Positions 1 through 64,000 of a DNA stretch of 64,000 nucleotides are shown piece after piece. The stretch is from contig CP070686.1 of the NCBI GenBank assembly GCA_020353055.1, positions 1,056,625-1,120,624 on the forward strand. Reading direction: 5' to 3'. This DNA is from a candidate division WOR-3 bacterium (GTDB taxonomy: Bacteria > Hydrothermota > Tepidihabitantia > SM23-42). A program made the position numbers and the translations under genes. The notes below the pieces were generated by a model. That model was not told the DNA's origin, made no database searches, and was given only the letters and a program-made list of their open reading frames with translations. Numbering within the stretch: position 1 is the stretch's first letter; every line of letters starts with the position of its first letter.

Positions 1-2150
1 ATCCGGAGCGCGATAACAAGTATCATGAGGCGTATTTGCGAGGCATACTGGGTGAGATCAGTTCATTGCTTGCAAGACCTATCAGCTCGAGCCACATCCA
101 CTTCAAAGAAGACGGGCTCCGCATCATCAAGAATATTATCTGTGCGCAAAAAACTGTATATGACATCGACAAGGTCAATGCCTGGCAAATATTCGGTGAT
201 TTACGTGAGAAGAATGCCGAAAGGCATCAGGCATATGACAATCTGGAGAGATCATTGACCTTTTTTGAAGTCTTCAGATATCTCTATCAGTTGCTTGTCA
301 CCCAGGATGAAGAAATCGAACTCGACTCTGCCACATTGAAGAATATCCGTGCTGTAGCAAGGACCATGGGATATCGAGACCTGGGAAAATGTCATGCCGA
401 AGAACACGTACTCGTTCACTACTATGAGCACATACAGAATGTGCGAAAAATTGTTCCCGCCCTGCTGGACGATCTCAAATCTCATCTCGAAGCGAGTTCA
501 ATCTTTGTCTCAATACTCGACCCTAAATATCCGGGTAATATCGCCCAGGATTTTCTGACCAAGTTCAAGTTCTTCCGTGGCACATCTTTCTGGGATGACA
601 TCCTGGATGATTTTGAAAGTGAACCGTTGTTGAACCGCTTCATTAAGGATCTGAACTCGTACCCCCCGGCGAAACGCAAGAAATACATCAGAGGATATAT
701 CGAGTGGGTCAAATATGATTTGTATTCTTCCATTAAATATTTGACGTCGCTCGGTAGAACCAAGGTCGGCCATCCTTTGTTCTTGGACTTGAACGACCAG
801 TTGCTGGAAATATTCGATAACATGCCTGACGTCGCCAGAAAAATTTCTTATGTCTTCAACCGTTTTCCAAAACTCATCAACGAATATTTCGCTCTCAACA
901 GTGACGGCAACTTGAAGATCTATCAGCGTCTGCTGGAAACCACAATCTACGAAAAGGAAATTGCTTCCATCATCGACCGCTTGAAGGCGTTGATCCAAAT
1001 ACATCTCTCGAGCAGCGTATTCTTCAAAAGATACCTTCTGAAGGTTGCGGACCGGTATCCCGAGACAATTCACCTGCTCGGCAATCCAATACTTCTGCAG
1101 GAATTCGGTGATGGCATATACAGTGATATTCAATCTATGCCGAGTACGCAAGAAAGGAAAGAAAAGCTGGGCGACTACTATGATTTCGAAATGATGCGTG
1201 CCGGGCTTGGAACATTGAACGGACTGCTGGCAGATGAAATAAACACCGAGTACATTGAATTTTCCGACAAATACATTCGCACGTTGTTCGAAATCTGCCG
1301 GCAAGAAGTTGATAACCAATACACAAAACGTATTATCACCGACGATCTGCTGGCTATTTTCGCCGCCGGAGGTCATGCCCGCGAACAAGCGTATGATGAC
1401 GATTACGACATGATCGTTCTTCTCAACTCGGATAGCCCGGAAATGCTTTCATACTGTAACAAAATAATCACCAAGATGAACAGCGAGATAATAAAACGGG
1501 GTACAATCCCTCATCACAGATTCGCCGATTATTATGGTAGGTACATTATTCTCCTCAAGGAAGTAGAGCAATTGTTGAACGAGAAACGGGATGATATCTT
1601 CATAGAAAAATCACAGATACTCGGTGCTCGCCTCGTCATCGGGTCACACCGTTTTGAAAAGGAATTCTTCGACCGCGTCATCAAACCTTATATTTTCGAT
1701 CAAAAGGAAGAGTATATTAAGCAAATGGCCGGAGAAATCAATTCACGGCATCAGACTACTGCTAAACAGCGGACAATCGTTAAGGATAACATAAAAGAGG
1801 GGTCCGGTGGGTTGAGGGATCTGGAGATGATTTTGCTAATGATCAAAGCGCAGTGTAATATGATGCACCCGGTAAATTCAGAGCTATTCAACGAAATCGC
1901 GGTCAATTATGAAGAACTGAGTGAGGACATCTCTCGCCTTTCAGGTGCATTCGTCTTTCTCAACAACATCAGAAACAGCTACCGTATTACTGTGGGAGCA
2001 ACTGATCTTCTCTCTGCAAAAATGCTCCACGCAGCTGCCCATCTTATGGGCTATCCGAATGGTCAAGCTCTTTATCGAGAGTTTAAGAAGACATGCAGTG
2101 AGGTCACGACTACGATCAAAAATATCATCAAGAAATTTCCCTGTCAGTAA
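1..2150 (+). CDS. GlnE/GlnD-type nucleotidyltransferase domain protein. The 5' end is truncated by the window edge; the reading frame is open back to position 3.
   Basis: Motif AAGGHAREQAYDDDYDMIVLLNSD resembles the GGxxRxExxxxSDxD nucleotidyltransferase signature of glutamine-synthetase adenylyltransferase / PII uridylyltransferase. The ORF stays open upstream of the first in-frame start at 36. Confidence 0.45.
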   Translation, partial: PERDNKYHEAYLRGILGEISSLLARPISSSHIHFKEDGLRIIKNIICAQKTVYDIDKVNAWQIFGDLREKNAERHQAYDNLERSLTFFEVFRYLYQLLVTQDEEIELDSATLKNIRAVARTMGYRDLGKCHAEEHVLVHYYEHIQNVRKIVPALLDDLKSHLEASSIFVSILDPKYPGNIAQDFLTKFKFFRGTSFWDDILDDFESEPLLNRFIKDLNSYPPAKRKKYIRGYIEWVKYDLYSSIKYLTSLGRTKVGHPLFLDLNDQLLEIFDNMPDVARKISYVFNRFPKLINEYFALNSDGNLKIYQRLLETTIYEKEIASIIDRLKALIQIHLSSSVFFKRYLLKVADRYPETIHLLGNPILLQEFGDGIYSDIQSMPSTQERKEKLGDYYDFEMMRAGLGTLNGLLADEINTEYIEFSDKYIRTLFEICRQEVDNQYTKRIITDDLLAIFAAGGHAREQAYDDDYDMIVLLNSDSPEMLSYCNKIITKMNSEIIKRGTIPHHRFADYYGRYIILLKEVEQLLNEKRDDIFIEKSQILGARLVIGSHRFEKEFFDRVIKPYIFDQKEEYIKQMAGEINSRHQTTAKQRTIVKDNIKEGSGGLRDLEMILLMIKAQCNMMHPVNSELFNEIAVNYEELSEDISRLSGAFVFLNNIRNSYRITVGATDLLSAKMLHAAAHLMGYPNGQALYREFKKTCSEVTTTIKNIIKKFPCQ

Positions 2151-2153
2151 ATT

Positions 2154-3863
2154 TCAGAATGCTTCGCCGATAGCGAAGTGTAGAACACCCGCCGATTCAT
2201 CTTCTTCCCGGGCAAGTTTGAAGCCATAGTCAAGCCTGATACTACCCAGGAAGGTTCTAACCCGCAATCCAACACCGACGCCCCACCTCAAATCGGTGCT
2301 TATCTCCTCGCGATTTTGCCAGATATTCCCTCCATCCAGGAACAGAACACCGCCCAGTAGTTTGTATATTGGAAAGCGCACTTCCGCTGAAACCTCACCG
2401 AGAAATCTGCCACCCAGTGGATTACCGTTCTCATCAACCGGACCGATCCCGCGCTCCGAATATCCGCGCACCGAAGATGTGCCACCACAGTAGAAACGCT
2501 TGTAGACTGGAATAATTGTTGTCGGCGCAACAGGCTTCACTAGACCAGCCTTCAGAGATGTGGCAATAACGAGGCCAGCATATGGTCTGTACAAACGAAA
2601 CTGCACGGTCGGTCTTAGATAATCGACGTCGGACGGTAACACGACACCGCTGATCTCCGCGTTTACCCCGGTGTAACTGCCTTTTGTTGTGTAGAAAGGA
2701 TTATCTCTTTTGTCTCTCAGCCAGCCAACTCCGAAGCCATGAAGCAGGTCAGTCTCGGTGCTGTCGTCGACCATGTAATACGTTTTTATCCGTTCGATTT
2801 CGTACTTAGCAGAGATCTCGCTTGCATCAAGCACGAATTTTGTCGTCACGTTACCACCCAGCGATAGCGTATGATACCCGATCTCCTCCAATCGCCTGAA
2901 GAAAAAAGCAAAACCAAAATCACCCGGCAAGAGGATGGATCTCGGGAAAGTCATTTGAGTCGTTGCACGTTGTTCGACAAAACTCAACTTACTGTCGATC
3001 TTTCCCTGCCACGCCCTCCCGAAGATATTGTTATGCATAACGCCGACGCCGAGCCTGACCAGATCCCGCGTACCATAGCCGACGCGGAAATTCATGCTGA
3101 TACGCTTTCTTTCACTAAGGATAAACTGTATATCCTTGTAATTTGCGGTTGATGCATTTTCAATCTGAGTTCGTATCGCGCTGAAAATCCCGAGTCTATA
3201 GAGCCTTCGTTCGCTCTCCAGGATCCGCGCGTAGCGGAATAGATCGTCGCTTTTGATCCTCAGTTCCCGGAGAACGACGGACCGCCGTGTTCGTTCCAAG
3301 CCAAGAATATCTATCTTACCAACGAATTGCTTCGAGCCCTCTCTCATGCTATGAAGCACAAATACTCCATCATTTTCCCGCCGATACCCGGATTCGACCT
3401 CTACGTCGGCGTATCCCAAATCGTCATATGAATAGCGAATTACATAATTATCGGCATCTACTTCCCGCGGGTCGAAAATTTCGCCGCGCTCCATCACAAG
3501 CAGTTTTTTCAATGATTCAGCTTCAAAGACTGTATTACCTTCGAATTCAATACTCCTCACAAAACTCTGTTTTCCTTCATTGATCCTTATCCTAAGTTCG
3601 ATCTCGCTATTAGCGCTATCATAATGCAACTCATTTTCGACCGCCACATCCAGAAACCCGTCATATGTGTAAAGATTTGCGATTGCATCCAGATCTCCTC
3701 TGAAAACATCCTCGTTAAAAACACCCTTTCGGAAAATGCTCTTCGTTTTGGTCAGCATGATTTTCTTTATCGCCGAGTCTTTGAAATATTCGTTGCCGCT
3801 GATATTGATCGCCGTTACGCGGAAGTCACCATTGCACAAAATGAAGAAAATTAGGCCGATCAT
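2154..3863 (-). CDS. Omp85-family outer-membrane protein (BamA/TamA-like) with POTRA repeats and a C-terminal beta-barrel
   Basis: Signal peptide (MIGLIFFILC), POTRA-like segments, and a C-terminal ...HFAIGEAF aromatic terminus typical of Omp85 barrels. Start chosen at the internal Met at 3863, which overlaps the stop of the upstream gene by 4 nt. Confidence 0.7.
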   Translation of the reverse strand: MIGLIFFILCNGDFRVTAINISGNEYFKDSAIKKIMLTKTKSIFRKGVFNEDVFRGDLDAIANLYTYDGFLDVAVENELHYDSANSEIELRIRINEGKQSFVRSIEFEGNTVFEAESLKKLLVMERGEIFDPREVDADNYVIRYSYDDLGYADVEVESGYRRENDGVFVLHSMREGSKQFVGKIDILGLERTRRSVVLRELRIKSDDLFRYARILESERRLYRLGIFSAIRTQIENASTANYKDIQFILSERKRISMNFRVGYGTRDLVRLGVGVMHNNIFGRAWQGKIDSKLSFVEQRATTQMTFPRSILLPGDFGFAFFFRRLEEIGYHTLSLGGNVTTKFVLDASEISAKYEIERIKTYYMVDDSTETDLLHGFGVGWLRDKRDNPFYTTKGSYTGVNAEISGVVLPSDVDYLRPTVQFRLYRPYAGLVIATSLKAGLVKPVAPTTIIPVYKRFYCGGTSSVRGYSERGIGPVDENGNPLGGRFLGEVSAEVRFPIYKLLGGVLFLDGGNIWQNREEISTDLRWGVGVGLRVRTFLGSIRLDYGFKLAREEDESAGVLHFAIGEAF

Positions 3864-6800
3864 TTTATCTTGAAGTGAAAATCCAGATCGACACTGGTGT
3901 TGAGGTTTTCCTGGTCGTACTGAGTAAATATAGAAATATGATCTGTAATATCGTAGCTGGCGCCTACCTGGTGCAACTCCCATGACTCAATACCGGTGCT
4001 GTAATACAGCGTAAAACCTCTGGTGATACGCTTCTCGATACCAACGCGCATTGTCGAAGGTTCATCCAGTTGTCCGGTTATCTGTAATTTATCCAGGCCC
4101 AGCAGTTGCTCACCTGATTTCTCAATTCCGTAACGAACTACGTCGAAAGCATAATCCTTTGCTTTGCCTTTGAGGTCGATTTCCTTGGCTGCACTGCCGA
4201 CTGCACCGGGCCGCCGCTGACCAATCAACAAGAGGCTCACTATATCTTGCTGAGGGAGTGGTGGATTTGAATTCAACTCAAGCTGCCATGTAGCAACCGT
4301 GCCATTGAGGACAAGGAATATTTCGTAATCACCATCGGCCGCCGCGATGGTCGAAGTGGCAACAAGGTCAATCACCGGGTCTATCTTGTACGGGTCATCA
4401 AACTGTATGACAGCAGTGACAATATTGAATTTCTTACCCAAATACTGAATCGTCCCCTGTCCGGTCGAGGTGATAGTGCCGTAGGCGTTCAGCCTTGAAA
4501 GATATCCTTTCAGCTGCAAGTCAGCCTTTGCCGAAAGATTGGCTACGTTGTTCGCAATTACTATACTGTCCGGCACCGAAATGCCAATATCACAGTAAAT
4601 CCTTTTCGAGATTTCGGGCTGCTGTGGTGCGGGCCGGTTCGCGGCGGTCAAAAGACCGACTATGTTCTGGAGCCGCATTGGAGCGTCATATACACCTTCG
4701 ATCAATATTATTTCACCACCGACACGCAGGGAATCCTTTCGGCTAGAAGCAAGTAGGGTTGCGTCGATCACAACGCGGCCGAAATCGTTATTGACATAAT
4801 CGACGTGGTCAACATCGACCTTGAGTAATACGGTGTCGAGCCGGCCACTTGCGAGATCGGCAAAACCATTTGCCCGGAATCGACCTTCATTTATCTTACC
4901 GTCAAGATCCTGGCAGGTAACTAAACCGTTTTTGAATACGAACGCACCGGACACCGAGTCGAATATCACATCCTTCATGGCATAACGCGCATTATGCAGC
5001 AAAAGGCTACCGTCAATATCGAGCCGTCGCGGTTTTCCCTGCACGCGAATATCAAATTTCAAATTACCGGTGACCGCTGGGTTTTTCGGCAAAAGATATG
5101 AAATATCAGCCAGTTGCAGGCTTGAGGATTTTGCCTTAATATCAAGGGATGCAGTTTCAAAATCGAGCGGTAGTACTCCCTCAACGTAGATAGTCTGGCC
5201 GGCTGCGGCAAATGCGCAAGATTGTATGTTGACCATTTCGTTTTCCAGATGCACGACCACCGGATCGACATTTTGTAGATTCTGACCTTCAAGCATCAAA
5301 TCGACCGCATGAATCCGAAGGGTAGCTTTCGTTTTAACGATTTCGGTAAGATATCCGACTGCCGAAAGATCAGCGGTCACGGCGCCGCTCGCTGGAGAAA
5401 TGAATTCATCGAGTACAAAGTTGTCGATTTCTGCATCGATACTAAAAGGGATGCGATCGTGCAGGAAGGCGTTGACATCGAACTTCACGTTCATGTCCTC
5501 ATTTGTCAACAGTAGCTGTAGTGCGGTATCACCAAGCGCGAATTTGAGATCATAGGTACCGAGTCGCATGGTGTCGTATACTACGTCCGCAAGTACAATC
5601 TCACCTTTGCCTTGCGGGTTGCGGATATCTCCTGAAAAAATGACGTCGAGGATTGCCGTGCCACCAAGCATGAGGGTATCGGCTCCAAATACCTCAGGCG
5701 AATCGAAGGCAAGCCGATCACTACGGAGTTCCAGCGTGAAATCGCGTTTTTTCAAATCATAGTACCCCGTAAGATTGACCAAGCCGCGACCACTCTGGAC
5801 GGTTCCCGAATCGAGACGAACCACCGTGTTGTTTATCGAAGCATGTAGTCTTGCGTTCGTAATGACTTCGCCGAAAGCCGTCGCATCCGAGAGCCCAAGG
5901 TCGGCCATCGCAACAGGATTCTCTGGTGAACCGGAAACCACCATGTCCAACCACAGTTCCCCAGAAATATTCTCCGCTGTCTCGACGATACTTTTCAGAA
6001 CATCCAGATTGCTGCAATACAAGGCAAGTCTCGTGTCGGTAATTTTTCTTGTCTTATTGTCGTACTGCAATCCTAGATCCATCGAAACTCTCCTGCTGGC
6101 GAGGTTGAAATGCGCAAGTTTCAGCTTACTATCGCCGTAGTATACTTGACCTTTGAATGAAGGTGTGAATCCCCTGTAATCGAATCGTCCAGCAACCGAA
6201 GCCTCGAATTCCGGCTCCGACACTTTACCCTTCAGTGTTCCGTCTGCCTGCATGTGTCCATAGCGGGACAGTATTTCAAGCGATAATCTCGTTCGCTCCA
6301 CCGCCGCCTTGACATCCCACGTGTCACGTCCTTCTATTCCCCTTTGCAATGTAGCCGTGGTTAATTTCATTGCGGCTTCGACATTCAGACCGTCGATCTT
6401 CGGCAGATGCCATGATGCATCTACCGAACCCTTAATTTCGTTGTCCACAAACCGTGCATCGACCTGACTTGCAGTACTTATCACCAGTGATGAGAACTCA
6501 CCCTGCACCGTACCCTTGCTGAGTAAACTACCCGACAGTTCACCAATACCCAGATCCTCGATCGCCAGGATGGCATCATAAACCACGTCAAGGACAACGC
6601 CCTTTCTCAGCGGGATCGATCCCCGCAAAAAAGCAGACGATTTTTCCGTAGATAAGTAAAGGCTGTCGACAACAAAAAGATCTTTCATCATCAGACCACG
6701 TGAAGCGAAATTTACACTCAACAAAGTCTGCCCGAGGTTAACGGTCAAACCGCCATCGACAATCGAATATGCTTCGATGCGTATGTTGACTGGTGATGAT

Positions 6801-7171
6801 TCTGACGGTACCGAATCTGCTTTTCGGGGAAGGTGAGTCAATGTCTCGATGAACCGGTTGATATCCAATTCAATGCCCTTTATCCGAACCGATCTTATTT
6901 CGATACGGCGGGAGAGCAACGCGAAAGGATTATAGAAAATCCTTATTTCATCTATGCGGCCTAACTCAGTTGACTCAATATCTCGAGCACGCAGCGAAAA
7001 GAAAAGATTGCCGTTCATGGAACCGATCGTAAATGGCATGCCCAGATTATCCGAAACAGCCTCTTCGACCTCATGTCTGACAAAATCAAGGACCAAAGGC
7101 GTGCTGGCCAACAGGAAGATTATGACCGGCAGCATGACGATAAATAGCGGCACCAGAAGCAGCTTCTTCAT
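3860..7171 (-). CDS. TamB/AsmA-family translocation-and-assembly-module protein. It is N-terminally anchored and about 1100 aa long.
   Basis: N-terminal TM helix (MKKLLLVPLFIVMLPVIIFLL), a very long beta-rich body, and position directly upstream of the Omp85 gene. Start chosen at Met77 of the ORF (7171); its reverse complement is atgaagaag. Confidence 0.5.
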   Translation of the reverse strand: MKKLLLVPLFIVMLPVIIFLLASTPLVLDFVRHEVEEAVSDNLGMPFTIGSMNGNLFFSLRARDIESTELGRIDEIRIFYNPFALLSRRIEIRSVRIKGIELDINRFIETLTHLPRKADSVPSESSPVNIRIEAYSIVDGGLTVNLGQTLLSVNFASRGLMMKDLFVVDSLYLSTEKSSAFLRGSIPLRKGVVLDVVYDAILAIEDLGIGELSGSLLSKGTVQGEFSSLVISTASQVDARFVDNEIKGSVDASWHLPKIDGLNVEAAMKLTTATLQRGIEGRDTWDVKAAVERTRLSLEILSRYGHMQADGTLKGKVSEPEFEASVAGRFDYRGFTPSFKGQVYYGDSKLKLAHFNLASRRVSMDLGLQYDNKTRKITDTRLALYCSNLDVLKSIVETAENISGELWLDMVVSGSPENPVAMADLGLSDATAFGEVITNARLHASINNTVVRLDSGTVQSGRGLVNLTGYYDLKKRDFTLELRSDRLAFDSPEVFGADTLMLGGTAILDVIFSGDIRNPQGKGEIVLADVVYDTMRLGTYDLKFALGDTALQLLLTNEDMNVKFDVNAFLHDRIPFSIDAEIDNFVLDEFISPASGAVTADLSAVGYLTEIVKTKATLRIHAVDLMLEGQNLQNVDPVVVHLENEMVNIQSCAFAAAGQTIYVEGVLPLDFETASLDIKAKSSSLQLADISYLLPKNPAVTGNLKFDIRVQGKPRRLDIDGSLLLHNARYAMKDVIFDSVSGAFVFKNGLVTCQDLDGKINEGRFRANGFADLASGRLDTVLLKVDVDHVDYVNNDFGRVVIDATLLASSRKDSLRVGGEIILIEGVYDAPMRLQNIVGLLTAANRPAPQQPEISKRIYCDIGISVPDSIVIANNVANLSAKADLQLKGYLSRLNAYGTITSTGQGTIQYLGKKFNIVTAVIQFDDPYKIDPVIDLVATSTIAAADGDYEIFLVLNGTVATWQLELNSNPPLPQQDIVSLLLIGQRRPGAVGSAAKEIDLKGKAKDYAFDVVRYGIEKSGEQLLGLDKLQITGQLDEPSTMRVGIEKRITRGFTLYYSTGIESWELHQVGASYDITDHISIFTQYDQENLNTSVDLDFHFKIK

Positions 7172-7208
7172 CAGAATGATTATAACGTATATCGGGTATT
7201 CGTCAATA

Positions 7209-7236
7209 TTGACACGGTTAAGTTTCTGCATATAAT
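7209..7236 (+). promoter_or_regulatory. sigma70-like promoter (TTGACA-N16-TATAAT) upstream of the ferredoxin gene
   Basis: ttgaca at 7209-7214 and tataat at 7231-7236 with a 16-nt spacer. AAGGAG RBS at 7243-7248. Confidence 0.4.
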
Positions 7237-7253
7237 TGCGCCAAGGAGATAAC

Positions 7254-7547
7254 ATGGGCCATTGGAGAAAACCTTTGGATAGCGATAAGATCAAGGTTAC
7301 GCACGGTGATATCCATATCATCAAGGAACGCTGCAAAGGCTGCGGGTTCTGCGTCGAGTATTGTCCAAAGGATGTTCTGGAAATGTCTGAAGAATACAAC
7401 CTGAAAGGTTACCATCCTCCGGTTGCCACGAATGCCGATGCATGTCTCGAGTGCCACCTGTGTGAGATGCTATGTCCTGAGTTTGCAATCTACATAACGC
7501 TCAAAGACGAGCAGGAAGTAGGAAGTTTAACCGAAAATAAAAGATAA
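7254..7547 (+). CDS. 2x[4Fe-4S] ferredoxin (possible delta-type subunit / electron carrier for the downstream oxidoreductases)
   Basis: Two CxxCxxCxxxCP motifs (CKGCGFCVEYCP, CLECHLCEMLCP). ATG at 7254 preceded by AAGGAG. Confidence 0.75.
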   Translation: MGHWRKPLDSDKIKVTHGDIHIIKERCKGCGFCVEYCPKDVLEMSEEYNLKGYHPPVATNADACLECHLCEMLCPEFAIYITLKDEQEVGSLTENKR

Positions 7548-7693
7548 GAAAGGTTTTTGATTAGCAAATTTTAAAATCATTGAAGAGATTATCGAGCATC
7601 CTTCGTTCACCTAACGCAAGCCATCGCATAACTTTCGGTTTCCAAATACGTCCGTTCTTACAGAAAGGGTTTTGCACAACATGAGTAACCATG

Positions 7694-7721
7694 TTGACAA
7701 TCATTTGGTTGTTGCTATAAT
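7694..7721 (+). promoter_or_regulatory. sigma70-like promoter (TTGACA-N16-TATAAT) ~240 nt upstream of hdrA; probable start of the long redox operon
   Basis: ttgaca 7694-7699, tataat 7716-7721. Confidence 0.45.
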
Positions 7722-7958
7722 ATTTCCAGCACTTTGCATTTTAGCAATAAACAGTCCCGTAGTAGAAAGAATTGCCCTATCACGTTCATTGGAAGTGCCG
7801 TATCGTGTCGTGAAGGGCGCTATTAAAGATATTAAGAGGAGCTTATTTGACATTTTTTGCAATTGAAGGAGCTAATTCATGACCAAATTTTCCGAATTAC
7901 GCAAAATCGGAAGACTTATTATAACGGAGATGTCCCACAAATCTCAAAGGAGTAAACC

Positions 7959-9908
7959 ATGAAGATCGGTGTATATGTCTGCCACTGCGGCGGGAACATA
8001 TCCGAAGTCGTCGACATCAAGCAATTAACATCATTTGCCGAGAAGCAGTCAGACGTCGCAATCGTTCGAGACAATGCACATATGTGTTCTGATGTCGGCC
8101 GAAATCTCGTGCTGGAAGACATCAAAAAACACAATCTTGATAGAATTGTGGTGGCTGCCTGTTCGCCTCAATTTCATGGAAAGACTTTCATGGATATCGT
8201 AAAGAAGGCCGGCCTTTCACCCTATTTGTTCGAGATGGCTAATATCCGCGAACAGTGTTCTTGGCCACACTTTGACGAGCCCGAACTGGCGACCAGGAAG
8301 GCGAAAGACCTGGTGAACGTCGGAATTGCCAAGGTCAAACTTGACGAATCGTTGGAACGAAAAAGCATGCCCATCGGGAAGAGAGTACTCGTGGTTGGCG
8401 CCGGTATTGCAGGCATCCAGGCAGCGCTGGATCTCGGTGATGCCGGTTTCGAGGTTTTTCTCGTAGAGAAGAAACCCACGATCGGCGGGAAAATGGCACA
8501 ACTATCAAGGACGTTTCCAACCGAAGACTGTGCAGCATGTATCCTCTCTCCAAAGATGGCTGATGTTCCGAGCAATCCCAATATTACTTTATTCACTAAT
8601 TCAGAAGTGGAAAAAGTCTCTGGTTTTATCGGCAATTTTGAAGTAACAATTAACAAAAAACCCAGATACGTGAATGACAATTGTGTCTCCTGCGGTATCT
8701 GTGAAGAGAAATGTCCGGTGAAATTACCCAATGAATTCGAACAGGGGTTAACAACCCGCCGGGCGATCTACGTTCCGTTCGAATTTGCGGTACCGTACAA
8801 ATACGTCATCGACGAACCCAACTGCATCTATTTTCAGAAAGGCAAGTGCGGTAACTGTAAGAAGGTCTGCCCGCACGATGCGGTAGACTTCGAACAGAAA
8901 CCCGAAAAAATTGAAATCAAGGTAGACACCATAATCGTCGCGTCTGGCTATGATATCTTTGATGCCAGTGAGAAAAAAGTGTACGGCTTCGGCACGAACG
9001 AAAACGTCATCACCTCCCTGGAAATGGAACGCATGATCGTCCACGAAGCCGAAGGCCGCCCGACGAGAAAGATAGGCAATAGAATAGCATTCATCCAGTG
9101 TGTTGGTTCCCGGGACGAGCAAATCGGAAATGAATACTGCTCGAGGATCTGCTGCATGTATGCAACGAAGCTCTCGCAGCTCCTGAAGAGAACCGACCCG
9201 AAAAGGGATGTCTATGTCTTCTATACAGATCTACGTGCTTACGGTAAGGGTTTTGAAGAATATTACAAAAGAGCAGCACGGACCGGTGTCAAGTTCATTC
9301 GAGGAAGGGTCGCCGAATTGATCGAAGATCCCGAGACCAAAAAAGTGACCGTCAAAGTCGAAGATACCCTGGCACGCCAGATAATAGAATCAGAATTCGA
9401 CCTCGTCGTACTATCGGTGGGCATGCAGCCTGGCGAAGGAACTGGGAAAATCGCCGAGGTTCTGAGGATGACGCGAAGCCCCGGTGGCTTTCTCCAGGAG
9501 GCGCACCCGAAATTCAAACCGGTCGACACCCTCAACGACGGCGTGTTCATATGTGGCTGTGCGCAGGGACCCAAAGATATCCCTGACACCGTAGCACAGG
9601 CGAGTGCTGCTGCGGCGAGGGCGATAAGGCTGATGAATAAAGGTGAATATGAGGTCGAACCAATCACCGCGGTTGTCGACGAGGACCTCTGCAGTGGATG
9701 TGCAACCTGTGTAAGTGTCTGCCCGTACGATGCGGTGAAGACGGAAGTCAAGGATGACAAAAGGGTCGCCAAAGTGAACGAATTTCTTTGTCAAGGCTGT
9801 GGTTCCTGCTCGGCGGCTTGTCCTTCTGGAGCCTCACAGCAGCATTGGTTCATGAGTAGTCAATTAAAGGCCATGGTTGGCGCAGCATTAGGAGAGGAGG
9901 AAGAATGA
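7959..9908 (+). CDS. hdrA: Heterodisulfide reductase subunit A (HdrA), Cys form
   Basis: N-terminal VCHCGGNIS Cys cluster, FAD fold VLVVGAGIAGIQAALDL, FPTEDCAACILSPKM, several CxxCxxCxxxCP ferredoxin motifs. RBS AAGGAG. Confidence 0.85.
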   Translation: MKIGVYVCHCGGNISEVVDIKQLTSFAEKQSDVAIVRDNAHMCSDVGRNLVLEDIKKHNLDRIVVAACSPQFHGKTFMDIVKKAGLSPYLFEMANIREQCSWPHFDEPELATRKAKDLVNVGIAKVKLDESLERKSMPIGKRVLVVGAGIAGIQAALDLGDAGFEVFLVEKKPTIGGKMAQLSRTFPTEDCAACILSPKMADVPSNPNITLFTNSEVEKVSGFIGNFEVTINKKPRYVNDNCVSCGICEEKCPVKLPNEFEQGLTTRRAIYVPFEFAVPYKYVIDEPNCIYFQKGKCGNCKKVCPHDAVDFEQKPEKIEIKVDTIIVASGYDIFDASEKKVYGFGTNENVITSLEMERMIVHEAEGRPTRKIGNRIAFIQCVGSRDEQIGNEYCSRICCMYATKLSQLLKRTDPKRDVYVFYTDLRAYGKGFEEYYKRAARTGVKFIRGRVAELIEDPETKKVTVKVEDTLARQIIESEFDLVVLSVGMQPGEGTGKIAEVLRMTRSPGGFLQEAHPKFKPVDTLNDGVFICGCAQGPKDIPDTVAQASAAAARAIRLMNKGEYEVEPITAVVDEDLCSGCATCVSVCPYDAVKTEVKDDKRVAKVNEFLCQGCGSCSAACPSGASQQHWFMSSQLKAMVGAALGEEEE

Positions 9909-10342
9909 AAAGCAACCCCGACCCAAAGATAATCGCATTTTGCTGTAACTGGTGTTCCTATGCTGGAGCCGACGCTGCCGGAACCTCGAGGCTCCAAATG
10001 AAACCGCATTTCAGAATTGTTCGAGCCATGTGTTCAAGCCGGATCGACCCGGAATTGATCCTCGATGCGTTGAAGAAAGGTGCCTGGGGTGTATTAGTGG
10101 CCGGTTGTCATCCGGGCGACTGTCATTATGTAACCGGTAATTATCGTACCCACAAAAGAATCGCATTGCTCAAGGACCTGCTAAAAGAACTGGGCATAGC
10201 ACCACAAAGGGTAAGGCTGGAGTGGATCTCGGCAAACGAAGGTGGCAAGTTCCAAAAAGTCGTCAACGAATTCATCGATGAAATGTCCGTACTGGGGCCA
10301 CTTGAATTGAAAGGACAGCCAGCCGCCAAGGAGGCATCATGA
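9905..10342 (+). CDS. mvhD: Methyl-viologen-reducing hydrogenase delta subunit homolog (MvhD)
   Basis: FCCNWCSYAGAD ... GCHPGDCHY signature of the MvhD family. Translationally coupled to its neighbours by ATGA overlaps. Confidence 0.85.
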   Translation: MKSNPDPKIIAFCCNWCSYAGADAAGTSRLQMKPHFRIVRAMCSSRIDPELILDALKKGAWGVLVAGCHPGDCHYVTGNYRTHKRIALLKDLLKELGIAPQRVRLEWISANEGGKFQKVVNEFIDEMSVLGPLELKGQPAAKEAS

Positions 10343-10743
10343 TCAAGAAGATCGAGATCTCACCCGAGAACGAGAAGTTCCTGAAAAAAGTCAATGAGCT
10401 CAGTGGGCAGGTCATCACTCTCTGCGAACAATGTGGTACTTGTTCGGGTGGTTGCCCCCTTGTCACTGAGATGGACATAACTCCGTCACAGATGATGAGA
10501 ATCGTCCAATTGGGTCAAAAAGAGGTTCTGGATTACAAGGCAATCTGGGTATGTGCTTCATGTTTCACCTGTACGGTCAGGTGCCCGCGCCAAATCGATG
10601 TATCCAAAGTGGCGGAAGCGCTGCGACAGATCATTCTGAGACAAGCCGTAGACCACATCGACATCAAAGCGATCCCTAAAGAGGAAATAGCCTGCCTTCC
10701 ACAAATCGCACTGGTAAGTGCGTGCCGTAAATTCACAGGATAG
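10339..10743 (+). CDS. hdrC: Heterodisulfide reductase subunit C (HdrC), two [4Fe-4S] clusters
   Basis: CEQCGTCSGGCP and CASCFTCTVRCP motifs; about 134 aa. Confidence 0.8.
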   Translation: MIKKIEISPENEKFLKKVNELSGQVITLCEQCGTCSGGCPLVTEMDITPSQMMRIVQLGQKEVLDYKAIWVCASCFTCTVRCPRQIDVSKVAEALRQIILRQAVDHIDIKAIPKEEIACLPQIALVSACRKFTG

Positions 10744-10753
10744 GAGGAAGAAT

Positions 10754-11695
10754 ATGAATACGACCAAAGAAACGAAATCAAAATCGGCGGAAAATATGAA
10801 ATTCCCCTACTACCCCGGATGTACACTAAAAACAACTGCCAAGAATTTCGAAACCTCAGCTATCGCCACGGCACGTGCACTCGGTGTGGAATTACTCGAG
10901 ATCCCGCGGTGGAACTGCTGCGGTACGGTATTCTCGCTTGCTCAAGACGATCTGATCCATCATGTGGCTTCGGTTCGGAATTTCATCAGGGTCCAGGAGA
11001 TGAATGACTATGGGTTGGTCAAGAACGAGAATCGTCTGGTGACTCTGTGTTCAATGTGCTTCAATACTCTGAAGAGCACAAATCGCCGCATGAAGGATAA
11101 TGCGGAAGATCTAAAAAAGATCAACGATCTCATGTATCGAGAGGAAGATTACAAGGGTAGTGTTGAAGTACTGCATTTCCTCGAACTCCTAAAATCGCTG
11201 GGCTACGACAAGATTCGGGATAAGGTAACCAAACCTCTGAAGGACCTGAAAATCGCGCCCTATTACGGCTGCATGATCTTGCGGCCCAAGGAGATAGCGA
11301 TAGACGACCCGGAAGATCCGACAATCCAAAAAGACCTTCTTGAAGCTCTCGGCGTGTCTGTCATTGATACACCGTATAAGAAGGTGTGTTGTGGAAGTTA
11401 TCAAACCGTCAAGGACAAGTATATAGTTGCTGAGTTGGCATATGACATACTCTCTCATGCGCGCAAAAAAGGCGCAGAGGCACTGACCACGGTCTGTCCC
11501 CTGTGCGCTTTCAATCTTGACCAACGCCAGCAGGCCGTAAAGGAAAAACATCCTGATTTCGAAGAAATGCCCGTCTTCTACATAACCCAATTAATGACCA
11601 TCGCCTTCGGTTTGAACAAAGAAGTATATGGTTTTGAACAGAATTACGTTGATCCAAAGCCGTTGCTCAAAAGCAAATCATTGATCGAAGATTAG
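10754..11695 (+). CDS. hdrB: Heterodisulfide reductase subunit B (HdrB), two CCG domains
   Basis: CCG-domain motifs (WNCCGTVF, KVCCGSY). AGGAGG RBS then ATG at 10754. Confidence 0.8.
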   Translation: MNTTKETKSKSAENMKFPYYPGCTLKTTAKNFETSAIATARALGVELLEIPRWNCCGTVFSLAQDDLIHHVASVRNFIRVQEMNDYGLVKNENRLVTLCSMCFNTLKSTNRRMKDNAEDLKKINDLMYREEDYKGSVEVLHFLELLKSLGYDKIRDKVTKPLKDLKIAPYYGCMILRPKEIAIDDPEDPTIQKDLLEALGVSVIDTPYKKVCCGSYQTVKDKYIVAELAYDILSHARKKGAEALTTVCPLCAFNLDQRQQAVKEKHPDFEEMPVFYITQLMTIAFGLNKEVYGFEQNYVDPKPLLKSKSLIED

Positions 11696-11706
11696 GAGAA
11701 CAAATA

Positions 11707-12465
11707 ATGGAAGATAATAAAAGCCCCATCATGGATAGAATTGCAGAGGCAAATAAGGCTGCGACGACAGGCATTGACGCGAAAGATATCAAGAACTGGA
11801 TCACGATTCACATCATGGGAAAAGCCTACAAGGTACCGGCCGACCTCACAATCCTGACGGCAATGGAGTATGCCGGCTACAAGTTTGTGAGAGGTGTTGG
11901 CTGCCGACAAGGCTTCTGCGGTGCCTGCGCTACTGTTTTCCGCAAGAAAGGAGATTACAAGCTGCAGACCGGCATGGCATGCCAGACCCGGGCCGAAGAC
12001 GGTATGTATCTTGTTCAAATACCTTTCACGCCTGCCGAAAAAGCAATTTATGACATAACGAAGGAACCTTACGAGGCCTCGATATTCATCAAATACTATC
12101 CGGAAGTAACAAGATGTGTATCATGCAATACCTGCACCAAAGCATGCCCGCAAGACCTGGAAGTCATGGATTACGTCCAAGCCGCAATACGCGGGGATTT
12201 CGACTCGCTGTCGGATGTTTCTTTTGACTGCATTCAGTGCGGCCTCTGTGCCATGCGGTGTCCTGCCGAGATTGTGCAATACCACGTCGCCCAACTTGGA
12301 AGAAGGATGTTCGGGCGTTACGGACAGGGAGTGCCGGACCACCTCAGGAAAAGGGTGAAAGAAATCACCGAGGGTAAATTCAACGAGGAAATGGATAAAA
12401 TTACCAGTTGCTCAACCGAGGAACTTCGAAAGATATACACCGAGCGCGAAAAAGAACCAGAATAA
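11707..12465 (+). CDS. Succinate dehydrogenase/fumarate reductase-type iron-sulfur subunit (SdhB/FrdB-like)
   Basis: Plant-type 2Fe-2S motif GCRQGFCGACA...C followed by CVSCNTCTKACP and CIQCGLCAMRCP. Confidence 0.7.
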   Translation: MEDNKSPIMDRIAEANKAATTGIDAKDIKNWITIHIMGKAYKVPADLTILTAMEYAGYKFVRGVGCRQGFCGACATVFRKKGDYKLQTGMACQTRAEDGMYLVQIPFTPAEKAIYDITKEPYEASIFIKYYPEVTRCVSCNTCTKACPQDLEVMDYVQAAIRGDFDSLSDVSFDCIQCGLCAMRCPAEIVQYHVAQLGRRMFGRYGQGVPDHLRKRVKEITEGKFNEEMDKITSCSTEELRKIYTEREKEPE

Positions 12466-12479
12466 GGAAGGAGCAAGAA

Positions 12480-14135
12480 ATGGCAGAATTAAAATATATT
12501 GAAGGCTACCCGGAAAATATCAGAAAAGAAATCGATAAGGTTGCCAAAACGCGCGATAAGAGAATTGATTACACTCCCCCTGCTATGACCATGAAAGAAC
12601 GCGACGAAGTCCTGCGAATTCACCCGGATTATGCCCCTGGAGGCAAGCGTGAAATTCAGGTCGGCCCTAACAAAGGTAACCTCGCGCCGAACGAAGTTGC
12701 CGATCTTCTTGAGGCATACCCTCTAATCGACCAGGATGAGGTGAATCTCTCCCAGGTTGATTACGACACTGATATTTTGATCATCGGCGGCGGCCTGGCT
12801 GGCACATCTGCAGCATTGTGGGCCAATGATAGTGGTATCGCTACCGAACGAATACTGTTGACGAACAAATTAAGACACGGTGATGCAAACTCGATAATGG
12901 CCGAAGGCGGCACGCAAGCGGCCGATCGTGAAGTCGATTCGATCACGAAACACTATATCGACACGATCGGTGGTGGACATTTCGAAAACAAACCCGATGT
13001 CGCCAGAGCATTGGTAGAAGATGCTCCGCTGATTATGAAATGGCTCTGCGAGTTGGGTGCAATCTTCGACCGTGAGGAAAACGGCGATCTTGCCGAAAAA
13101 CTCGCAGGCGGTATATCAGTGAAACGCATGCATTCGTGCCGTGACTACACGGGACTGGAAGAATTTAGAGTATTGAGGGATGAGTTCCGAACACGTGAAA
13201 TTCCTTATCTGGAACACTATCCGGCGATTGAGCTGCTAACCGACGGTGAACGTGTAACCGGCGCTGTCCTGTGGAATCTGGAAACCGGTGAGTACAAGAT
13301 AGTCAAAGCCAAGGCAACGATCATCGCCACCGGTGGTTATGGAAGATTACACATAAGAGGATTTCCCACAACAAATCACTACGGCGCAACTTTTGATGGC
13401 GTCGTTCTGTCTTATCGTGTGGGCGCCAAATTACGTGATATCGACGCAGTACAGTATCATCCAACCGGAGCTGCCTATCCAATCCAGATCGTAGGCTATC
13501 TGCTGACGGAAAAACTCCGAGGCAGCGGCGCGCAGCCGGTGAATGCAGACGGTGAAGCATTCGTTTACCCACTGGAGCCAAGAGATGTTGAAGCATCGGC
13601 GATTATCAGAGAATGCTATGTGCGTAACAAGGGTATCATCACGCCAACCGGGCTCCGCGGTGTCTGGCTCGATACACCCCTGATCGAAATCAAGAACGGC
13701 AAAGGATATATAGAGAAGGCTTTTCCTGGCATGATCAGAATGTACAAGCGGTACGACATCGACATACGCAAAGATCCTGTCTTGGTTTTCCCGACGCTTC
13801 ATTATCAGAACGGCGGTATCGAAACGGATCCCTCGGGCAGAACAAACGTCGACGGCCTGTGGGTCGCAGGTGAGGTATCAGGAGGTGTTCACGGTAAGAA
13901 CCGTTTGATGGGGAATTCCACTCTCGACTGTCTTGTATTCGGAAGACGCGCCGGCATGAGTACTGCAGAATACGTGAAATCGCATGGGGACGAGAGCAAG
14001 ATCAGTCTGGAACACGTGAAAAAATACGTCAAGAATCTTGAACAGGCTGGAGTGAAGCGTACCAGAAGAGCACCGATCATTCTACCTGATTATCGAGGCA
14101 AGGCAGCACTAGCTAGAATGATAGACGTATTCTGA
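12480..14135 (+). CDS. Sdh/Frd/L-aspartate-oxidase-family FAD flavoprotein (SdhA/FrdA-like). It has an N-terminal extension of about 110 aa.
   Basis: DILIIGGGLAGTSAA FAD fold, RHGDANSIMAEGG (His-Ser-x-AAQGG-like), YHPTG and LHYQNGG active-site-type motifs. GGAAGGAG RBS before ATG 12480. Confidence 0.7.
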   Translation: MAELKYIEGYPENIRKEIDKVAKTRDKRIDYTPPAMTMKERDEVLRIHPDYAPGGKREIQVGPNKGNLAPNEVADLLEAYPLIDQDEVNLSQVDYDTDILIIGGGLAGTSAALWANDSGIATERILLTNKLRHGDANSIMAEGGTQAADREVDSITKHYIDTIGGGHFENKPDVARALVEDAPLIMKWLCELGAIFDREENGDLAEKLAGGISVKRMHSCRDYTGLEEFRVLRDEFRTREIPYLEHYPAIELLTDGERVTGAVLWNLETGEYKIVKAKATIIATGGYGRLHIRGFPTTNHYGATFDGVVLSYRVGAKLRDIDAVQYHPTGAAYPIQIVGYLLTEKLRGSGAQPVNADGEAFVYPLEPRDVEASAIIRECYVRNKGIITPTGLRGVWLDTPLIEIKNGKGYIEKAFPGMIRMYKRYDIDIRKDPVLVFPTLHYQNGGIETDPSGRTNVDGLWVAGEVSGGVHGKNRLMGNSTLDCLVFGRRAGMSTAEYVKSHGDESKISLEHVKKYVKNLEQAGVKRTRRAPIILPDYRGKAALARMIDVF

Positions 14136-14224
14136 ACCCGGTATTATATAGAGAATCTTATTGGTCCCGGAAAAAACATTCCCAAATATACCAACGATGA
14201 CAAAGAGAATTAGAAAGGAGTCAG

Positions 14225-15430
14225 ATGAAAGCAGATAAGAGCGGCGTGTTAACCGGCTCTCATATTCTCAGCGGCAACGAGGCGTGCGCAGAAGGAGCCT
14301 TGGCAGCCGGCTGTCGTTTCTTGGGACTTTACCCTATTGTGCCTTCATTAGAGGTTTCGAAGAGATTCCTCCAGCGAGCGCCGGAAGTTGGCGCAACCTT
14401 TATCCAGATGGAAGATGAAGTGTCTGCCCTCGCTGCAGTTTTGGGCGCATCCTGGACCGGCAAAAAATCAATGACTGTAACATCAGGTCCGGGTTTCTCG
14501 CTCATGATGGAGCATCTCGGACTCGGCGTTATGTTGGAGACACCATGCGTGATCGTGGAAATCCAGATGGTCGGTCCGGGTCTTGGACTGCCGACCCGCC
14601 CCGCACAGGGAGATATCATGCAGTCCCGCTGGGGTTCTCATGGTGACTACGAGATAATCGCGTTCGCGCCTAGCTCGGCCCAGGAAATGTTTGACTTCAC
14701 TATCAAAGCATTCAATCTATCGGAACGTTATCGCGTTCCCGTCGCTCTCATGTCAGATGCATATGTCGCTCAACTAAAGGAAAAAGTCGCCATCCCTTCT
14801 GCCGACCAAATTAACATCGAACCGCGCCGATACTACGGTGGACCACGCGATAGTTACCTCCCATTCAAGAGGGATGAGGACTTTGTCCCGCCAATGGTGG
14901 ATATCGGGCAAGGCTACCGCTTTCACGTGACCGGTCTGACTCATGACGACCGGGGTTATCCAATCATGTTCGAAGAATGCCAGGAGTATAACGTTCACCC
15001 GCTGGTCAGAAAAATACGAGACTTCACTGACAAAATAATTGATATCGAGGAAAAGAATACCAATGATGCAGAAGTAGTTATTATTTCATACGGAGTGTCC
15101 TCGCGCGCTTCGCTCAAAGTGGTCGAACAGGCACGCAGCAAGGGACACAAGGTAGGCAGTCTAAAGCTGAACACGGTATGGCCATTCCCCGAAAAGAGAG
15201 TGGCCGAACTCGCAAGTCAGGTAAAGGCGTTTGTGGTCCCCGAGATGAACTTCGGTCAAGTAGTTCAAGAAGTGGAACGGAGCGCATATGGAAAAGCAAA
15301 TATCTTCTTTCTCACTCATGGCGATAACGGAGTTGAATATGCCGGAGATATCCTTGCCGCAGTTGAGGAAGCCTCTCAAATGAAAGAAACAAAATGTGGT
15401 ATCACTGAGTGGAAGAAACGGAGTGCATAA
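14225..15430 (+). CDS. korA: 2-oxoacid:ferredoxin oxidoreductase alpha subunit (KorA/PorA-like), copy 1
   Basis: Typical alpha-subunit sequence (GxYPIxPS ..., GPGFSLM, QSRWGSHGDYE). Note YPIVPS instead of the canonical YPITPS. Confidence 0.8.
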   Translation: MKADKSGVLTGSHILSGNEACAEGALAAGCRFLGLYPIVPSLEVSKRFLQRAPEVGATFIQMEDEVSALAAVLGASWTGKKSMTVTSGPGFSLMMEHLGLGVMLETPCVIVEIQMVGPGLGLPTRPAQGDIMQSRWGSHGDYEIIAFAPSSAQEMFDFTIKAFNLSERYRVPVALMSDAYVAQLKEKVAIPSADQINIEPRRYYGGPRDSYLPFKRDEDFVPPMVDIGQGYRFHVTGLTHDDRGYPIMFEECQEYNVHPLVRKIRDFTDKIIDIEEKNTNDAEVVIISYGVSSRASLKVVEQARSKGHKVGSLKLNTVWPFPEKRVAELASQVKAFVVPEMNFGQVVQEVERSAYGKANIFFLTHGDNGVEYAGDILAAVEEASQMKETKCGITEWKKRSA

Positions 15431-16308
15431 TGGCAACCCAGAAAGTTAATACAAACAAAGACATACATCCCATGGAAAACCTGCTCCGCATGGACCGGAT
15501 GCCACACATCTGGTGCCCGACCTGCGGAATCGGACTCGCCGTCACCGCATTCACCGCGGCTCTCGAAAAGGCAAATATCGATCCCAATATGGTGAGCATT
15601 GTCTCGGGAATTGGCTGCACTGGTAGAGTGGCTGGCTATGTGAAGGTCGATTCCTTTCACACGACACATGGCCGACCGATCGCTTTTGCCACGGGTATCA
15701 AAGTCGCAAATCCAAAGATGAAAGTCGTTGTGTTCTCGGGCGATGGTGACTTGATCGCGATCGGCGGAAATCATTTCATACATGCGGCGCGCCGCAATAT
15801 CGATATGCTGGTCGTCTGTGTTAACAACTTCATCTATGCAATGACCGGCGGTCAGGTGGCACCGACCACACCCCTGGCTGCCTATGCTACGACTTCACCG
15901 TACGGCTGTGTCGAACCACCCTTCAACATTCCTTATCTGGCTGACTCATCTGGCGCAGTATATGTAGCAAGATACACGGCATTGCACATCCGAAGGTTGA
16001 CCAATGCTTTGACTGAAGCCTTGAACAAAAAAGGATTTTCCGTCGTTGAGGTAATCTCACCGTGCGGCATGTATTATTCGCGAATCAACCGACTCGGCGA
16101 TGGACTCGAGATGATGAAATTCTATCATGATAATGTGGAAATAAAACACGGTGAAGACACGAAGAACCTGGAAATTGGATTTCAAAGCAAGATTATCTGC
16201 GGCAAGTTCGTTGACCGTGAAAGACCTTCCTACATGGAACGATACAATCAATGGCTTTCTGAAGTAAGAGCTTCAGCTAAGAATCCCGAAGGGAAAAAGG
16301 GAGCATAA
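15430..16308 (+). CDS. korB: 2-oxoacid:ferredoxin oxidoreductase beta subunit (KorB, TPP-binding), copy 1; canonical
   Basis: WCPTCGIG and GIGCTG Cys ligands, GDGD...NN TPP-Mg motif, TGGQ. TAATG overlap with the upstream gene. Confidence 0.8.
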   Translation: MATQKVNTNKDIHPMENLLRMDRMPHIWCPTCGIGLAVTAFTAALEKANIDPNMVSIVSGIGCTGRVAGYVKVDSFHTTHGRPIAFATGIKVANPKMKVVVFSGDGDLIAIGGNHFIHAARRNIDMLVVCVNNFIYAMTGGQVAPTTPLAAYATTSPYGCVEPPFNIPYLADSSGAVYVARYTALHIRRLTNALTEALNKKGFSVVEVISPCGMYYSRINRLGDGLEMMKFYHDNVEIKHGEDTKNLEIGFQSKIICGKFVDRERPSYMERYNQWLSEVRASAKNPEGKKGA

Positions 16309-16309
16309 C

Positions 16310-17551
16310 GTGAAAGCTGATCAAAAGAGCGTGCTGACCGGTGTCTACTACATAGATGGAGATGTTGCTGCGGGCTATGGTGCTCTGGCCGCGGGCTGTA
16401 AATTCGTGGCCGGTTATCCGATCACCCCATCAACGGAAGCATTTGAAGCAGTCTGCCACCGCGGACCAAAAGTCGGAACTGTGTTTATTCAGATGGAAGA
16501 TGAACTGGGTTCAATTTCGGCCATACTTGGCGCTGTGTGGTCAGGAGTCAAGACAATGACCATAACCTCTGGTCCCGGGTATTCGCTGATGCAAGAAGCA
16601 ATTGGCTTCGGAGCGATGCTCGAGACACCTTTTGTCCTGCTCAACATTCAGCGCGGCGGTCCCTCCACCGGTGTGCCGACCAAGACTGGTCAGGCAGACA
16701 TGATGCAGTCCCGGTGGGGCTCACACGGAGACTATGAGGTCATCGCCATTGCACCAGATTCGCCGCAGGAGATGTTCGATTATACGATCAAAGCGTTCAA
16801 TCTCGCCGAGAAGTACCGCTGCCCGGTCATGATAATGTCCGATGAATGCGTTGGTCATATGACCGAAAAAGTCGTTATCCCGGACGCTGACAAAATTTAC
16901 GTTGAACCAAGAAGATTCTATACCGGTCCGGCCGCGGATTACAGACCATACAAACCTGATCCAGACCTGGTGCCCAAAATGGCAAAGGCTGGCGAAGGGC
17001 TGAATCTGTACATAACCGGAATCGTTCATGACGAAAACGGATATCCAGTCAGTGATGAAAAATACAAGAGCATTTATGTAAAAAGATTAGTTGATAAGAT
17101 ACGGCTCAATAAAAACGAAATTATTGAATTGAAGGAAGAAGGAACAGACGGTGCAGATGTGATCGTTGTCTCCTATGGAATATCGTCGCGCGTCGCGGTC
17201 AAGGGTGTAGAAATGGCCAGACAAAAAGGTGTAAAGGTCGGAACGCTGCGGCTCGTTACGGTATGGCCATTTCCTGATGACCGAATCAATGAACTCGCGA
17301 AGAAAACAAAGGCCTTTGTCGTTCCGGAGATTAACTATGGACAAGTGGTTTACGACGTTGCCCGCTGCGCACACGGTCACGCCAGTGTTGTACTCGTTCC
17401 CCATGGAGGTGCTGGTGTACACAACCCCGATGACGTCGCCGATGCAATCGAATTCGCCGTCAAACAAGAGAAACCACTGGAAGGCGTTCATGAATTCAAA
17501 ACGAGGCTTGAGAAATCAGTGTTTGAGGGAGGGTTCAAATTAAAGGAATGA
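16310..17551 (+). CDS. 2-oxoacid:ferredoxin oxidoreductase alpha subunit, copy 2 (GTG start)
   Basis: Paralog of copy 1 with the canonical YPITPSTE motif. Confidence 0.8.
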   Translation: MKADQKSVLTGVYYIDGDVAAGYGALAAGCKFVAGYPITPSTEAFEAVCHRGPKVGTVFIQMEDELGSISAILGAVWSGVKTMTITSGPGYSLMQEAIGFGAMLETPFVLLNIQRGGPSTGVPTKTGQADMMQSRWGSHGDYEVIAIAPDSPQEMFDYTIKAFNLAEKYRCPVMIMSDECVGHMTEKVVIPDADKIYVEPRRFYTGPAADYRPYKPDPDLVPKMAKAGEGLNLYITGIVHDENGYPVSDEKYKSIYVKRLVDKIRLNKNEIIELKEEGTDGADVIVVSYGISSRVAVKGVEMARQKGVKVGTLRLVTVWPFPDDRINELAKKTKAFVVPEINYGQVVYDVARCAHGHASVVLVPHGGAGVHNPDDVADAIEFAVKQEKPLEGVHEFKTRLEKSVFEGGFKLKE

Positions 17552-18324
17552 ATTCAATAATCGAGGCAATTCATAAGGGCATTGAAAAATCCGGTGTCGA
17601 TCGGAAGAAAATCAGTATTCCATCCGACATACCTTTTGAGCCAGAGACGGTGAAATCGCTGGGAGTCGATTATTTCCAGGTACCACGCGGACGCGCAATA
17701 GCCTTTGGCTCAGGATTGAAATTAGGCAACCCGGATCTCAAAGTTATTCCGGTCGTCGGTGATCTCATGACACTCGGTGGAAATCATTTTGTACACGGAA
17801 CGAGAAGAAACATGGAACTCCTCGTTCTTTGTATCAATAATTTCGTCTACCATAAGATCGCCGGCAAATCAGTTTCAGTGGTGACTGAAGCATTCTCACC
17901 TTACTCTACGTTCGAAGAACCTTTCAATTTTCCCCACCTTGGTAATTCCTGCGGAGCAGTTTATACGGCACGATGGACGGCTTTGCACACAAGCGAACTC
18001 GCCGAGTCTATCGCCGAGGCGCTGCACAAACGTGGCATGTCGATGATCGAAATTCTGGCGCCCGGCCCCAGTTACTACAGATACATTACTCATCTCGACT
18101 CGGAACTGATGCAGTTCTATTTTGATAACTCAATTTTGAAGAACAACGAAGACCCTCGGAACGTGGCAATAACGGCAGACAAAAAAATAGTCGTCGGAAA
18201 ATTCACCGACAAGGAACGGCCAACCTTCATTGACTCATACAATACTCAACACAAGAAAATACTCGGTGATGAATTCACTCCTCATGGACCGGTTTTTGAC
18301 AAAGCAGGAGGTGGAAATGGCTGA
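17548..18324 (+). CDS. Degenerate beta-subunit paralog of 2-oxoacid:ferredoxin oxidoreductase. It lacks the Fe-S Cys ligands and the GDG TPP motif.
   Basis: Aligns to KorB copy 1 (GRAIAFGSGLKLGNPDLKV..LGGNHFVH..RRNMELLVLCINNFVY), but has VVGD for GDGD, no CxxC, KIAGKS for TGGQ, and APGPSYY for SPCGMYY. Confidence 0.65.
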   Translation: MNSIIEAIHKGIEKSGVDRKKISIPSDIPFEPETVKSLGVDYFQVPRGRAIAFGSGLKLGNPDLKVIPVVGDLMTLGGNHFVHGTRRNMELLVLCINNFVYHKIAGKSVSVVTEAFSPYSTFEEPFNFPHLGNSCGAVYTARWTALHTSELAESIAEALHKRGMSMIEILAPGPSYYRYITHLDSELMQFYFDNSILKNNEDPRNVAITADKKIVVGKFTDKERPTFIDSYNTQHKKILGDEFTPHGPVFDKAGGGNG

Positions 18325-18883
18325 AATTAGATTCGCCGGTTATGGGGGTCAAGGGATCATAAGATCCGGGATAATCGCCGGCAAAGCAGCGTCGATCTTC
18401 GATAGCAAGTATGCAACCATGAGTCAATCATTCGGGCCGGAAGCGCGTGGCGGTGCATGCAGCTCGCAGCTCGTCATATCCGAGAGCAAGGTCTTGTACC
18501 CGTACATCACAAATTCTGACGTCCTGATTGCCATGTCCCAGGCAGGGTATGATAAGTTTGAATCAGAAATGGGTGAAGAGGCAATGTTGTTGTACGATGA
18601 GGACCTCGTTAAACCCAAATCGTCACGCGGGAAAATCCTCGCCTACGCCATACCGGCAACACGGTTCGCTGAAGAATTGGGTATCAAGATCGTTGCGAAC
18701 GTTGTCATGCTTGGTTTTTTCACCGCCATTACCCATCTGGTCACCTATGAAAGCATGAAGAAGGCTCTGCCTGGCCTTGTCCCGGAGAAGGCATTGCCAC
18801 TGAACTTAAAAGCTTTCGAACGCGGTTATGAATATGGAAATGAGCTCTTAACCAAGAAACAATCAGATAAAGGAACGAAATAA
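18317..18883 (+). CDS. 2-oxoacid:ferredoxin oxidoreductase gamma subunit (KorC/PorG-like)
   Basis: MAEIRFAGYGGQGIIRSGIIAGKAA signature. AGGAGGTGG RBS before ATG 18317. Confidence 0.8.
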   Translation: MAEIRFAGYGGQGIIRSGIIAGKAASIFDSKYATMSQSFGPEARGGACSSQLVISESKVLYPYITNSDVLIAMSQAGYDKFESEMGEEAMLLYDEDLVKPKSSRGKILAYAIPATRFAEELGIKIVANVVMLGFFTAITHLVTYESMKKALPGLVPEKALPLNLKAFERGYEYGNELLTKKQSDKGTK

Positions 18884-18886
18884 ACT

Positions 18887-21800
18887 ATGCCAAAAGGAGC
18901 ACTCGTCATTGGTGGAGGTGTGGCTGGGGTTCAGTCCGCATTAGATTTGGCGAACGCTGGTTTCAAGGTTTTCCTTGTCGAGCGTGGCCCATGTTTGGGC
19001 GGTCGAACATCCCAGATTCACAAAATCTTCACCTCGATGGACTGTACGGGCTGAATCCTCGGCCCTAAACTAATGGATGTCGGTCGACATCCGAATATTG
19101 AGATTTTTGCCAACAGCGAAGTTGTTGGCGTCGAGGGTGAAGCACCGGATTTCAAAGTGAAGGTCAGGCGCAAATCCACATTTGTCGATTGGGACAAATG
19201 TACTGGCTGCGGGGAGTGTCCGACTGTCTGTCCGGTCCACATCAAAGATGAGTTTCAATTAGACCTTTCAAAACGAGAGGCAATTTATCGTCGGTATCCC
19301 CAAGCAGTGCCTAATAAATTTCTCATCGACAAAAGGGGCTCGCCGCCGTGTCGATACTCCTGTCCTGCAGGAGTCAATGCTCAGGGATATATCGCGCTCA
19401 TTTCACAGGGCAAATATAAAGAAGCTTTGGAACTTGAACGGAGAGACAACCCGTTCCCGGCGGTCTGCGGACGTGTCTGCACTCACCCTTGTGAATCAGA
19501 CTGCAAGCGAAAAGACGTGGACGAACCGCTGGCCATTGCCCAGCTCAAACGTTTCATTTCGGACAGTGAGCAGGAACTCTCAGCACCGAGCCCTGAATTG
19601 AACAAGGAGAAGGTTGCCGTCGTGGGCGCCGGCCCTGCAGGCCTTTCTGCCGCATATTTCCTTGCCAAGAGAGGATACTGCCCGACCGTCTTTGAAGCCA
19701 CTGACCATCCAGGCGGGCTGCTGTACTGGGCAATACCGAGATTCAGATTGCCGGAGATCGCGCTGCAGCGCGATCTGGATTACATAAAGAGTTGGGGTGT
19801 TGAGATCAAGACGGGTACTGCATTAGGCAAAGATCTTAGTATCAAAGACCTTCAACAGGATTACAAGGCGATCTTCCTCGGACTTGGCGCGGCCAAAGAA
19901 AAAACAATGGGCATAGAAGGCGAAGATCTGCAGGGCGTCTCTCTGTGTGTTGAATTTCTAAATAAGGCGGTCCACGATCCTGAGACGCCGGTAGGCAAAA
20001 GGGTCGCCGTGGTCGGCGGCGGTAATTCTGCAATAGATGCGGTGCGTACCGTGTTGCGTCTTGGCGCCGAAGAAGCATTCGTCGTATATCGCCGCTCACG
20101 CCAGGAGATGCCCGCAAACGAAGAAGAGATCGTCGAGGCGGAGAAAGAGGGAATCAAGATCCATTACCTGACCAATCCAACAAAGATATTTGGAGAAGAT
20201 GGCAAAATCAAGGGCATGGAATGCATCAAGATGAAACTGGGCGAACCTGATTCTTCAGGCCGAAGGAAACCAATACCCATCGAAGGTTCTGAATTCACCA
20301 TTAATCTGGATATGGTGATAATGGCGATCGGTCAGGCAGCCGATGTTTCATTCCTCACCAAAGAAGAAAAATTCGAGTTAACGCGCTGGGGAACCTTTGC
20401 CGTGGATCCAGACACCCTGCAAACGAACATCCCTGGTATCTTTGCCGGTGGTGATGCGGTGACCGGACCAGCCACAGTTATCGAGGCGATTGCTGCGGGG
20501 AAAGAAGCCGCAGAATCGATCGACCGCTTCATCAGAGGTGTCGATCTGAAAGCAGACAGAAAAAAGAAAGAAGATCGCGTCAAAGATGAAGATATCGAAA
20601 TCCCGGAAGAATTACAAACTGAGAAGAGAACGACGATGCCATTGCTGGATCTGGAAAAAGCGAAGAAGAGTTTCGAAGAAGTCGCCCAAGGATTCTCCGA
20701 AGAACAGGCTAAAAAAGAATCAGATCGATGCCTGAGCTGTGCAGGCTGCTCAGAATGTCTCGAATGCGTGAAGGTATGCGAACCAAATGCCATCGTGCAC
20801 GACATGGTGGACGAATTTGTGGACCTGGACGTGGGCTCGATCATCGTGACCACCGGTGTCGACTATCTCGATCCTAAAGAGGCAAGTGAATACGGATACA
20901 AACGCTTCAAGAATATCTATACATCTTTTGAAATTGAACGGATCATGAGCGAAGACGGCCCGAGTGCCGGCGAACTTCCCCTTGGCAAACAATTAAAGGA
21001 GCCGTTACGTTTCGCATTCATCCAATGCGTTGGATCGCGTAATATGCGCCATGACATCAACTATTGCAGCCGCATTTGTTGTATGAACACGATAAAAGAC
21101 AGTCTGGTCCTTAAAGAACACTACCCTGACGCAAATATTGTCGTATTCTATATTGACATTAGAGCCTTTGGAAAGGGATTTGAAGAATTTTATAATCGGT
21201 CCCTCGAAAAGGGTGTGAAATATATCAAGGGTAAACCATCAAAGGTGATTGAGGATGGCTCGGGAAATTTGGTTATTCATTATGAAAACGAACAGGGACA
21301 CTCAGGCCAAATGATATTCGATGCCGTATGTCTCTCTTCAGCGCTGATTCCGTCAAGGGGCTGCAGAGAATTGGCCGGCGTGCTCGGCGTCGATATCGAC
21401 GATGATGGTTTTTACAAAAACATGGAACCGGCAACCGCACCGCTTGAGTCAACGAAAAAAGGCGTTCTGGTATGCGGTTGCGCAACAGGTCCTAAGGACA
21501 TTACCGATTCGATCGCCGAGGCGAGCGGTGCCGCGGTTAAGGCAGCATGTTTCTTGGAGGGCCATGAACTGCCGGTCGAGAAAAAGGAAATCGAACAAGT
21601 CGATGTGTCCGGTCCACCGAGAGTCGGTGTCTTTGTCTGCCATTGCGGCCCGAATATTTCAAAGGTTGTCGATGTCAAAGGCGTAGTTGAATACGCGAAG
21701 ACTTTACCGGATGTGGTATTCGCCGAGGATTATACGTTCGCCTGTTCTGAAACAGCCCAACACCAGATTCAAGAGAGGATAGCCGAACACAAACTGAACA

Positions 21801-23284
21801 GGGTTGTTGTCGCCGCCTGTACACCCAAGACGCATGAAATGAGCTTTCAAGATTCATTAACTGCCGTCGGTCTCAATCCGTACCTCTTCGATATCGCGAA
21901 CATCAGGAATCAATGCTCCTGGGTACATCAGAAAGAACCAGAAAAGGCAACCGAGAAAGCAAAAGAATTAGTCAGGATGTCGGTGGCGCGTGTTCGAAAA
22001 CTAGGTCCGCTCTTCATGAAAGAACTGTCGGTTAACCGCGATGTCGCTGTCATCGGCGCTGGTATCACCGGCCTGCGATGCGGTATTGATTTGCTCCAGC
22101 GGGGCTTTAAGGTCAAAATAATTGAGAAAAAAGAATTATCAGGCGGTCTGGTACGGCATCTCTCCAGCATCTATCCCAGCTTCCGGAAAGGAAGGAATAT
22201 TGTCGAGAAACTTCTCGATGAATTCACCAGTGCGGGCGGCGAACTTCTGACTTCAACAGAACTTGTGGATGTCACCGGTTATGTAGGTAACTTCCAGGTT
22301 AAGGTGAAGAGTGCAAAAGGAGAGACCGAATTCACGGTGGGCGCTATCGTTCTCGCCACGGGGTCAGAACTCTATGATCCAGGCGAGCGCTTTGGCTACG
22401 GTAAATATCCCAATGTCATCACCAACATGGAATTAGAACAAAAACTAATATCGGGTGAAATCGACGATATAAAATCCGTTGCCTTTTTCCAGTGCGTCGG
22501 CTCGAGGGGTGACGACGGTAATCCCGGATGTTCTCGCTATTGCTGTCAGGCAGCAATAAAAGAAGCCATTCATTTAAGAGAAAAAGGGATCGATGTTGCT
22601 ATTCTCAACCGCGGTGTCAGGGTTTATTCAAAAGGCGCCGAGCGGATGTACCGCAAGGCAAGGGAACTCGGCGTCCTATTCTTACCGTACGATGGAGAAC
22701 CAGAGATCACCGGAGCCGATAAGGCGGAAGCGGTCACGATCCCGTCACCAGATATCGATGCCGACATTACCATCCCGGTTAACCTCGTTGTGCTTTCGGT
22801 AGGCATGGTCCCGGCTGCCGATTCAGGACATCTTTCAGAGTTATTTAAGGTCCCGCGTGGGCCTGATAAGTTCTTCCTGGAACGTCACTCGAAATTCGGT
22901 CCGGTAGAAACAACGGTTGAGGGCGTGTTCTTATGCGGTTGTTGTCAGTTCCCGCAGGATATCGGAGATTCGATATCCCAGGCTTCGGCTGTGGCATCGA
23001 AGGTTGCCGCGCTGCTTAGCCGTGACAAGATCACGCTGGCACCCATAACATCTACGGTCATCGAAGAATACTGCCGTGGCTGTGGCAGGTGCGCTGAAGT
23101 ATGCGAATTCCGCGCGATAGAATTGGTTGAGAAGGAAAACGGCGTTTTCGTTGCGCAAGTTAACGAAGCGCTGTGCAAAGGTTGCGGGACGTGCGTCGCG
23201 GCATGCCCAACCGGTGCCATCGACCTCAAACATTTCAGAAGTGAACAGATCGAGGCCCAATTGGAGGCGCTGTTTGAAGGATAA
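18887..23284 (+). CDS. HdrL-like giant heterodisulfide-reductase-A fusion (HdrA half with a GltD/NfnB-like NAD(P)H domain insert, plus a second complete HdrA). It contains an in-frame UGA at 19052-19054 read as selenocysteine. The ORF track splits it into 18887-19054 and 19073-23284.
   Basis: ATG 18887 is 3 nt after the korC stop. N-term [21 protein letters not shown]...[23 protein letters not shown] is colinear with HdrA FPTEDCAACILSPKM (the TGA sits at the second Cys). Both pieces are in the same frame. GltD-like CxxC clusters and [32 protein letters not shown](P)H folds; second [11 protein letters not shown] HdrA module. Confidence 0.75.
19075..19092 (+). promoter_or_regulatory. Putative bacterial SECIS hairpin (GGATGTCGGTCGACATCC) 21 nt downstream of the UGA
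   Basis: Perfect inverted repeat. Identical sequence at the same distance from the second UGA (27093-27110). Absent from the Cys-form hdrA. Confidence 0.5.
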
Positions 23285-23346
23285 ACGCATGGTCAACCAG
23301 ACGGATAATTTGATGATGCGTTCATCCATCACCGAACGGAGATTCA

Positions 23347-23853
23347 ATGAAACAATCGGTTAAGAAAATAAAAGAACGATCCGATCACTCAACGGTTCAA
23401 CGATCCAAGGAAACCTTCGAGCCTAAGATCGTTGCCTTCTGCTGCAACTGGTGCTCATACCCGGCAGCAGACGGTGCGGGCGTCTCCAGGCTGCAATACC
23501 CCACGAATATCAAGATCGTCAGGGTAATGTGCGGCGGCCGCGTGACGCCATCCTTCGTCCTGAAGGCTTTCGAGTTGGGTGCAGACGGCGTTCTGGTTGC
23601 CACCTGCCATTTCGAGGACTGCCACTACATGTTTGGAGCGCGGAAGGCTGCGGATGTGCACAAGGTAACTGAGAAACTCACCGAGATGCTCGGCATCGAG
23701 AAAGAACGTCTCAAACTCGACTGGATCTCATCGGCCGAAGCGTCGAAATTTGCCAGGGTTGCCCGGGAATTCACCGAAACGATTAGAAAACTCGGACCGT
23801 CTACTATAAAGAAGAAGTTGGACGCCCTCAACGAAAGCATTGAAGATGAATAG
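23347..23853 (+). CDS. mvhD: MvhD homolog, second copy
   Basis: FCCNWCSYPAADGAG ... TCHFEDCHY. Confidence 0.85.
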   Translation: MKQSVKKIKERSDHSTVQRSKETFEPKIVAFCCNWCSYPAADGAGVSRLQYPTNIKIVRVMCGGRVTPSFVLKAFELGADGVLVATCHFEDCHYMFGARKAADVHKVTEKLTEMLGIEKERLKLDWISSAEASKFARVAREFTETIRKLGPSTIKKKLDALNESIEDE

Positions 23854-24994
23854 CAAGATCGCCAAAGCCATCAAGGATTCGAAGGCATATTTATGCATGG
23901 AATGCGGTAAGTGCACTGGAACCTGTCCGGTCTCACGATATAACCATGGATATTCTCCACGCATCCTCGTGAACAAAGCGATAAGGAGTGGCGATCTTAA
24001 TTTATTGAAGGACAAAAATATCTGGGCGTGCCTGACCTGTAAATTGTGTGATGAACGTTGCCCTGCTGGCATCGAATACATCGATCTTACACTCACGACG
24101 CGTCTCGAAGCAAAGAAAATAGGAGAGCAAGCGCTCTGCTCTCATGGTGGCGCGGCGCAATCGCTGATGCGCATCATGACAACACCAGAGCTCGAGCAAA
24201 AACGACTCGATTGGATCGACCAAACTCTGAAAACAACACAAAATGGTGAAGTGCTATATTTTGTTGGCTGTCTCCCCTACTTCGACGTTCTGTTCAGCGA
24301 TATAAACGTCAACACCCTGCAAGCGGCAAAGGCGAGTATAAAGATTCTCAATCGGTTAGGTGTCACTCCGGTCGTACTGCCCCAGGAAAGATGTTGTGGG
24401 CATGATCTTCTCTGGAGCGGCGACATGGAGAACTTCGAGAAACTGGCACGGCACAATATCAGAGAAATAAAAAAATCCGGCGCCAAGAAGATCGTTTTTT
24501 CGTGTCCTGAAGGTTACCGGACATTCAAAATCGATTATCCAAAGTATTTCAATACTGATTTTGAGGTCGAACATATCACTGAAGTAATAAGTCGGGCCAT
24601 TTCCAACGGCGAGCTCAAATTAAAGAATCTGAAAAAGGTCGTTACGTTTCAGGATCCTTGCCGGCTCGGCAGGCACCTTGGAATCTACGATGAACCAAGG
24701 AAGGCCATTACCGCAATACCCGAAATACAATTGAACGAGATGGCGAGGAGCCGACAGCGTGCGATATGCTGCGGCGTTAGCGCATGGATGAACTGCTCGA
24801 CCTATTCAAAGAGCATTCAGCGAGCACGGCTTACAGAAGCAAAGGACACAAAGGCTGATCTGCTGGTTCTTTCCTGTCCTAAATGTGAAATTCATTTCCA
24901 GTGTGCTATGCATGACGAAAAAGCAGGCGAGCAAGCGAAAATTGAAACGGTCCAATTGGTCACTATGATTGCAGATGCACTGGAGGGTGAGTAA
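23840..24994 (+). CDS. HdrD-like fused HdrC/HdrB protein (N-terminal 2x[4Fe-4S], C-terminal CCG domains)
   Basis: CMECGKCTGTCP and CLTCKLCDERCP, then CCG motifs (ERCCGHD, AICCGVS). Confidence 0.75.
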   Translation: MKMNSKIAKAIKDSKAYLCMECGKCTGTCPVSRYNHGYSPRILVNKAIRSGDLNLLKDKNIWACLTCKLCDERCPAGIEYIDLTLTTRLEAKKIGEQALCSHGGAAQSLMRIMTTPELEQKRLDWIDQTLKTTQNGEVLYFVGCLPYFDVLFSDINVNTLQAAKASIKILNRLGVTPVVLPQERCCGHDLLWSGDMENFEKLARHNIREIKKSGAKKIVFSCPEGYRTFKIDYPKYFNTDFEVEHITEVISRAISNGELKLKNLKKVVTFQDPCRLGRHLGIYDEPRKAITAIPEIQLNEMARSRQRAICCGVSAWMNCSTYSKSIQRARLTEAKDTKADLLVLSCPKCEIHFQCAMHDEKAGEQAKIETVQLVTMIADALEGE

Positions 24995-25494
24995 TGGCTA
25001 AAGAAAAAATACAAGTTGATTTTCGGTTTCGCGATAAACTCAACAAAGTGCAGGGAGGCAAGCACCATAATTACTGCTACCAGTGCAGCGCGTGTGTTGC
25101 CGTCTGCCCCGCGGCACGATTCACCGAAGAATTCAATCCCCGCGTGATCTTACTGAAGGCACTGCTTGGTATGGAGGAAGCACTCACTGGAGAAGATTCA
25201 CCTATCTGGCTTTGCACAAACTGCTATTCATGTTACGAACGCTGTCCACAAGATGTGCGTCCCATCGAGGTAATTATCGCCTTGAAAAACATGGCCGTGC
25301 AGCGACAGAAAGCACCGGCAAGCCTCGCCAAACTCTCAGACAATATCGCCAAAACCGGAGTCAGCGTCACCGTGACTTCGGCAGTTAACAGACGAAGACA
25401 GGAGTTGGGTCTCCCTCCGATTAAGACAATACCGATCGAAGAGTTGAAAGAGATCCTGGAAGACCCGCAAGGAGCGGCAAAGGACAGTGAATAG
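24994..25494 (+). CDS. hdrC: HdrC-like iron-sulfur subunit, second copy
   Basis: CYQCSACVAVCP and CTNCYSCYERCP. TAATG coupling to the upstream gene. Confidence 0.75.
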   Translation: MAKEKIQVDFRFRDKLNKVQGGKHHNYCYQCSACVAVCPAARFTEEFNPRVILLKALLGMEEALTGEDSPIWLCTNCYSCYERCPQDVRPIEVIIALKNMAVQRQKAPASLAKLSDNIAKTGVSVTVTSAVNRRRQELGLPPIKTIPIEELKEILEDPQGAAKDSE

Positions 25495-25497
25495 ATT

Positions 25498-26382
25498 ATG
25501 AAAGTGATTCCTTTTTGGGGATGTATGATGCCCCTCAAATATCCACAGATGGAACTGGCGATCAGAAAGACTCTTCCTAATCTCGGTATCGAACTCGTGG
25601 ATATCGACGGTTTCACGTGCTGCCCCGATCCCATCTATTTCAAAGCCCGGGACAAGATCAAGTGGCTCACCATTGCCGCACGCAACCTGGCAATTGTCGA
25701 GGAAAAGGGTCTTGATGTCATCACCATGTGCTCGGGGTGTATTTCGACTTTAAAAGAAGCAAAATACACGCTCGACGAAGACCCCCAGGCGAAAGAAGAA
25801 GTAAACCGGCGGTTGAGAAAAGTGAATAGGGAATACAAGGGTACCGCAAAGATAAATCACGCGGTCGTTCTGATCAGAGACAGCCTCGGACTGGATGTCG
25901 TGAAGAAATCAATAAAACGGCCGCTCGAGGGCGTGACAGTTGCGATCCACTATGGTTGTCACATACTGAAACCGAGCCAGATCATGCACGTCGATGACGC
26001 CGATTATCCAAGCATCCTAGATGACTTCGTCTCCGCGATGGGCGCAACACCCCTTGACCATAAAGAAAAACTCCTGTGCTGTGGTAAGGGATGTATGGAC
26101 GAGGACCTCCCCCTCGAAATGACCGAGACTATTTTTGCGTCTATAGAAGAGAGTGGCGCCGATTGCATGGGGCTGGTGTGCCCGACGTGTTTCTCTTCAT
26201 TTGATTTAGGACAAATAATGATTTCCCGCAAAAAGGGGAAAACCTACAATATTCCCGTCATCTACCTGTTTCAACTCCTCGGCCTCGCACAGGGGCTGGA
26301 GCCTGAACAAGTAGGTCTCCACACTCATCGGGTAAAGGCAGATCGAGTGTTGGAAAAAATAAAAGGAAGTGCAAAAGTATGA
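25498..26382 (+). CDS. hdrB: HdrB-like CCG-domain subunit, second copy
   Basis: CCPDP and CCGKGC CCG-domain motifs. Confidence 0.8.
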   Translation: MKVIPFWGCMMPLKYPQMELAIRKTLPNLGIELVDIDGFTCCPDPIYFKARDKIKWLTIAARNLAIVEEKGLDVITMCSGCISTLKEAKYTLDEDPQAKEEVNRRLRKVNREYKGTAKINHAVVLIRDSLGLDVVKKSIKRPLEGVTVAIHYGCHILKPSQIMHVDDADYPSILDDFVSAMGATPLDHKEKLLCCGKGCMDEDLPLEMTETIFASIEESGADCMGLVCPTCFSSFDLGQIMISRKKGKTYNIPVIYLFQLLGLAQGLEPEQVGLHTHRVKADRVLEKIKGSAKV

Positions 26383-26475
26383 AACACTGTTTTGAAAATT
26401 CGAATTTTGGATTTGGATATTGTTTAGTATTTCGATATTCGATATTAGAATTTGAACAAAAAGGGGGTGATCAAG

Positions 26476-28935
26476 ATGCCGCAGGATGATTTGAAAATCG
26501 GCGTTTTTATTTGCGAATGTGGTACAAACATCGCTGGCTCAGTTGATGTCGACAGTGTCGTTGCGAACGCCAAGAAGACAGGTAATGTCGTGTACAGCAC
26601 GAAGAGCCGCTACATGTGTTCGGAACCCGGTCAGGCAGAAATAAAGAAGGCAATAAAAGAGGAGAAACTCGACAGGGTAATCATCGCAGCGTGTTCACCG
26701 CGTATGCACGAACCAACCTTCAGGGAATGTGTCGCCTCGGTCGGCATGAATCCATATCTGGTTGATATGGCAAATATCCGGGAGCAATGCTCATGGGTTC
26801 ATATGGGTAACCGTGAAGCAGCAACAAAGAAAGCTAAAGATATCATGAAGGCATACGTTGCGCGAGCACGATACCTGCAACCGCAGGAGGAAAAGGAAAT
26901 CCCGGTCGAAAGAGCAACATTGATAATCGGCGGTGGGATTGCTGGGATGCAGTCGGCACTCGACCTGGCCGACGCAGGTTACCAGGTATACCTCGTCGAG
27001 AAAGAACCGTCACTGGGTGGTTTGATGTCCAAACTGGCTAAGACATATCCTACCATGGATTGCGCGATATGAATACTCGGCCCGAAGATGATGGATGTCG
27101 GTCGACATCCCAATATCAAGCTTCTGACCAACAGCAAAGTCGAGGCGATAAAAGGCTATGTCGGCAACTTCGACGTTAAGGTACTCAAGAAGACGCGCTA
27201 TGTAGACGAAACTCAGTGTACCGCATGTGGTGATTGCGCCGAAGTGTGCCCGGTTGTCGTTCCGGATGCTTACCAGCAGGGGCTATCATCAAGAAAAGCT
27301 ATTTATATTCCATTCCCCCAGGCCGTGCCATCGGCATCTCTGATCGATATGGAAAGTTGTCTGGGCACCAATCCAATTGCCTGCGGCAAGTGCGCCGACA
27401 AGTGTGACAAGAAATGTATTGACTACGATGCAAAAGACGAAACGATCGAATTCAAGGTCGGTACCGTTATCGTGGCAACGGGTATGGATGTATTTGACCC
27501 GGTGATTCTGGAAGAATACGGTTATACAAAACACGAAAATGTTGTTACGAGCATGGAGTTTGAAAGATTGCTGTCTGCTGGAGGACCCTCTGACGGACAC
27601 TTCATCCGTCCGACCGACCGGCAGAGGCCAAAGACCGTCGGTTTTGTCCAATGCGTTGGTTCGCGCTGCGAAAAGATCGGCAAACCCTACTGTAGCAATA
27701 TCTGCTGCATGAACACGATCAAGGACACGCTACTATTGAAAGACCACTATCCCGACATACAGGCAAAGGTTTTCTACATCGACATCAGGGCTTTTGGTAA
27801 GGGTTTCGAGGATCTGTTCAAACGAAGCAAAGAGGCGGGTGTACAATACATCAGAGGTATTCCCGGAGAGATCACCGAAGACCCCAAGTCCCGTAATCTG
27901 AAGGTTATGGTCGAAGATACTACTTCTAACAAAATAGAAGAACATGAATTTGACATGATGGTTCTCTCTGTCGGAGTGACACCAAGATTAGATATGCCCG
28001 AGGTTCAACAATTACTGACGCTGTCAAAAACGCCCGACGGTTTCTTTATGGAAGCACACCCGAAACTCAAACCAGTGGATGCACCGTCTACCGGCATTTA
28101 TTTTGCAGGCTGTGCCGAGGCGCCGAAGGATGTTAAGGATTCGGTGACCCAGGCGAGCGCAGCAGCGGCCAGAGCCGAAACACTACTATCAGCAGGAAAG
28201 GTCAAATTGGAAGCGATCACGTCCACGCTGGACACTGCTCTATGCCGGTATTGTGCAACGTGTTCCAGGGTATGTCCTTATGGAGCCTTCACCGTTGACC
28301 CGAAAAAGAAAACGATTTCCTACATCGATGCCCTTTGCAAAGGTTGCGGCACATGTGCCGCCGAGTGCCGGTTTGGCGCACTGACAATGAAACACTTCAC
28401 CGATGAACAGATTGTAACTCAAATCGACGCCCATCTCGCCGAAGATCCTGGGGAAAAAGTAATCGTCTTTGCCTGTAACTGGTGTTCTTATGCAGGTGCC
28501 GATACCTGCGGTGGCGCACGGCTTCAGTATCCACCTAACCAGCGTTTGATCAGAACAATGTGTAGTGGCAGGGTAGATGAAAAATTCGTGCTGCATGCGT
28601 TCAGGAAAGGTGCCCCAATGGTTGTCGTATCCGGATGCCATTACGTCGACTGCCACTATATCGATGCGAACCGCTGGACCCAGAAGAGAGTCGAAAAACT
28701 TTGGGATAAATTCGAAAAATGGGGAATTAGACCCGAGAGATTGCTGCTCGAATGGATAAGTGCTGCAGAGGGACAACGGTTTCAAAAAACCATGCAGGAT
28801 ATCGAAGAACTGAGAAAGAAAGTAACAAAAGAAGAGATCGAACAAACAGTAAAGATCCTGACCGAAGAAGAAGAAAAAGATAAGGCAAAAGCTAAGAAGA
28901 AACAAGCTGACAGTCCAACAAAAAAGAAATCGTGA
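26476..28935 (+). CDS. hdrA: HdrA-MvhD fusion protein with an in-frame UGA (27070-27072) read as selenocysteine. The ORF track splits it into 26452-27072 and 27088-28935.
   Basis: GGGGGTGA RBS then ATG 26476. [51 protein letters not shown] (UGA at the Cys position of CAACIL). C-terminal FACNWCSYAGAD...GCHYVDCHY MvhD domain and a Lys-rich tail. Confidence 0.8.
27093..27110 (+). promoter_or_regulatory. Putative SECIS hairpin (GGATGTCGGTCGACATCC) 20 nt downstream of the UGA
   Basis: Identical to the hairpin after the HdrL UGA. Confidence 0.5.
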
Positions 28936-28987
28936 GGATACGGCTGTCAGATCATAGCGTTGTAAGAGGCTAAGCCCGGAGGTTTTC

Positions 28988-29158
28988 GTGCCCGAAACTG
29001 AAGAAAAAGATTTCAAATGTCTGAGATGTAGCGCCGAATTCAAATTGCCGTACACAAAAGGCGTCATGCAAGAAAGAACATGCCCAAAGTGCGGTTCAAA
29101 CAGCGTCCGGCTCGACAGGAAGAAAGAAAAAGGCGCCCCGGCAGGAGAAAAAAAATAG
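28988..29158 (+). CDS. Small zinc-ribbon protein (56 aa; CxxC...CxxC). Below the ORF-track size cutoff.
   Basis: GTG start; KCLRCS ... CPKCGS; Lys-rich tail. Weak support. Confidence 0.3.
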   Translation: MPETEEKDFKCLRCSAEFKLPYTKGVMQERTCPKCGSNSVRLDRKKEKGAPAGEKK

Positions 29159-29222
29159 ATTGTGCCACGTTATGGCGGCGTAATTAGGACGCCGTTACAG
29201 GTGCTTCTCTTCAATAACAACG

Positions 29223-29618
29223 ATGAGTAACCGCCACCGCCTCAGGGAAATTGCGGAAAAAGACGCGCGCTATCAAGTTGAAGCGTATATATTCGTACTC
29301 GAAGCCCTGCACTATACACGCCAGAATCTCAACATAAAAGGCCACGTCACGGGACGACAACTTCTGGATGGTATAAAAGAACTTGGTCTTGAACGTTACG
29401 GCGCCATGACGAAGATGGTATTCGAGCACTGGGGAGTAAAAAGTACCCTCGACTTTGGGAACATCGTCATCAACATGGTCAATGAGAAAATCCTCAGTAA
29501 GACACCCGAAGATAGCATCAATGATTTCAAAAATATCTATGACTTTGAAGAAGTTTTTGTCAGAAAATACCGACCTAACATAAAAAACGCACACCGCAAT
29601 CCGCGCAGAAAGAAATAA
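29223..29618 (+). CDS. Hypothetical protein (131 aa, basic C-terminus)
   Basis: Clean ORF; no recognisable motifs. Confidence 0.4.
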   Translation: MSNRHRLREIAEKDARYQVEAYIFVLEALHYTRQNLNIKGHVTGRQLLDGIKELGLERYGAMTKMVFEHWGVKSTLDFGNIVINMVNEKILSKTPEDSINDFKNIYDFEEVFVRKYRPNIKNAHRNPRRKK

Positions 29619-29713
29619 AAACAGACAAATCGACCACGGAATTGATTCAAGAACAAATTAATACTTGACAAATTTGAAATATTGTATAAAATTTACAGAA
29701 TTGAAAAGGAGGA

Positions 29714-30193
29714 ATGATGAAAAAGTTCATGATACTTGTCGTTTCGGTAATGATTTTTATGGCATGTGATTATGCAACAGAATCGTTGGAGTTAAAGCCG
29801 GACATTGAAATTACGTGGCTAGACCCGGTCGCGTGGTACATCTATCCATATGACACAACTTATTCCGCGCAAATCGCCGAAATCCACTTTGTTGCCGAAA
29901 ACTCAATCGACAGTTATCTAAGCGAATTCTTTATCGAATACTATACAAACGCTGATTCACTCGTCTTTACGACTGCCCCTGTTCCGGTCTACGGAAAGAT
30001 CGAAGGCATTGTCCAGGCTGGATGTTGCGATACGTTCATCCTCTACAACATAGTGGTACCCTTGGCTCCGGCGTATCAGTACCTCGGCCCCAACGAATCT
30101 ATGCAGACACTACTTCACTTTGTAGCCGTCGACGAGTATTTCGAGAACACCGATACCGCAGAAGTGTGGTTCGGGATCTGGATGCTGCCTTAG
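29714..30193 (+). CDS. Hypothetical lipoprotein
   Basis: Signal peptide with lipobox (VMIFMAC). AAGGAGG RBS. Possible promoter TTGACA...TAAAAT at ~29666-29693. Confidence 0.5.
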   Translation: MMKKFMILVVSVMIFMACDYATESLELKPDIEITWLDPVAWYIYPYDTTYSAQIAEIHFVAENSIDSYLSEFFIEYYTNADSLVFTTAPVPVYGKIEGIVQAGCCDTFILYNIVVPLAPAYQYLGPNESMQTLLHFVAVDEYFENTDTAEVWFGIWMLP

Positions 30194-30225
30194 GTGTAGA
30201 AAAAGAGAATTAAATAATTAAGAAA

Positions 30226-30254
30226 GAGGCCGCCCAAGAGGCGGCCTCTTTTCT
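30226..30254. terminator. Bidirectional rho-independent terminator (GAGGCCGCC-loop-GGCGGCCTC, T/A tracts on both sides)
   Basis: 9-bp GC-rich perfect stem between convergent genes. Confidence 0.6.
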
Positions 30255-31681
30255 CATATAGCTCTAAAAACCTTTTTCAGGACTCCCTCAAATATCTGAA
30301 GTCCCGCGTGTAGTTCGTTTTCATTGATGACAAGCGGTGGAATGAAACGTATGGTCGATTCACCAGCGCCCAGCAGCAGCAACCCCTGTTTGAATGCCTC
30401 GTAGACAACCGCATTGCGACGGTCTTTTACCGGCTCCTTGGTAATTGCGTCGCCCACCAGCTCGACGCCGATCATAAGCCCCTTGCCCCGTACATCTCCA
30501 ACAAACTCATAGCGATCTTTGAGCGCAGAGAGACGCGCAAGGGCGATTGCACCCAGCCTTGCCGCGTTCTCGACCAGACCGTTTTCCAGAAGTTCGATGG
30601 TCTTGAGGGCTGCAGCACAACTCACCGGGTTACCGGCAAATGTCGATGCGTGCGAACCAGGTTCCCAGTCCATAATCCCGGAACGGGCAACACACGCTCC
30701 AAGCGGCAGGCCTGAGGCGACACCCTTTGCTATACAGTAGATATCTGCTTTTGTATTGAAGTGTTCGATGGCGAACATCTTGCCAGTCCTGCCCATTCCC
30801 GACTGTACCTCATCGTCAACGAGCAGTATTTCATACTTGTCGCACAATGCCCTCAATGCAGGCATGAACTTCGGCGGCGGTACTATATAACCGCCCTCAC
30901 CCTGAATCGGCTCCACGAATACCGCAGCCACTTCCTCGGCAGGGACCACTTTCTTCAACAGCACATCCTCGATATGCCTAACGCAGGCCACGTCACAAGA
31001 AGGATACTGGAGGTTATAAGCACAGCGATAGCAGTACGCATAGGGCACATGGTTTATACCGGACAGAAGAGGTGCAAAGAACCTGCGTTGTGTTGCCTTC
31101 GATGCGGTCAATGATAATGCACCGAATGTGCGACCGTGAAATGCTCCGGTGAACGCAATGTATCTCGCTCTTCTTTTGTGATAGCGTGCCAATTTCATGG
31201 CACACTCTACTGCCTCGGCACCCGAATTGCCGAAGAAAACCTTCTTATTCTTTGCTCCGGGTACGATCTCGGCAAGTTTCTCAGCCAGATTCGCCTGATT
31301 AGGATAATAGAAATCAGTGCCCGACATATGCAGGAGTTTCCCTGCCTGTTCCCTTATCGTCTTGACGACCGCAGGATGGCAATGACCGGTAGAGACAACG
31401 CCGATGCCAGCAGAAAAATCGAGAAAGACATTGCCATCGACGTCGGTTACCCAGACACCCTTGCCACTTTCCACAACCGCCGGGTAAGAACGCGTGTATG
31501 ATGGCGAAACGAACTTGTGGTCTTTGTTCAATATCGCCTTTGCCCTTGGTCCTGGTAAATTTGTTGCAATCTTTGGTTTTTTCGTGTTATTCCTCTTCAC
31601 AGCATTCATTCGTCCGTTCCTGCGTACACTTTTCTTCGAATTGGTCATGATCATAGTTGCCTTTGCTTTTGTCAATCCCAT
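30254..31681 (-). CDS. Class-III PLP-dependent aminotransferase (GabT / omega-amino-acid aminotransferase family)
   Basis: Typical fold-type I class-III sequence (GNSGAEAVECAMKLAR ..., Lys-containing C-half). The true start is probably an internal Met (31654 or 31609), because the ORF overlaps the upstream gene by 10 nt. Confidence 0.8.
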   Translation of the reverse strand: MGLTKAKATMIMTNSKKSVRRNGRMNAVKRNNTKKPKIATNLPGPRAKAILNKDHKFVSPSYTRSYPAVVESGKGVWVTDVDGNVFLDFSAGIGVVSTGHCHPAVVKTIREQAGKLLHMSGTDFYYPNQANLAEKLAEIVPGAKNKKVFFGNSGAEAVECAMKLARYHKRRARYIAFTGAFHGRTFGALSLTASKATQRRFFAPLLSGINHVPYAYCYRCAYNLQYPSCDVACVRHIEDVLLKKVVPAEEVAAVFVEPIQGEGGYIVPPPKFMPALRALCDKYEILLVDDEVQSGMGRTGKMFAIEHFNTKADIYCIAKGVASGLPLGACVARSGIMDWEPGSHASTFAGNPVSCAAALKTIELLENGLVENAARLGAIALARLSALKDRYEFVGDVRGKGLMIGVELVGDAITKEPVKDRRNAVVYEAFKQGLLLLGAGESTIRFIPPLVINENELHAGLQIFEGVLKKVFRAI

Positions 31682-33159
31682 GTGTCGATCTGTGCCTTCT
31701 GCAATGTACTGGAATAATCGATATAGACTGTTTTTATCTCGGTGAATATCTCGTAAGCGGTCCAGCCGCCCTCACGGTGACCATTACCTGTGTTTTTCAT
31801 GCCACCAAACGGAAGATGACACTCGGCGCCGATCGTTGGCGCATTGATGTAGACGATCCCTGTTTCTGCAAGTTCTATCGCCTTGTGTGCAAGATTCAGA
31901 TCATTGGTGTAAACACTCGATGAAAGACCGTAAATCGTGCCATTGAGTATGTCCATTGCCTCGTTGAAATCCTTGGCTTTGATAACTGAAAGCACCGGTC
32001 CGAAAATTTCTTCCTGTGCGATTCGCATGTTCGGCAATACGTCTACGAATATCGTCGGTTTGTAGAACCATCCCTTTGCGCATTCTCCTTCTGTGTATGA
32101 TGCACCACCGGTTATCATCCTTGCACCCTCTTTCTTACCTATTTCCACGTAGGCGTGGACCGATTCTCGCTGCGATTCACTCACTGTAGGACCCACATCG
32201 ACGTCTTCATTCAGACCGTTTCCGAGCTTAAGCTTTTCAGTACGTGCTTTCAACATTTCGATGAATTTATCGTACACGGGTGCTTCAACTATCAACCTTG
32301 AAGTCGCGGTACATCTTTGACCCGTCGTGCCGAATGCGCCCCAGAGAACACCCTCGAGTGCCAGTTCAAGAATGGCATCCTTCAGCACAACCTGCCCGTT
32401 CTTGCCACCCAGTTCCAGGGAGCAGCGCTTCAGGGTCTTGCCACATACCTCACCTATCCGACTTCCGATATCCGAGGAACCGGTGAAGGATATACCGGCA
32501 ATATCCGGGTGATTCAACAATCCCTCACCAATCTCGCCACCACCACCGTATACAACATTAAGCACGCCATCCGGTAAACCTGCTTCCTTGAGAATCTGCG
32601 CCAATTCTCCAACACATGCAGGTGTGTACGTCGCAGGCTTTATCACCGCAGTATTCCCACTCAATAAACACGGGAATATTTTCCAGGAAGGTATGGCGAT
32701 TGGAAAATTCCACGGTGTGATCAAACCCCAGACCCCCATCGGATCGCGCCTGGTCATGCAGGATTTGTTCGGCAGTTCCGAAGGCAATGTGTATCCAAAG
32801 TATTTTCTGCCTTCGATACCGGCATACAATGCCGTATCGATGCCTTCCTGCATATCGCCTCTTGTTTCTTTTATTACCTTTCCCATCTCTCGTGTCATGA
32901 TTTGCGCCACGTGCTCCTTCTTTTCGATCATGATCTCGGCCGCGCGCCGCATGATCTCGGACCGTTTAGGCCAGGGCACTGCACGCCATTTCTTATAAGC
33001 CTTCTTTGCCGCGGCAATTGCCAGATTCAGATCTTCAACATTGGATTTCGGGAATACCCCAACGACTTCATCCCAGTTCGCGGGATTGTGGTTTTCAAAT
33101 GTACGACCCGATTTAGAGTCCATCAATTTGCCGTTAATTAGATTTTGGTACTTCTTCAT
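31672..33159 (-). CDS. NAD(P)+ aldehyde dehydrogenase (possibly a succinate/glutarate-semialdehyde dehydrogenase)
   Basis: ELGGKN, GQRCTATSR catalytic Cys, FTGSSDIG. Start MKKYQN with AGGAGG RBS at 33159. Confidence 0.85.
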   Translation of the reverse strand: MKKYQNLINGKLMDSKSGRTFENHNPANWDEVVGVFPKSNVEDLNLAIAAAKKAYKKWRAVPWPKRSEIMRRAAEIMIEKKEHVAQIMTREMGKVIKETRGDMQEGIDTALYAGIEGRKYFGYTLPSELPNKSCMTRRDPMGVWGLITPWNFPIAIPSWKIFPCLLSGNTAVIKPATYTPACVGELAQILKEAGLPDGVLNVVYGGGGEIGEGLLNHPDIAGISFTGSSDIGSRIGEVCGKTLKRCSLELGGKNGQVVLKDAILELALEGVLWGAFGTTGQRCTATSRLIVEAPVYDKFIEMLKARTEKLKLGNGLNEDVDVGPTVSESQRESVHAYVEIGKKEGARMITGGASYTEGECAKGWFYKPTIFVDVLPNMRIAQEEIFGPVLSVIKAKDFNEAMDILNGTIYGLSSSVYTNDLNLAHKAIELAETGIVYINAPTIGAECHLPFGGMKNTGNGHREGGWTAYEIFTEIKTVYIDYSSTLQKAQIDTWD

Positions 33160-33335
33160 AAATCCTCCTGTTTCTTGTATTTGTTTGTGGTCAAACAATC
33201 TGAAATTGTCCAAAAGAAGGGCCGCAAAATCTCCCCAGTATTCTATTATATACATTTCTCATGTAAAGTCAACACAGTTGACAACTTCTGGCCTGGTCTT
33301 ATACTGTTCCTTCGATAAGAAAGGGAGGAATCATC

Positions 33336-33923
33336 ATGAAGAAAATCATCTTGTTGATGCCGGCCGCGATCTTATTCATCAACTGCGGTGCCGAGGAAGA
33401 TATCGACGACTATCATCCACTGGCGGTAGGGCATCAGTGGGAGTATGCCGTAACCCAGACCGATACGACCGTCAACGACGGCGTACAAATTTCCACGATC
33501 ACTGCTGAGGTCTCTTCACCGCAAGGTTTGCTACATGAACAAGTCACATCAACCATCTGGGATGACACGTCGACGAGTGCCTGGCTTGATACCTCCTATC
33601 TTCAAGAAAAGGATGGCAATGTTCTGTTCTACAGTGACCTGAACGATCAGGAACCAGATACATTGTTAGTATTACCGCTGGCTCTCGGAAATACCTGGAC
33701 TGTACGCACCGAACCTTGGGGAGACATGACGGGCGAAGCAGTAGGCATAGAGGATGTCACCCTTTCTGCTGGCACATTCACCGAATGCTGGCACGTCGAG
33801 TACACAGGGTTGAATGCTACCGGCCACAGCTGGTTTGCGCCCAATGTCGGTCTTGTCAAACACCATTCGATCAGCACAACGAGCGAGTTCCTGAAGGAAT
33901 TGATGGATTTCAACCGACGGTAG
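33336..33923 (+). CDS. Hypothetical lipoprotein, paralog A
   Basis: Lipobox LFINCG. Promoter TTGACA-N16-TATACT at 33277-33304. Confidence 0.5.
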   Translation: MKKIILLMPAAILFINCGAEEDIDDYHPLAVGHQWEYAVTQTDTTVNDGVQISTITAEVSSPQGLLHEQVTSTIWDDTSTSAWLDTSYLQEKDGNVLFYSDLNDQEPDTLLVLPLALGNTWTVRTEPWGDMTGEAVGIEDVTLSAGTFTECWHVEYTGLNATGHSWFAPNVGLVKHHSISTTSEFLKELMDFNRR

Positions 33924-34063
33924 AACGTCATACAATCAAAGTAACACCTGAACAATACTACACCGAAGACCTACTACACTCCGAAGATTGCAAAGGCGAG
34001 TCTTGACTATCCTGCATTTTTCTATATAATCATCACTCACATACTACAATGAAAGGAGACAAT

Positions 34064-34681
34064 GTGAGAAAGCTGATCTGGTTACTGCCATTAGTGGCAT
34101 TGATAGTAAGCTGCAACGGCGAGAGTGACGGTGAAGATTACTTCCCGCTAGCGGTCGGCAATACATGGAACTATAACATCGTATACAGAATGATCATGAC
34201 TACTGACACAATTCAGTACACCGGCACGTCAACGACAGAGATTACGCGTGAAACGACCCTGAACAACAACGCCGATGTTCTGGAGCAGGTTACGACCACA
34301 CTCTGGGACGACACGACCATGACAAATCACGTTGACACAACCTACCTTCAATCGACTGAAGACCTTATGCTCATATATTACGACCTCGCGGATACAGACC
34401 CGGATACAGGTCTGGTCTTCCCTTTTGAAGAAGGCAGCACGTGGACCGTATACGCGGATACCACCGACACGCTTACGGCTGAAGTACTCGGACAGGATGA
34501 CATCACTGTTCCCGCTGGAACATACTCAGACTGCTGGGATGTCAGATTTACATCGCTCGGCCAGACCCAGGACAACTGGTTTGCCGAAGGAGTCGGCATT
34601 GTCAGGTATCACATGACCACGCCGACGCCGGCGATGACAACCGAACTCACCAAGGAATTGGTCACCAGCACTATTCAGTAG
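34064..34681 (+). CDS. Hypothetical lipoprotein, paralog B (GTG start; alternative ATG at 34049)
   Basis: Lipobox LIVSCNG. Shares the YFPLAVGxxWxY...TxWDDT...TxYLQ...GxTWTV...AGTxxxCWxV...WFAxxVG motifs with paralog A. Promoter TTGACT-N16-TATAAT at 34003-34030. Confidence 0.5.
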   Translation: MRKLIWLLPLVALIVSCNGESDGEDYFPLAVGNTWNYNIVYRMIMTTDTIQYTGTSTTEITRETTLNNNADVLEQVTTTLWDDTTMTNHVDTTYLQSTEDLMLIYYDLADTDPDTGLVFPFEEGSTWTVYADTTDTLTAEVLGQDDITVPAGTYSDCWDVRFTSLGQTQDNWFAEGVGIVRYHMTTPTPAMTTELTKELVTSTIQ

Positions 34682-34705
34682 AATTAGTAGTAGAGAGGAT
34701 TGCGC

Positions 34706-34736
34706 GGGGGCTGCCTTTGGCAGCCCCCTGCTTTTT
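34706..34736. terminator. Bidirectional rho-independent terminator (GGGGGCTGCC-TTT-GGCAGCCCCC-TGCTTTTT)
   Basis: 10-bp perfect stem plus T-tract between convergent genes. Confidence 0.65.
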
Positions 34737-34763
34737 GAATCTGCACAAACGAATGAAATGTTA

Positions 34764-36170
34764 TTACCGAACGAGGAACATACGTTTTACATTACTAAAA
34801 TCCTGTAGAGAGAATCCGCGCATCAAATAGAACACGGCAATGTATACGCACACACCGGCTGTTACCAATACGAAAAAGTGCCAATCGCGTATTAGATACA
34901 AAACAACAACCATCACCAGGGAAGCACCCAACGGTTTCATAGTGTAACGTAGACTCCTAAACCGAAAAACTCGTTTAAGTTCTCTTTGCATCAGAATAAT
35001 ACTGATTGATTCACTTATCAATAACGCAGTCGCTGCACCATAGAATCCGAATTTCAATCCGAGCAAGACTATCAACAATGCGCTGATCCCTGCCGTTATG
35101 GAGATGATCCTGAAGAAGTGCTTTTCTCTGTCTATCGCAATAAGACCATAGCCATAAATTGTATTGACCGGTACGATCATGAAATACAGGAGAAGAATAC
35201 GCAAGACGTTCGCCGCCGCGGAAAATGCTTGCCCGTAGATGATATGAATGATAGCGGGAGCGAGCACTAACCCCCCGATTGCGAGCGGAATGGTGAGCGC
35301 AAACAGAAATCTGGTCAGAACACTGAAGTTGCCTTTTAGTTTTTCCGGATTCTGAGCATACTGTCTGGAAAGCACCGGGAAGAAAACATAATAGAACACC
35401 CTTTCGATTATCAGCAAAGTGAAGACGATTTTATATCCTGCGCTGAAAATACCGACTTCGTAATTCGTCTTGAACAAACCGAGCACAATTGGCGGCAGGC
35501 TTACCGTCACTTGATTGAAAATAATAGCCAGACCGACGGGAATCGCCGCCGCCAAGATCACACGCCATCGGGAAAAAGAAAACCGGAGCCTGAAGGAACG
35601 ATATTTACCAATGTAGACGGCCAGCAGAAATGTTGCCGAAACGACATAGCCGATAACAAAGGAAAGGGGGACGACCAGAATATCACGAGTGCTCTTCAAA
35701 AACAGCAGTAGAACCAACAAATAGATGGAATACTGCAGGATGCGGCCGATACCGATATACCCCATCTCTTCCCTACCCTGAAATACGAACTCCAATAGCA
35801 GGGCAAACGGGAAGAGCGTCGCAGCATAAACAATGATGATTTGCTTCGTCGTGCTTTCACCCGGAATGAGGAATGTGCCGGCAAGGAATATAACAAAGAT
35901 AACAACTGCCAACACTAAGCGCAAGCCCAGCGTCTCTTCAACAAAACGCTGGTCATCTGAATTTTTTGCCACCTCGCGCGCACCGATGACGGTCAACCCT
36001 GGATTGGCGAATAGAAGCGCGTAACTGATGAACGCCAGACCAAAATTTATCTGACCAAAACCTTCGACTGCGAGCAATCGTGCTATGTATACTGTCGCCG
36101 CAAATCCAATGATGCGGGTCACGCCGTCACTAAAGAAAAGTGATAAAAAATTCCTCGATATCTTTTTCAT
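34764..36170 (-). CDS. Polysaccharide/oligosaccharide flippase (Wzx/MOP superfamily), ~12-14 TM helices
   Basis: N-terminus MKKISRNFLSLFFSDGVTRIIGFAATVYIARLL..GFGQ is typical of Wzx-like flippases. Highly hydrophobic throughout. Confidence 0.6.
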   Translation of the reverse strand: MKKISRNFLSLFFSDGVTRIIGFAATVYIARLLAVEGFGQINFGLAFISYALLFANPGLTVIGAREVAKNSDDQRFVEETLGLRLVLAVVIFVIFLAGTFLIPGESTTKQIIIVYAATLFPFALLLEFVFQGREEMGYIGIGRILQYSIYLLVLLLFLKSTRDILVVPLSFVIGYVVSATFLLAVYIGKYRSFRLRFSFSRWRVILAAAIPVGLAIIFNQVTVSLPPIVLGLFKTNYEVGIFSAGYKIVFTLLIIERVFYYVFFPVLSRQYAQNPEKLKGNFSVLTRFLFALTIPLAIGGLVLAPAIIHIIYGQAFSAAANVLRILLLYFMIVPVNTIYGYGLIAIDREKHFFRIISITAGISALLIVLLGLKFGFYGAATALLISESISIILMQRELKRVFRFRSLRYTMKPLGASLVMVVVLYLIRDWHFFVLVTAGVCVYIAVFYLMRGFSLQDFSNVKRMFLVR

Positions 36171-36369
36171 ATATATGTATGGATTCAGTATACTCTAAAT
36201 GCTTTGATAATCAATGGGGATAGGTTTATGCTTCTAACCGACTGTCCCGAATTTTCCTATTTTGTATTTGATTCAAAGTAATCAAACGATCCACGCACAG
36301 CGGGACATTCGTAACAGCGCAAGATTACGGTAATTGCCATACAGATGCCCATATAAATTAACGCCGACA

Positions 36370-37407
36370 TCACTGCAACAGATGAACATTACCCAGATGC
36401 GTATTCTTGATCCCGTGGTCTCTGGCAATGGATAATGCCATTTCGGCTTGCTCACGTGAGGTACACGGCAGATCATCAAAACGAAAATGCGGATGAAAAC
36501 CAAGAAAAGACCACGGTATGTCATCCCTTACCGAACTGATGAACCTCGCCATTGCACTGAGTTCTGCCTCGTCTATATATCCGGGTATCAACAGTGTGCT
36601 CACAACGAGAATTGGCGGTTTTTCTCTCCTCTCCATATACCGCGCGAGGAGTGTGATATTTTTCCTTGTATTCTTGTTCGATACTCCACAAAGCGCGATA
36701 TTAAGATTCTCGCTAAATGTCTTGAAATCGACCTTAATACAGCCGTCGCTCGTAAGTGCACGATCCGCCCACTTCTTCATCATGTCAGGAGAAACCGAAC
36801 CATTAGTCTCCCAGCATATTCTGATTTTCCTGCACTTTTCTCCCAGCTGCCGCGCGACTTCCAGACTATGCAACGCAAATGGCGTCGGGTCACCGCCAAA
36901 GAAGCATACACAGCCGGTTGTAGCATTGGCCGCTGTAACCATTTCCTCAGTCGAAGCCCTGCTCTTGCGGTCCCGAAAATGCCAGTTCTGACAGAAAAGA
37001 CAGTCGAACGTGCATGCTTCATAGAAGACCGCCAGGTTGGTGTAACCATGATCCCGGCTTCCTTTGCAAACCCAGTCGGCAACGCAATTAGTCGGCAAAG
37101 GATCATGGTACCAGTCGGCATAAGCCCAGTTCTTATCCGGACCGACGATTTTACCACCTACGTTCTGTCTGACTCCACAGTATCCGAATTCACCTTCCTT
37201 GATACTACAGTTGTTCATGCAAAGTTGACATCGGACTCCGCTTTCGTGCCGAGGTATCTTTCCCGACAAACCAAAAGATCTCCGTACTTCGGCATGGACC
37301 TCTGCGATGGAGGATTTTATCAACCCATATTTATCTCGAATACAATCAGGACAATAAGGCATTATCTTGGATAATATTCTTTTCTTTCCGCAGACCTTAC
37401 AGCGCAC
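36370..37407 (-). CDS. Radical SAM protein (PflA-like / AmmeMemoRadiSam-type activase family) with an N-terminal zinc ribbon
   Basis: CTFDCLFCQNW (Cx3Cx2C). N-terminal CKVCGK...CPDC and RCQLCMNNC...GYCGVR motifs. Confidence 0.65.
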   Translation of the reverse strand: MRCKVCGKKRILSKIMPYCPDCIRDKYGLIKSSIAEVHAEVRRSFGLSGKIPRHESGVRCQLCMNNCSIKEGEFGYCGVRQNVGGKIVGPDKNWAYADWYHDPLPTNCVADWVCKGSRDHGYTNLAVFYEACTFDCLFCQNWHFRDRKSRASTEEMVTAANATTGCVCFFGGDPTPFALHSLEVARQLGEKCRKIRICWETNGSVSPDMMKKWADRALTSDGCIKVDFKTFSENLNIALCGVSNKNTRKNITLLARYMERREKPPILVVSTLLIPGYIDEAELSAMARFISSVRDDIPWSFLGFHPHFRFDDLPCTSREQAEMALSIARDHGIKNTHLGNVHLLQ

Positions 37408-37592
37408 TCGAAATTATAGTATCAGAAAAAACGCACGTCAAGTCTCTGCAAGAATTGTATCTACCGGTGAAACATGAGGTCGCAGAACGCCTGACAGTTG
37501 ACTTTTCATTAATTCTGATTAGTATTCATCATTCCGTGAAAATAATCATACATTTTTGGTAATTAGTGTTGTTTAGATAAAAAGGAGAATCT

Positions 37593-39116
37593 ATGGCAAT
37601 CGTGTTGGATGGTGAACATTTGACAATCGAAAAGCTTGTCGATATTGCCCGAAACAACGAAGAGGTCCAGATCGCACCTGATTCATTGGGAAAAATCAAA
37701 GAATGCCGCGCCCTGATCGAGGAAAAGATCAAAGTCAAGGAGATAATGTACGGTATCAATACCGGTATAGGTGAACTTTCCGAGGTCGTGCTCAGCGATG
37801 AACAGGTCAAACAATTTCAGAGGTACTTGATATACAACCATGCCGCAGGTATAGGTGACCCGGCGCCAATTGAGCATGTGCGCGGCGCTATGGCCAGCCG
37901 CATAAATGTCATGAGTAAAGGCAAGTCCGGATGTCGACCCATAATACCCCTCACCTATGCCGAGATGTTGAACAAAGGCGTGACGCCCGTGGTCTGCCAG
38001 AAGGGCTCGGTCGGGGCATGTGGTGATCTGGCGCCAATGTCCCAGATTGCCCTGCTTTTGATGGGAGAAGGCGAGGCGTTTTATGAAGGAAAACGCTTAC
38101 CGGCCAGGGCGGCAATGGAAAAAGCAGGCATCGAGATCCCCGGATTACAGGCACGCGATGGTTTATCCTGCATAAACGGATCCAACCTGCTCACCGCGAT
38201 AAGTGCCCTGCAACTTTTCGATATCAACCGCTGGTTGAAACAAGCGGAAATCGCCTGTGCCATGACGCTCGAGGCGCTGATGGCGAACCTCAAACCGTAT
38301 GATACCAGGCTGCACGAGGCACGCGGGTTTGCCGGCGCAGTCAGAACAGCCCGTGCCATCATGAAATGCATAGAAGGCAGCGACCTGCAAACTGGTAAGC
38401 ATAAGATGAAGGTTCAAGATGCATATTCAATGCGCTCCTCACCCCAGGTTATCGGTGCCGCACACGATGCTGTCGCCCACGCAAGAAAGCAGGTCGAGAT
38501 CGAGCTCAACGGGGTCGGTGATAATCCAGTATTCTTCCCCGAATACAAACTTGCGATCACCGGCGCCAATTTTCAAGGAACACCGGTATCGCTGCCCATG
38601 GAAATGGTCGGCACGGCTGTGACCATGGTCTGCGTGCTATCGGAGAGGCGCTTGAATCGTATGACAAACCCCAACCTGAGTGTCGGCCTGCCCGCATTCC
38701 TAACCAGAGGAGCCGGGATGTTTTCGGGATTGATGCTGAGTCAATACACTGCAGACACGCTCATCGTCGAACAACGCATCCTTTCTGCTCCGGCGGCGAC
38801 GATGTCGATACCGGCGGCTGCCGACCAGGAAGACTTCGTTTCGATGGGTATGAACACGGCGCTCAAGAACCTCCAGATAATTGACAATGCATACGGAATT
38901 CTGGGGATCGAATTCATGGCTGCAGCGCAGGCCCTGGATTTCCGTGAATTCACACCGGGCAAAGGCGTCGTTACCGCGAAGAAGACGATACGTAAATACG
39001 TCGAGCATCTCGATGAAGACCGACCATTATATAATGACCACAATAAAATGAAAGAACTGGTCAAGTCGTGTGAAATACTCGACACGGTGGAGAATACAGT
39101 AGGCAGTCTGGGTTAA
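37593..39116 (+). CDS. hutH: Histidine ammonia-lyase family (MIO-dependent aromatic amino acid lyase)
   Basis: GSVGACGDLAPMS aligns to the HAL GSVGASGDLAPLS MIO motif. The rest is colinear with HAL (~507 aa). Confidence 0.8.
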   Translation: MAIVLDGEHLTIEKLVDIARNNEEVQIAPDSLGKIKECRALIEEKIKVKEIMYGINTGIGELSEVVLSDEQVKQFQRYLIYNHAAGIGDPAPIEHVRGAMASRINVMSKGKSGCRPIIPLTYAEMLNKGVTPVVCQKGSVGACGDLAPMSQIALLLMGEGEAFYEGKRLPARAAMEKAGIEIPGLQARDGLSCINGSNLLTAISALQLFDINRWLKQAEIACAMTLEALMANLKPYDTRLHEARGFAGAVRTARAIMKCIEGSDLQTGKHKMKVQDAYSMRSSPQVIGAAHDAVAHARKQVEIELNGVGDNPVFFPEYKLAITGANFQGTPVSLPMEMVGTAVTMVCVLSERRLNRMTNPNLSVGLPAFLTRGAGMFSGLMLSQYTADTLIVEQRILSAPAATMSIPAAADQEDFVSMGMNTALKNLQIIDNAYGILGIEFMAAAQALDFREFTPGKGVVTAKKTIRKYVEHLDEDRPLYNDHNKMKELVKSCEILDTVENTVGSLG

Positions 39117-39158
39117 TTAAGATTTGGCTGGATATAAGATGTTGGATACTCCGCATCT

Positions 39159-41006
39159 TTATTGGCAAAGTAATCTCAGCCGGCTTATTAATATCCGTAA
39201 GTCGAATATAGTCTGTTCAAAAATCGTATCATACAATGAACGTTCGACTACGTAGTTAACTTTACCGTTGGAAAAGACGTATGTGATTTTTCCATCACCA
39301 GGTTGCCTGTCGAAATAATGTTGTGAATACACCATCGTAAACTCCCCGAATCTTATTGCCAATTGTTCAGAAAAGAGTATTTCCAAATTACCGTATTTCA
39401 ATTCGAGAAAATTCAAATTTCCGGGACAGCGAATGAATTCGCGTTTCACCGGATAGCTTTTCGCCCGGGCAATTAGATAATCAAGAGTATCAATGCCTTC
39501 TTTATGCAAAAAAGCGCCTTGCTCGGCAGTTATTTCATCCGTCACATAGATATGTGTATTGTCCGGTGTTATGATGAGCAGTCCGCCGGATGTTGAGCAT
39601 ATGGTCAGACAACGAACTGATCCGGCAATCGAAAAGACAACAGCAAAAAACACAACGAGCCATAGCATGAGCTTTCTGACCCTCTTCCATACAAAAAGAT
39701 AAAACGGGAATATCATAGTTGGTGACATACTCAGGTTCAGTGTCGAAAAAGGCAATCTTGCGAAGAAATCTGACAGCGCCATCAACAAACCTATGAGTAT
39801 ACCCGTCGGTACTGCTATTATCCTTACAACCCCGAACCATACCCAGCCCACCGAGAAACACAAAAACAGCATGAATATTATCACCGAAGCGATCGGGATG
39901 ATCAAAAGATTAGCAACAACGGCATAGATTGGCAGCCTATTGAAATAGTACATTATTAAAGGCGCTACAAAAACCTGTGCAGAGAAAGACACTGCCATCA
40001 TTCTGAGTACGACCCTCAGAAAACGTTTTTGCACTTTCTTTATGAAATTATCCTCGAGTACAGGAAATAGGTAGAGGATACCATAGACAGCGACAAAAGA
40101 GAGTTGAGCGCCAACGTCAAATAACAACACTGGACTGGCCAGCAGGAACACCAGGGCACTCATGTTTACTACGTGCATGCTATCAACGTTTCGCTGCGAA
40201 ACCAGAGCCAGGCCAAAAAGAAATGACATTAGCACTGCACGGCAAACACTGGGACGAAATCCCGTAACACCAGCGTACATGAACAACCCACACATCACTA
40301 TAATGAACTTTACCCGGTGGTCCACCGGCACCAAAAGCAGCATAACGCCAAAGAATGCTCCGACAAAACCGACGTGCAAACCTGACACCGCAAGGACGTG
40401 TAATATTCCTGCGCGGCTGAATACCTCCTTCAATTCTTTGCTCAATCGGCCGCTGCCGCCAAGCGTCAGACCGCTGGCTACGCCGTATCGGTCGCCGTCG
40501 AAAGAATTCCTGAGCAGGTGATCAATATAACTCCTTATTGGCCTAAAGACGACACCAAAAACATGTTCGTGCTCTGCTGATCTGATAATCTTCCCGGCTA
40601 AAACAGCCGGTCTGTACGTGCGCTTGGCTGGTTTGATTCTACCTTTTATCGTGAGTCGCTTGCCGAGGAATGGACCCTTTTCATGAATATAGTAATCAAC
40701 CGGGAAAGAGCATGCTATTGTATCATTGGCAAACAGGATTTTGTCTACCTGAATACGCAGTCTTGCATGATATTCGTACGGCTCCTCGCCAAGTACAATA
40801 CCAGTACAAACCACAGCCCTCTCCCCAAAAGTCATTTCCTCCGGAAGATTGAGATCGAAATTGACCGCTGCCAGTATAAAGACCGCAAAATACAAAAAAC
40901 GGTATTGCCAGAGCGATATTATCAACACAACAGGCAGTATCAGGATATAAAACAACATCGGGAAGCCAAATAGCGTCCGGGAAATTATGCCGAGTGCTAC
41001 TGACAC
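39159..41006 (-). CDS. ComEC/Rec2-family DNA internalization-related competence protein (membrane)
   Basis: ILHVLAVSGLHVGFV competence-domain motif. Multiple TM helices. N-terminal DUF4131-like region. Confidence 0.7.
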   Translation of the reverse strand: MSVALGIISRTLFGFPMLFYILILPVVLIISLWQYRFLYFAVFILAAVNFDLNLPEEMTFGERAVVCTGIVLGEEPYEYHARLRIQVDKILFANDTIACSFPVDYYIHEKGPFLGKRLTIKGRIKPAKRTYRPAVLAGKIIRSAEHEHVFGVVFRPIRSYIDHLLRNSFDGDRYGVASGLTLGGSGRLSKELKEVFSRAGILHVLAVSGLHVGFVGAFFGVMLLLVPVDHRVKFIIVMCGLFMYAGVTGFRPSVCRAVLMSFLFGLALVSQRNVDSMHVVNMSALVFLLASPVLLFDVGAQLSFVAVYGILYLFPVLEDNFIKKVQKRFLRVVLRMMAVSFSAQVFVAPLIMYYFNRLPIYAVVANLLIIPIASVIIFMLFLCFSVGWVWFGVVRIIAVPTGILIGLLMALSDFFARLPFSTLNLSMSPTMIFPFYLFVWKRVRKLMLWLVVFFAVVFSIAGSVRCLTICSTSGGLLIITPDNTHIYVTDEITAEQGAFLHKEGIDTLDYLIARAKSYPVKREFIRCPGNLNFLELKYGNLEILFSEQLAIRFGEFTMVYSQHYFDRQPGDGKITYVFSNGKVNYVVERSLYDTIFEQTIFDLRILISRLRLLCQ

Positions 41007-41188
41007 AAGAAGACCAACAGCTAATTTCTTTACCTGTCCCTCCCCACTTCTTTGACTAAAGCAAGTCTCGCCAGGAGGTCAGATGCACACGCCGAAAGAT
41101 TCAGCATGCCCGTCCTCCAACGACAGACGATATCACTTCACTGGAAGTGTGTATGAGTCGTTATGTGCCGAAGTTTATACTCGGGTAA

Positions 41189-41566
41189 TTATTCTTCTTG
41201 ATAGATAAGACTATGGATTTTCTGCTTTGCTTTATTGAGTGCGATGCGCGCCGCACCTGGATTTGACCCTGTGGCTTTAAGACATGCATAGATGAAGTAA
41301 TCGGAGCCAATCGGTTGAATAATAAAATATGAATCTTCGGTAAGCCAGATGAGTTCGCGCGTGTCGCTAAGTTCCAGATTCTCCCTTACTTCTTTCGCCA
41401 CGAGCATTACAGAAGAGATCTCGGCATCATATGCACTAACATCGAAATTCGCCTGTATGATATGCTGAGCAACGGAAATTCCATCATAACCAACAATACT
41501 CGTATAGCGGCAACCAACAATCTTCTCCGCGATTCTTTTTATTTCTTCAAGTAGTTCATCAGCCAC
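41189..41566 (-). CDS. Roadblock/LC7 (MglB-like) domain protein
   Basis: Size and alpha/beta pattern resemble Roadblock/LC7; weak. Confidence 0.4.
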   Translation of the reverse strand: MADELLEEIKRIAEKIVGCRYTSIVGYDGISVAQHIIQANFDVSAYDAEISSVMLVAKEVRENLELSDTRELIWLTEDSYFIIQPIGSDYFIYACLKATGSNPGAARIALNKAKQKIHSLIYQEE

Positions 41567-41612
41567 AAGCCCTCCTTAATAAAAGCAGCAAGCCGACACC
41601 ATAATCCATATG

Positions 41613-42170
41613 CTACACACGTTCCACATATTGACCGGTCTCGGTATTCACCTTGATCACATCACCAACCACAACGAACGGCGGAACCTGGCAGACGTGT
41701 CCGCCTTCTAATTTTGCCGGCTTCGACTGCGCCTGTGCAGTCGCATCCTTCATGTAAGCCTGTGTTTCCAGCACTTTTAGCTTAACATATTTGGGTAATA
41801 CAATACCAAAAGGCTTCCCCTCATAGAACTCGACCCCGGCGCGTACATTGGGCTTCAGAAATTTGACCGCATCACCCAGCAGTTCTGCGTTGAGCGCGAG
41901 CTGCTCATAGGTTTCCAAATTCATGAAAAAATACTTATCATCGGTAAAATAGATATATTCCATTTCAACCTGTTCGATCTCTGCTTCTTCGACCCGGTCG
42001 CTAGACCTGAACCGCGTCTCGGTAGAAAGCCCGGTCTGCAAATTTCTCAAGTTACAGATGATCATCCCACGTTTGTTGCCAGGAGTTATATGCGTAACGC
42101 TCAAAACAACATGCGGATGATCGCCAATCTTCACAAGCATTCCCCTTCTGATCTGAGTAGCCTGTATCAT
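41613..42170 (-). CDS. efp: Translation elongation factor P
   Basis: Colinear with EF-P (KOW-like N-domain ... GGHVCQVPPFVVVGDVIKVNTETGQYVERV). Confidence 0.8.
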   Translation of the reverse strand: MIQATQIRRGMLVKIGDHPHVVLSVTHITPGNKRGMIICNLRNLQTGLSTETRFRSSDRVEEAEIEQVEMEYIYFTDDKYFFMNLETYEQLALNAELLGDAVKFLKPNVRAGVEFYEGKPFGIVLPKYVKLKVLETQAYMKDATAQAQSKPAKLEGGHVCQVPPFVVVGDVIKVNTETGQYVERV

Positions 42171-43654
42171 ACGGTTCCCGAGCGGAACGTACTGCCATCA
42201 CTAGTGTCATCGACGATTATATTGTTGTCAAGCAATCTTTGTCTTATATAATCGGCAAGTTCATAGTTCTTTTCATCCCTCAATTTCATTCTGATATCAA
42301 GCAATAGAGCTATGATTTGTGAGTAAAGTTCGTTGACATGTTTGATGTTTATAATTCTATCGTGAAAACCTGCGCAAATCTCCTTCAAGATTTCACTGCG
42401 CCCAGCGCTTTTCAATTTTTCTTCAACTTCTCTGACGACTTCCATGACATCCTTATAGGGCTCGATAACAGATTCGATTTCACGGGTAAAACCTAGAAGT
42501 GAATAGTAGTAGTTCACGCTGGCCGCGATTTTAAAATCGTCTTCTTTGTAACTTCTCTTAATCAATTCATAAATTACACTCAACGCCCTAGACGTGTTCA
42601 GATCGTCATTCATCGCTTCGGTGAATGTATCGAGCATCATCGGCTCTAAAATCTCCTCCATCTCCCCGTACTTGTTCGCGGCATTATCTATATACGTTCT
42701 TATCGTCATCAATGCTGCACGCGCTTCATCCAACCTCTCGTCATCGTATGCCAGTTGCTTGCGATAATGGGTTTTGAGCATGAACATGCGTATCACATTA
42801 GCCGAGTATTTTGCAAGCACATCCTTTATCGGAGAATAGTGCCCGGTCGATTTTGACATTTTTTCCCCGGTCAATGTGACCCATCCGTTGTGCAACCAGA
42901 ACCGGGCAAAAGGCTTGCCCGTTGCCGCCAGTGACTGTGCGAGTTCATTTTCATGATGGGGGAATATCAGGTCCTCACCGCCGGTATGAATGTCAAAGGT
43001 CTCACCCAGATATCGCATTGACATCGCCGAGCACTCGACGTGCCAGCCAGGCCTTCCCTTGCCCCATGGGCTGAGCCAATAGGGCTCGCCCGGTTTTGCC
43101 GCCTTCCATAATGCGAAATCCAGCGGGTCGTCCTTCGATTCGGTCGGTGCAATCCGTGCCCCTGACATCAAATCGTCAATGCTCTTCTTTGACAACTTTC
43201 CATATTCGGGAAATTTTCGGACCCGGAAATAAACATCTCCCTTTTTCTCGTAAGCAAATCCTTTGTCAATCAGCTGCACAACAAGGTTGATTATCTCTTC
43301 CATATGCTGAGACGCCCTCGGATAAAAGGTCGCCCTCATAATATTCAACTGATCGCACGCCCGCAGATATGTATCAATGTTATCCTGAGCAATCATGCGC
43401 CAGTCCTTGTTGTATTCCTTCTGTTTTTCGATTATCTTATCGTCGACATCAGTAAAATTCTCCAGAGCCACTACTCGATAGCCAAGATACCCCAGCCACC
43501 GCATCAATGTATCACGCACCATGGCGGCACGGATATGGCCAACATGGGGTTCACTCTGGACAGTCAAACCGCACGTGTAGATCTTCACCGTATCGCCCAG
43601 CGGAGTGAATTCTTCTGTCTTCCCACTCATTGTGTTATACAACCTTAGGCCCAT
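42167..43654 (-). CDS. cysS: Cysteine--tRNA ligase
   Basis: HVGH (HIGH) and KMSKS motifs, CysRS-like N-terminus (LYNTMSGKTEEF). ATGA overlap with efp. Confidence 0.9.
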   Translation of the reverse strand: MGLRLYNTMSGKTEEFTPLGDTVKIYTCGLTVQSEPHVGHIRAAMVRDTLMRWLGYLGYRVVALENFTDVDDKIIEKQKEYNKDWRMIAQDNIDTYLRACDQLNIMRATFYPRASQHMEEIINLVVQLIDKGFAYEKKGDVYFRVRKFPEYGKLSKKSIDDLMSGARIAPTESKDDPLDFALWKAAKPGEPYWLSPWGKGRPGWHVECSAMSMRYLGETFDIHTGGEDLIFPHHENELAQSLAATGKPFARFWLHNGWVTLTGEKMSKSTGHYSPIKDVLAKYSANVIRMFMLKTHYRKQLAYDDERLDEARAALMTIRTYIDNAANKYGEMEEILEPMMLDTFTEAMNDDLNTSRALSVIYELIKRSYKEDDFKIAASVNYYYSLLGFTREIESVIEPYKDVMEVVREVEEKLKSAGRSEILKEICAGFHDRIINIKHVNELYSQIIALLLDIRMKLRDEKNYELADYIRQRLLDNNIIVDDTSDGSTFRSGTV

Positions 43655-43655
43655 C

Positions 43656-44630
43656 TCAAATCCTCAAATATGCAGCTGCCGCGCTGATCCGCAGTAGAAC
43701 ATTCGATGAATCCATGAGTTCGACAAAATGTTTTCTCTGATTCTCAGCGTCGTGTTTAGCAAGTGCCTCTACTGCCTTCACCGCAACGTTAATATATTCA
43801 TCTACGGTAGCGACCTTGAGCACATCATACGATGACGGCACATCGTGTCGCTTAAGTACCTCGACGGTACGTATGCGCACGAACGGGTCTTTCGACCGCA
43901 GGGACCGCAGCAGTACCGGAACCCCTGATTCATCATTTAGAATCAAGAGTGCCTCTGCCGCATCCACGCGCAATTCCTCAGTACCCTCCTGCAATAACCT
44001 CATCAGAAGAGGAACAGCGGTGGTATCACCTAATTCTGCAAGGGCTTTTATGCCTCTGCCCCACAAATCGGGTTGGAATCTCTTCAGTTCGTCTCGTATG
44101 AACTCAGACATACCTTCTGCCCCTAATTTTCCGAGTGTCCTGGCAACGGCAATGCGTACCTGCGGTTCGGGATCCCGCAGGCCCTGGAGTAGTGCGTCCA
44201 TCTCCTCTAATCTGGCCAGGCCAGAATACGCAACCTCCCGCACCCGGGTATACTCATCATCTACGCCCTGCAGCAGAATCGTTCGCGCTTCCTGCGCATC
44301 ACTGGATGCAGCGATTCGGTATGCCGCCTCACGAACCTGTGTACTCGGGCTATTGCACAGACTGATTATCACCGGGTCGAGCTCTGTTTGTCCAGCCTCG
44401 TACAAAGCATTGAGTGCAGTAACCTGCATATCCGGCTCTCCATCTACGGCCATCTCTTTTAAAACCTCATTGCCCCGCGTATCGCCGAGTTCCATCAAAG
44501 ATTTTGCCGCACTAACGCGAATAATGGGCGATGCATCTGTCAATCCCCTATCCAGCACTCGCTTGGCTTTCGACTCAGGAGACACACAAGCTAATAACAG
44601 CAGAACAGTTAACGATAGAAATTTTTTCAT
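43656..44630 (-). CDS. HEAT/PBS-lyase-repeat lipoprotein
   Basis: Lipobox LLLACVSP. Repeated ~30-aa units of the form 'VR..A..AL..LGD' typical of PBS-lyase HEAT-like repeats. Confidence 0.55.
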   Translation of the reverse strand: MKKFLSLTVLLLLACVSPESKAKRVLDRGLTDASPIIRVSAAKSLMELGDTRGNEVLKEMAVDGEPDMQVTALNALYEAGQTELDPVIISLCNSPSTQVREAAYRIAASSDAQEARTILLQGVDDEYTRVREVAYSGLARLEEMDALLQGLRDPEPQVRIAVARTLGKLGAEGMSEFIRDELKRFQPDLWGRGIKALAELGDTTAVPLLMRLLQEGTEELRVDAAEALLILNDESGVPVLLRSLRSKDPFVRIRTVEVLKRHDVPSSYDVLKVATVDEYINVAVKAVEALAKHDAENQRKHFVELMDSSNVLLRISAAAAYLRI

Positions 44631-44697
44631 CCTGCGTATTATACATAATTTGCAGTATGAGTCAACAAGAGTTCGGCGATCGGTACAAGGCGGTCAA

Positions 44698-44726
44698 CTT
44701 GACAAATCGTTCTTTTTGGCATAGAA
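44698..44726 (+). promoter_or_regulatory. sigma70-like promoter (TTGACA-N17-TAGAAT) for hutU
   Basis: Followed by GAGGAGG RBS and ATG 44743. Confidence 0.4.
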
Positions 44727-44742
44727 TGACCGAGGAGGTCTC

Positions 44743-46425
44743 ATGAAGAAAACAAAGACCATCACCGATTACGCGTATAAACCTGTATCCGCACCACACG
44801 GAATCAAAATATCGTGCAAGAGCTGGCAACAGGAAGCTGCGCTTCGGATGCTCCAGAACAACCTTGACCCTGAGGTTGCCGAAAAACCAGAAGAATTAGT
44901 CGTCTACGGAGGAAGCGGTAGAGCCGCTCGTAACTGGGAATGCTACAATGCCATCGTTGATACACTCAAAAACCTCGAGAACGACGAGACACTGCTTGTT
45001 CAATCCGGTAAACCGGTCGGTGTTTTCCGCACCTTTGAGCACGCACCCCGGGTATTGATCGCCAACTCGCTGCTGGTGCCTCATTGGGCAAACTGGGACT
45101 ATTTTCGCAAACTGGAAGCCCTCGGATTGATAATGTACGGACAGATGACTGCGGGTTCCTGGATCTACATCGGCACTCAGGGAATTATTCAAGGAACCTA
45201 TGAGACCTTTGCCGCGAGCGCGCGGCAGCATTTTGGTGGAAGTCTAAAGGGGAAGTGGATCCTGACCGGGGGTATGGGTGGGATGAGCGGTGCCCAACCT
45301 CTGGCTGTTACCATGAATGAAGGAGTAATCCTCGATATCGAAATTGATCCGGCGCGTATCCAGAAGCGCGTCAACCAGGGTTTCTGTGATATCATGGTCG
45401 ACAACCTCGACAAAGCGCTTGCTCTGGTCTTCGAAGCAGTAAAGAAAAAACAACCCCTCTCGGTCGGATTGGTCGGCAACACCTCAGAAGTCGAACCTGA
45501 ACTACTGAAAAGGAAAATCATACCCGATATCCTGACCGATCAAACCTCGGCGCACGATGAGTTGAACGGATATGTCCCCGGAGGCATGAGCCTCGACGAT
45601 GCCAATGCACTTCGCGCACGAAAGCCGGATGAATACAAGAAACGTGCGCTCGAATCGATCGCTATACAGATGAAGGCGATGCTACAGATGCAGAAGGAAG
45701 GAGCAATAGCATTCGACTACGGCAATAACATCCGTGGACAGGCGAAAAAAGCCGGCGTGGAAAACCCTTTTGCAATCCCGGGTTTCGTGCCTGAATATAT
45801 CAGACCGCTATTCTGTCGTGGACGCGGTCCTTTCCGGTGGGCAGCTTTGTCGGGTGAAGAGAGTGATATCCACTATCTGGACGGCGTGGTTCTTAAAATG
45901 TTTGGCGATGACCCTTCGGTACGCCGCTGGATCCAGTTAGCGCAGAAAAAAATCCCTTTTCAAGGTTTACCGGCTCGAATTATGTGGCTCGGATACGGCG
46001 AGCGCGACCGGTTCGGTATGGAGATAAACCGCCTGGTCAGGGCAGGTAAGATCGCCGCGCCGATAGTGATCGGCCGAGATCACCTTGATACTGGTTCAGT
46101 GGCATCACCATACCGGGAGACCGAAGCGATGCTTGATGGCTCAGATGCAATTGCGGACTGGCCCATCCTGAATGGACTGCTGAATGCGGCTTCGGGTGCG
46201 TCGTGGGTTTCAGTACATCACGGCGGTGGAGTTGGCATCGGATACTCGATCCATGCAGGACAGGTGCTGGTCTGCGACGGTACTGATGATATGGACCAGC
46301 GGATCAATCGCGTACTGACCAATGACCCGGGAATCGGCATCGCCCGACACTCAGATGCCGGTTACGAAGAGGCCATCAGATTCGCTCGTGAGAAAAATCT
46401 AAAAATACCCATGGATAAGCCATGA
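44743..46425 (+). CDS. hutU: Urocanate hydratase
   Basis: 560 aa, colinear with urocanase ([13 protein letters not shown]-binding region). Confidence 0.85.
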
Positions 46426-46480
46426 CGATAGTATGCTTGACATTATCACGTGACTCGGTATAATTGACCGGAGACAAGGA

Positions 46481-47386
46481 TTGGACATAATTCTAATAAG
46501 CGGGAAGGGCAATAAAACCGCGAATCTTCGCATCAAAAAGAGATATTTGATACTCATCATCCTCGTATGCGTGGTGATAATCACGTCTTTTTTCTACAGC
46601 CTCACGAGTTATGCCAAAAAGGAAGTGGACCGTAGCCGGTTATCCCAGGTGCTGAATGAGAATCGTGTCGTGCAGCGAGAAATTGAAAGAATTGAAACCG
46701 AACTCTTAGGTTTACAGAATGTGATCGACAGCATCCAGGTCTACGACGGCAAACTCCGCAGCTACGCCCCGCTCAAACCGATCGACGATGAGTTACGTGA
46801 GATGGGAATCGGCGGCTTCACACCTGATTTCGCCCAGGAGGACCTGTCACCCGATGTCATGAAAAACCTTACTTACATTTCTGAAACACTCGATAATCTC
46901 GTGGGCCGCGCTCGTCTACAGAAATCGAGTTATGCAGAATTAGTGAATTACCTTCGCGAAAAGGCATTCCTGAGAGACCATACGCCGTCGATCATGCCGG
47001 TCCAGGGATGGATGATCAGGGGATACGGCTATCAGGTCGACCCCTTTACCGGGCAGGTGAAAATGCACGAAGGCATGGATATCGCCGCACCGACCGGAAC
47101 ACCTATTGTATCTCCAGCACATGGTACGATTAGATACGCAGGTAATAAGAGAGATTATGGCTTATGCGTCGAAATCGACCACGGGTACGGATTCATCACC
47201 ACGTACGCACATTGTCAACGCGTAAGGGTGAATTCCGGTATGCGCGTAAGACGTGGCGACATCATTGCCTACGTGGGGAATACAGGTAGAAGTACCGGAC
47301 CGCATCTCCATTATGAAGTACGCCTTTCTCATAGTGCAGTAAACCCGGTCAATTATATTCTGTCTGCTCAGACAATCGTCGATTAA
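46481..47386 (+). CDS. M23-family metallopeptidase (LytM domain) with N-terminal TM and coiled-coil
   Basis: HEGMDIAAP...HxH motif (HLHYEV). Confidence 0.8.
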   Translation: MDIILISGKGNKTANLRIKKRYLILIILVCVVIITSFFYSLTSYAKKEVDRSRLSQVLNENRVVQREIERIETELLGLQNVIDSIQVYDGKLRSYAPLKPIDDELREMGIGGFTPDFAQEDLSPDVMKNLTYISETLDNLVGRARLQKSSYAELVNYLREKAFLRDHTPSIMPVQGWMIRGYGYQVDPFTGQVKMHEGMDIAAPTGTPIVSPAHGTIRYAGNKRDYGLCVEIDHGYGFITTYAHCQRVRVNSGMRVRRGDIIAYVGNTGRSTGPHLHYEVRLSHSAVNPVNYILSAQTIVD

Positions 47387-47388
47387 AA

Positions 47389-48297
47389 TTGACACGCGAC
47401 ATCACCGAGCAAATCGCCAAGCTCAAAGAAGAAAAAAATGCAATGATTCTTGCGCATAATTACCAACTGCCCGAGATTCAAGACATCGCTGACTATGTGG
47501 GAGATTCACTCGAACTAGCCAGAATCTCACAGGGCATTGAGCAGAACACCATCTTGCTCTGCGGTGTATATTTCATGGCCGAGATCACGAAGATACTGAA
47601 TCCCGACAAGCTGGTCCTCATGCCTGACCAGCACGCCGGGTGCCCGATGGCGAATATGATCACGCCGGATCAACTATCCGTAGAGAAAAAAAGTCATCCT
47701 GAAGCTGCGGTCATGTGCTATGTAAACTCCAATGCAGACGTAAAGGCTCTCAGTGACGTATGTTGTACCTCGGCCAATGGCATGAAAGTTGCACAGGCCG
47801 TGAGCGAAGACGAGATCCTCTTCATTCCTGACCAGTACCTGGGGTCATATATTGCGAGCCGGCTGGCAAACAAGAAGTTCAATCTCTGGCCGGGCTATTG
47901 CCCGACCCACATGGTTTTTTCAAAGGAAGAACTCCTGAAGCTGAAAGGAAAATATCCGGGTGCGAAAATCATAGCCCATCCAGAATGTCGCCTCGACGTA
48001 CAGGATATCGCCGACAGAATCTGTTCTACCTCTCAGATGATCAAGTATGCTCAAGAGAACGAAGCAAAACAGTTCATCATATGCACTGAACTAGGCATGC
48101 TGCACAGACTCAAGAAAGAAAACCCCTCCAAGGAATTCATCCCGGGCAGTCCGAACGCGATCTGTCCGAACATGAAGCTCACGACGGTCGAGAAGATCAT
48201 GTGGTCACTTGAGCGTGATGAATACAAGATCGAAGTAGAGGAAGGCATTCGGAAACGGGCACTCAGGTCAATCGAGCGTATGCTCGAGATAAAATAG
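47389..48297 (+). CDS. nadA: Quinolinate synthase A (TTG start)
   Basis: Colinear with NadA (ILAHNYQ, three Cys ligands). Confidence 0.85.
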   Translation: MTRDITEQIAKLKEEKNAMILAHNYQLPEIQDIADYVGDSLELARISQGIEQNTILLCGVYFMAEITKILNPDKLVLMPDQHAGCPMANMITPDQLSVEKKSHPEAAVMCYVNSNADVKALSDVCCTSANGMKVAQAVSEDEILFIPDQYLGSYIASRLANKKFNLWPGYCPTHMVFSKEELLKLKGKYPGAKIIAHPECRLDVQDIADRICSTSQMIKYAQENEAKQFIICTELGMLHRLKKENPSKEFIPGSPNAICPNMKLTTVEKIMWSLERDEYKIEVEEGIRKRALRSIERMLEIK

Positions 48298-48301
48298 GGT
48301 A

Positions 48302-48329
48302 TTGACAAACGGTAAAATACAAGTATAAT
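48302..48329 (+). promoter_or_regulatory. sigma70 consensus promoter (TTGACA-N16-TATAAT) with a ~135-nt leader before rho
   Basis: ttgaca 48302-48307, tataat 48324-48329. Confidence 0.45.
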
Positions 48330-48464
48330 CTCATAGTTAAACGGTACTGAATCCATATAGTAGGCTATCAATTTAAGTTGCCCATAGGTCAGCATTGAAC
48401 AATATAAAACTGCATTTAGCAAAAATTATCAATACTTAAACTGACCACAAATGGAAGGTGATTA

Positions 48465-49721
48465 ATGGAAATAGATGATCTAAAAAAGAGGAAAGTAACA
48501 GAACTGCATGCTATTGCCAAGGACTTGGGTCTATCGAGTTTCACGGATCTCAAAAAACCTGATCTGATACATGCAATAATCGAAGCGGAAACGAAAAGAG
48601 CAGAGCTCGTACCGGTCGAGGGGGTATTGCAGATCCATCCCGAAGGCTACGGGTTCCTTCGATCGCCCAATTATAACTATTTGCAGAGTCAAGACGATAT
48701 CTACCTGTCGATCTCGCAGATACGAAAATTCAACCTAAAGGTCGGCGATCACATCAGGGGTCTTGCTCGACCGCCGCGCGAAGGCGAGCGCTATTTTGCC
48801 ATGATAAAAATCGAACACATAAACAACATACCACTTTCCGAATTCCGCGAACGAGTGCTCTTCGATAACCTCACCCCACTATACCCTAATGAACGCATTC
48901 ATCTGGAGATCGAAGGCAAGAATGACCGCTCAATGCGCATCGTTGACCTATTCACGCCTATTGGCAAAGGACAGCGTGGTTTGATCGTATCCCCGCCCAG
49001 AGCCGGTAAAACAGTACTGCTGCAGAAGATCGCAAACTCGATCACCACGAACCATCCCGAGATATATCTCATCGTGCTACTTATCGACGAAAGACCGGAA
49101 GAGGTGACCGATTTTGAACGATCGGTAGATGCAGAAGTTGTCTCTTCAACCTTTGATGAAACGCCGGAACGCCATACCGAGGTTGGCGAGATCATCCTTG
49201 AGCGCGCAAAACGTATGGTCGAGACAAAGAAGGATGTAGTCATACTACTTGATAGTCTTACACGACTGGCCCGTGCCCATAATGCGGTCGTGCCGCACTC
49301 TGGCAAGACCTTATCCGGAGGTCTCGATTCCACCGCACTGCAGAAACCAAAAAAATTCTTCGGAGCAGCCAGAAACATCGAAGAAGGTGGAAGTTTAACA
49401 ATAATTTCGACGGCCCTGATAGACACCGGATCAAGAATGGATGAAGTCATCTTTGAGGAATTCAAAGGCACAGGCAATCTCGAACTGATCCTCGATCGAA
49501 GGCTTTCGGATCGACGGATCTTCCCCTCGCTTGATCTATACAAATCAGGCACCAGGAAAGAAGAGCTATTATTAGCCGACTTCGAAATAAATCGCTTGTG
49601 GATTATGCGCAAACTACTTTCTGAAATGAATACGATAGAACAAATGGAATTCCTTTCTGAGAAGATGTCACGGACCAAAACAAACAAGGAATTCCTCGAA
49701 TCCATGAGCAACGATAGGTAA
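48465..49721 (+). CDS. rho: Transcription termination factor Rho
   Basis: N-terminal RNA-binding domain and RecA-type ATPase ([15 protein letters not shown]). Confidence 0.9.
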
Positions 49722-49733
49722 GGAGCATTTGTC

Positions 49734-49970
49734 ATGAAAAAGAAAATACACCCTAAATATATGCCCTGTATCGTAACCTGCGCATGCGGCAATCGGGTCG
49801 AAACGAGATCAACGGTCGAAAAGATCAGCGTTGACCTTTGTTCAAAATGCCATCCTTTTTTCACCGGACGTCAGAAGATCGTTGATTCGGCAGGCAGGGT
49901 AGAGAAATTCAAGAAGCGATATGCTGCTAAGAAAACAACGACGGCAAAAGCGCGTAAGCCGAAGGAGTAG
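49734..49970 (+). CDS. rpmE: 50S ribosomal protein L31 (zinc-binding type)
   Basis: MKKKIHPKY ... CxC ... [10 protein letters not shown]. Confidence 0.85.
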
Positions 49971-49973
49971 TTG

Positions 49974-51084
49974 GTGAACAAGCCGTCCGACACGAATGTC
50001 GTAACCATCGACGAGATAAAGAAACTCAAGACTAGATTCGATGGTCTGAAGGAGCATCTTTGACCTTCAGAAACTCGAACAAGAACTAAAGAAGCTACAG
50101 AAAAGAACCTCCAATCCGGAATTCTGGGCGAATAAAACCGAAGCCCAGAAGATAATGTCTGAAATAAACGAAAAACAATTCTGGCTTCAATCAGTAGAGA
50201 CAATAGGTTCTGACATCGAACTCCTTGCTGGTTTGATAGAATTGGAGGAAATAGACGACAAAATGCTTGCTGAAGCGACCCACGAAGCAAAGAAGGTCGA
50301 GGGGAAGTTGAGGGATATCGAGTTGAAATTACTACTGGGTAAAGAGGATGACATGAAGAACTGCATCCTGACGATTCACCCGGGTGCCGGAGGTACAGAA
50401 TCCTGCGATTGGGCTGAGATGTTAATGCGTATGTATATGCGATGGTTTCAGATGAAAGACTTCACCCACCGGATGCTTAATTTCCTGCCAGGGGATGTTG
50501 CCGGCATAAAGGATGCTACTATTGAAGTAGTGGGTAAATATGCGTACGGCTTACTGAAAGCAGAGGTGGGTATTCATCGGTTAGTACGAATATCACCCTT
50601 CGATTCGAACGCGCGGCGTCATACGTCCTTTGCCTCGGTATTTGTCTACCCTGAAGTCGAAGATGTCAGCGTTGAAATCAATGATGATGACCTGCGAATA
50701 GACACATACCGGGCGGGCGGCCACGGCGGACAGAATGTGAACAAAGTCTCTTCCGCAGTCAGGATCACACACATCCCGACTGGAATCACGGTTCAGTGCC
50801 AAAATGAACGCTCACAATTTCAAAATAAAAACAATGCGATGAAAATATTACGGTCTCGGCTTTACGATTACTATCAAAAACAAGAAGATGAGAAGCTTGC
50901 AAAATTAAACAAGCAGAAAACAGAGATCGCCTGGGGACATCAAATACGTTCCTATGTATTTCACCCGTACAAACTCGTCAAGGACCATCGTACAGACTAC
51001 GAAACATCCCAGGCCGACAAGGTCATGGATGGCGAAATAGATGATTTCATACATGCCTATCTCAGCATGAAGGCAGAAATCTAG
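49974..51084 (+). CDS. prfB: Peptide chain release factor 2, translated via programmed +1 frameshift at CTT-TGA-C (50058-50064). Frame 0 covers 49974-50060 and frame +1 covers 50062-51084.
   Basis: GAAGGAG RBS then GTG 49974. Short frame-0 ORF ending ...GLKEHL-TGA with an upstream SD-like AAGGAG. The downstream frame encodes SPF and GGQ motifs. Confidence 0.85.
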
Positions 51085-51103
51085 CCAATGACGTTGCGTG
51101 ATA

Positions 51104-52423
51104 CTACTTAAAAATCAAGGATACAACGAATAACCCGCAGATCACCGAAATAACGACGAGGATGATGGTCATGAACCGGTCGCGCTTCTTCTCCTTTGCC
51201 TCCTGATTGATCATGTATTTAGACAAAGAGTTAGACATCTCGCCGATCTCTTGTTTCATCTCAATCGTTGATTTCAACAATTTACCGCTAGCGTCTTTTG
51301 TGTCATCTAAACGATGGCACATTTCGTCGGTAGCCTCTCTGTAATTTTCCTGCACCGACTTCATCACGTTGAGTGAGTTGTCTGTCAATGTCTTGAAATT
51401 CACGTTCAGATTGGCTAAATTAGTATTGAGTTGTTGGGCAATATTTGCCTGATTCTTGCTCAAGCTGGCCAGCGCTTTACCCAGATTTTCAAGATCTGCA
51501 TGAAGGTCCTGCATGCTTTTGTCGGAATTCTGATACAGCGTCTTGACCGATTTCTCAATTTTTTCTAGATTGTCGGTGATCGACTGCTGCATACCAAGAA
51601 GTGCCTTTTTCTGCTCACCTGACAAAGCACCAAGGGAATTTTTCATTGAGGAGACCACTTCGTCAAAACGGACTGCCTCTTTTAGAGAAACCACTGCCCG
51701 CTCGACCTCCCTGACTGATACATCGAGCTGCCCGATATCCTTTTTCAATGCTCTCGCTCCATTAGACTCTTCAATGAGCGTTGCGATTTGTTCATTACTC
51801 ATCGCCCGTTTTTGAATCTGCGGTTCAACTTTTACTTTGGCTACAGGCTCGGCATGCTCCGTTTGCTCGGGTGCGATCTTTTTGGCAACAATGTCAGGCG
51901 CATGAATTTTATCCAATTCACCCTTCTGAACCAAAGCCTGGCACTCGGTGATCCTCTTCTGAAGCCTCTCGTCCCTGATTTCGAGACTCTTGAGGTAATC
52001 TATTGCATTCAGGATTTCATTCTTCTTGTTCTGATCAGCCTGCTTCTCAATATACTCAAAGATGTATTGCGCAGCATCTTGTTTTTCATCGAGTTCGGAA
52101 TGCAAATCGGCTATAGTGTAATACATATCAAATCCATCCGGCTCGTATCTTAGTATCTTCTTGCTCAAAGCAAGTGCGTTGCGCAGAAAATTATCCCTTC
52201 GAAAAGCATCGACGCCCTTGCGGAAGTTTACAATTGATTCTTCTTTCTCATCCAGTTTCATATAGAGATCGCCCAAACGGTTGTACAGATTACCGTCCTC
52301 CGGATTTAGGTCGACTGCTTTTTTGACTTCCGAGATTGCCTCAACAACCTTACCTTTGATCTCAAGATCGTTGGCATTCTTGAGTATCTTCCCAATAGCA
52401 TATTCCTTCCGTGGTGATATCAT
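51104..52423 (-). CDS. TPR-repeat / coiled-coil protein with a C-terminal transmembrane tail anchor
   Basis: N-terminal TPR-like repeats, a long heptad-rich middle, and C-terminal MTIILVVISVICGLFVVSLIF. Confidence 0.45.
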   Translation of the reverse strand: MISPRKEYAIGKILKNANDLEIKGKVVEAISEVKKAVDLNPEDGNLYNRLGDLYMKLDEKEESIVNFRKGVDAFRRDNFLRNALALSKKILRYEPDGFDMYYTIADLHSELDEKQDAAQYIFEYIEKQADQNKKNEILNAIDYLKSLEIRDERLQKRITECQALVQKGELDKIHAPDIVAKKIAPEQTEHAEPVAKVKVEPQIQKRAMSNEQIATLIEESNGARALKKDIGQLDVSVREVERAVVSLKEAVRFDEVVSSMKNSLGALSGEQKKALLGMQQSITDNLEKIEKSVKTLYQNSDKSMQDLHADLENLGKALASLSKNQANIAQQLNTNLANLNVNFKTLTDNSLNVMKSVQENYREATDEMCHRLDDTKDASGKLLKSTIEMKQEIGEMSNSLSKYMINQEAKEKKRDRFMTIILVVISVICGLFVVSLIFK

Positions 52424-52579
52424 TATGCGCTCCTTCTCACTTTATCCCCCTCATAAGTTCAAACCAACACCCATCTTAGACTTAAGTCTCCCACATTATA
52501 ACGAAAATTCAATTTTTGTCAACCCCCTTATGTCTTCGGTGATCGCACAGCCGCTTTATGCAGCAAATCAGATAAAGGA

Positions 52580-53689
52580 TCACCGTAGCTTCCTTATTCT
52601 TGTGCCGCGGTAGTAATGATAGAGTATATGCCTGTAGTTCTTGCCCTTATTTGCCATTTCGAGCGCCCCGAACTGACACATGCCTACACCATGGCCAAAA
52701 CCCCGGCCCCTGATCACAACTTCATCACTTTTCATGTTCACATAAACATAATTTGACTTCAACAGTCCTCCAGGATCACCCGGTTCTCCGAATAATGTCC
52801 TGATGCGGTAGTTCGGAATCTTGTATTCACTCTTGTTCGTCTTCAAGATCAGTTCTTTTATCCTATGACTGCGTTTGTTTCTTGTTATCCTGAAAGAATG
52901 GATCAACTCACCCCTTTCCAAAATAATGTTTATTCTGTTCAAACGATTTCTAATATGCCCAAAGAAATTATCTCGTGTCATTGTTTTTTGCCATTCATAG
53001 TGCGGGCTTTCCGTACAATAACGGCAAATCACACTGCGTAGATATGTTGGCGAGGTCCCGGACCAAGCATCGCTAAAATCAGCGGTCCTACCGCCGCATG
53101 TCGAGTGGTATTTCGCTTCGATCGGTTGATTGCGGTAGAAAAGTACCTCTCCTGCCGTGCTCTCTACTGCTTTATTCGTCAAAATCCTTTCACAAGGAAT
53201 TCCTTTGTAGACTTGATCTTGTACCGTCGCGTACAGGTCAAATCCTAATTCTGCGTATTGCCCAATATGGGCACGCGCGTATGTCCTTGCCGCCACTGCT
53301 TGAGCCTTCGCGGCCTCAAGTTGCCTCTCTGAGATCCCTCCTATCTCGCAGGGCACCACTCCTTTCAAGTATGACTCAAAATCAAGCACATTTATCACCC
53401 AGAGAGTGCCGTCGATCTTTCGCACTTCCAGGTTTCCACGGTAATCATGGCCATTAACTGTCACCTTGCCGTCTCTCGGACCGAAATGCATGGGAAAATT
53501 CCCAGCTTGGGTGATCCTATGATTATTGTAGTATTTATTCCCGTTAACACCGCTGATATTCACCTGGTCCACACCACACTCGATCGCAACCTTTACCAGT
53601 TTCCCTCTCCGGTCCTTGCTTACGTAAGGCATGCAATTCAAACACACGGCCGCAATCAGTGCCGCATTCAAAAAACCCGCCCTTGTCAT
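52580..53689 (-). CDS. SpoIID/LytB-domain protein (peptidoglycan lytic enzyme family)
   Basis: YHSTCGGRT and GRGFGHGVGMCQFGA motifs. Confidence 0.75.
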   Translation of the reverse strand: MTRAGFLNAALIAAVCLNCMPYVSKDRRGKLVKVAIECGVDQVNISGVNGNKYYNNHRITQAGNFPMHFGPRDGKVTVNGHDYRGNLEVRKIDGTLWVINVLDFESYLKGVVPCEIGGISERQLEAAKAQAVAARTYARAHIGQYAELGFDLYATVQDQVYKGIPCERILTNKAVESTAGEVLFYRNQPIEAKYHSTCGGRTADFSDAWSGTSPTYLRSVICRYCTESPHYEWQKTMTRDNFFGHIRNRLNRINIILERGELIHSFRITRNKRSHRIKELILKTNKSEYKIPNYRIRTLFGEPGDPGGLLKSNYVYVNMKSDEVVIRGRGFGHGVGMCQFGALEMANKGKNYRHILYHYYRGTRIRKLR

Positions 53690-54138
53690 CAGGTCTCCCC
53701 CAGAACCGCCTGCACCTCATGCATCATATTCTTATAATGACTCCCCTTCCAGTATATCCGCTCGCATTGCGGACACATCGCGTATTTACTAAAATGCTTA
53801 TACGTAAAATATGGCACCTTTCCTTTAACCGCTTCCCTCGTCACAGAAATCAACTTCTCATTGCAGACGATGCAGCGAGTAAAGGGCTTTATCTCTGACC
53901 ACAGGTTGTAGGCGTCCACTACCGTTTGGAGTTGTTGCTCGGGCTTTGTTTTATCCAAGAAGAAAACATCTTTTTTGCCGCGCAATCTGGTATTACGAGT
54001 GACTATGATACGATCTTCCTTGCGTGCGAGTAGCAGAATAGCCATACCTTCGTTGGAATACGCAGAATCGATCCCTACGATTCTCAACAATCTCGACAGT
54101 TTGCCCAACATTCCATTGCAGATGAATTTTTTCGCCAT
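53689..54138 (-). CDS. Mut7-C RNase-domain (DUF82) protein with a C-terminal zinc ribbon
   Basis: CIVCN...CPQCERIYWKGSH arrangement typical of the Mut7-C family. Confidence 0.4.
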   Translation of the reverse strand: MAKKFICNGMLGKLSRLLRIVGIDSAYSNEGMAILLLARKEDRIIVTRNTRLRGKKDVFFLDKTKPEQQLQTVVDAYNLWSEIKPFTRCIVCNEKLISVTREAVKGKVPYFTYKHFSKYAMCPQCERIYWKGSHYKNMMHEVQAVLGET

Positions 54139-54146
54139 GGCGAATA

Positions 54147-55094
54147 CTAAGGTAATCTCAGCAACACATTGAACAACTGTAGCAATTTGTTCGCATTACT
54201 CTCCAGTAAAATTATATTGTCATTCAGTAGTTTGATAGCATCTATCACCTTATCGGTGGTTACTCTCTTTGCTTTACTGGCGATCTCGCGATCATACCGC
54301 GTGCTGCCGACGATCTTCAATTTTCTGTACAGCACCAGGCGGTATAAAAGCAGCAAAGGATAATAAAGCTCTAGTACTCTTTTTCTCTCGTAATACTGTG
54401 CATGATCCGCCGCAGCCTTCAAAGTCATCGGGGTCTTTTTGAAGACATCGATGACATTATCGACTGCGCCACTCTCGCGAAACGAGAGTATCTCTCCGGC
54501 GCTACCCACAAGAAAATCATCCCGTCCGTCAAAGATAATCTTTTTAATCTGCTCTCCGCTCAAGTAGTTGAATGGAACAATACGACAGCGTGAGCGTATT
54601 GTTGGTAGTAAATATTCGGGCCTTGAACTGGTCAACGTAAAAATAGTATCCACAGGTGGTTCCTCAAGCGTTCTCAGGAGACAATTGGCTGCTTCATCGG
54701 TCATCTGATCTGCCTCAAGAATGAGGACAAAGCGTTTCGAGTCCATGCTGGGCATGTGTATCAAACGCCCCTCTAGATTTCTGATCTGCTGGATCAGTAT
54801 CGACACACGATCTTCCGTCGCGATAAGCGGGTTGTCGGGCAGGTATTTCTTCGTATATTCGTATATCTTATCGTTCTTTTCCTTTATTCTGGATGGAATG
54901 GGCGCGATGAGATGAAAATTCTGAGAATTGGGCGGACAGTTCAAGGTTTTTGCCAGGGCAAATCCCATGGACCGCTTGCCAACACCTCGCGGGCCGACAA
55001 AAAGCAGGTTGTAGAGGTTGTCTTTCTTTATTGCAGTTCTAATGAAGGTCTTCGCCGTCTCCTGTCCGACGACATCATCGAGGTAATCAGTCAC
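54147..55094 (-). CDS. holB: DNA polymerase III delta' subunit
   Basis: Walker A-like GPRGVGK, LLRTLEEPP, SRC motif. Confidence 0.8.
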   Translation of the reverse strand: MTDYLDDVVGQETAKTFIRTAIKKDNLYNLLFVGPRGVGKRSMGFALAKTLNCPPNSQNFHLIAPIPSRIKEKNDKIYEYTKKYLPDNPLIATEDRVSILIQQIRNLEGRLIHMPSMDSKRFVLILEADQMTDEAANCLLRTLEEPPVDTIFTLTSSRPEYLLPTIRSRCRIVPFNYLSGEQIKKIIFDGRDDFLVGSAGEILSFRESGAVDNVIDVFKKTPMTLKAAADHAQYYERKRVLELYYPLLLLYRLVLYRKLKIVGSTRYDREIASKAKRVTTDKVIDAIKLLNDNIILLESNANKLLQLFNVLLRLP

Positions 55095-55141
55095 CCGTTA
55101 TTATAACGGAATCCAGCACACGGTCAAGATAATAAACCACA

Positions 55142-56251
55142 TTACGACGTGAAAAAATGAGCGCGCAGTCTTTCTCTCAATGAATCAAGACCTGTATCCT
55201 TCACTGCCGAAACAAACATTGCCTCTGGAAATTTTCGTTGATACCTTTCTTTTTCTTCATCGAAGAGTCTGTCAATCTTGTTGAAAACCAAAACCCTCGG
55301 TTTCGCGTCAGCACTTATTTCCTCCAGCACATTGCATACGGTCACTATCTTCTCTTCCACATCCTCGGCTGTAGCATCAACAATATGCACCAATATATCG
55401 GCCTCCATCACTTCGGCCAGCGTCGCGTGAAAAGAGGCAATAAGATTATGTGGCAGGTTTTTTAAAAAACCAACGGTATCACTGATTAGCATCTTGTATT
55501 TAGGCGGCACAAAGAGCACTTTGGTATTTGAATCAAGCGTAGAAAACAACTGATCCGAGGTTGCGAGTTTGGAACGGGTGAGTGCATTAACGAGTGAGGA
55601 TTTACCGGCATTTGTATAACCAACGACCGCGATCTTCGGAATATCGGCTCTGCGTTTTCTCTGTACTTCTTTTGAGTGTTCGATCTTCTTCAGTATTCTT
55701 TTAAGCGTCGAAATCCGCTGTTTTATCCGCCTCCGGTCCACCTCCAATTTTTTCTCACCCGGGCCTCTCGTACCAATGCCACCACCGAGCCGGGAGAATT
55801 CCACACCCATACCGACTAATCGTGGCAAACGATACTCCAACTGGGCAAGCTCCACCTGCAGTTTGGCTTCCTTGGTCCTGGCATGTTTTGAAAAAATATC
55901 GAGTATCAGAGTCGTGCGGTCGATCACCCGGACATTTACGATATCCTCTATGTTTCTTATCTGTGCTGCCGAGAGTTCGGTATCGAATATCAGTAGATCG
56001 ATGGCGAGTTGCTTGCTTACCCCGGCCAGTTCTTGGGCTTTTCCAATGCCCAGCAGCGTGGCAGGGTCGAACCGACGCCTCACCTGCATCAGACTTTCAA
56101 TGACATTGCCTCCCGCAGTGCTGGTCAGGCTGGATAATTCCTCTAACGATTGCACAACGCGCCAGCGGTCGGTCCTGGAATCCACCACCGAAACAAGCAG
56201 CACCCGTTCCCTGCCGTCTTCAGTGCTCTCTAATATCCTCTCTCGATTCAA
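55142..56251 (-). CDS. hflX: GTPase HflX
   Basis: HflX N-domain plus G-domain (VVGYTNAGKSSL, DTVGF). Confidence 0.8.
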   Translation of the reverse strand: MNRERILESTEDGRERVLLVSVVDSRTDRWRVVQSLEELSSLTSTAGGNVIESLMQVRRRFDPATLLGIGKAQELAGVSKQLAIDLLIFDTELSAAQIRNIEDIVNVRVIDRTTLILDIFSKHARTKEAKLQVELAQLEYRLPRLVGMGVEFSRLGGGIGTRGPGEKKLEVDRRRIKQRISTLKRILKKIEHSKEVQRKRRADIPKIAVVGYTNAGKSSLVNALTRSKLATSDQLFSTLDSNTKVLFVPPKYKMLISDTVGFLKNLPHNLIASFHATLAEVMEADILVHIVDATAEDVEEKIVTVCNVLEEISADAKPRVLVFNKIDRLFDEEKERYQRKFPEAMFVSAVKDTGLDSLRERLRAHFFTS

Positions 56252-56847
56252 TCTTTAAAGGATCTCTTCTTTACAAAAACAATGCGTTGCAGTGTAGTCT
56301 GAATTGTTCCGACCGCAAGGATAATAATGACATAAGGCATAAAGCGTGGGCCCAGCACCGACCCTACAATGAGCAGAACGATTCTGGTGAACCTCTCGAA
56401 AATCCCGACCTGGGGAGAAATTCCCAGACCTTCTGCCCGCGCGCGGGTATAGCTCACCATCATTGAGCCAAAAATAGCGACAAGGATCCAGAACTGTATA
56501 TAACTCTCTTTATCGAAATAGTAGAAGTACAGACCGAAATAAATAATGAATTCATTGACACGATCAACTGTTGAATCGAGGAAGCTCCCGAGTTTTGACA
56601 TCAGATTTCTACGGCGTGCGATCTCACCGTCAAAACTGTCGAATACTCCGCACCAGAAAAGAAATATTGCCCCCGCCCAAAAAACTCCACCTTTGTAGAA
56701 AAAGAAAGCGATTATGGCCAATCCCAGACTGGCAACCGTGATCACGTTAGGATGAATCTTGAGTGCCATCAGCAAAGCCACGATTGGCCTTACAAAAAAT
56801 CTTCTGCCGATTTCTTTGATCTCAGTCATTGCTGCCTTCCAGGACAA
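56248..56847 (-). CDS. CDP-alcohol phosphatidyltransferase (PgsA/PssA-type)
   Basis: DSFDGEIARR...G...D...D motif; TM helices. Confidence 0.7.
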   Translation of the reverse strand: MSWKAAMTEIKEIGRRFFVRPIVALLMALKIHPNVITVASLGLAIIAFFFYKGGVFWAGAIFLFWCGVFDSFDGEIARRRNLMSKLGSFLDSTVDRVNEFIIYFGLYFYYFDKESYIQFWILVAIFGSMMVSYTRARAEGLGISPQVGIFERFTRIVLLIVGSVLGPRFMPYVIIILAVGTIQTTLQRIVFVKKRSFKD

Positions 56848-57487
56848 TCGTAAACTCGCCCTTTTTGGAACTCAACTTTTCAAACGCCGTGCTGACATGC
56901 CCGTGAATTACTTCTTCATGATACTTGGTCAATTCGCGGCATAATACGACCCTGCGGTCACCCATAACCTCGAGGATTTCTTTCAACAAGCGATCCAGCC
57001 GCTGTGGTGATTCGAATATAACCATCGTACGCTTCTCCGTTTTCAATTGCTCTAAAACTCGCCTGCGCTGCCCACTTCTCTTCGTCAAAAAACCTTCAAA
57101 TACAAATCTGTTTGTCGGTAAACCTGAAACCGTAAGTGCCGCCGTTATCGCGGACGGACCTGGTATTGAATGGATCTGGATTCCCTGCCGGACTGCCTCT
57201 CTGACCAATAAATAGCCAGGGTCGGACAATAATGGTGTTCCAGCATTGGTGATCAAAGCCATTTTAATCCCCTGCTTCAACATAGTAACCAGTTGAGGAA
57301 CCCTCCTCCTCTCATTTTCTTCATAATAAGAGACCAGCTTTTTCTTCAAATTGTATTTTTTCAACAAGACGCCTGCGCGCCGGGTGTCCTCACACGCAAC
57401 CACTTCGACATCCCGCAGTGTATCAATTGCCCTTTGGGTCATGTCATTCATATTTCCGATCGGTGTAGTAATTATGAAAAGAGGCAT
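56822..57487 (-). CDS. rsmI: 16S rRNA (cytidine1402-2'-O)-methyltransferase
   Basis: Tetrapyrrole-methylase fold; CEDTRR, GTPLLSDPG motifs. Confidence 0.8.
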   Translation of the reverse strand: MPLFIITTPIGNMNDMTQRAIDTLRDVEVVACEDTRRAGVLLKKYNLKKKLVSYYEENERRRVPQLVTMLKQGIKMALITNAGTPLLSDPGYLLVREAVRQGIQIHSIPGPSAITAALTVSGLPTNRFVFEGFLTKRSGQRRRVLEQLKTEKRTMVIFESPQRLDRLLKEILEVMGDRRVVLCRELTKYHEEVIHGHVSTAFEKLSSKKGEFTIVLEGSND

Positions 57488-58437
57488 TAAATCTTCAGTT
57501 TCGTGTAGTCAAAGAATCGCATGGTCTTCAGGGCAAAACGGTAGTCTGTCAATATTTTCCGCGCTATCAACTCGCTTTCTTTACCCAAGAAAGTCGAAAA
57601 GGATTCGTAGATAAGGTCAAACATACGGGCCATGCCCTGAGCGAATGATTTTGGCTCAACAACGACCTCACCCCGGAAACTGAGGTCGGATTCAACCTCG
57701 AATTTCTCTATGAAGGGAAATTCCTTCTGGGCGGTGGTTTTCGATGCCAGGGCGCTGCGCAGAACCAAAGATTGACCCAGCGGATGGGCATAGGCCTTTA
57801 GCAATGCCGTGAAGATCTTGCAGAACATATCAACCTGTGCCGGGGTCGCCTGCTCGGCAACGGCTTTTTCCACGCGGTCGAAAACTGCGACCCTGGTTTC
57901 TGGTTTCAAGAGAATCGGGTAGATCTCCTCTTCTGACGCGATTTCCTGATGCCCGGCAATATAACAACCAGGTACGACGCCGTTTTCAAAGTATGCGAAT
58001 GATTCCTCCAAACCCACTTTCATCCAGATGAAACCATTGAACTTCGTGTTCTTCAATTTTTCGAGAAATATCTTGGGCTGAATTCTTGTCAAATCCACGG
58101 AACTCTTGAGCGGTTGTAACGTAATGGATGAAATGATCAACTTGAGGAGTATTTCATCGGTCGCGTATTCGCTCAACGTACCTGATGTTGCTTTCTTAGC
58201 CTTCTCTACTATTTCGCCAATGGGCACAATCTCCCGTGTGTCTGGTCCGATTCTCGCCGCATTAAATGGTTCACCCTGGTTCAAGAAAATTAGCTCCGAT
58301 ATATCGTGGTATAATATCGCTATATAGCCCACGATACGATGTGCCCTCTCTCTTTTAGATGCCGAAAGCACATTGCTGAGATTGATGAACTCGAGCCTTG
58401 TGTTTTCTATGATCGGGCGACCTAACGGAAACCTCAT
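57487..58437 (-). CDS. Hypothetical protein
   Basis: Clean 316-aa ORF; no recognised motifs. Confidence 0.4.
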   Translation of the reverse strand: MRFPLGRPIIENTRLEFINLSNVLSASKRERAHRIVGYIAILYHDISELIFLNQGEPFNAARIGPDTREIVPIGEIVEKAKKATSGTLSEYATDEILLKLIISSITLQPLKSSVDLTRIQPKIFLEKLKNTKFNGFIWMKVGLEESFAYFENGVVPGCYIAGHQEIASEEEIYPILLKPETRVAVFDRVEKAVAEQATPAQVDMFCKIFTALLKAYAHPLGQSLVLRSALASKTTAQKEFPFIEKFEVESDLSFRGEVVVEPKSFAQGMARMFDLIYESFSTFLGKESELIARKILTDYRFALKTMRFFDYTKLKI

Positions 58438-58520
58438 CGAGTATATTATATGAAAAATAATAAGAAGTCAATACGAATGCACTTGACTACGTTTGCCTTT
58501 TACGCTAATATGGAAATCCA

Positions 58521-59579
58521 GTGAAGAAAGATACTACGATAAACGAGAAAACCCGCATCCTCGTCGCTCTGAGTGGCGGGGTCGATTCTTCAATCGCGGC
58601 CGCTCTGCTCAAAGAAGCCGGAAACCTTATTGAAGGTGCGATCATGGTATTTGAAGGAGTCAAACAAGAAAATATCGAACTTGCTGCCGGCGTTGCCCGG
58701 TGTCTTGGCATTCCGTTCCATTGCGTCGATCTCGAGAAGGAATTCAAGGAGCTGATCGTGAGTAATTTTGCCGCCGAGTATGGACGTGGTAGGACTCCAA
58801 ATCCTTGTGTGCTCTGTAATAAGTTACTGAAATTCGACTTACTGCTGAAGAAAACCGAATTGAAGAACATCGGCAGATTCGCCACCGGCCATTACGCGCA
58901 TATCGAAGAAAAACATGACCGCTATCTCGTGAAAAGAGGCAGGGACAAGAACGAACAATCCTATTTTCTATACCGGCTTTCACAGGAACAGTTATCCAAA
59001 ACAATACTCCCGCTCGGAGAATTCACCAAGGAAGAAGTACGCAAAATGGCGCGCAGACATGGTCTACCGACCGCCAAACGCAAGAAGAGTCAGGATGCGT
59101 GCTTTATCCGTGAAGGCGATTATGCCTCCTTCTTGAGAAAATTGCTGCCCGAAAAACCAGGTCCTATAGTCAACGAGGAAGGCAAAACTGTAGGTCACCA
59201 TAAAGGAATCATTTATTATACCATAGGCCAGCGCCACGGCCTCGGCATAAGTCATAAGTATCCGTACTACGTCACACACATCGATGCTGCGACCAATACG
59301 ATACATGTTGGTGAGAGGAAAGAGGTTTTCAAACGTCAATTAATCGCGTCTGACCTCAATTTTATACCATTCAATACCCTGGAGCGAAGTCTTGAGGTAA
59401 CCGCAAAAGTACGCTATTTTTCACCATTGAGTGCGGCGACTATTGAACCACTCGATAAAAATGGAGTTAGGGTTATTTTCGAAAAACCGCAGTGGGCGAT
59501 AACGCCCGGCCAGTCGATTGTGTTCTACCAGGACGATCTGGTGATCGGCGGCGGGACAATCGAAAAGTCGCTAGATTAA
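58521..59579 (+). CDS. mnmA: tRNA 2-thiouridine(34) synthase MnmA
   Basis: PP-loop SGGVDSS; catalytic Cys pair. Confidence 0.85.
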   Translation: MKKDTTINEKTRILVALSGGVDSSIAAALLKEAGNLIEGAIMVFEGVKQENIELAAGVARCLGIPFHCVDLEKEFKELIVSNFAAEYGRGRTPNPCVLCNKLLKFDLLLKKTELKNIGRFATGHYAHIEEKHDRYLVKRGRDKNEQSYFLYRLSQEQLSKTILPLGEFTKEEVRKMARRHGLPTAKRKKSQDACFIREGDYASFLRKLLPEKPGPIVNEEGKTVGHHKGIIYYTIGQRHGLGISHKYPYYVTHIDAATNTIHVGERKEVFKRQLIASDLNFIPFNTLERSLEVTAKVRYFSPLSAATIEPLDKNGVRVIFEKPQWAITPGQSIVFYQDDLVIGGGTIEKSLD

Positions 59580-59587
59580 ACACTGAC

Positions 59588-61318
59588 TTACCTTACTACA
59601 ACAAACTTCTCCACCTGCTGACTAGATTCGGTTTGCAGCACGGCAAAGTAAGTGCCGTTGGTAAGATATTCTATAGGCAATTTCATTATGAATCTTCCCT
59701 CGCCACAATGACCGTCCAAAACATCCTCAACTAATCGTCCGGTCACATCGTATATGCGAAGCGAGACATGTGTTGCAGAAGATGTCTTGAATCTGACTAT
59801 GCCGTCATTTGCGACGATCGTCGGCATTATTCCAAATTCCATGCCATCAATGGACAATCTACCCGCCTCCTGAACTGATGTTGGCCAGTCCAGTAGCCAA
59901 CCGAGCGTCTCGCTCTCAAAGTATAATTCACCCGCTTCAGTCGCTTGATCCTCCAGTACCCAGATCGAGTAGTTTCTGCTTGTCATATTTCCGGTGTTTT
60001 CCATCAAATCGGCCGTCTCCGTTGCATTCCAGTCAAACCATCCGATTTCTCCGGTATTAACGGTTGAAAGCGGACCAGTAATACGCCAGGTATTACCGCC
60101 GTCCCATGAGTACACGCCCTGAATGTGCGCACCATCCAACACAGCCCAGTTGACAGTATTACCAATATAGCAATAGGATTTACAGCTTGCAAGGACTCTG
60201 CCGAGCACAGGGTCGTAAGACAATGAGGGATATTGGCCAGGCCAGCAGTAGAAAAGCGTGTCGCCAACCCACGTCGAGTCAAAGCCTATCGAATCCTGAT
60301 GCCAAATATCCCATGTCCAGTTACCTGGTGACCCGGTGCCCTTGACGATATGCGGACCGCCTGTACCGCCGTAGCCTAGATCGTTATGAATAACCCACGG
60401 TTCATTGTCGACAACAATACAATCGAATTCAGACCACCAATACTGGGAATATGTATTGGCCGGGAAGACAGTGATAGGCGCTTCCTCGCTCCAGGTGTAA
60501 CCGCCGTCGGTTGATTCAGTATAGTACGGATAGAGAGTGGAATCAGTACCGCTGAAATTGTAGTACTCAAGATAGGTATAGAATAGGTACTCATCTGTTC
60601 CTTCAGCCAGAGCACCGGCTGAACCGCCTGCGCTGATGCATAACATGGGTATGGTATCACTCCATCCACATCCCGCATCATAAGATACCCAGCAGTATGC
60701 CCATCCATTGCCGTTGGCAAGATAACTCCAGGCCGTCAGCACGAGATGCGCGGGGTCGTCCCGCATCACTACCATGCTCGGCTCCCATGGATAGGTAGCC
60801 GGTGCCTGTCCATTAGGGGGAATTATCGGCACCGTAAACGATGGCGCCGACGGCAGGTTCTCTTCCCTCATAACGTTCACGCTGACATCACTGTAACCCT
60901 GCGTACAGGATTGGAAGGCAAACCAGAGCTCACCGGTATTAGCATGAAAATTCGGAGTGTAAGCAAGATCGCTGTAGATTCTTCGGCTGTCCCCTGTAAA
61001 CGGCCCATATGTATTCCACGAGACACCACCATTGATTGAATAGGCGATCTTCACGAGCATAGGATTATATGGGTCACCGCTCGGCGCACCGTAGATCACG
61101 GCAATCGCATCACCGCCGCCAGACACCGCAATGCTCTTGCCCTGGCTGCCGAGAATCGCCCTGATGTTGCCCACAGAATCGATAATTACGCGGTCGAAGA
61201 ATGTCTCTCTAGACCGTAATACACTCGGCGCGCCATCATGAACCGCATCATCAATATTGAGCGGGGTATGGGCAAAGACGAATGCATAACATATACAGAA
61301 TACAATCAAGGTCTTCAT
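59588..61318 (-). CDS. Secreted BNR/Asp-box repeat protein with a T9SS-type C-terminal sorting domain (paralog 1)
   Basis: Signal peptide; S-x-D-G-G-x-T-W Asp-boxes (STDGGYTWS, SWDGGNTWR, SINGGVSWN). C-terminus ...LTNGTYFAVLQTESSQQVEKFVVVR. Confidence 0.6.
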   Translation of the reverse strand: MKTLIVFCICYAFVFAHTPLNIDDAVHDGAPSVLRSRETFFDRVIIDSVGNIRAILGSQGKSIAVSGGGDAIAVIYGAPSGDPYNPMLVKIAYSINGGVSWNTYGPFTGDSRRIYSDLAYTPNFHANTGELWFAFQSCTQGYSDVSVNVMREENLPSAPSFTVPIIPPNGQAPATYPWEPSMVVMRDDPAHLVLTAWSYLANGNGWAYCWVSYDAGCGWSDTIPMLCISAGGSAGALAEGTDEYLFYTYLEYYNFSGTDSTLYPYYTESTDGGYTWSEEAPITVFPANTYSQYWWSEFDCIVVDNEPWVIHNDLGYGGTGGPHIVKGTGSPGNWTWDIWHQDSIGFDSTWVGDTLFYCWPGQYPSLSYDPVLGRVLASCKSYCYIGNTVNWAVLDGAHIQGVYSWDGGNTWRITGPLSTVNTGEIGWFDWNATETADLMENTGNMTSRNYSIWVLEDQATEAGELYFESETLGWLLDWPTSVQEAGRLSIDGMEFGIMPTIVANDGIVRFKTSSATHVSLRIYDVTGRLVEDVLDGHCGEGRFIMKLPIEYLTNGTYFAVLQTESSQQVEKFVVVR

Positions 61319-61339
61319 ATGAACTCTAAAACCAATTAC

Positions 61340-63058
61340 TTATCTTACTACAATAAACTTTTCCACCTGCTGACCTGATTCGGTTTGTAGCACGGCAAAG
61401 TAAGTGCCGTTCGTGAGACGGTCTGTGTGAAGGTCTATTCTGTGAGTTCCCTTATGAACCGGTCCGCTATAAACATCATCGACTAACCGACCACTGACGT
61501 CATATACCCGAAGCGAAATATCTGCGGCAGCCCGTACATTGAATGTCATTCTGCATGCGTTCATTACGATTGAAGGGGTAATCCGAAATTCAAGATCCGT
61601 AATCGAGCTATTCCCTGCTTCTTCAACACCTGGATCCCACCAGTAGACCATACCCTGCTCGAAGTACAACACACAGGACGTGTCAGAATGTACCCATATC
61701 GAATATACGTACGGGTGATTGCCGTTTGCGCCCAGGAGGTCAGCGGTCTCGGTCGCCTTCCAGTCATCCCATGCTATCTCACCGGCATTCGGTGCAGATA
61801 GAGGAAAAAGATATATACCCGAAATCCAATAACTGCCACCATCATAGCTGCAGATCCCATGAATATGAGGTCCGTCATAGGCTGCCCAGGTAAGGGTATT
61901 ACCGACATACATATAAGCTTTGTAACTCACTAGTACCGCGCCGATCGACGGTTCGTAGGATAATGATGGCTGCCCACCTGGCCGAACATAAAAGAGCGTA
62001 TCCCCGCGCCAGATAGAATCAAAACCGATTGCACCCGCATCCCACATTGTCCAGGTCCAGTTGCCTGGTGAACCGGTCGCCTTTGCCACGTGGGGCCCGC
62101 CCGTACCGCCGATGCCAATATCGTTGAATACGACCCACGGCTCATTATCCATGACCAGGCAGTCGAACTCGTGCCACATGTACTGAGAGGATGTGTTGGC
62201 CGGAAAGACCGAGATCGGTGTCTCTGCGCTCCATGTATAGCCGCCGTCGGTCGATTCCATGTAATGTGGATACGGGGTAGAATCACTACCGTTGAAAGTG
62301 TAGTAATCCACATATGCATAGAAAATATGACCACCGGTTCCCGCTGATATCGCACCGGGTGCGCCGCCAGCATTAATGTACGCCATCGGTATCGTATCGG
62401 TCCAGCTATAACCGCCATCAGTGGAGATCCAGCAATATGCCCACTCATTGCCGTTCACAAGATAACTCCACGCCGTAGCAACGAGGTAAGTCGGGTCATC
62501 AATGGCCACGACAATACTCGGCTCCCAGGGATAGATGGCAGGAGCAGAAGCATTCGTAGGCACGATCGGTACCGAGAACGAAGGCGCCGACGGCAGATTC
62601 TCCTCCATCATTACGTTGATCTGGCCATCTGTGTAGCCCAGTGTGTTCTCCTGGAAGCAGAAGAACAATTCACCAGGGTTCGCGTCGAAATCAGGCGTTG
62701 CCGCGATATCATTGTATATCCTGCGCGACGCACCGGTGAATGGCCCGTATGTTGTCCAGGATGAACCACCGTTCAATGAATAGGCGACCTTTGCCAACAT
62801 TGAATTGCTCGGATCGCCACTTGGCATGCCATAGAAAACGGCAACTGCTTCACCGCCGCCAGACACCGCAATGCTCTTGCCCTGGCTGCCAAGAACTGAT
62901 CGGACATCGCCGAGTTGAGCGATAATTACACGGTCGGAGCAAATATCCTCCGAGTATCCTCTATTGAATACACGATTATAGACAACATCACCCACACTGA
63001 CTGTGGTACGGGCAAAAATGTATGCATAACATATACACAATACGAGTAAGGCTTTCAT
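61340..63058 (-). CDS. Secreted BNR/Asp-box repeat protein with a T9SS-type C-terminal domain (paralog 2)
   Basis: Colinear with paralog 1, including identical nucleotide stretches. Confidence 0.6.
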   Translation of the reverse strand: MKALLVLCICYAYIFARTTVSVGDVVYNRVFNRGYSEDICSDRVIIAQLGDVRSVLGSQGKSIAVSGGGEAVAVFYGMPSGDPSNSMLAKVAYSLNGGSSWTTYGPFTGASRRIYNDIAATPDFDANPGELFFCFQENTLGYTDGQINVMMEENLPSAPSFSVPIVPTNASAPAIYPWEPSIVVAIDDPTYLVATAWSYLVNGNEWAYCWISTDGGYSWTDTIPMAYINAGGAPGAISAGTGGHIFYAYVDYYTFNGSDSTPYPHYMESTDGGYTWSAETPISVFPANTSSQYMWHEFDCLVMDNEPWVVFNDIGIGGTGGPHVAKATGSPGNWTWTMWDAGAIGFDSIWRGDTLFYVRPGGQPSLSYEPSIGAVLVSYKAYMYVGNTLTWAAYDGPHIHGICSYDGGSYWISGIYLFPLSAPNAGEIAWDDWKATETADLLGANGNHPYVYSIWVHSDTSCVLYFEQGMVYWWDPGVEEAGNSSITDLEFRITPSIVMNACRMTFNVRAAADISLRVYDVSGRLVDDVYSGPVHKGTHRIDLHTDRLTNGTYFAVLQTESGQQVEKFIVVR

Positions 63059-63076
63059 AGGAACTCCAGAAACGGA

Positions 63077-64000
63077 CTATTTTACTACAATAAACTTCTC
63101 CACCTGCTGACCGTATTCGGTCTGCAGCACGGCAAAGTAGGTGCCGTTGGACAGATGATTCGTGTGCAAATTCATCGTGTGAGTTCCGATATCGAGATAC
63201 CCATTGAACACATCCTGTATGATTCTGCCGCTCACGTCATACACAGACATCCAGATCTGACCGGCAATTTGCATAGTGAATCTCACTGCGCCGGTGTGCG
63301 TGACGACCGATGGGAATATCACAAGATCAAGGATGTGCGCGGGCAAATCACCTGTCTCCTCAATACCGGGCATCGACCAGCTTTCAAAATAGAGTTCTCC
63401 TGCTTCCGTAGCCGGGTCTTCGAGCACCCATATCGAATAATTCTTTGGATACGGGCCCGAATACCTAAGCCAGTCGGCGGTTTCAGTGACATTCCAGTCA
63501 TCCCATATTATTTCACCAGTATTCGGTGTCGAGAGGGGATCGGTAATATGCCAAGTACTGCCTCCGTCATCGGTATATACGCCCTGAATATGCGCCCCGT
63601 CGTACATTACCCAGTTGATTGTATTACCGACATACACGTTAGACTTGCAACTCGCCAAGACCCTGCCAATCACCGGATCGTAGGACAGAGACGGATACTG
63701 GCTGGGCGCACAATAGAAAAGTGTATCGCCAACCCATGTCGAGTCAAAGCCGATCGTATCCTGATGCCAGATAGCCCATGTCCAGTTGCCTGGCGAACCA
63801 GTTGCTTTTGCAATATGCGGTCCGCCGGTGCCGCCAGCGCCGATATCGTTATACACGACCCAGGGTTCGTTATCGACGACAATGCAATCGAATTCATGCC
63901 ACCAGTACGATGATAACATATTCGCTGGAAAAATTGTTATTGGAACTCCCTCGCTCCACGTATAGCCGCCGTCGGTTGATTCAATATAGTGCGGATACGG
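63077..64000 (-). CDS. Secreted BNR/Asp-box repeat protein with a T9SS-type C-terminal domain (paralog 3; N-terminus lies beyond the window)
   Basis: The reading frame stays open to the window edge (…PYPHYIESTDGGYTWSEGVPITIFPANMLSSYWW…). Confidence 0.55.
   Translation of the reverse strand, partial: PYPHYIESTDGGYTWSEGVPITIFPANMLSSYWWHEFDCIVVDNEPWVVYNDIGAGGTGGPHIAKATGSPGNWTWAIWHQDTIGFDSTWVGDTLFYCAPSQYPSLSYDPVIGRVLASCKSNVYVGNTINWVMYDGAHIQGVYTDDGGSTWHITDPLSTPNTGEIIWDDWNVTETADWLRYSGPYPKNYSIWVLEDPATEAGELYFESWSMPGIEETGDLPAHILDLVIFPSVVTHTGAVRFTMQIAGQIWMSVYDVSGRIIQDVFNGYLDIGTHTMNLHTNHLSNGTYFAVLQTEYGQQVEKFIVVK

Follow-up and report, generated by a model that had tools for sequence, protein, structure and literature searches.

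Predicted selenocysteine codons in an HdrL-like HdrA fusion gene and a neighbouring hdrA-mvhD gene of a WOR-3-type bacterium

Introduction

Does an in-frame UGA near the start of a long hdrA-related gene end a short peptide, or is it read as selenocysteine (Sec)? The question was raised by a 64,000-nucleotide stretch of DNA from a WOR-3-type bacterium, called hereafter the window, in which an ORF finder reported a frame of 55 residues closed by TGA (18887-19054) and, in a common frame with it, a second one of 1403 residues (19073-23284). The first-pass annotation had taken the two for halves of a single gene colinear with HdrA, here named hdrL. Translation of 18887-23284 bore this out: its 1465 codons contain a single internal stop, the TGA at 19052-19054, beyond which the frame is intact for 4.2 kb. 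We conclude that this TGA and the UGA of the neighbouring hdrA-mvhD gene almost certainly encode Sec. The features discussed are listed in Table 1.

Table 1. Position of the relevant features in the window
Feature	Position	Strand	Remarks
Cys-form hdrA (7959-9908), mvhD, hdrC, hdrB	7959..11695	+	hdrA is a paralogue whose aligned residue is Cys
2-oxoacid:ferredoxin oxidoreductases	14225..18883	+	two alpha/beta pairs and gamma; immediately upstream of hdrL
hdrL	18887..23284	+	1465 codons, predicted Sec at codon 56; ATG 18887, preceded by AAAGGAA
HdrL residues 1-157 (HdrA 137-291)	18887..19357	+	FAD Rossmann fold, DCxxU, first [4Fe-4S] motif of the inserted ferredoxin (C105)
In-frame UGA, predicted Sec56	19052..19054	+	motif D-C-T-G-U; conserved in orthologues
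Candidate bacterial SECIS upper hairpin	19075..19092	+	GGAUGUC-GGUC-GACAUCC; overlaps codons M-D-V-G-R-H-P
NfnB/GltD-like NAD(P)H:FAD module, residues ~150-630	19334..20776	+	two [4Fe-4S] motifs
HdrL residues 617-898 (HdrA 294-579)	20735..21580	+	second cluster of the inserted ferredoxin (C621), TrxR-like remainder, CVGSR..C..CC
HdrA module 2, residues 912-1461	21620..23281	+	N-terminal cluster domain, second Rossmann fold, TrxR-like, C-terminal 2x[4Fe-4S] ferredoxin
mvhD (FlpD)	23347..23853	+	directly 3' of hdrL
hdrD/TfrB-like	23840..24994	+	2x[4Fe-4S], two CCG domains
hdrC-like (24994-25494), hdrB-like (25498-26382)	24994..26382	+	
hdrA-mvhD fusion, second predicted selenoprotein gene	26476..28935	+	819 codons, Sec codon 199; ATG 26476, preceded by AAGGGGGTGA
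Second in-frame UGA	27070..27072	+	same motif as hdrL
Second SECIS-like hairpin (hdrA-mvhD)	27093..27110	+	GGAUGUC-GGUC-GACAUCC, identical to that of hdrL
prfB (RF2)	49971..51084	+	programmed +1 frameshift site CTT TGA C (50058-64)

Results

A window-wide scan for internal stops with long open flanks gave two credible sites, TGA 19052-54 and TGA 27070-72, both in the same motif. In each gene the UGA stands at the U of D-C-x-x-U, the Sec197 position of HdrA. For hdrL, the motif match with the Cys-form hdrA of the window reported earlier was recovered in a colinear alignment (FPTEDCAACILSPKMADV), and the proposal that UGA stands in for the second cysteine of DCxxC was upheld by alignment without gaps to Cys197 of M. 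thermolithotrophicus HdrA (5ODC_A). An alignment to Methanococcus Sec-HdrA, suggested in the first-pass annotation, likewise placed the UGA, free of gaps, on residue 197 of 9SFI_A, printed as X (DCAMXILAPK).

Among 163 related loci, the motif position was occupied by TGA in 76 distinct sequences, by TGC in 63 and by TGT in 45, and in none of them by TAA or TAG. The alignment partner of the UGA was thus Cys in 108 distinct TGC/TGT forms, as it was in the paralogue 7959-9908 and in 5ODC (Cys197). Close orthologues were taken from a metagenome scan and contig look-ups; a scan of genome contigs returned, among the matches listed, mostly distant relatives (37-53% identity) from outside the WOR-3 clade. 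The TGA-bearing loci include the syntenic WOR-3 genomes SM23_42 and CP070795.1, the latter complete (1,898,304 bp) and encoding an HdrL 90% identical to that of the window. The comparison with Desulfobacterium-type proteins that had been suggested was made with Desulfobacteraceae/Desulfococcus metagenome-assembled genomes (L010, L016), which showed 43% identity over residues 1-1465 and TGA at the same motif position.

Inactivation of hdrL by a TGC or TGT to TGA change, whether as a pseudogene or as a sequencing or assembly error, would take a single base, and the window apparently stems from the assembly of an uncultured organism. Against this, the same TGA recurs in two paralogues of the window and across independent assemblies (76 distinct sequences), and it is followed by the intact 4.2 kb frame. 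The 52 codons 5' of the UGA were found to be under purifying selection (pN/pS 0.02-0.29 at pS 0.4-0.9), selection acts on both flanks, and orthologues keep the TGA at a divergence that brings synonymous sites close to saturation. Recurrence of the TGA and selection on its flanks effectively refute the pseudogene or error explanation. The earlier preference for Sec over a pseudogene therefore stands, on the retention of TGA in orthologues, the selection upstream of it and the conserved hairpin described below.

A second explanation is a split gene, in which UGA ends a 55-residue peptide (a Rossmann beta-alpha-beta unit), a restart at ATG 19073 yields a protein of 1403 residues, and the two products assemble non-covalently. 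An ATG does lie six codons past the TGA, and the HdrL of relatives is annotated by gene callers and NCBI as 55 + 1403 aa. In support of Sec, 33 homologue clusters of 52-90% identity, including those of SM23_42 and CP070795.1, begin at M(M)DVGRHPN just past the UGA site, while the full-length homologues (identity of at most 49%) all have Cys (...NDC[SA]MC-I..). The hdrA-mvhD gene of SM23_42 is annotated as split (198 + 601 aa), and its orthologue in CP070795.1 is called as a single 817-aa product with the TGA inside. Against a restart, a Shine-Dalgarno sequence precedes the true starts but neither ATG 19073 nor ATG 27088; of the 76 distinct Sec-forms, 18 lack an ATG in the first 10 codons past the TGA, and most of these 18 lack any start-like codon in the first 19. 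The break would moreover fall exactly at the Cys/Sec197 codon in every lineage, with loss of one residue of a conserved CxxC pair. A split gene is accordingly highly improbable, and it leaves unexplained why the hairpin, to which we now turn, has synonymous sites that are frozen and a pair that shows compensatory change.

The putative SECIS element of hdrL begins 23 nt past the UGA, with a stem of 7 bp (19075-81 with 19086-92) and a GGUC loop (19082-85). It is absent from the Cys-form hdrA (7959-9908). As expected of a bacterial SECIS, the stem-loop stands shortly past the UGA, carries a G in its apical loop and is conserved among Sec-forms. The peptide D[VA]GRHP is found in 64 Sec-forms; in these, Asp was always GAT (64/64), His always CAT (64/64) and the third base of Val/Ala always C (64/64), and Ala-GCC always occurred with Arg-CGG (23/23). 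For comparison, the frequencies in the window are 0.59 for GAT, 0.56 for CAT, 0.32 for GTC and 0.12 for CGA; the matched codon control is small, the exact peptide being found in only five Cys-forms.

In the hairpin alignment of the Sec-forms, 96.1% of cells were paired, and no slid register exceeded 57.6%. Compensatory change was seen at pair 29-36 (UA 31, CG 26, UG 11, other 1), and the observed covariation score was matched by none of 500 shuffles, the counts coming from related sequences and not from independent events. Mean folding energy was -12.2 kcal/mol for Sec-forms versus -5.9 for Cys-forms (p = 1e-24). Folded singly in a 60-nt window, the two hairpins were not exceptional relative to shuffles (z = -0.46 and -1.47), so that their support rests on the comparative data. 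Rfam gave no SECIS or other family over the whole window at gathering thresholds, and none on 19000-19160 at E<=10.

Is UGA a stop in this host? TGA is the terminator of 18 of the 44 window genes, and prfB carries a frameshift site, from which UGA is a normal stop. It has been reassigned in some uncultured bacterial lineages, and no Sec machinery was seen in the window, as could be expected if UGA were read, genome-wide or locally, as a standard amino acid (Trp, Gly or Cys) with no involvement of selenium. Yet genome-wide reassignment (codes 4/25) is at odds with the presence of RF2 and with the genes that end in UGA, and the frameshift site of prfB is autoregulatory and UGA-dependent. Furthermore, in-frame UGA is restricted to a single redox-Cys position, already known as a site of Sec, and relatives carry selB in linkage with these genes. 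Reading as a standard amino acid is consequently very unlikely.

As to the Sec machinery, neither selA, selB, selD nor tRNA-Sec is located within the 64 kb. ARAGORN detected no tRNA in the window and no tRNA-Sec across 2.46 Mb of related loci. A tblastn search of the window and all loci with E. coli SelA, SelB and SelD, which are approximate queries, matched SelB only, at three loci (L013, L095, L103), and gave no match to SelA or SelD. One of these, L103, has a true selB inside the Sec-hdr cluster (TIGR00475, 331.9 bits, cutoff 242), and at another locus (L159) selB lies immediately upstream of a split HdrL (65% identity). SelB is annotated in dozens of WOR-3 metagenome-assembled genomes. Searches with the L103 SelB and a WOR-3 SelB retrieved many other WOR-3 SelBs, and none on CP070795.1 among the best 120 matches.

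The first-pass annotation was confirmed as to protein length (about 1465 aa) and the order HdrA, GltD/NfnB-like, HdrA. The NfnB/GltD-like module sits inside the inserted-ferredoxin domain of HdrA module 1; it matched the Fer4_20 and Pyr_redox_2 domains, the structures 4YLF_B, 5JCA_L and 9N5U_A, and NF009410 (589.8 bits, above the cutoff of 516). Module 2 had been described as a second full HdrA, which proved too generous: its second Rossmann fold has no DCxxC, and the inserted ferredoxin domain is absent. Module 1 has the FAD/DCxxU site and no N-terminal cluster domain, and module 2 has the N-terminal cluster domain and no DCxxC/U motif. Against NF040770 (HdrA2), HdrL scored 1001 bits in four stretches, below the curated cutoff of 1100; it is therefore HdrA-related rather than a member of the NF040770 family, so that the model misses it and public annotation keeps it in two pieces. 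It has the hallmarks of HdrL, namely one large polypeptide that joins HdrA domains to a GltD/NfnB-like NAD(P)H-binding module, with mvhD as the next gene, an order identical in relatives.

The second predicted Sec gene, hdrA-mvhD, 8 kb downstream of hdrL, had been overlooked earlier. It matched NF040770 over its full length (1163.7 bits, cutoff 1100). The order of oxidoreductase genes and hdrL is repeated in SM23_42, and no dsr genes were found in the window.

Discussion

Our reading, to which we give a probability of about 0.93, is that UGA 19052-54 is a Sec codon of HdrL decoded with the help of the hairpin and SelB, and that the UGA of hdrA-mvhD is decoded likewise. The ribosome would read hdrL as one 1465-residue protein, the hairpin GGAUGUC-GGUC-GACAUCC within the coding sequence of the mRNA recruiting SelB·GTP·Sec-tRNA(Sec) at the UGA, where Sec would be inserted instead of termination. 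The identical hairpin would serve UGA 27070-72 in the same way. Sec insertion at 19052-54 itself we infer from the comparisons above.

The predicted Sec56 would be the second motif residue of D-C-x-x-U, just past the FAD-binding Rossmann fold, and equivalent to Sec197 of Methanococcus HdrA. There, Cys and Sec are thought to form a redox-active (selenenylsulfide) pair through which electrons are relayed between two cofactors, the bifurcating FAD and the N-terminal-domain [4Fe-4S] cluster, and Sec56 would presumably have a like redox role. HdrL may thus be viewed as an HdrA with an NfnB/GltD-like NAD(P)H module in its inserted-ferredoxin domain, followed by a second, complementary HdrA module. 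With MvhD and the HdrD- and HdrCB-like proteins it probably makes up an NAD(P)H- and ferredoxin-linked disulfide reductase, bifurcating or confurcating electrons through flavin, on presumed substrates. The adjoining 2-oxoacid:ferredoxin oxidoreductases, likely a source or sink of ferredoxin for HdrL, would feed this complex.

More tentatively, HdrL might be a single-chain, asymmetric "pseudo-dimer" of HdrA, in which Sec56 relays electrons in cis to the [4Fe-4S] cluster of the module 2 N-terminal domain, NAD(P)H entering through the NfnB module. In that case, nature would have supplied a half-site construct containing just one Cys-Sec relay, with which the part played by the Cys-Sec197 pair in HdrA-type electron bifurcation could be decided.

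Neither Sec at this site of HdrA nor the HdrL architecture is new, Sec-containing HdrA and HdrL having been known since 2006-2009 (PMC1794560, PMC2702500; see also PMC13188914), and the main value of the present case lies in annotation. Public WOR-3 genomes and metagenomes split hdrL into 55 aa and a 1403-aa "FAD-dependent oxidoreductase"; once the Sec codon is recognised, HdrL regains its FAD-binding Rossmann fold and its redox CxxU motif. The core energy metabolism of an uncultured sediment lineage thereby gains two selenoproteins, which implies a selenium requirement. The cross-phylum hairpin consensus, GGAUGYC-GGNN-GRCAUCC at 23 nt past the UGA, could seed a covariance model that finds and corrects such genes automatically. 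The Sec-hdr cassette with this common hairpin occurs in WOR-3, Planctomycetota and Acidobacteriota, in some cases with selB embedded, which hints that it may move between phyla as a unit.

In E. coli, the SECIS of the fdhF type is a coding-region hairpin immediately past the UGA, with a G/U apical loop bound by SelB. The hdrL hairpin differs from it in sequence, and has 7 bp, a GGUC tetraloop and an onset at 23 nt. It also differs from the hairpin of the Desulfobacteraceae hdrL genes (CUGGUCG-AGGU-CGGCCGG, 18 nt past the UGA), whose products in L010 and L016 share about 43% identity with HdrL. For Desulfobacterium autotrophicum HRM2, Strittmatter et al. (2009, PMC2702500) reported Sec in HdrL1/L3 and HdrA1/A2, with an mvhD gene after each. 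Its HdrL1 and HdrL3 resemble ours as large HdrA/glutamate-synthase-like fusions with an NAD(P)H-binding module, Sec and a following mvhD, whereas our host is a WOR-3-type bacterium with no dsr in the window.

By gene content, the locus can also be likened to Syntrophobacter fumaroxidans, which has Sec-HdrA copies (PMC1794560) and whose HdrABC/HdrL were detected in the proteome, with a confurcating or bifurcating role proposed (PMC5947623). As here, HdrL is encoded there with MvhD and HdrABC-type subunits, and an Hdr cluster with pyruvate:ferredoxin oxidoreductase (PMC5947623). This organism is a sulfate reducer with DsrC as the proposed acceptor, and none such was evident in the window.

HdrA is listed as a CxxU selenoprotein family, under NCBIfam NF040770 "CoB-CoM heterodisulfide reductase HdrA2" (PMC13188914). 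Archaeal Sec insertion uses a SECIS in the 3'-UTR, unlike the bacterial-type hairpin in the coding sequence of hdrL. The residue concerned is nevertheless the same in HdrA of M. maripaludis and M. thermolithotrophicus, within a DCxxU/C motif after the FAD Rossmann fold. In M. maripaludis, Sec197 adjoins a Cys between FAD and cluster A3, its redox role being described as unresolved, and Sec has been observed experimentally at this very residue (PDB 9SFI/9T1S; PMC13518236).

Results

The in-frame UGA of hdrL

The two ORFs 18887..19054 (55 aa) and 19073..23284 (1403 aa) of the ORF list share a common frame, and translation of 18887-23284 gives 1465 codons with TGA 19052-54 as the sole internal stop. 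The first-pass annotation had described hdrL as a gene split at this TGA, its halves in frame and colinear with HdrA; the ORF list, the translation and an alignment showed coordinates and description to be right. In the Cys-form hdrA at 7959-9908, which aligned colinearly with both HdrL halves, the motif region is TFPTEDCAACILSPKMADV. The alignment also confirmed that the UGA stands at the second Cys of a DCxxC motif: the paralogue has Cys there, and a gap-free alignment pairs HdrL residues 4-150 with 145-291 of 5ODC_A (M. thermolithotrophicus HdrA), so that residue 56 corresponds to Cys197. In the comparison with Methanococcus Sec-HdrA that had been proposed earlier, residue 56 fell on residue 197 of 9SFI_A (M. 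maripaludis HdrA), printed as X (DCAMXILAPK). In the M. maripaludis Hdr-Vhu-Fwd structure (2026), HdrA Sec197 lies beside a Cys and density is continuous between FAD and cluster A3 (PMC13518236); the Sec197/Cys density was read by its authors as a possible selenenylsulfide relay (PMC13518236). Among the selenoprotein families catalogued in a 2026 review is the heterodisulfide reductase alpha subunit, with the motif CxxU (PMC13188914).

A protein search returned 33 homologue clusters of 52-90% identity, about 1400 aa long and starting at M(M)DVGRHPN just past the UGA site; by source name, these shortened clusters come from candidate division WOR-3 (SM23_42 being one) and TA06, among others. Homologues of 49% identity or less were all 1455-1500 aa long, with Cys at the site (...DKTFPTNDC[SA]MC-I[LMI][SA]PK...). 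The DNA of 163 related loci was then scanned for the motif. The motif position was TGA in 76 distinct sequences (a lower bound, the motif regex having missed the fourth split hdrA-mvhD of locus L103), TGC in 63 and TGT in 45; neither TAA nor TAG occurred there in a real frame. TGA forms were found among WOR-3-type HdrL orthologues (L081, L083-85, L088, L089 and others) and also in MAGs of Desulfobacteraceae, Planctomycetota, Phycisphaerales and Holophagae. Many loci resemble the window in having at least two Sec-type hdrA genes.

A second predicted selenoprotein gene

When the whole window was scanned for in-frame stops with long open frames on either side, a single credible case emerged besides hdrL, the TGA of an hdrA-mvhD fusion that is absent from the first-pass annotation. 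This TGA lies in the same DCxxU motif as that of hdrL, the surrounding read-through sequence being TYPTMDCAI-U-ILGPK. The read-through product scored 1163.7 bits against the HdrA2 model NF040770 (cutoff 1100) as a full-length member, and HdrL scored 1001 bits, below the cutoff. The WOR-3 MAG SM23_42 (LJUJ01000006.1) shows full synteny with window 7.9-33 kb, and in each of its two Sec genes the split falls at the same codon as in the window. In the complete WOR-3 genome CP070795.1 (locus L161), HdrL (9815-14212) is annotated as 55 + 1403 aa, whereas the hdrA-mvhD orthologue (17521-19974) is a single 817-aa call that includes the TGA at codon 199, and is evidently already handled as a selenoprotein. 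Splitting one gene and keeping the other whole, despite the same TGA and hairpin, is an inconsistency; it fits the NF040770 scores, HdrL lying under the cutoff and hdrA-mvhD above it.

A constrained hairpin follows both UGAs

A candidate SECIS, GGAUGUC-GGUC-GACAUCC, with a 7-bp stem and a GGUC loop, is found 23 nt after the U of both window UGAs. No comparable hairpin was present in the Cys paralogue 7959-9908, and neither the hairpin region nor the window matched an Rfam family. Since the hairpin lies over the codons of a conserved peptide, M-D-V-G-R-H-P, synonymous sites were tested in the 64 distinct Sec-forms that have D[VA]GRHP here. The Asp codon was GAT, the His codon CAT, and the third base of Val/Ala C, each in 64/64; frequencies expected from window codon usage were 0.59 for GAT, 0.56 for CAT, 0.32 for GTC and 0.12 for CGA. 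The Arg codon pairing with Val-GUC was CGA in 31 and CGG/AGG in 10 sequences, that pairing with Ala-GCC was CGG in 23/23, and no C·A mismatch occurred. The same synonymous sites vary in the few Cys-forms that share the peptide.

In an alignment of 69 related sequences, 96.1% of cells were paired in the hairpin register, and no slid register exceeded 57.6%. Pair 29-36 was UA in 31, CG in 26, UG in 11 and other in 1, counts that are not independent events, and the observed covariation score was reached by none of 500 shuffles. Mean folding energy of nt 13-52 was -12.2 kcal/mol for Sec-forms versus -5.9 for Cys-forms. As read from these related sequences, the constraint on the putative element is the pattern that a SECIS imposes and that amino-acid conservation alone does not.

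Pseudogene, restart and codon reassignment

Against 14 HdrL orthologues, the 52 codons 5' of the TGA had a pN/pS of 0.02-0.29, with pS at 0.4-0.9 (near saturation), and the TGA was kept throughout. This purifying selection and the retained TGA make a pseudogene very unlikely. The earlier preference for Sec, argued from the intact downstream frame, is upheld by the upstream codons, the conserved TGA and the constrained hairpin. Another rival reading is two separate genes, the second restarting past the TGA. Shine-Dalgarno-like sequences precede the true starts (AAAGGAA before 18887, AAGGGGGTGA before 26476), and none was seen before the ATGs downstream of both window TGAs; moreover, 18/76 distinct Sec-forms lack any ATG within 10 codons 3' of the TGA. 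The two-gene explanation is very unlikely. Genome-wide reassignment of UGA is excluded, as TGA ends 18 of 44 window genes (TAA 16, TAG 10) and prfB, of which the ORF finder listed only the downstream part (50155-51084), carries a CTT TGA C site. Reading the hdrL UGA as Sec, the main interpretation of the first-pass annotation, is very probably correct (about 93%), and the observation behind it stands.

Sec machinery

The 64-kb window contains no tRNA genes, and no selA, selB or selD among its annotated ORFs. In L103, whose HdrL is 60% identical, selB (2389-4311; TIGR00475 331.9 bits, cutoff 242.25) lies among four Sec-type hdrA genes. The order in L159 (GCA_030613445.1) is split hdrA-mvhD, selB (2413-4332), an HdrL of 83 + 1413 aa (65% identical) and mvhD. 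Dozens of WOR-3 MAGs have an annotated SelB, in some cases on contigs of 2.3-2.8 Mb. The presence of selB within the Sec-hdrA/hdrL clusters of L103 and L159 suggests a selenoprotein cassette with its own elongation factor.

HdrL architecture and gene neighbourhood

The HdrA / NfnB / HdrA outline proposed earlier held, but its description as a half followed by a full HdrA copy did not: the NfnB module is inserted inside HdrA module 1, and the two HdrA modules are complementary. Downstream of hdrL follow mvhD, an hdrD/TfrB-like gene, hdrC, hdrB and the second Sec gene. The upstream arrangement of oxidoreductases is also kept in SM23_42.

Between the Cys-type hdrABC-mvhD and these 2-oxoacid:ferredoxin oxidoreductases, 11707-14135 encodes an Fe-S protein (2Fe-2S + 4Fe-4S motifs) and a FAD_binding_2 flavoprotein, resembling succinate dehydrogenase / fumarate reductase. 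Together with the TfrB-like gene 23840-24994, these hint at a thiol:fumarate-reductase-like link. Elsewhere, the window contains hutH and hutU (histidine utilisation) and three consecutive T9SS C-terminal sorting-domain proteins (37593-39116, 44743-46425, 59588-63919); unrelated to the hdrL UGA, they are consistent with an FCB-group/WOR-3-type host.

Coordinates of the features (window nt unless a locus or protein is named)
Feature	Position	Content
hdrA-mvhD, second predicted selenoprotein gene	26476-28935	TGA 27070-72, hairpin 27093-27110; motif, hairpin, NF040770
Hairpins	19075-19092 (hdrL) and 27093-27110 (hdrA-mvhD)	identical sequence
Fourth split hdrA-mvhD	L103 11-496 + 521-2338	the two pieces cover 29-189 and 199-775 of the HdrA2 profile
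Desulfobacteraceae-type hairpin loci	L010 3068; L016 10154, 1688; L074 2226; L091 555; L154 8074, 4016	motif NDCAM*IISPKLVEVGRH
prfB (RF2)	49971-51084	+1 frameshift site CTT TGA C at 50058-64, AGGAG Shine-Dalgarno-like element upstream
Two tandem 2-oxoacid:ferredoxin oxidoreductase alpha/beta pairs + one gamma	14225-18883	directly 5' of hdrL
HdrA 137-291 equivalent	HdrL 1-157	Rossmann fold, DCxxU, first cluster of inserted ferredoxin
NfnB/GltD-like NAD(P)H module	HdrL ~150-630	4YLF_B, 5JCA_L, 9N5U_A; NF009410 above cutoff
HdrA 294-579 equivalent	HdrL 617-898	
HdrA 2-231 equivalent	HdrL 912-1140	N-terminal cluster domain + second Rossmann fold, no DCxxC
HdrA 319-642 equivalent	HdrL 1143-1461	includes C-terminal 2x[4Fe-4S] domain

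Discussion

Direct observation covers the UGA with its position and conservation, the homologues with Cys, the constraint on the hairpin and the ordinary use of UGA as a stop elsewhere; beyond this, a mechanism can be proposed. Following established bacterial Sec decoding, SelB·GTP·Sec-tRNA(Sec) would bind the hairpin, and Sec would be inserted at HdrL codon 56 and hdrA-mvhD codon 199. By analogy with the Methanococcus structure, Cys52 and Sec56 of HdrL would form a redox pair near FAD. More speculatively, the partner cluster for module 1 would probably come from module 2, because module 1 is without its own N-terminal domain. Domain content and context suggest that the complex may couple NAD(P)H, ferredoxin and a disulfide acceptor by flavin-based bifurcation or confurcation, the adjacent 2-oxoacid:ferredoxin oxidoreductases being the likely ferredoxin source.

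The main value of the analysis is to correct a widespread mis-annotation of hdrL and to document two predicted selenoproteins in an energy-metabolism cluster of WOR-3 type. The name HdrL comes from Db. autotrophicum HRM2, where it denotes a fusion of HdrA and glutamate synthase that has a binding site for NADH; selenoproteins there are HdrL1, HdrL3, HdrA1 and HdrA2, and mvhD follows each hdrA or hdrL (PMC2702500). Zhang et al. 2006 counted more than one Sec-HdrA copy in Deltaproteobacteria and in Clostridia, and noted hdrA_N-insert-hdrA_C fusions (PMC1794560). In S. fumaroxidans an HdrABC/HdrL complex is expressed, and the genome also has an HdrAL/POR cluster (PMC5947623), which the window oxidoreductases and hdrL resemble.

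The window HdrL is like the described HdrL in architecture, Sec position and gene neighbourhood, but differs from the Desulfobacteraceae genes in phylum and in SECIS hairpin. In the Desulfobacteraceae-type Sec-hdrA/hdrL the hairpin is CUGGUCG-AGGU-CGGCCGG and starts 18 nt after the UGA. There would therefore be two SECIS solutions for the same Sec site.

Follow-up and report, generated by a model that had tools for sequence, protein, structure and literature searches.

Candidate bacterial SECIS hairpins downstream of the in-frame UGA codons of two hdr genes

Two hdr genes in the 64-kb stretch of DNA analysed here (the window) each carry an in-frame UGA codon, and the same short hairpin follows each of these codons within the coding sequence. 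The locus raises the question of whether this hairpin is a bacterial SECIS element (bSECIS) that allows UGA to be read as selenocysteine (Sec), or whether it is a by-product of the encoded peptide, an element with some other role, or a structure lying by chance behind genuine stop codons. The two genes, the hairpin itself, and the Sec- and Cys-containing homologs from other genomes each bear on the answer.

Two hdr genes with an in-frame UGA

The first gene (18887..23284, + strand) encodes an HdrL-like protein of 1465 amino acids if its UGA is read as Sec (residue 56), and the frame is continuous across this single TGA. According to Pfam and NCBIfam, the protein comprises an HdrA-type flavoprotein into which a GltD/NfnB-like NAD(P)H module is inserted, together with a further HdrA-like module, an arrangement known as the ‘HdrL’ architecture. 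NCBIfam models for NAD(P)-binding and glutamate synthase small-subunit proteins match residues 146–650; the match to the HdrA2 model (NCBIfam NF040770), split by the insert, reaches 1001 bits in four stretches and stays under the cutoff of 1100. The UGA (19052..19054, + strand) lies within the motif MDCTG-U-ILGPK and corresponds to the second Cys of the DCxxC-ILxPK motif in homologs and in the Cys-form paralog described below.

The second gene (26476..28935, + strand) encodes an HdrA–MvhD fusion of 819 amino acids with Sec at residue 199 and an FlpD/MvhD domain at its C-terminus. This protein matches the HdrA2 model NF040770 over its full length (1163.7 bits, cutoff 1100) and PDB entry 5odc_A, heterodisulfide reductase subunit A, with E = 2.4e-231, the Sec position corresponding to the Cys of DCSICIL. 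Its UGA (27070..27072, + strand), within MDCAI-U-ILGPK, therefore stands at a conserved HdrA Cys. Neighboring genes include mvhD, hdrB/C/D-like genes, and genes for 2-oxoacid:ferredoxin oxidoreductase. A Cys-form hdrA paralog (7959..9908, + strand), with its Cys codon at 8538–8540, is available within the window for comparison.

A scan of the window for in-frame TGA codons with long open reading frames on both sides revealed no other convincing selenoprotein gene. ARAGORN detected neither a tRNA nor a tRNA-Sec in the 64-kb window, and a Pfam search of approximately 50 open reading frames identified no SelA, SelB, or SelD domain.

Sequence, fold, and consensus fit of the hairpin

The claim that an identical hairpin follows both UGA codons is borne out: the 18-mer GGATGTCGGTCGACATCC occurs as two exact copies in the whole window, at 19075–19092 and 27093–27110, each behind an in-frame TGA. 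No third site is present in the window even when up to three mismatches are allowed, and shuffled sequences lead to an expectation of 0.04 matches. The distance from UGA to stem is 20 nt in both genes, and the codon register is identical, reading U-I-L-G-P-K-(L/M)-M-D-V-G-R-H-P around both hairpins; of the spacings given in the original prediction, the 20 nt for the HdrA–MvhD gene stands, and the 21 nt for the HdrL-like gene is corrected to 20. Within the hairpin, all five degenerate codons (D, V, G, R, and H) are identical between the two Sec paralogs of the window, whereas in the flanks, codon pairs that encode the same amino acid agree in only 9 of 24 cases.

The structural details differ from those first proposed. 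Rather than a perfect 18-nt palindrome, GGATGTCGGTCGACATCC has the form 8+2+8, differing from its own reverse complement at two central bases; as a consequence, only a 7-bp stem closed by a GGUC tetraloop can fold, in place of the 8-bp stem, or 6-bp stem with a GGUCG-containing loop, that had been suggested. RNAfold predicts this hairpin (GGAUGUC/GACAUCC around GGUC) in every context tried, in agreement with the expectation of a stable stem in the mRNA. In copy 1 (+ strand), the stem spans 19075–19081 and 19086–19092 with the loop at 19082–19085, and reaches 8 bp when a closing U·G pair is included; the codons (AU)G GAU GUC GGU CGA CAU CC encode (M)DVGRHP. In copy 2 (+ strand), a stem of 7 bp spans 27093–27099 and 27104–27110, with the loop at 27100–27103. 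The bare hairpins have energies of −10.3 kcal/mol (copy 1) and −9.4 kcal/mol (copy 2), and the RNAfold centroid of the hairpin alone is −10.6 kcal/mol.

Windows of 60 nt starting from each UGA gave folding z-scores of −0.46 and −1.47, neither of which is significant; the signal is that of a local hairpin together with comparative data, not one of overall folding stability. For single sequences, RNAfold adds pairs that extend the stem downward, but RNAalifold applied to 74 sequences retains the upper stem of 6–7 bp only, and we therefore claim no conserved lower stem. A search of the whole window against Rfam at gathering score gave no match, and nothing matched in the surroundings of the two hairpins even at E ≤ 10.

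The bSECIS consensus model of Zhang and Gladyshev, as stated in PMC13188914, specifies a loop of 3–9 nt on a stem of 4–16 bp, a G at one or both of the first two positions of the loop (as a rule G and then G or U), a UGA-to-loop distance of 16–37 nt, and a minimum free energy of −7.5 kcal/mol or lower (PMC13188914, Fig. 2). Comparison with this model places both hairpins within its published constraints: each has the 4-nt loop GGUC, 7–8 bp, and 27 nt between UGA and loop, with energies of −10.3 and −9.4 kcal/mol.

Sec and Cys forms of HdrA in other genomes

When species-representative genomes were scanned for DCxxU-ILxPK, at least 120 loci were recovered, about 115 of those listed being real Sec-HdrA genes. 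Among the matches listed, the hosts belong to Desulfobacterota, Chloroflexota, Planctomycetota, Bacillota, KSB1, Calditrichota, and other phyla, and nearly all bacterial Sec-HdrA genes carry a hairpin in the same place. Many of the recovered loci hold the identical 18-mer, including several of the nearest homologs recovered, which among the matches listed are only about 65–68% identical in DNA sequence to the hdr genes of the window. Three Asgard archaeal Sec-HdrA genes (L032, L095, and L102) have no hairpin after the UGA, as expected, since archaeal SECIS elements sit in the 3′ UTR.

The hairpin varies together with the peptide. Genes encoding DVGRH carry GGAUGUC-GGUC-GACAUCC (or GGCAUCC as the 3′ arm), those encoding DAGRH carry GGAUGCC-GGUC-GGCAUCC, and those encoding EAGRS carry GAGGCC-GGUC-GGUCUC; the VDAARH class has UGACGC-GGC-GCGUCA, and the LVEVGRH class has CUGGUCG-AGGU-CGGCCGG, positioned 5 nt further upstream. 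In an alignment of 74 sequences that share the GGUC register, pairing holds for 96.1% of stem cells, compared with 24–56% after a shift of the 3′ partner by 1–3 columns. Pair 27–38 is UA in 59 of these sequences and GC in 13, and pair 29–36 is CG in 43, UA in 22, and UG in 8. In the latter pair, replacement of Val (GUC) by Ala (GCC) goes together with a silent change in Arg (CGA to CGG): in Sec forms, Ala (GCC) always occurs with Arg CGG, and Val (GUC) occurs with CGA or CGG.

One alternative traces the hairpin to the encoded peptide. In MDVGRHP, the first two positions of the codons are self-complementary, and the hairpin could be a by-product of this property and of codon bias, with no function as RNA. 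In favor of such an origin, (D/E)(V/A)GRHP is a general motif of HdrA, common to Sec and Cys forms and conserved in the latter too, and in Cys forms the fixed codon positions alone already give 3–6 of the 7 stem pairs. The Cys-form hdrA of the window, used as a control in the original prediction, does lack the palindrome, but it encodes ADVPSNP at this place rather than MDVGRHP; a comparison with a gene encoding another peptide is unable to separate a constraint on the RNA from one on the protein sequence.

We therefore compared Sec and Cys forms that encode the same peptide. A metagenome scan for C-ILxPK-xx-(D/E)(V/A)GR supplied 116 real Cys-form HdrA genes; the Sec and Cys sets were drawn from separate collections (species representatives and metagenomes, respectively), and the samples are not phylogenetically independent. 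For the peptide D(V/A)GRH, the full 7-bp stem is present in 53/60 Sec forms (among the matches listed) versus 2/40 Cys forms (p = 5e-18), and the GGTC loop in 59/60 Sec forms (again among the matches listed) versus 4/40 Cys forms (p = 2e-21). Third-codon-position entropy at D, V/A, G, and H is 0–0.12 bits in the Sec set and 0.95–1.8 bits in the Cys set, so that these synonymous sites are frozen in Sec forms only. Codons flanking the hairpin are equally variable in the two sets, indicating that the Sec set has been diverging for long enough to vary and that the constraint is confined to the hairpin. The covariation of the Ala/Val second base with the silent third base of Arg is likewise found in Sec forms only. 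In the LVEVGRH class, the shifted hairpin is present in 23/24 Sec forms (among the matches listed) and in 0/18 Cys forms; here a hairpin is retained despite a different register and sequence.

The bSECIS model separates the two sets as well. A strict test requiring an ungapped stem was passed by 102/118 Sec forms (among the matches listed) and by 8/116 Cys forms (p = 1.6e-38). The Sec forms that failed include the three Asgard archaeal genes and the VDAARH class, whose hairpin attains no more than −6.6 kcal/mol when its bulged extension is left out. The same-peptide control largely refutes an origin of the hairpin in peptide sequence and codon bias, which we regard as very improbable. The claim that the hairpin tracks the UGA and not the protein is right, although it is this control, and not a single Cys paralog, that establishes it. 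The palindrome in Cys-form homologs, which had been put forward as a counter-indication, is carried by only 2–3 of 40; these few cases fit occasional remnants of Sec-to-Cys conversion (PMC1794560).

An equally small probability attaches to a role unrelated to recoding, whether as a DNA palindrome bound by a regulator, an attenuator, a ribosome pause site, or an mRNA stability element. Any stable hairpin could pause ribosomes, and the 18-mer does contain the DNA palindrome GTCGAC. Across genomes, however, the presence of the hairpin goes with the UGA and not with membership of the gene family, its loop and spacing agree with the SECIS consensus, and no T-run follows it. The conserved G·U pairs, which correspond to C·A mismatches on the other strand, favor sense-strand RNA over duplex DNA as the conserved object. 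Least probable of all is that the hairpin is irrelevant to decoding because the TGAs are true stops (in split genes, in pseudogenes, or through sequencing errors) or because UGA is a standard sense codon: gene callers would split both genes, and an ATG lies right behind each TGA region (19073 and 27088), but the TGA falls exactly at the conserved Cys of DCxxC in two paralogs and more than 100 homologs, the N-terminal fragments hold the FAD-binding GxGxxG motif and cannot work alone, and UGA is otherwise a stop codon in the source organism, where TGA ends many open reading frames of the window and prfB (RF2), with its CUU UGA C frameshift site, is encoded there too.

Taken with the position, fold, and consensus fit observed at both sites, the compensatory changes and the Sec-specific synonymous constraint, including the near-absence of the hairpin from Cys forms with the same peptide, support the proposal of a candidate bacterial SECIS. 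We conclude that each hairpin is very probably a bSECIS inside the coding region. By analogy with the mechanism in E. coli and Moorella, SelB would bind the hairpin and Sec would be inserted in the source organism. The 7-bp stem would display the GGUC tetraloop 27 nt downstream of the UGA in the mRNA, and SelB carrying Sec-tRNA(Sec) would bind the G-U of this apical loop, so tethering the SelB–GTP–Sec-tRNA(Sec) complex at the mRNA entrance of the ribosome. When the UGA reaches the A site, Sec would be inserted in competition with RF2, after which the ribosome would melt the hairpin and translate DVGRH.

Relation to known elements and implications

The fdhA SECIS of Moorella thermoacetica, from a different gene, shares with the window hairpins a GGUC tetraloop on a regular stem; its crystal structure with the SelB winged-helix domains reportedly shows recognition through the G-U dinucleotide, and binding of SelB to the hairpins described here would be analogous. 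The loop of E. coli fdhF is also GGUC. Like the window hairpins, the fdhF SECIS lies directly 3′ of the UGA within the open reading frame and has a loop with G and U. It consists of a 17-nt mini-hairpin 11 nt from the UGA, needs a bulged U17, and presents loop bases G23 and U24 to SelB (PMC8659212); the window stem, in contrast, is 20 nt from the UGA and fully paired, with no bulged U. These differences in spacing and bulge fall inside the general bSECIS model and concern specifics of E. coli. Archaeal SECIS elements serve Sec-HdrA too, but are located in the 3′ UTR and have a different structure, with a GAA_A bulge (PMC13188914).

Sec-HdrA has been recognized since the mid-2000s as a selenoprotein family of bacteria and archaea, for which bSECISearch has predicted SECIS elements (PMC1794560, PMC1976440). 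The elements described in Deltaproteobacteria and Firmicutes (Zhang et al. 2006, PMC1794560) and in Olavius symbionts (PMC1976440) belong to the same family, with Sec at the same CxxU position and the SECIS just downstream of the UGA, and the Sec-HdrA loci recovered here include lineages of those elements. Sec-containing HdrL1 and HdrL3 have been reported in Desulfobacterium autotrophicum HRM2 (PMC2702500), a paper in which the word SECIS does not appear. As in the window, these are large Sec-containing fusions of HdrA and glutamate synthase type followed by mvhD and hdr genes (PMC2702500); the organism is a different one, and the likeness to HdrL1/HdrL3 is one of architecture and not of orthology to one particular HdrL. 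Sec-HdrA, Sec-HdrL, and their SECIS elements are thus in the literature already, and the element in the window is almost certainly of a known type rather than a new one. The current understanding of Sec decoding is unchanged.

The analysis offers a worked example in which the synonymous sites of Sec and Cys orthologs encoding the same peptide separate an RNA signal within a coding region from constraint on the protein, and it shows that a single selenoprotein family contains hairpins in two registers. It is also conceivable, if rather doubtful, that the HdrA peptide (D/E)(V/A)GRH is pre-adapted to become a SECIS, because 3–6 of the 7 pairs in the stem already follow from fixed first and second codon positions and the codons for Gly and Arg (GGN CGN) furnish the GG-C of the loop. 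If so, few silent changes would make a Cys-form gene able to recode UGA. Such pre-adaptation could explain the repeated gain of Sec by HdrA in many phyla, the existence of two registers (GGUC loop at +27 and AGGU loop at +22) on one peptide, and the complete SECIS-like hairpins in occasional Cys forms.

The finding is useful chiefly for annotation: each of the two genes should be annotated as one selenoprotein that continues across the UGA, with lengths of 1465 and 819 amino acids, and the pair should not be split into four fragments. The uncultured source organism, which may conceivably be a carrier of Sec-HdrL outside the Desulfobacterota, in the FCB group or a related phylum, should accordingly be scored as a predicted selenocysteine user.

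UGA is a normal stop codon in this organism

In prfB, the gene for release factor 2 (RF2), the ORF occupies positions 50155–51084, with an upstream frame from 49971. The gene carries a programmed +1 frameshift site of the classic type, CUU UGA C (50058–50064), with a GGAG resembling a Shine-Dalgarno sequence ahead of it. Because the N-terminus is encoded in the other frame, the Pfam match to PCRF does not begin until profile position 38. The frameshift site shows that UGA is a normal stop read by RF2 in this organism.

Selenocysteine and module content of the window

MvhD/FrhD is itself frequently a selenoprotein family. However, all three MvhD/FlpD modules of the window (9905–10342, 23347–23853, and the C-terminus of the HdrA-MvhD fusion, 26476–28935) are Cys forms (CCNWCSY or ACNWCSY), and selenocysteine is confined to HdrA-type subunits. 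From about residue 1045, the HdrL-like protein (18887–23284) has a second flavin module of HdrA type (GAGITG...), in which the DCxxC/U motif is wholly absent. The closest hdrA relatives among the matches listed belong to Krumholzibacteriota, Glassbacteria and KSB1 MAGs. Elsewhere in the window, two large ORFs on the minus strand (59588–61318 and 61340–63058) weakly match Por_Secre_tail, the C-terminal sorting domain of the T9SS, with scores of 26.8 and 29.1 bits (cutoff 27). Taken with the placement of the hdrA relatives, these matches hint at an origin of the window in the FCB group or a related lineage, and not in Desulfobacterota.

Hairpin registers in Sec-HdrA genes

Sec-HdrA genes among the matches listed (L001–L120) display two or more hairpin registers on peptides that are almost identical, as illustrated by L016:605–664 versus L012:1135–1194. 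The first register, found in the D/E-V/A-G-R-H/S classes, has a GGUC loop 27 nt past the UGA; the second, found in the LVEVGRH class, has an AGGU loop 22 nt past the UGA. Minor classes among these matches possess triloops GGC, GGU or GUU. In the HdrL-like gene, the UGA itself lies within an additional predicted 7-bp hairpin, GGGCUGA-AUCC-UCGGCCC (19048–19065), the 71-nt context of which folds at −23.1 kcal/mol (z = −3.3). This UGA-containing hairpin is specific to the HdrL-like gene, with no counterpart in the HdrA-MvhD copy.

Hairpins in archaeal-labelled and Cys-form loci

A Sec-HdrA gene with a bacterial-type in-ORF hairpin, of the same type as that of the Desulfobacterota LVEVGRH class, was identified on a contig of a MAG labelled Candidatus Bathyarchaeota (L007:4705–4764). 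This locus probably stems either from contamination at the binning stage or from horizontal acquisition of a gene from bacteria. No such in-ORF hairpin was present in three Asgard loci (L032, L095 and L102). Turning to Cys forms, a few metagenome HdrA genes (L152, L156 and L221) have an entire SECIS-like hairpin whose loop is GGUC, that of L156 being GAUGCC-GGUC-GGCAUC. SECIS remnants after Sec-to-Cys conversion are known for other families (PMC1794560); possibly, the hairpins in these three Cys-form genes are likewise remnants of recent Sec-to-Cys conversion.

Follow-up and report, generated by a model that had tools for sequence, protein, structure and literature searches.

A predicted selenocysteine codon in an HdrA2-type gene of a candidate division WOR-3 bacterium

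The 64-kb stretch of WOR-3 DNA analyzed here (the window) contains a cluster of Hdr genes, one of which encodes a fusion of HdrA and MvhD and is interrupted by a single in-frame UGA. This gene and the features within it are:

26476..28935, + strand: HdrA2-type gene, HdrA fused to MvhD; 819 codons, one of them a predicted Sec codon
27067..27069, + strand: AUA (Ile) codon directly 5' of the UGA; invariant in 70 of 70 TGA forms
27070..27072, + strand: UGA codon 199, a predicted selenocysteine codon; matches Cys197 of HdrA in 5odc_A and Sec197 of Methanococcus maripaludis HdrA
27073..27087, + strand: I-L-G-P-K codons separating the UGA from the next ATG; amino acids unchanged in 70 genes
27093..27110, + strand: predicted bacterial SECIS hairpin GGAUGUC-GGUC-GACAUCC; stem 27093-27099 / 27104-27110, apical loop 27100-27103
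28459..28809, + strand: MvhD ([2Fe-2S]) domain, residues 662-778, a direct fusion to HdrA at its C-terminal ferredoxin domain
28843..28932, + strand: low-complexity tail rich in Lys, Glu and Ala, residues about 790-819

Translation of the gene gives 819 codons and a terminal stop, which is a TGA too; as a preliminary description of this DNA had stated, the in-frame UGA is there, and it is the sole internal stop. A mechanical ORF listing cuts the gene in two (26452-27072 and 27088-28935). According to Pfam and PDB matches, the HdrA part comprises an N-terminal Fe-S domain, an FAD/thioredoxin-reductase-like domain and ferredoxin domains. In the PDB, 5odc_A covers residues 5-652 and 5odc_D covers residues 660-777 (E 9e-40), and the Pfam family FlpD matches residues 662-778 (E 4e-43). 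The NCBIfam model NF040770 (hetero_SS_HdrA2), scored with Cys put in place of Sec, matches over its full profile (1-777 of 777) with 1163.7 bits (cutoff 1100), bearing out the suggested likeness to HdrA2-type fusions: this is an HdrA2-type gene, with HdrA and MvhD in one polypeptide. The fusion and the Lys-rich tail had also been called unusual. Both are real, but they are found in all of the 80 species-level homologues that we retrieved for comparison, from at least 10 phyla; the tails of these relatives are alike in character, not in sequence or length.

The following genes of the window are related to the fusion gene or could encode its partners:

7959..9908, + strand: Cys-form hdrA (DCAAC motif), 45% identical to the fusion protein
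18887..23284, + strand: HdrL paralogue, consisting of an HdrA half, a GltD/NfnB-like NAD(P)-binding insert and a second HdrA half
23347-23853, + strand: mvhD
23840-24994, + strand: hdrD-like HdrC-HdrB fusion
24994..25494, + strand: hdrC-like gene (dicluster ferredoxin); TIGR03290 109 bits, below the cutoff of 160
25498..26382, + strand: hdrB-like gene (two CCG domains); TIGR03288 303 bits, below the cutoff of 345; its TGA end is read as a stop

The Hdr genes form one co-directional cluster of 21 kb with gaps of at most 93 nt, and the order HdrL, MvhD, HdrD-like, HdrA2 is conserved in other phyla. To call the cluster a single operon, as had been done, is an overstatement: immediately 5' of the fusion gene there is a weak promoter-like site, from a scan whose promoter and terminator counts are near shuffle expectation. 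Judging from their sequences, the hdrC-like gene likely encodes a partner subunit of the fusion protein and the hdrB-like gene its likely catalytic partner. The paralogue with the same recoding that had been pointed out is HdrL (ATG at 18887), which carries a predicted Sec UGA at 19052-19054 and an identical hairpin at 19075-19092. The Cys-form hdrA does coexist with these two genes in the cluster, but the term "isoforms" is too strong for proteins of such limited identity, one of which has no fused MvhD. The Cys-form gene has its own mvhD-hdrC-hdrB partners, and the hairpin is absent downstream of its Cys codon. We considered a Sec/Cys isoenzyme pair of the Vhu/Vhc type and rejected it on account of the 45% identity and the different architecture; by sequence comparison, the Cys-form hdrA is a distant paralogue of the fusion gene and no Vhu/Vhc-style backup.

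UGA199, within TMDCAI-U-ILGPK, occupies the second Cys position of the D-C-x-x-C motif, as proposed earlier: a phmmer comparison with HdrA of Methanothermococcus thermolithotrophicus (5odc_A; E 2.7e-233) aligns U199 to Cys197. The HdrA of M. maripaludis has selenocysteine at residue 197 (PMC13518236). In a six-frame scan of the window for TGAs flanked by long open stretches, just two lie in coding-like contexts, those of the fusion gene and HdrL; the other 12 read-through candidates fall in non-coding frames and were dropped as selenoprotein genes.

Among the 80 homologues, the codon at position 199 is TGA in 69 and TGT or TGC in 11, the latter constituting one Chloroflexota clade. The TGA-bearing species belong to WOR-3, Zixibacteria, Marinimicrobia/Fidelibacterota, Calditrichota, KSB1, Eisenbacteria, Krumholzibacteria, Anaerolineae and other groups, and in each of the 69 orthologues this is the sole in-frame stop of an ORF of 791-1008 codons that is intact apart from it. 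Two complete WOR-3 chromosomes, CP070802.1 and CP070795.1, carry TGA-bearing orthologues at 93-95% identity. A TGA at this position could in principle be a sequencing or assembly error, a pseudogenizing mutation, or a sense codon in an altered code; TGY to TGA is a one-base change, the simplest possible error, and UGA has been reassigned in some uncultured bacteria. However, an error would have had to arise in 69 independently assembled genomes as well as in the paralogue in the window, and the intactness of all TGA-bearing ORFs argues against error and pseudogene alike. A sense code is at odds with the use of TGA as the terminator of 19 of the 51 genes in the window, including the hdrB-like gene just upstream and the fusion gene itself, with the occurrence of only 2 in-frame TGAs in about 17,000 codons, and with the presence of a gene for release factor 2:

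49974..51084, + strand: prfB (release factor 2); TIGR00020 460 bits, cutoff 370

At 50058-50064 this gene has the classical +1 frameshift site, CUU UGA C, by which RF2, the release factor that reads UGA, is autoregulated. Because 19 of 51 genes end in TGA and RF2 has a UGA-dependent frameshift, UGA is a genuine stop codon in the WOR-3 host. We consider the error, pseudogene and altered-code readings effectively refuted, with a negligible chance of being correct.

The I-L-G-P-K codons that follow the UGA have third-position entropies of 1.0-1.8 bits and not one amino-acid change; because they are fixed as protein despite free synonymous change, the stretch 3' of the UGA is translated. In the orthologue alignment the whole ORF downstream of the UGA likewise has conserved amino acids and free synonymous sites. 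This pattern bears on the reading in which the UGA is a true stop and HdrA is made as two polypeptides that assemble non-covalently, an N-terminal Fe-S/FAD fragment of 198 residues and a C-terminal one of 615 residues whose start codon is ATG 27088. Mechanical ORF calling yields exactly those two ORFs, public gene callers do likewise in close relatives (protein matches at 88-91% identity are 592-609 aa long, with 72% of the query covered), and split HdrA genes are known in Desulfobacterium autotrophicum (PMC2702500). Yet a split offers no account of the strict protein-level selection, across 70 genes, on five codons that lie between the UGA and the ATG, and no Shine-Dalgarno-like sequence precedes that ATG. 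Moreover, the break would fall inside the FAD domain, at the Cys that serves as cluster ligand or redox residue; the TGA always stands in place of the Cys codon and never between domains; and the synonymous constraint specific to the hairpin (see below) would have no role in a simple split. We regard a split HdrA as extremely unlikely.

The hairpin has a 7-bp stem and a GGUC loop, begins 21 nt after the UGA (27 nt to the loop), and encodes part of the peptide M-D-V-G-R-H-P. Folding of 34 nt gives -10.9 to -12.1 kcal/mol (z -2.5 to -2.7). The bSECIS model quoted in PMC13188914 specifies a loop of 3-9 nt, a stem of 4-16 bp, a G at loop position 1 or 2, a distance of 16-37 nt from the UGA and an MFE of at most -7.5 kcal/mol; the hairpin agrees with it in every respect, having GG at loop positions 1-2. 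A scan of the window at Rfam gathering thresholds returned zero matches. The exact 18-mer of the hairpin has two copies in the 64 kb, each 21 nt after an in-frame TGA, against a chance expectation of 0.00. The hairpin is kept at 71 of 71 TGA sites, and the RNAalifold consensus energy is -10.25 kcal/mol for the TGA forms versus -0.21 for the Cys forms. Substitutions in the stem preserve pairing (U-A to U-G 12 times, G-C to G-U 2 times), with the exception of the terminal pair in 2 sequences. There are no double compensatory substitutions among the aligned orthologues, because the stem is nearly invariant; support for the structure therefore consists of synonymous-site constraint and wobble-compatible changes. 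A longer lower stem, seen as an extension in the single-sequence fold, was discarded: its flanking bases vary among the orthologues, and RNAalifold retains the 7-bp stem alone.

The peptide MMDVGRHP is common to TGA and TGY forms, while the codons GAT-GTC-GGT-CGR-CAT are fixed in the TGA forms only (Fisher p 6e-12 for GTC and for GGT, values that overstate independence because the Cys forms are a single clade and the Sec-versus-Cys contrast is one evolutionary event). The Cys forms use other codons here, for example GAC GTG GGA CGC CAC. We also scanned codon entropy in 300 conserved degenerate codon columns. It is zero in just five of them: I198, which precedes the UGA, and D207, V208, G209 and H211, which lie in the hairpin; the mean is 1.46 bits, and no column besides these five is below 0.3. 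This gene-wide scan was made within the Sec forms and is free of the single-clade weakness. The hairpin and the AUA-UGA context are invariant in nucleotides, whereas the orthologous proteins are only 61-68% identical. In the Cys forms the Ile codon before position 199 varies among ATA, ATC and ATT, and the AUA before the UGA is probably part of the recoding context. We considered recent horizontal transfer as an explanation for the invariance of the hairpin and set it aside as the chief one, because the sequences group broadly by phylum in the gene tree and synonymous sites elsewhere in the gene are saturated. The SECIS hairpin, the 69 TGA orthologues and the hairpin-specific synonymous constraint together sustain the original view of a genuine selenocysteine, not a sequencing error.

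The same UGA could conceivably be read through without selenium, by a near-cognate tRNA (Trp or Cys), with the hairpin as a generic stimulator; structures downstream of stop codons stimulate read-through in other systems. Consistent with this, selA, selB, selD and tRNA-Sec were not found within the 64-kb window (ARAGORN; Pfam scans of about 50 proteins). ARAGORN found no tRNA whatever in the window, and no tRNA-Sec in the 80 related loci. Nevertheless, the size of the loop, its initial GG and its distance from the UGA fit a SelB-type bSECIS, and archaeal HdrA and the catalogued bacterial Sec-HdrA have selenocysteine at this very position. The retention of TGA in 69 lineages, without drift to TGG or TGY, is moreover an argument for a benefit beyond that of any standard amino acid. 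We judge selenium-free read-through to be very unlikely.

We conclude that 26476-28935 very probably encodes one 819-residue HdrA2-type selenoprotein in which UGA199 is read as selenocysteine. The hairpin is predicted to recruit SelB-GTP-Sec-tRNA(Sec), so that selenocysteine would be inserted at UGA199 instead of termination by RF2, and the invariant AUA probably adds to the recoding context. Sec199 would then complete the motif D-C-x-x-U in the thioredoxin-reductase-like domain and take the place of methanogen Cys197. In the crystal structure of methanogen HdrA, Cys197 of one protomer is a ligand of the N-terminal [4Fe-4S] cluster in the other; for Sec197 of M. maripaludis, a Cys-Sec relay from FAD to the N-terminal cluster was proposed in 2026 (PMC13518236). 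By homology, the fusion protein and the upstream HdrC and HdrB could form a module for flavin-based electron bifurcation or confurcation, in which electrons would perhaps enter or leave through the fused MvhD [2Fe-2S] domain.

The gene is best annotated as one 819-codon selenoprotein, neither as two ORFs nor as a pseudogene. Public proteins of close relatives are cut short at the UGA, so counts of HdrA2 selenoproteins in WOR-3 and FCB-type phyla are probably too low; WOR-3 would need selenium for a central electron-bifurcation module. The near-universal Sec at Cys197 in this subclass is, in addition, of comparative use in deciding whether the residue serves as an Fe-S ligand or in a Cys-Sec redox relay (PMC13518236). 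A broader proposal, which we offer tentatively and think rather doubtful, is that Sec and not Cys is the default at the Cys197-equivalent of bacterial HdrA2-type enzymes, where it would act as a redox-active member of a Cys-x-x-Sec relay, not as a passive Fe-S ligand, and that a large mis-called class lies hidden in sediment bacteria. Such a role for the residue, in a relay between FAD and the N-terminal cluster, is what selection for Sec of this strength and breadth would point to. If the proposal were true, a large selenoprotein class in sediment bacteria would be systematically mis-called, as split ORFs in public protein sets.

The finding leaves the current understanding of selenoproteins and Hdr enzymes unaltered. 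The UGA is almost certainly a genuine selenocysteine codon of an already well-known kind of selenoprotein; Sec-HdrA entered the catalogue of selenoprotein families some 20 years ago (PMC1794560, PMC2702500). The Sec-HdrA of the Methanococcales (M. maripaludis and M. jannaschii, Sec197) belongs to the same family as the WOR-3 protein and has the same Sec residue and the same Fe-S/FAD/ferredoxin layout. However, in the Methanococcales the SECIS lies in the 3' UTR and VhuD/MvhD is a subunit of its own, whereas the WOR-3 gene has an in-frame bacterial hairpin within its coding sequence, a fused MvhD and a non-methanogenic bacterial host. Bacterial Sec-HdrA and Sec-HdrL are catalogued from Deltaproteobacteria and Firmicutes (Syntrophobacter fumaroxidans, Syntrophus aciditrophicus, D. 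autotrophicum HRM2); in D. autotrophicum, Sec and Cys paralogues occur in one genome, and hdrA/hdrL is followed by mvhD (PMC2702500). The WOR-3 gene differs from these in phylum and in that its Sec-HdrA is an HdrA2-type fusion. Among the papers listed in our literature searches, none combined WOR-3 and selenoprotein terms.

The HdrA2 subclass was described in 2017 by authors who already pointed out bacterial homologues (PMC5296606); their paper has no mention of selenocysteine. The HdrA2 characterized there has the same fused architecture as the WOR-3 protein, whose gene is adjoined by hdrB- and hdrC-like genes. The reaction typical of HdrA2 is the reduction of CoM-S-S-CoB with ferredoxin and F420H2. 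The substrates CoM-S-S-CoB and F420 are not expected in the non-methanogenic WOR-3, so the physiological reaction of the WOR-3 enzyme probably differs from that of the characterized HdrA2.

The SECIS of Escherichia coli fdhF presumably has a GGUC-like apical loop as well, with an essential G23/U24, and we take this loop to lie a few codons nearer the UGA than that of the WOR-3 hairpin. A further difference is that no bulged U is evident in the 7-bp stem of the WOR-3 hairpin, the putative SelB-binding element. In the consensus bacterial SECIS (PMC13188914), too, the hairpin follows the UGA closely within the reading frame; its apical loop is small, with G as first base, and the spacing is 16-37 nt.

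The hdrA2 gene (26476-28935, +) comprises 819 codons and a terminal stop, and its translation contains a single internal stop, TGA at 27070-27072 (codon 199), as the preliminary description had reported. Mechanical ORF listing breaks the gene into 26452-27072 and 27088-28935; ATG 26476 is its likely start, given a Shine-Dalgarno-like GGGGGTG on its 5' side. A six-frame scan of the window finds only two coding-like TGAs flanked by long open stretches, this one and that of the HdrL paralogue (ATG 18887; TGA 19052-19054), which bears out the claim of a second recoding site. We consider it very probable that the UGA is a genuine selenocysteine (Sec) codon within an HdrA2-type fusion, while selenium incorporation at the UGA, SelB binding, and the partners and substrates of the enzyme are inferred. 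Neither the window nor the related loci contain a tRNA gene or a SelA, SelB or SelD gene.

With Cys put in place of the internal stop, domain searches of the fusion protein return Pfam FAD/pyridine-nucleotide-disulfide oxidoreductase and 4Fe-4S domains followed by FlpD/MvhD at residues 662-778. Among PDB sequences, HdrA of Methanothermococcus thermolithotrophicus (5odc_A, E 2.7e-233) accounts for residues 5-652 and MvhD (5odc_D, E 9e-40) for residues 660-777, practically without a linker between the two portions. The full profile (1-777 of 777) of NCBIfam NF040770, 'CoB-CoM heterodisulfide reductase HdrA2', is matched at 1163.7 bits, above its curated cutoff of 1100. These matches make the protein an HdrA-MvhD fusion of the HdrA2 type, as had been proposed; the subclass was defined on HdrA2B2C2 of Methanosarcina acetivorans, where bacterial homologues were already noted (PMC5296606).

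The HMMER alignment pairs codon 199 with Cys197 of 5odc_A, and Cys196 with Cys194, placing the UGA at a Cys position of HdrA as described. Cys197 is the ligand that one HdrA supplies, through its thioredoxin-reductase domain, to the N-terminal [4Fe-4S] cluster in its partner HdrA (Chadwick et al., PMC9012536), and a 2026 cryo-EM study of the M. maripaludis Hdr-Vhu-Fwd assembly finds Sec197 at the same position (PMC13518236). The window's UGA thus occupies the sole HdrA position already known as Sec. A Cys-Sec relay between FAD and the N-terminal [4Fe-4S] cluster has been proposed for M. maripaludis HdrA, though the authors leave the role of the residue undecided (PMC13518236).

Elsewhere in the window UGA serves as a stop: TGA terminates 19 of 51 genes, among them the fusion gene and hdrB, which lies 93 nt upstream of it. 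Release factor 2 (RF2) is also encoded (TIGR00020, 460 bits; cutoff 370):

49974-51084 (+): prfB (RF2) in two frames, with a +1 frameshift motif, AGGAG-N3-CUU UGA C, at 50058-50064

The first frame opens at GTG 49974 (or TTG 49971) and ends with CTT 50058-50060, after which reading continues from 50062; the ORF listing gives only the downstream 309-codon part. Frameshift autoregulation of RF2 requires that RF2 read UGA, so this classical site excludes a genetic code in which UGA is sense.

The comparative set consists of 80 full-length orthologues (61-95% identity) from one scan of species-representative genomes. The nearest (92-95%) are candidate division WOR-3 MAGs, which establishes the lineage of the source; others belong to Zixibacteria, Marinimicrobia/Fidelibacterota, Calditrichota, KSB1, Eisenbacteria, Krumholzibacteria, Armatimonadota, Anaerolineae, Dehalococcoidia and further groups. 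The equivalent of codon 199 is TGA in 69 of the 80 and TGT/TGC in 11. Each TGA form has this single in-frame stop within an ORF of 791-1008 codons that is otherwise intact, and the occurrence of the TGA in 69 independent assemblies excludes sequencing error as its source. The 11 Cys forms make up one clade, labelled Dehalococcoidia/Chloroflexota and adjoining Sec-bearing Anaerolineae, and a single Sec/Cys switch therefore accounts for the distribution.

In a large predicted-protein collection, close relatives (P0007, P0011, P0013 and P0019; 88-91% identity) appear only as C-terminal fragments of 592-609 residues (72% of the query) that the gene caller starts after the UGA, whereas the full-length matches are Cys forms, those with names being labelled Dehalococcoidia or Chloroflexota HdrA2. 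Across public protein sets the Sec members of the family are systematically broken up, and standard gene calling consequently conceals them as selenoproteins.

An identical 18-mer, GGAUGUC-GGUC-GACAUCC, lies 21 nt past each UGA, at 27093-27110 in the fusion gene and 19075-19092 in HdrL. These are its only two copies in 64 kb (chance expectation 0.00), the remaining matches being its own near-palindromic reverse strand. Folded in 34-nt pieces, the two copies reach -12.1 and -10.9 kcal/mol (z -2.5 and -2.7), with a stem of 7 bp closed by a GGUC loop; the corresponding stretch of the Cys-form hdrA has no fold above background (z +0.5). The hairpin agrees in every respect with the consensus bacterial SECIS (PMC13188914): a loop of 3-9 nt, a stem of 4-16 bp, G within the first two loop positions, a distance of 16-37 nt from the UGA and an MFE of -7.5 kcal/mol or lower. 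The RNAalifold consensus energy is -10.25 kcal/mol over 71 TGA sites, against -0.21 kcal/mol over the 11 Cys sites. The few changes within the stem, U-A to U-G in 12 sequences and G-C to G-U in two, are compatible with wobble pairing, and pairing is lost solely at a terminal pair, in two sequences; the aligned TGA sites contain no double compensatory changes.

From the UGA to the next ATG, the five I-L-G-P-K codons undergo no amino-acid change in 70 genes while their third-position entropy is 1.0-1.8 bits, and so they are translated. The peptide MMDVGRHP is common to both forms, yet TGA forms invariably encode it with GAT-GTC-GGT-CGR/AGG-CAT, whereas in the Cys forms the synonymous codons are mixed and the stem is lost (Fisher p 6e-12 for GTC, likewise GGT). 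A gene-wide scan of 300 conserved, codon-degenerate columns in the 70 Sec genes, independent of the Cys clade, yields a mean codon entropy of 1.46 bits; five columns have zero entropy, I198 (the AUA codon before the UGA), D207, V208, G209 and H211, and no other falls below 0.3 bits. The hairpin and UGA context are the sole synonymous constraint anywhere in the fusion gene. Taken together, these three results show both decoding of the UGA and selection on the hairpin as RNA.

The Ile codon before the UGA (27067-27069) is ATA in 70 of 70 TGA forms, as against ATA, ATC or ATT among the 11 Cys forms. The base 3' of the UGA is always A in TGA forms (codon AUH, Ile); ten of the 11 Cys forms have Val there. 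We found no conserved pairing partner for these flanking bases, and the ATA is an unexplained constraint of recoding context; it is not universal, since HdrL has GGC before its UGA.

The fusion gene closes a co-directional 21-kb cluster (7959-28935) with gaps of at most 93 nt.

Contents of the cluster at 7959-28935 (+)
Cys-form hdrA-mvhD-hdrC-hdrB set
TfrA-like flavoprotein
Two 2-oxoacid:ferredoxin oxidoreductase sets
HdrL-MvhD-HdrD-like
hdrC-hdrB-hdrA2
24994-25494: hdrC-like, on the upstream side of the fusion gene; right domains, below equivalog cutoff
25498-26382: hdrB-like, directly upstream of the fusion gene; right domains, below equivalog cutoff

The genes that separate the Cys-type Hdr module from HdrL (11707-18883, +) are all co-directional with the Hdr genes. 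They encode an Fe-S protein, a TfrA/FrdA-like flavoprotein that scores under every equivalog cutoff and, one set after the other, two alpha/beta pairs of 2-oxoacid:ferredoxin oxidoreductase with one gamma subunit. Such a gene content suggests a ferredoxin-linked redox super-cluster. It is reasonable to infer a ferredoxin-linked electron-bifurcating or confurcating role for the fusion protein; CoM/CoB are not expected in WOR-3. That the cluster is one operon, as had been assumed, is plausible, the promoter/terminator scan being uninformative on operon structure. The AT-rich 93-nt spacer upstream of hdrA2 (26383-26475) has a weak sigma-70-like match at 26392-26421 along with short tandem motifs (ATTTTGGATTTGGATATT; TTCGATATTCGATATT), and may be an internal promoter or operator.

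We compared neighbour order in the window (18887-26382) with that at three loci, L014 (30-2956), L025 (202-2964, labelled Fidelibacterota) and L051 (20-2988, Chloroflexia). In all three, a gene for an HdrD-like protein of ~380 aa (an HdrC+HdrB fusion) lies directly 5' of hdrA2, preceded by an HdrA/HdrL-like gene with MvhD at its end or next to it. The order in other phyla is HdrA/HdrL-like (MvhD fused or separate), HdrD-like, HdrA2, without additional hdrC-hdrB; the separate hdrC-hdrB pair between HdrD-like and hdrA2 occurs in WOR-3 and a few other lineages, and at some loci lies downstream instead.

HdrL itself (18887-23284, +) is a fused pseudo-heterodimer. Its first HdrA half, which lacks the N-terminal Fe-S domain and begins directly at the FAD-binding GxGxxG, includes the DCxxU site. 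Next comes a GltD/NfnB-like module for NAD(P) binding (NF009410, 580 bits); in the second HdrA half the N-terminal CxC...C domain is present, but the 197-equivalent position is neither Cys nor Sec. HdrA fusions of ANME (PMC9012536) share this complementary pattern of halves, in the opposite order.

Three further features in the preliminary description read differently in this comparison. The fusion is not unusual, being present in 80 of 80 orthologues, and neither is the Lys-rich tail, as a variable Lys/Glu/Ala-rich tail ends most of them. The Cys-form hdrA (7959), taken for an isoform, is only 45% identical, with another architecture and its own partners, and is thus a distant paralogue, not a selenium-backup isoform. 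In L041 (Chloroflexi) a CxxC...CxxC zinc-ribbon-like extension (…MLCMRCGNKWAVTFDPAADEERLCPRCRS…) replaces the charged tail at the C-terminal end of hdrA2; one further orthologue is 1008 aa long.

Elsewhere in the window (59588-63919, -; 37593-39116, +; 44743-46425, +) are three consecutive proteins with weak C-terminal matches (about 27-29 bits, at or near the cutoff of 27) to Por_Secre_tail, a type IX secretion sorting domain, and histidine-utilisation genes, namely an aromatic amino-acid lyase (possibly HutH) and the urocanase HutU.

HdrA has been catalogued as a selenoprotein family of archaea and bacteria since 2006 at the latest, when it was the fourth-largest in bacteria, with seven copies in Syntrophobacter fumaroxidans (PMC1794560). 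In Desulfobacterium autotrophicum, Sec-HdrA and Sec-HdrL share a genome with Cys paralogues, and HdrA-MvhD fusions have been known since 2009 at the latest (PMC2702500); HdrA2 was characterised in 2017 (PMC5296606). The fusion gene therefore belongs to a known kind. Its mild novelty lies in the lineage (WOR-3 and neighbouring phyla), in Sec as the majority state within this HdrA2 subclass, and in the nucleotide-level invariance of the SECIS and of the AUA-UGA context.

Follow-up and report, generated by a model that had tools for sequence, protein, structure and literature searches.

A hutH-type histidine ammonia-lyase (HAL) gene was identified at positions 37593 to 39116 of the forward strand in the window analysed here, a 64,000-nucleotide stretch of the chromosome of a candidate division WOR-3 bacterium, and its presumed cofactor precursor triad reads Ala-Cys-Gly. 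The gene probably encodes a working HutH (EC 4.3.1.3), whose 4-methylidene-imidazol-5-one (MIO) cofactor would arise by elimination of H2S where the serine enzymes eliminate water, as judged from sequence comparison and from analogy with an engineered enzyme. The cysteine predominates in a very large, widespread HAL subfamily in sediment and anaerobic lineages, and the initial treatment of the variant as a one-off has therefore been abandoned. Most likely, the gene represents a naturally occurring variant of an already known enzyme, with nothing supporting new chemistry.

Textbooks present Ala-Ser-Gly as the precursor of MIO, and the PROSITE signature of the HAL family presumably treats the triad in the same manner. 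Since a large HAL branch mostly carries Ala-Cys-Gly, a motif rule that requires serine would mislabel functional enzymes. No description of a natural Ala-Cys-Gly MIO triad was found in the open literature searched. Nature offers in this site a clear case of a residue that loses its side chain during maturation. The variant is of moderate interest for enzymologists and annotators and of modest practical importance, since no chemical difference is expected between the mature enzyme and its serine form.

The gene, its triad and its active site

The sole long reading frame between 37593 and 39116 on the forward strand encodes a protein of 507 aa, which belongs to a subfamily of PF00221 designated here as the "DLAPMSQ" subfamily after its signature VCxKGSVGACGDLAPMSQ. 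The triad Ala142-Cys143-Gly144 is encoded by GCA TGT GGT at 38016 to 38024 of the forward strand, with the TGT codon of Cys143 at 38019-38021, and lies in the protein context VVCQKGSVG-ACG-DLAPMSQIA. In the phmmer alignment with the HAL of Pseudomonas putida (1gkm, GSVGASGDLAPLAH), where the residue numbering of the two proteins is identical to approximately residue 220, the triad is aligned to Ala142-Ser143-Gly144 and Cys143 is located opposite Ser143. The Ala-Ser-Gly required of HutH is thus replaced by Ala-Cys-Gly, exactly as the initial annotation had read it. A promoter-like TTGACT-16-TAGTAT (37498 to 37525) and a Shine-Dalgarno AAGGAG (37582-37587), both on the forward strand and both matches to consensus only, are situated upstream of the gene, and no intrinsic terminator was detected on the forward strand at its 3' side. 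The gene is flanked by two minus-strand genes and is therefore probably transcribed alone; a 165-nt metatranscriptome contig covering 37862-38001 is too small for a claim of transcription.

PF00221 matches the protein with 523.8 bits across residues 10-467. The score of the HAL subfamily model NF006871 (529.2) exceeds its cut-off of 524, and that of the hutH equivalog TIGR01225 (494.2) falls below its cut-off of 539.15. The NCBIfam models of aminomutases, TAL and PAL all remain far under their cut-offs: TIGR03832 (aminomutase) scores 355 against 501, TIGR04475 scores 311 against 800, NF053541 scores 320 against 700, and TIGR01226 scores 205 against 519. The AF2 model of the protein (pLDDT 95.1) superposes on P. 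putida HAL (1b8f, 1gkj and 1eb4) with TM scores of 0.93-0.94 and, for 1b8f and 1gkj, with an rmsd of 1.9 Å, and the nearest solved structures share only about 35-41% identity with it.

The residues on which HAL catalysis relies are retained, and they correspond to P. putida HAL numbering as 275=277, 278=280, 281=283, 327=329 and 413=414, with 53, 83 and 195 unchanged. TAL and PAL bear a His-Leu or Phe-Leu selectivity pair at HAL positions 82-83; the WOR-3 protein has Asn82-His83, together with Glu413 within a QED motif of the HAL type. The catalytic base Tyr53 (codon at 37749 to 37751, forward strand) is shared by all 87 subfamily sequences. The HAL-specific imidazole-binding residues His83 (37839 to 37841, forward strand) and Glu413 (38829 to 38831, forward strand; P. 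putida Glu414) are likewise invariant, both in the subfamily and in their alignment columns. The carboxylate binders Asn195, Gln275 and Arg281 as well as Tyr278 are kept in the protein and in 86-87 of the 87 sequences. The roles of the tyrosine base and of the carboxylate and imidazole binders in HAL have been summarised in a preprint (10.1101/2025.08.13.670108). Asp145 and Phe327, which are associated with MIO formation, are invariant in the 87 subfamily sequences and in the alignment, and Ala142 and Gly144 are invariant in the former; HAL mutants at Asp145 and Phe329 were crystallised in a study of MIO formation, according to the titles of the PDB entries.

Beside the active-site motifs, the subfamily is distinguished by the substitutions F59I, S82N, P135C, L149M, H151Q, C282S, H328Q and H415F. 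Residue 135 (37996-37998) is a conserved cysteine in the subfamily and a proline in canonical HALs, and residue 282 (38437-38439) is a serine in the subfamily, where canonical HALs have a conserved cysteine after the catalytic arginine; the conserved cysteine positions consequently differ between the two HAL branches.

Distribution and codon evolution of the cysteine triad

When the protein was considered together with its best 120 database homologues (79-94% identity, from metagenome-assembled genomes of WOR-3 and Aminicenantes), Ala-Cys-Gly was observed in 97 of the 121 sequences and Ala-Ser-Gly in 24. A scan of species genomes, one per species, with the pattern G-[ST]-x-G-A-C-G-D-L-A-P disclosed the cysteine triad in the genomes of at least 120 species, distributed over many phyla, and all of the 120 matches listed are HAL-family reading frames. 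Approximately 105 of the listed matches belong to the "DLAPMSQ" subfamily (54-80% identity), and approximately 15 are canonical-type HALs with 34-41% identity to the WOR-3 protein. The hosts of the subfamily proteins with Ala-Cys-Gly include Bacteroidota, Ignavibacteria, Kapabacteria, Acidobacteriota, Gemmatimonadota, Myxococcota, Chloroflexota, Clostridia, Cloacimonadota, Thermoplasmatota and Poseidoniia. In a Bacteroidales branch, the triad is Ala-Cys-Gly in 120 of 120 listed homologues, and a search for a cultured or characterised subfamily member that started from one Bacteroidales protein listed only proteins of metagenome-assembled genomes. Across the family, 150 representatives of 50%-identity clusters contain ASG in 124 cases, SSG in nine, ACG in seven besides the WOR-3 protein, and TSG and CSG in one each, with a few representatives lacking the MIO loop. 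Cysteine occurs in three of about 130 canonical-branch representatives, which implies that it is rare in canonical HALs.

The codon at the middle of the triad was surveyed in metagenome contigs by a pattern that permits any WSN codon, so that cysteine was not preselected. The 120 loci listed, all of the HAL family, comprise TGC (54), TGT (22), AGC (17), AGT (5) and TCN (22), corresponding to cysteine in 76 cases (63%) and serine in 44 (22 AGY and 22 TCN). None of these listed loci has threonine, arginine, tryptophan or a stop codon at the position, though the pattern permitted all of them, and TGA was absent among them as well. Within the phylum, 29 of the best 30 loci could be read, revealing 15 with cysteine, nine with serine as TCN and five with serine as AGY.

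On a FastTree phylogeny of 98 full-length subfamily members, the middle codon has changed at least 23 times; 13 changes are of the TC-TG type and seven or eight of the AG-TG type, and only two or three are direct TC-AG changes. Most of the changes are therefore exchanges between cysteine and serine, by which cysteine joins both serine codon sets, and because TGY is a single mutation from TCN as well as from AGY, the site appears to drift among three states. Orthologues of at least 79% identity are divided into 98 with cysteine and 27 with serine, with at least four to eight switches on a separate FastTree tree of the close homologues. A search for second-site or compensatory changes found no alignment column that tightly tracks cysteine versus serine. 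These observations are most simply read as a neutral network, with TGY (Cys) as the hub through which the two serine codon sets are connected. The absence of threonine, which is also one mutation away, is what a requirement for side-chain elimination would predict. Selenocysteine at the triad was considered and rejected, as the in-frame TGAs in two WOR-3 HAL matches proved to be plain stop codons.

Pathway context and competing explanations

The genome is assembled as one contig of 2.69 Mb (96.9% complete) and contains exactly one PF00221 gene, namely the HAL gene with Ala-Cys-Gly. The gene of the second pathway step, hutU (urocanate hydratase), occupies 44743 to 46425 of the forward strand and encodes the domains Urocanase_N, Urocanase and Urocanase_C, with 912.7 bits to TIGR01228. 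It is located 5.6 kb downstream of the HAL gene in a separate operon, and comEC, efp, cysS and a HEAT-repeat gene lie between, in agreement with the initial remark that hutU is nearby and non-adjacent. The remark that hutI and hutG are absent from the window was equally accurate: hutI (424 bits) was found about 1.05 Mb from the HAL gene on the same chromosome, where it overlaps by 17 nt the gene of a bifunctional formiminotransferase-cyclodeaminase (FTCD; domains FTCD_N, FTCD and FTCD_C) in a two-gene operon (C1:2144271-2146989, corresponding to L005:883-3601 on the reverse strand). No true hutG was found in the genome, and no biosynthetic gene cluster surrounds the HAL gene. Given a single PF00221 gene together with hutU and the hutI-FTCD operon, the route from histidine to glutamate, in its folate-dependent formiminotransferase branch, is complete only with the Ala-Cys-Gly protein as the HAL.

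A similar picture emerges from the 151 genomes of the phylum, 43 of which carry the subfamily; hutU is present in all 43, and in 37 of them the subfamily gene is the sole HAL-family member. Most of the genomes that lack the subfamily possess a canonical-type HAL instead. In the class of genome G152, the subfamily is carried by 31 of 101 genomes and is the sole HAL in 15, each of which contains hutU. Taken by itself, this co-occurrence has little discriminating power, because nearly all genomes of the groups sampled possess hutU. The 7.2-kb spacing between the HAL gene and hutU is the same in a genome of the same genus with TGC (G149) and in a genome of the same family with Ala-Ser-Gly encoded through TCG (G133). 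One WOR-3 genus (g33 of family f16, about 15 genomes sampled) has neither a HAL-family gene nor hutU, and nearly all other genera have both.

In the proposed maturation, the loop of Ala142-Cys143-Gly144 would cyclise after folding through attack of the Gly144 nitrogen on the Ala142 carbonyl with loss of water, and the side chain of Cys143 would then leave as H2S where serine loses water, giving presumably the same MIO electrophile as in the textbook enzymes. The mature enzyme would deaminate L-histidine, its likely substrate, to urocanate, which could be converted by HutU, HutI and formiminotransferase-cyclodeaminase into glutamate. The functional equivalence of Ala-Cys-Gly to Ala-Ser-Gly is suggested by the free interchange of cysteine and serine and by an engineered precedent, since the S143C variant of P. 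putida HAL prepared by Langer, Lieber and Rétey in 1994 was reportedly fully active, in contrast with S143A and S143T. No open paper describing the S143C experiment was found, and a companion paper (Langer et al. 1994, Biochemistry 33:6462) appears in the reference list of PMC3903478. The initial suggestion of a possibly functional natural variant can accordingly be worded more firmly: as far as sequences can tell, the variant is very probably functional, being the sole HAL alongside hutU, hutI and FTCD, with invariant active-site residues and interchangeable cysteine and serine.

The strongest alternative, albeit an unlikely one, is that the "DLAPMSQ" subfamily constitutes a MIO enzyme for another substrate, for instance a modified histidine or an amine resembling histidine, with the cysteine being incidental; urocanate would then be supplied otherwise in this bacterium, or the enzyme would accept both substrates. 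Such a role would accord with the coexistence of canonical hutH and the subfamily gene in many genomes of other phyla (e.g., G152, G153 and G155), and in the class of G152 a second HAL-family gene is kept by 16 of the 31 carriers. The two genes are even arranged in tandem in G190, G217 and G199, and in the last (L280:585-3809) a canonical hutH (SSG, 667 bits to TIGR01225) and a HAL with Ala-Cys-Gly stand head to tail 135 bp apart; coexisting or tandem pairs could be the result of sub-functionalisation. The subfamily's own signature near the active-site motifs and the missed TIGR01225 cut-off point in the same direction, as does the usual position of the gene, alone and remote from hut genes, which it rarely adjoins (4 of about 105 listed species-genome loci and 4 of 116 listed metagenome loci). 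On the other hand, the imidazole binders His83 and Glu413 and all carboxylate binders are invariant, the subfamily gene is the sole HAL accompanying hutU in the 37 and 15 genomes mentioned above, and the present genome, with its one PF00221 gene, offers no alternative source of urocanate. Moreover, the subfamily HAL does adjoin hutU or a urocanase-like gene in some cases (L007, L012, L023, L101, L167, L171, L203, L209 and G184), which also argues for histidine as the substrate.

A divergent urocanase-like protein was encountered in these comparisons. It has 680-765 aa, scores about 420-435 bits to TIGR01228 and is extended at the N terminus by about 115 residues, and its gene is the only hutU-like gene in G184, G160, G173, G193, G202, G229 and G151, as well as in the WOR-3 genomes G018, G031, G057, G062 and G082. 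In G184, the genes at L279:2096-4162 and L279:528-2414, both on the reverse strand, adjoin each other and place the divergent urocanase directly beside a HAL with Ala-Cys-Gly.

The reading of Ala-Cys-Gly as a functional equivalent of Ala-Ser-Gly leaves some room, though rather little, for a cysteine that is actually preferred, either because the loss of H2S might permit faster or fuller maturation in anoxic, reducing cells, or because the subfamily might be a distinct enzyme with another prosthetic group or substrate. A preference is conceivable on account of the 63% cysteine in the census without codon preselection and its fixation in whole lineages, and a distinct enzyme on account of the retention of the subfamily beside canonical hutH in many genomes.

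It is very improbable that the cysteine blocks MIO formation and that the protein is an inactive relic or a MIO-independent lyase resembling ergothionase or hercynine trimethylammonia-lyase. Relatives without MIO do exist, both among the family representatives and among described enzymes (6s7j), but these have lost the whole triad (GSL---GYL), whereas the WOR-3 protein keeps Ala142, Gly144, Asp145 and Phe327. Strong purifying selection, with 55-94% identity across phyla, and the lack of threonine at the site among the listed census loci are also at odds with a relic. Still more improbable is an aminomutase or a tyrosine or phenylalanine ammonia-lyase in which the cysteine marks altered chemistry. 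Tyrosine aminomutase structures do rank among the top sequence and fold matches, and TIGR03832 reaches 355 bits, but every model of these classes stays far under its cut-off, the Asn82-His83 pair and the Glu413 of QED are of the HAL type, no biosynthetic gene cluster is nearby, and cysteine and serine are swapped with no other change. The initial idea that the cysteine may indicate a different substrate or aminomutase chemistry thus found no support in the specificity residues, the model scores or covariation. Finally, an error of sequencing or assembly in place of a serine codon is virtually excluded by the same cysteine in hundreds of independent assemblies, and contigs from two other studies span the Cys143 codon with no mismatch there among the differences listed (59 further differences being unlisted).

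Comparison with characterised ammonia-lyases

The HutH of P. putida (1b8f and 1gkm) shares with the WOR-3 protein the fold, the length and register at the cofactor loop, and the catalytic, binding and MIO-forming residues. The two proteins differ in that their identity is about 35%, that a hut operon is missing around the WOR-3 gene, and that the "DLAPMSQ" subfamily has S82N, H328Q and H415F. Unlike the cysteine engineered in P. putida S143C, that of the WOR-3 protein occurs naturally and is shared by most members of an entire subfamily. The best match among solved structures is the HAL of Thermoplasma acidophilum (7tqr, E value 1e-88), which is likewise a prokaryotic stand-alone HAL and formed its own MIO in the crystal, as indicated by an X in the deposited sequence; however, it possesses the canonical triad and a PLAH motif and falls outside the subfamily.

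The ergothionase 6s7j and the hercynine lyase Swoo_3913 resemble the WOR-3 protein in fold (TM 0.95) and in their histidine-type binding residues. These trimethylammonia-lyases nevertheless act on betaine substrates and have lost the triad entirely, whereas the WOR-3 protein retains Ala-x-Gly-Asp and Phe327. Family representatives without the MIO loop (P0185, P0232, P0237, P0240 and P0254) show a three-residue deletion (GSL---GYL) and probably belong to the trimethylammonia-lyases; one of them, P0254, is a protein of 2535 aa with its HAL-like domain at residues 620-1097.

The closest natural parallels to the triad itself are the canonical-type HALs with Ala-Cys-Gly, exemplified by that of Aliidiomarina taiwanensis AIT1 (L048), which carry a natural cysteine at the same position with 34-41% identity to the WOR-3 protein. 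Their genes are neighboured by hutU at L048, L071 and L077, by hutI and ftcD at L009, and by all three at L079, which shows that a classical hut operon can accommodate a HAL with cysteine at this position.
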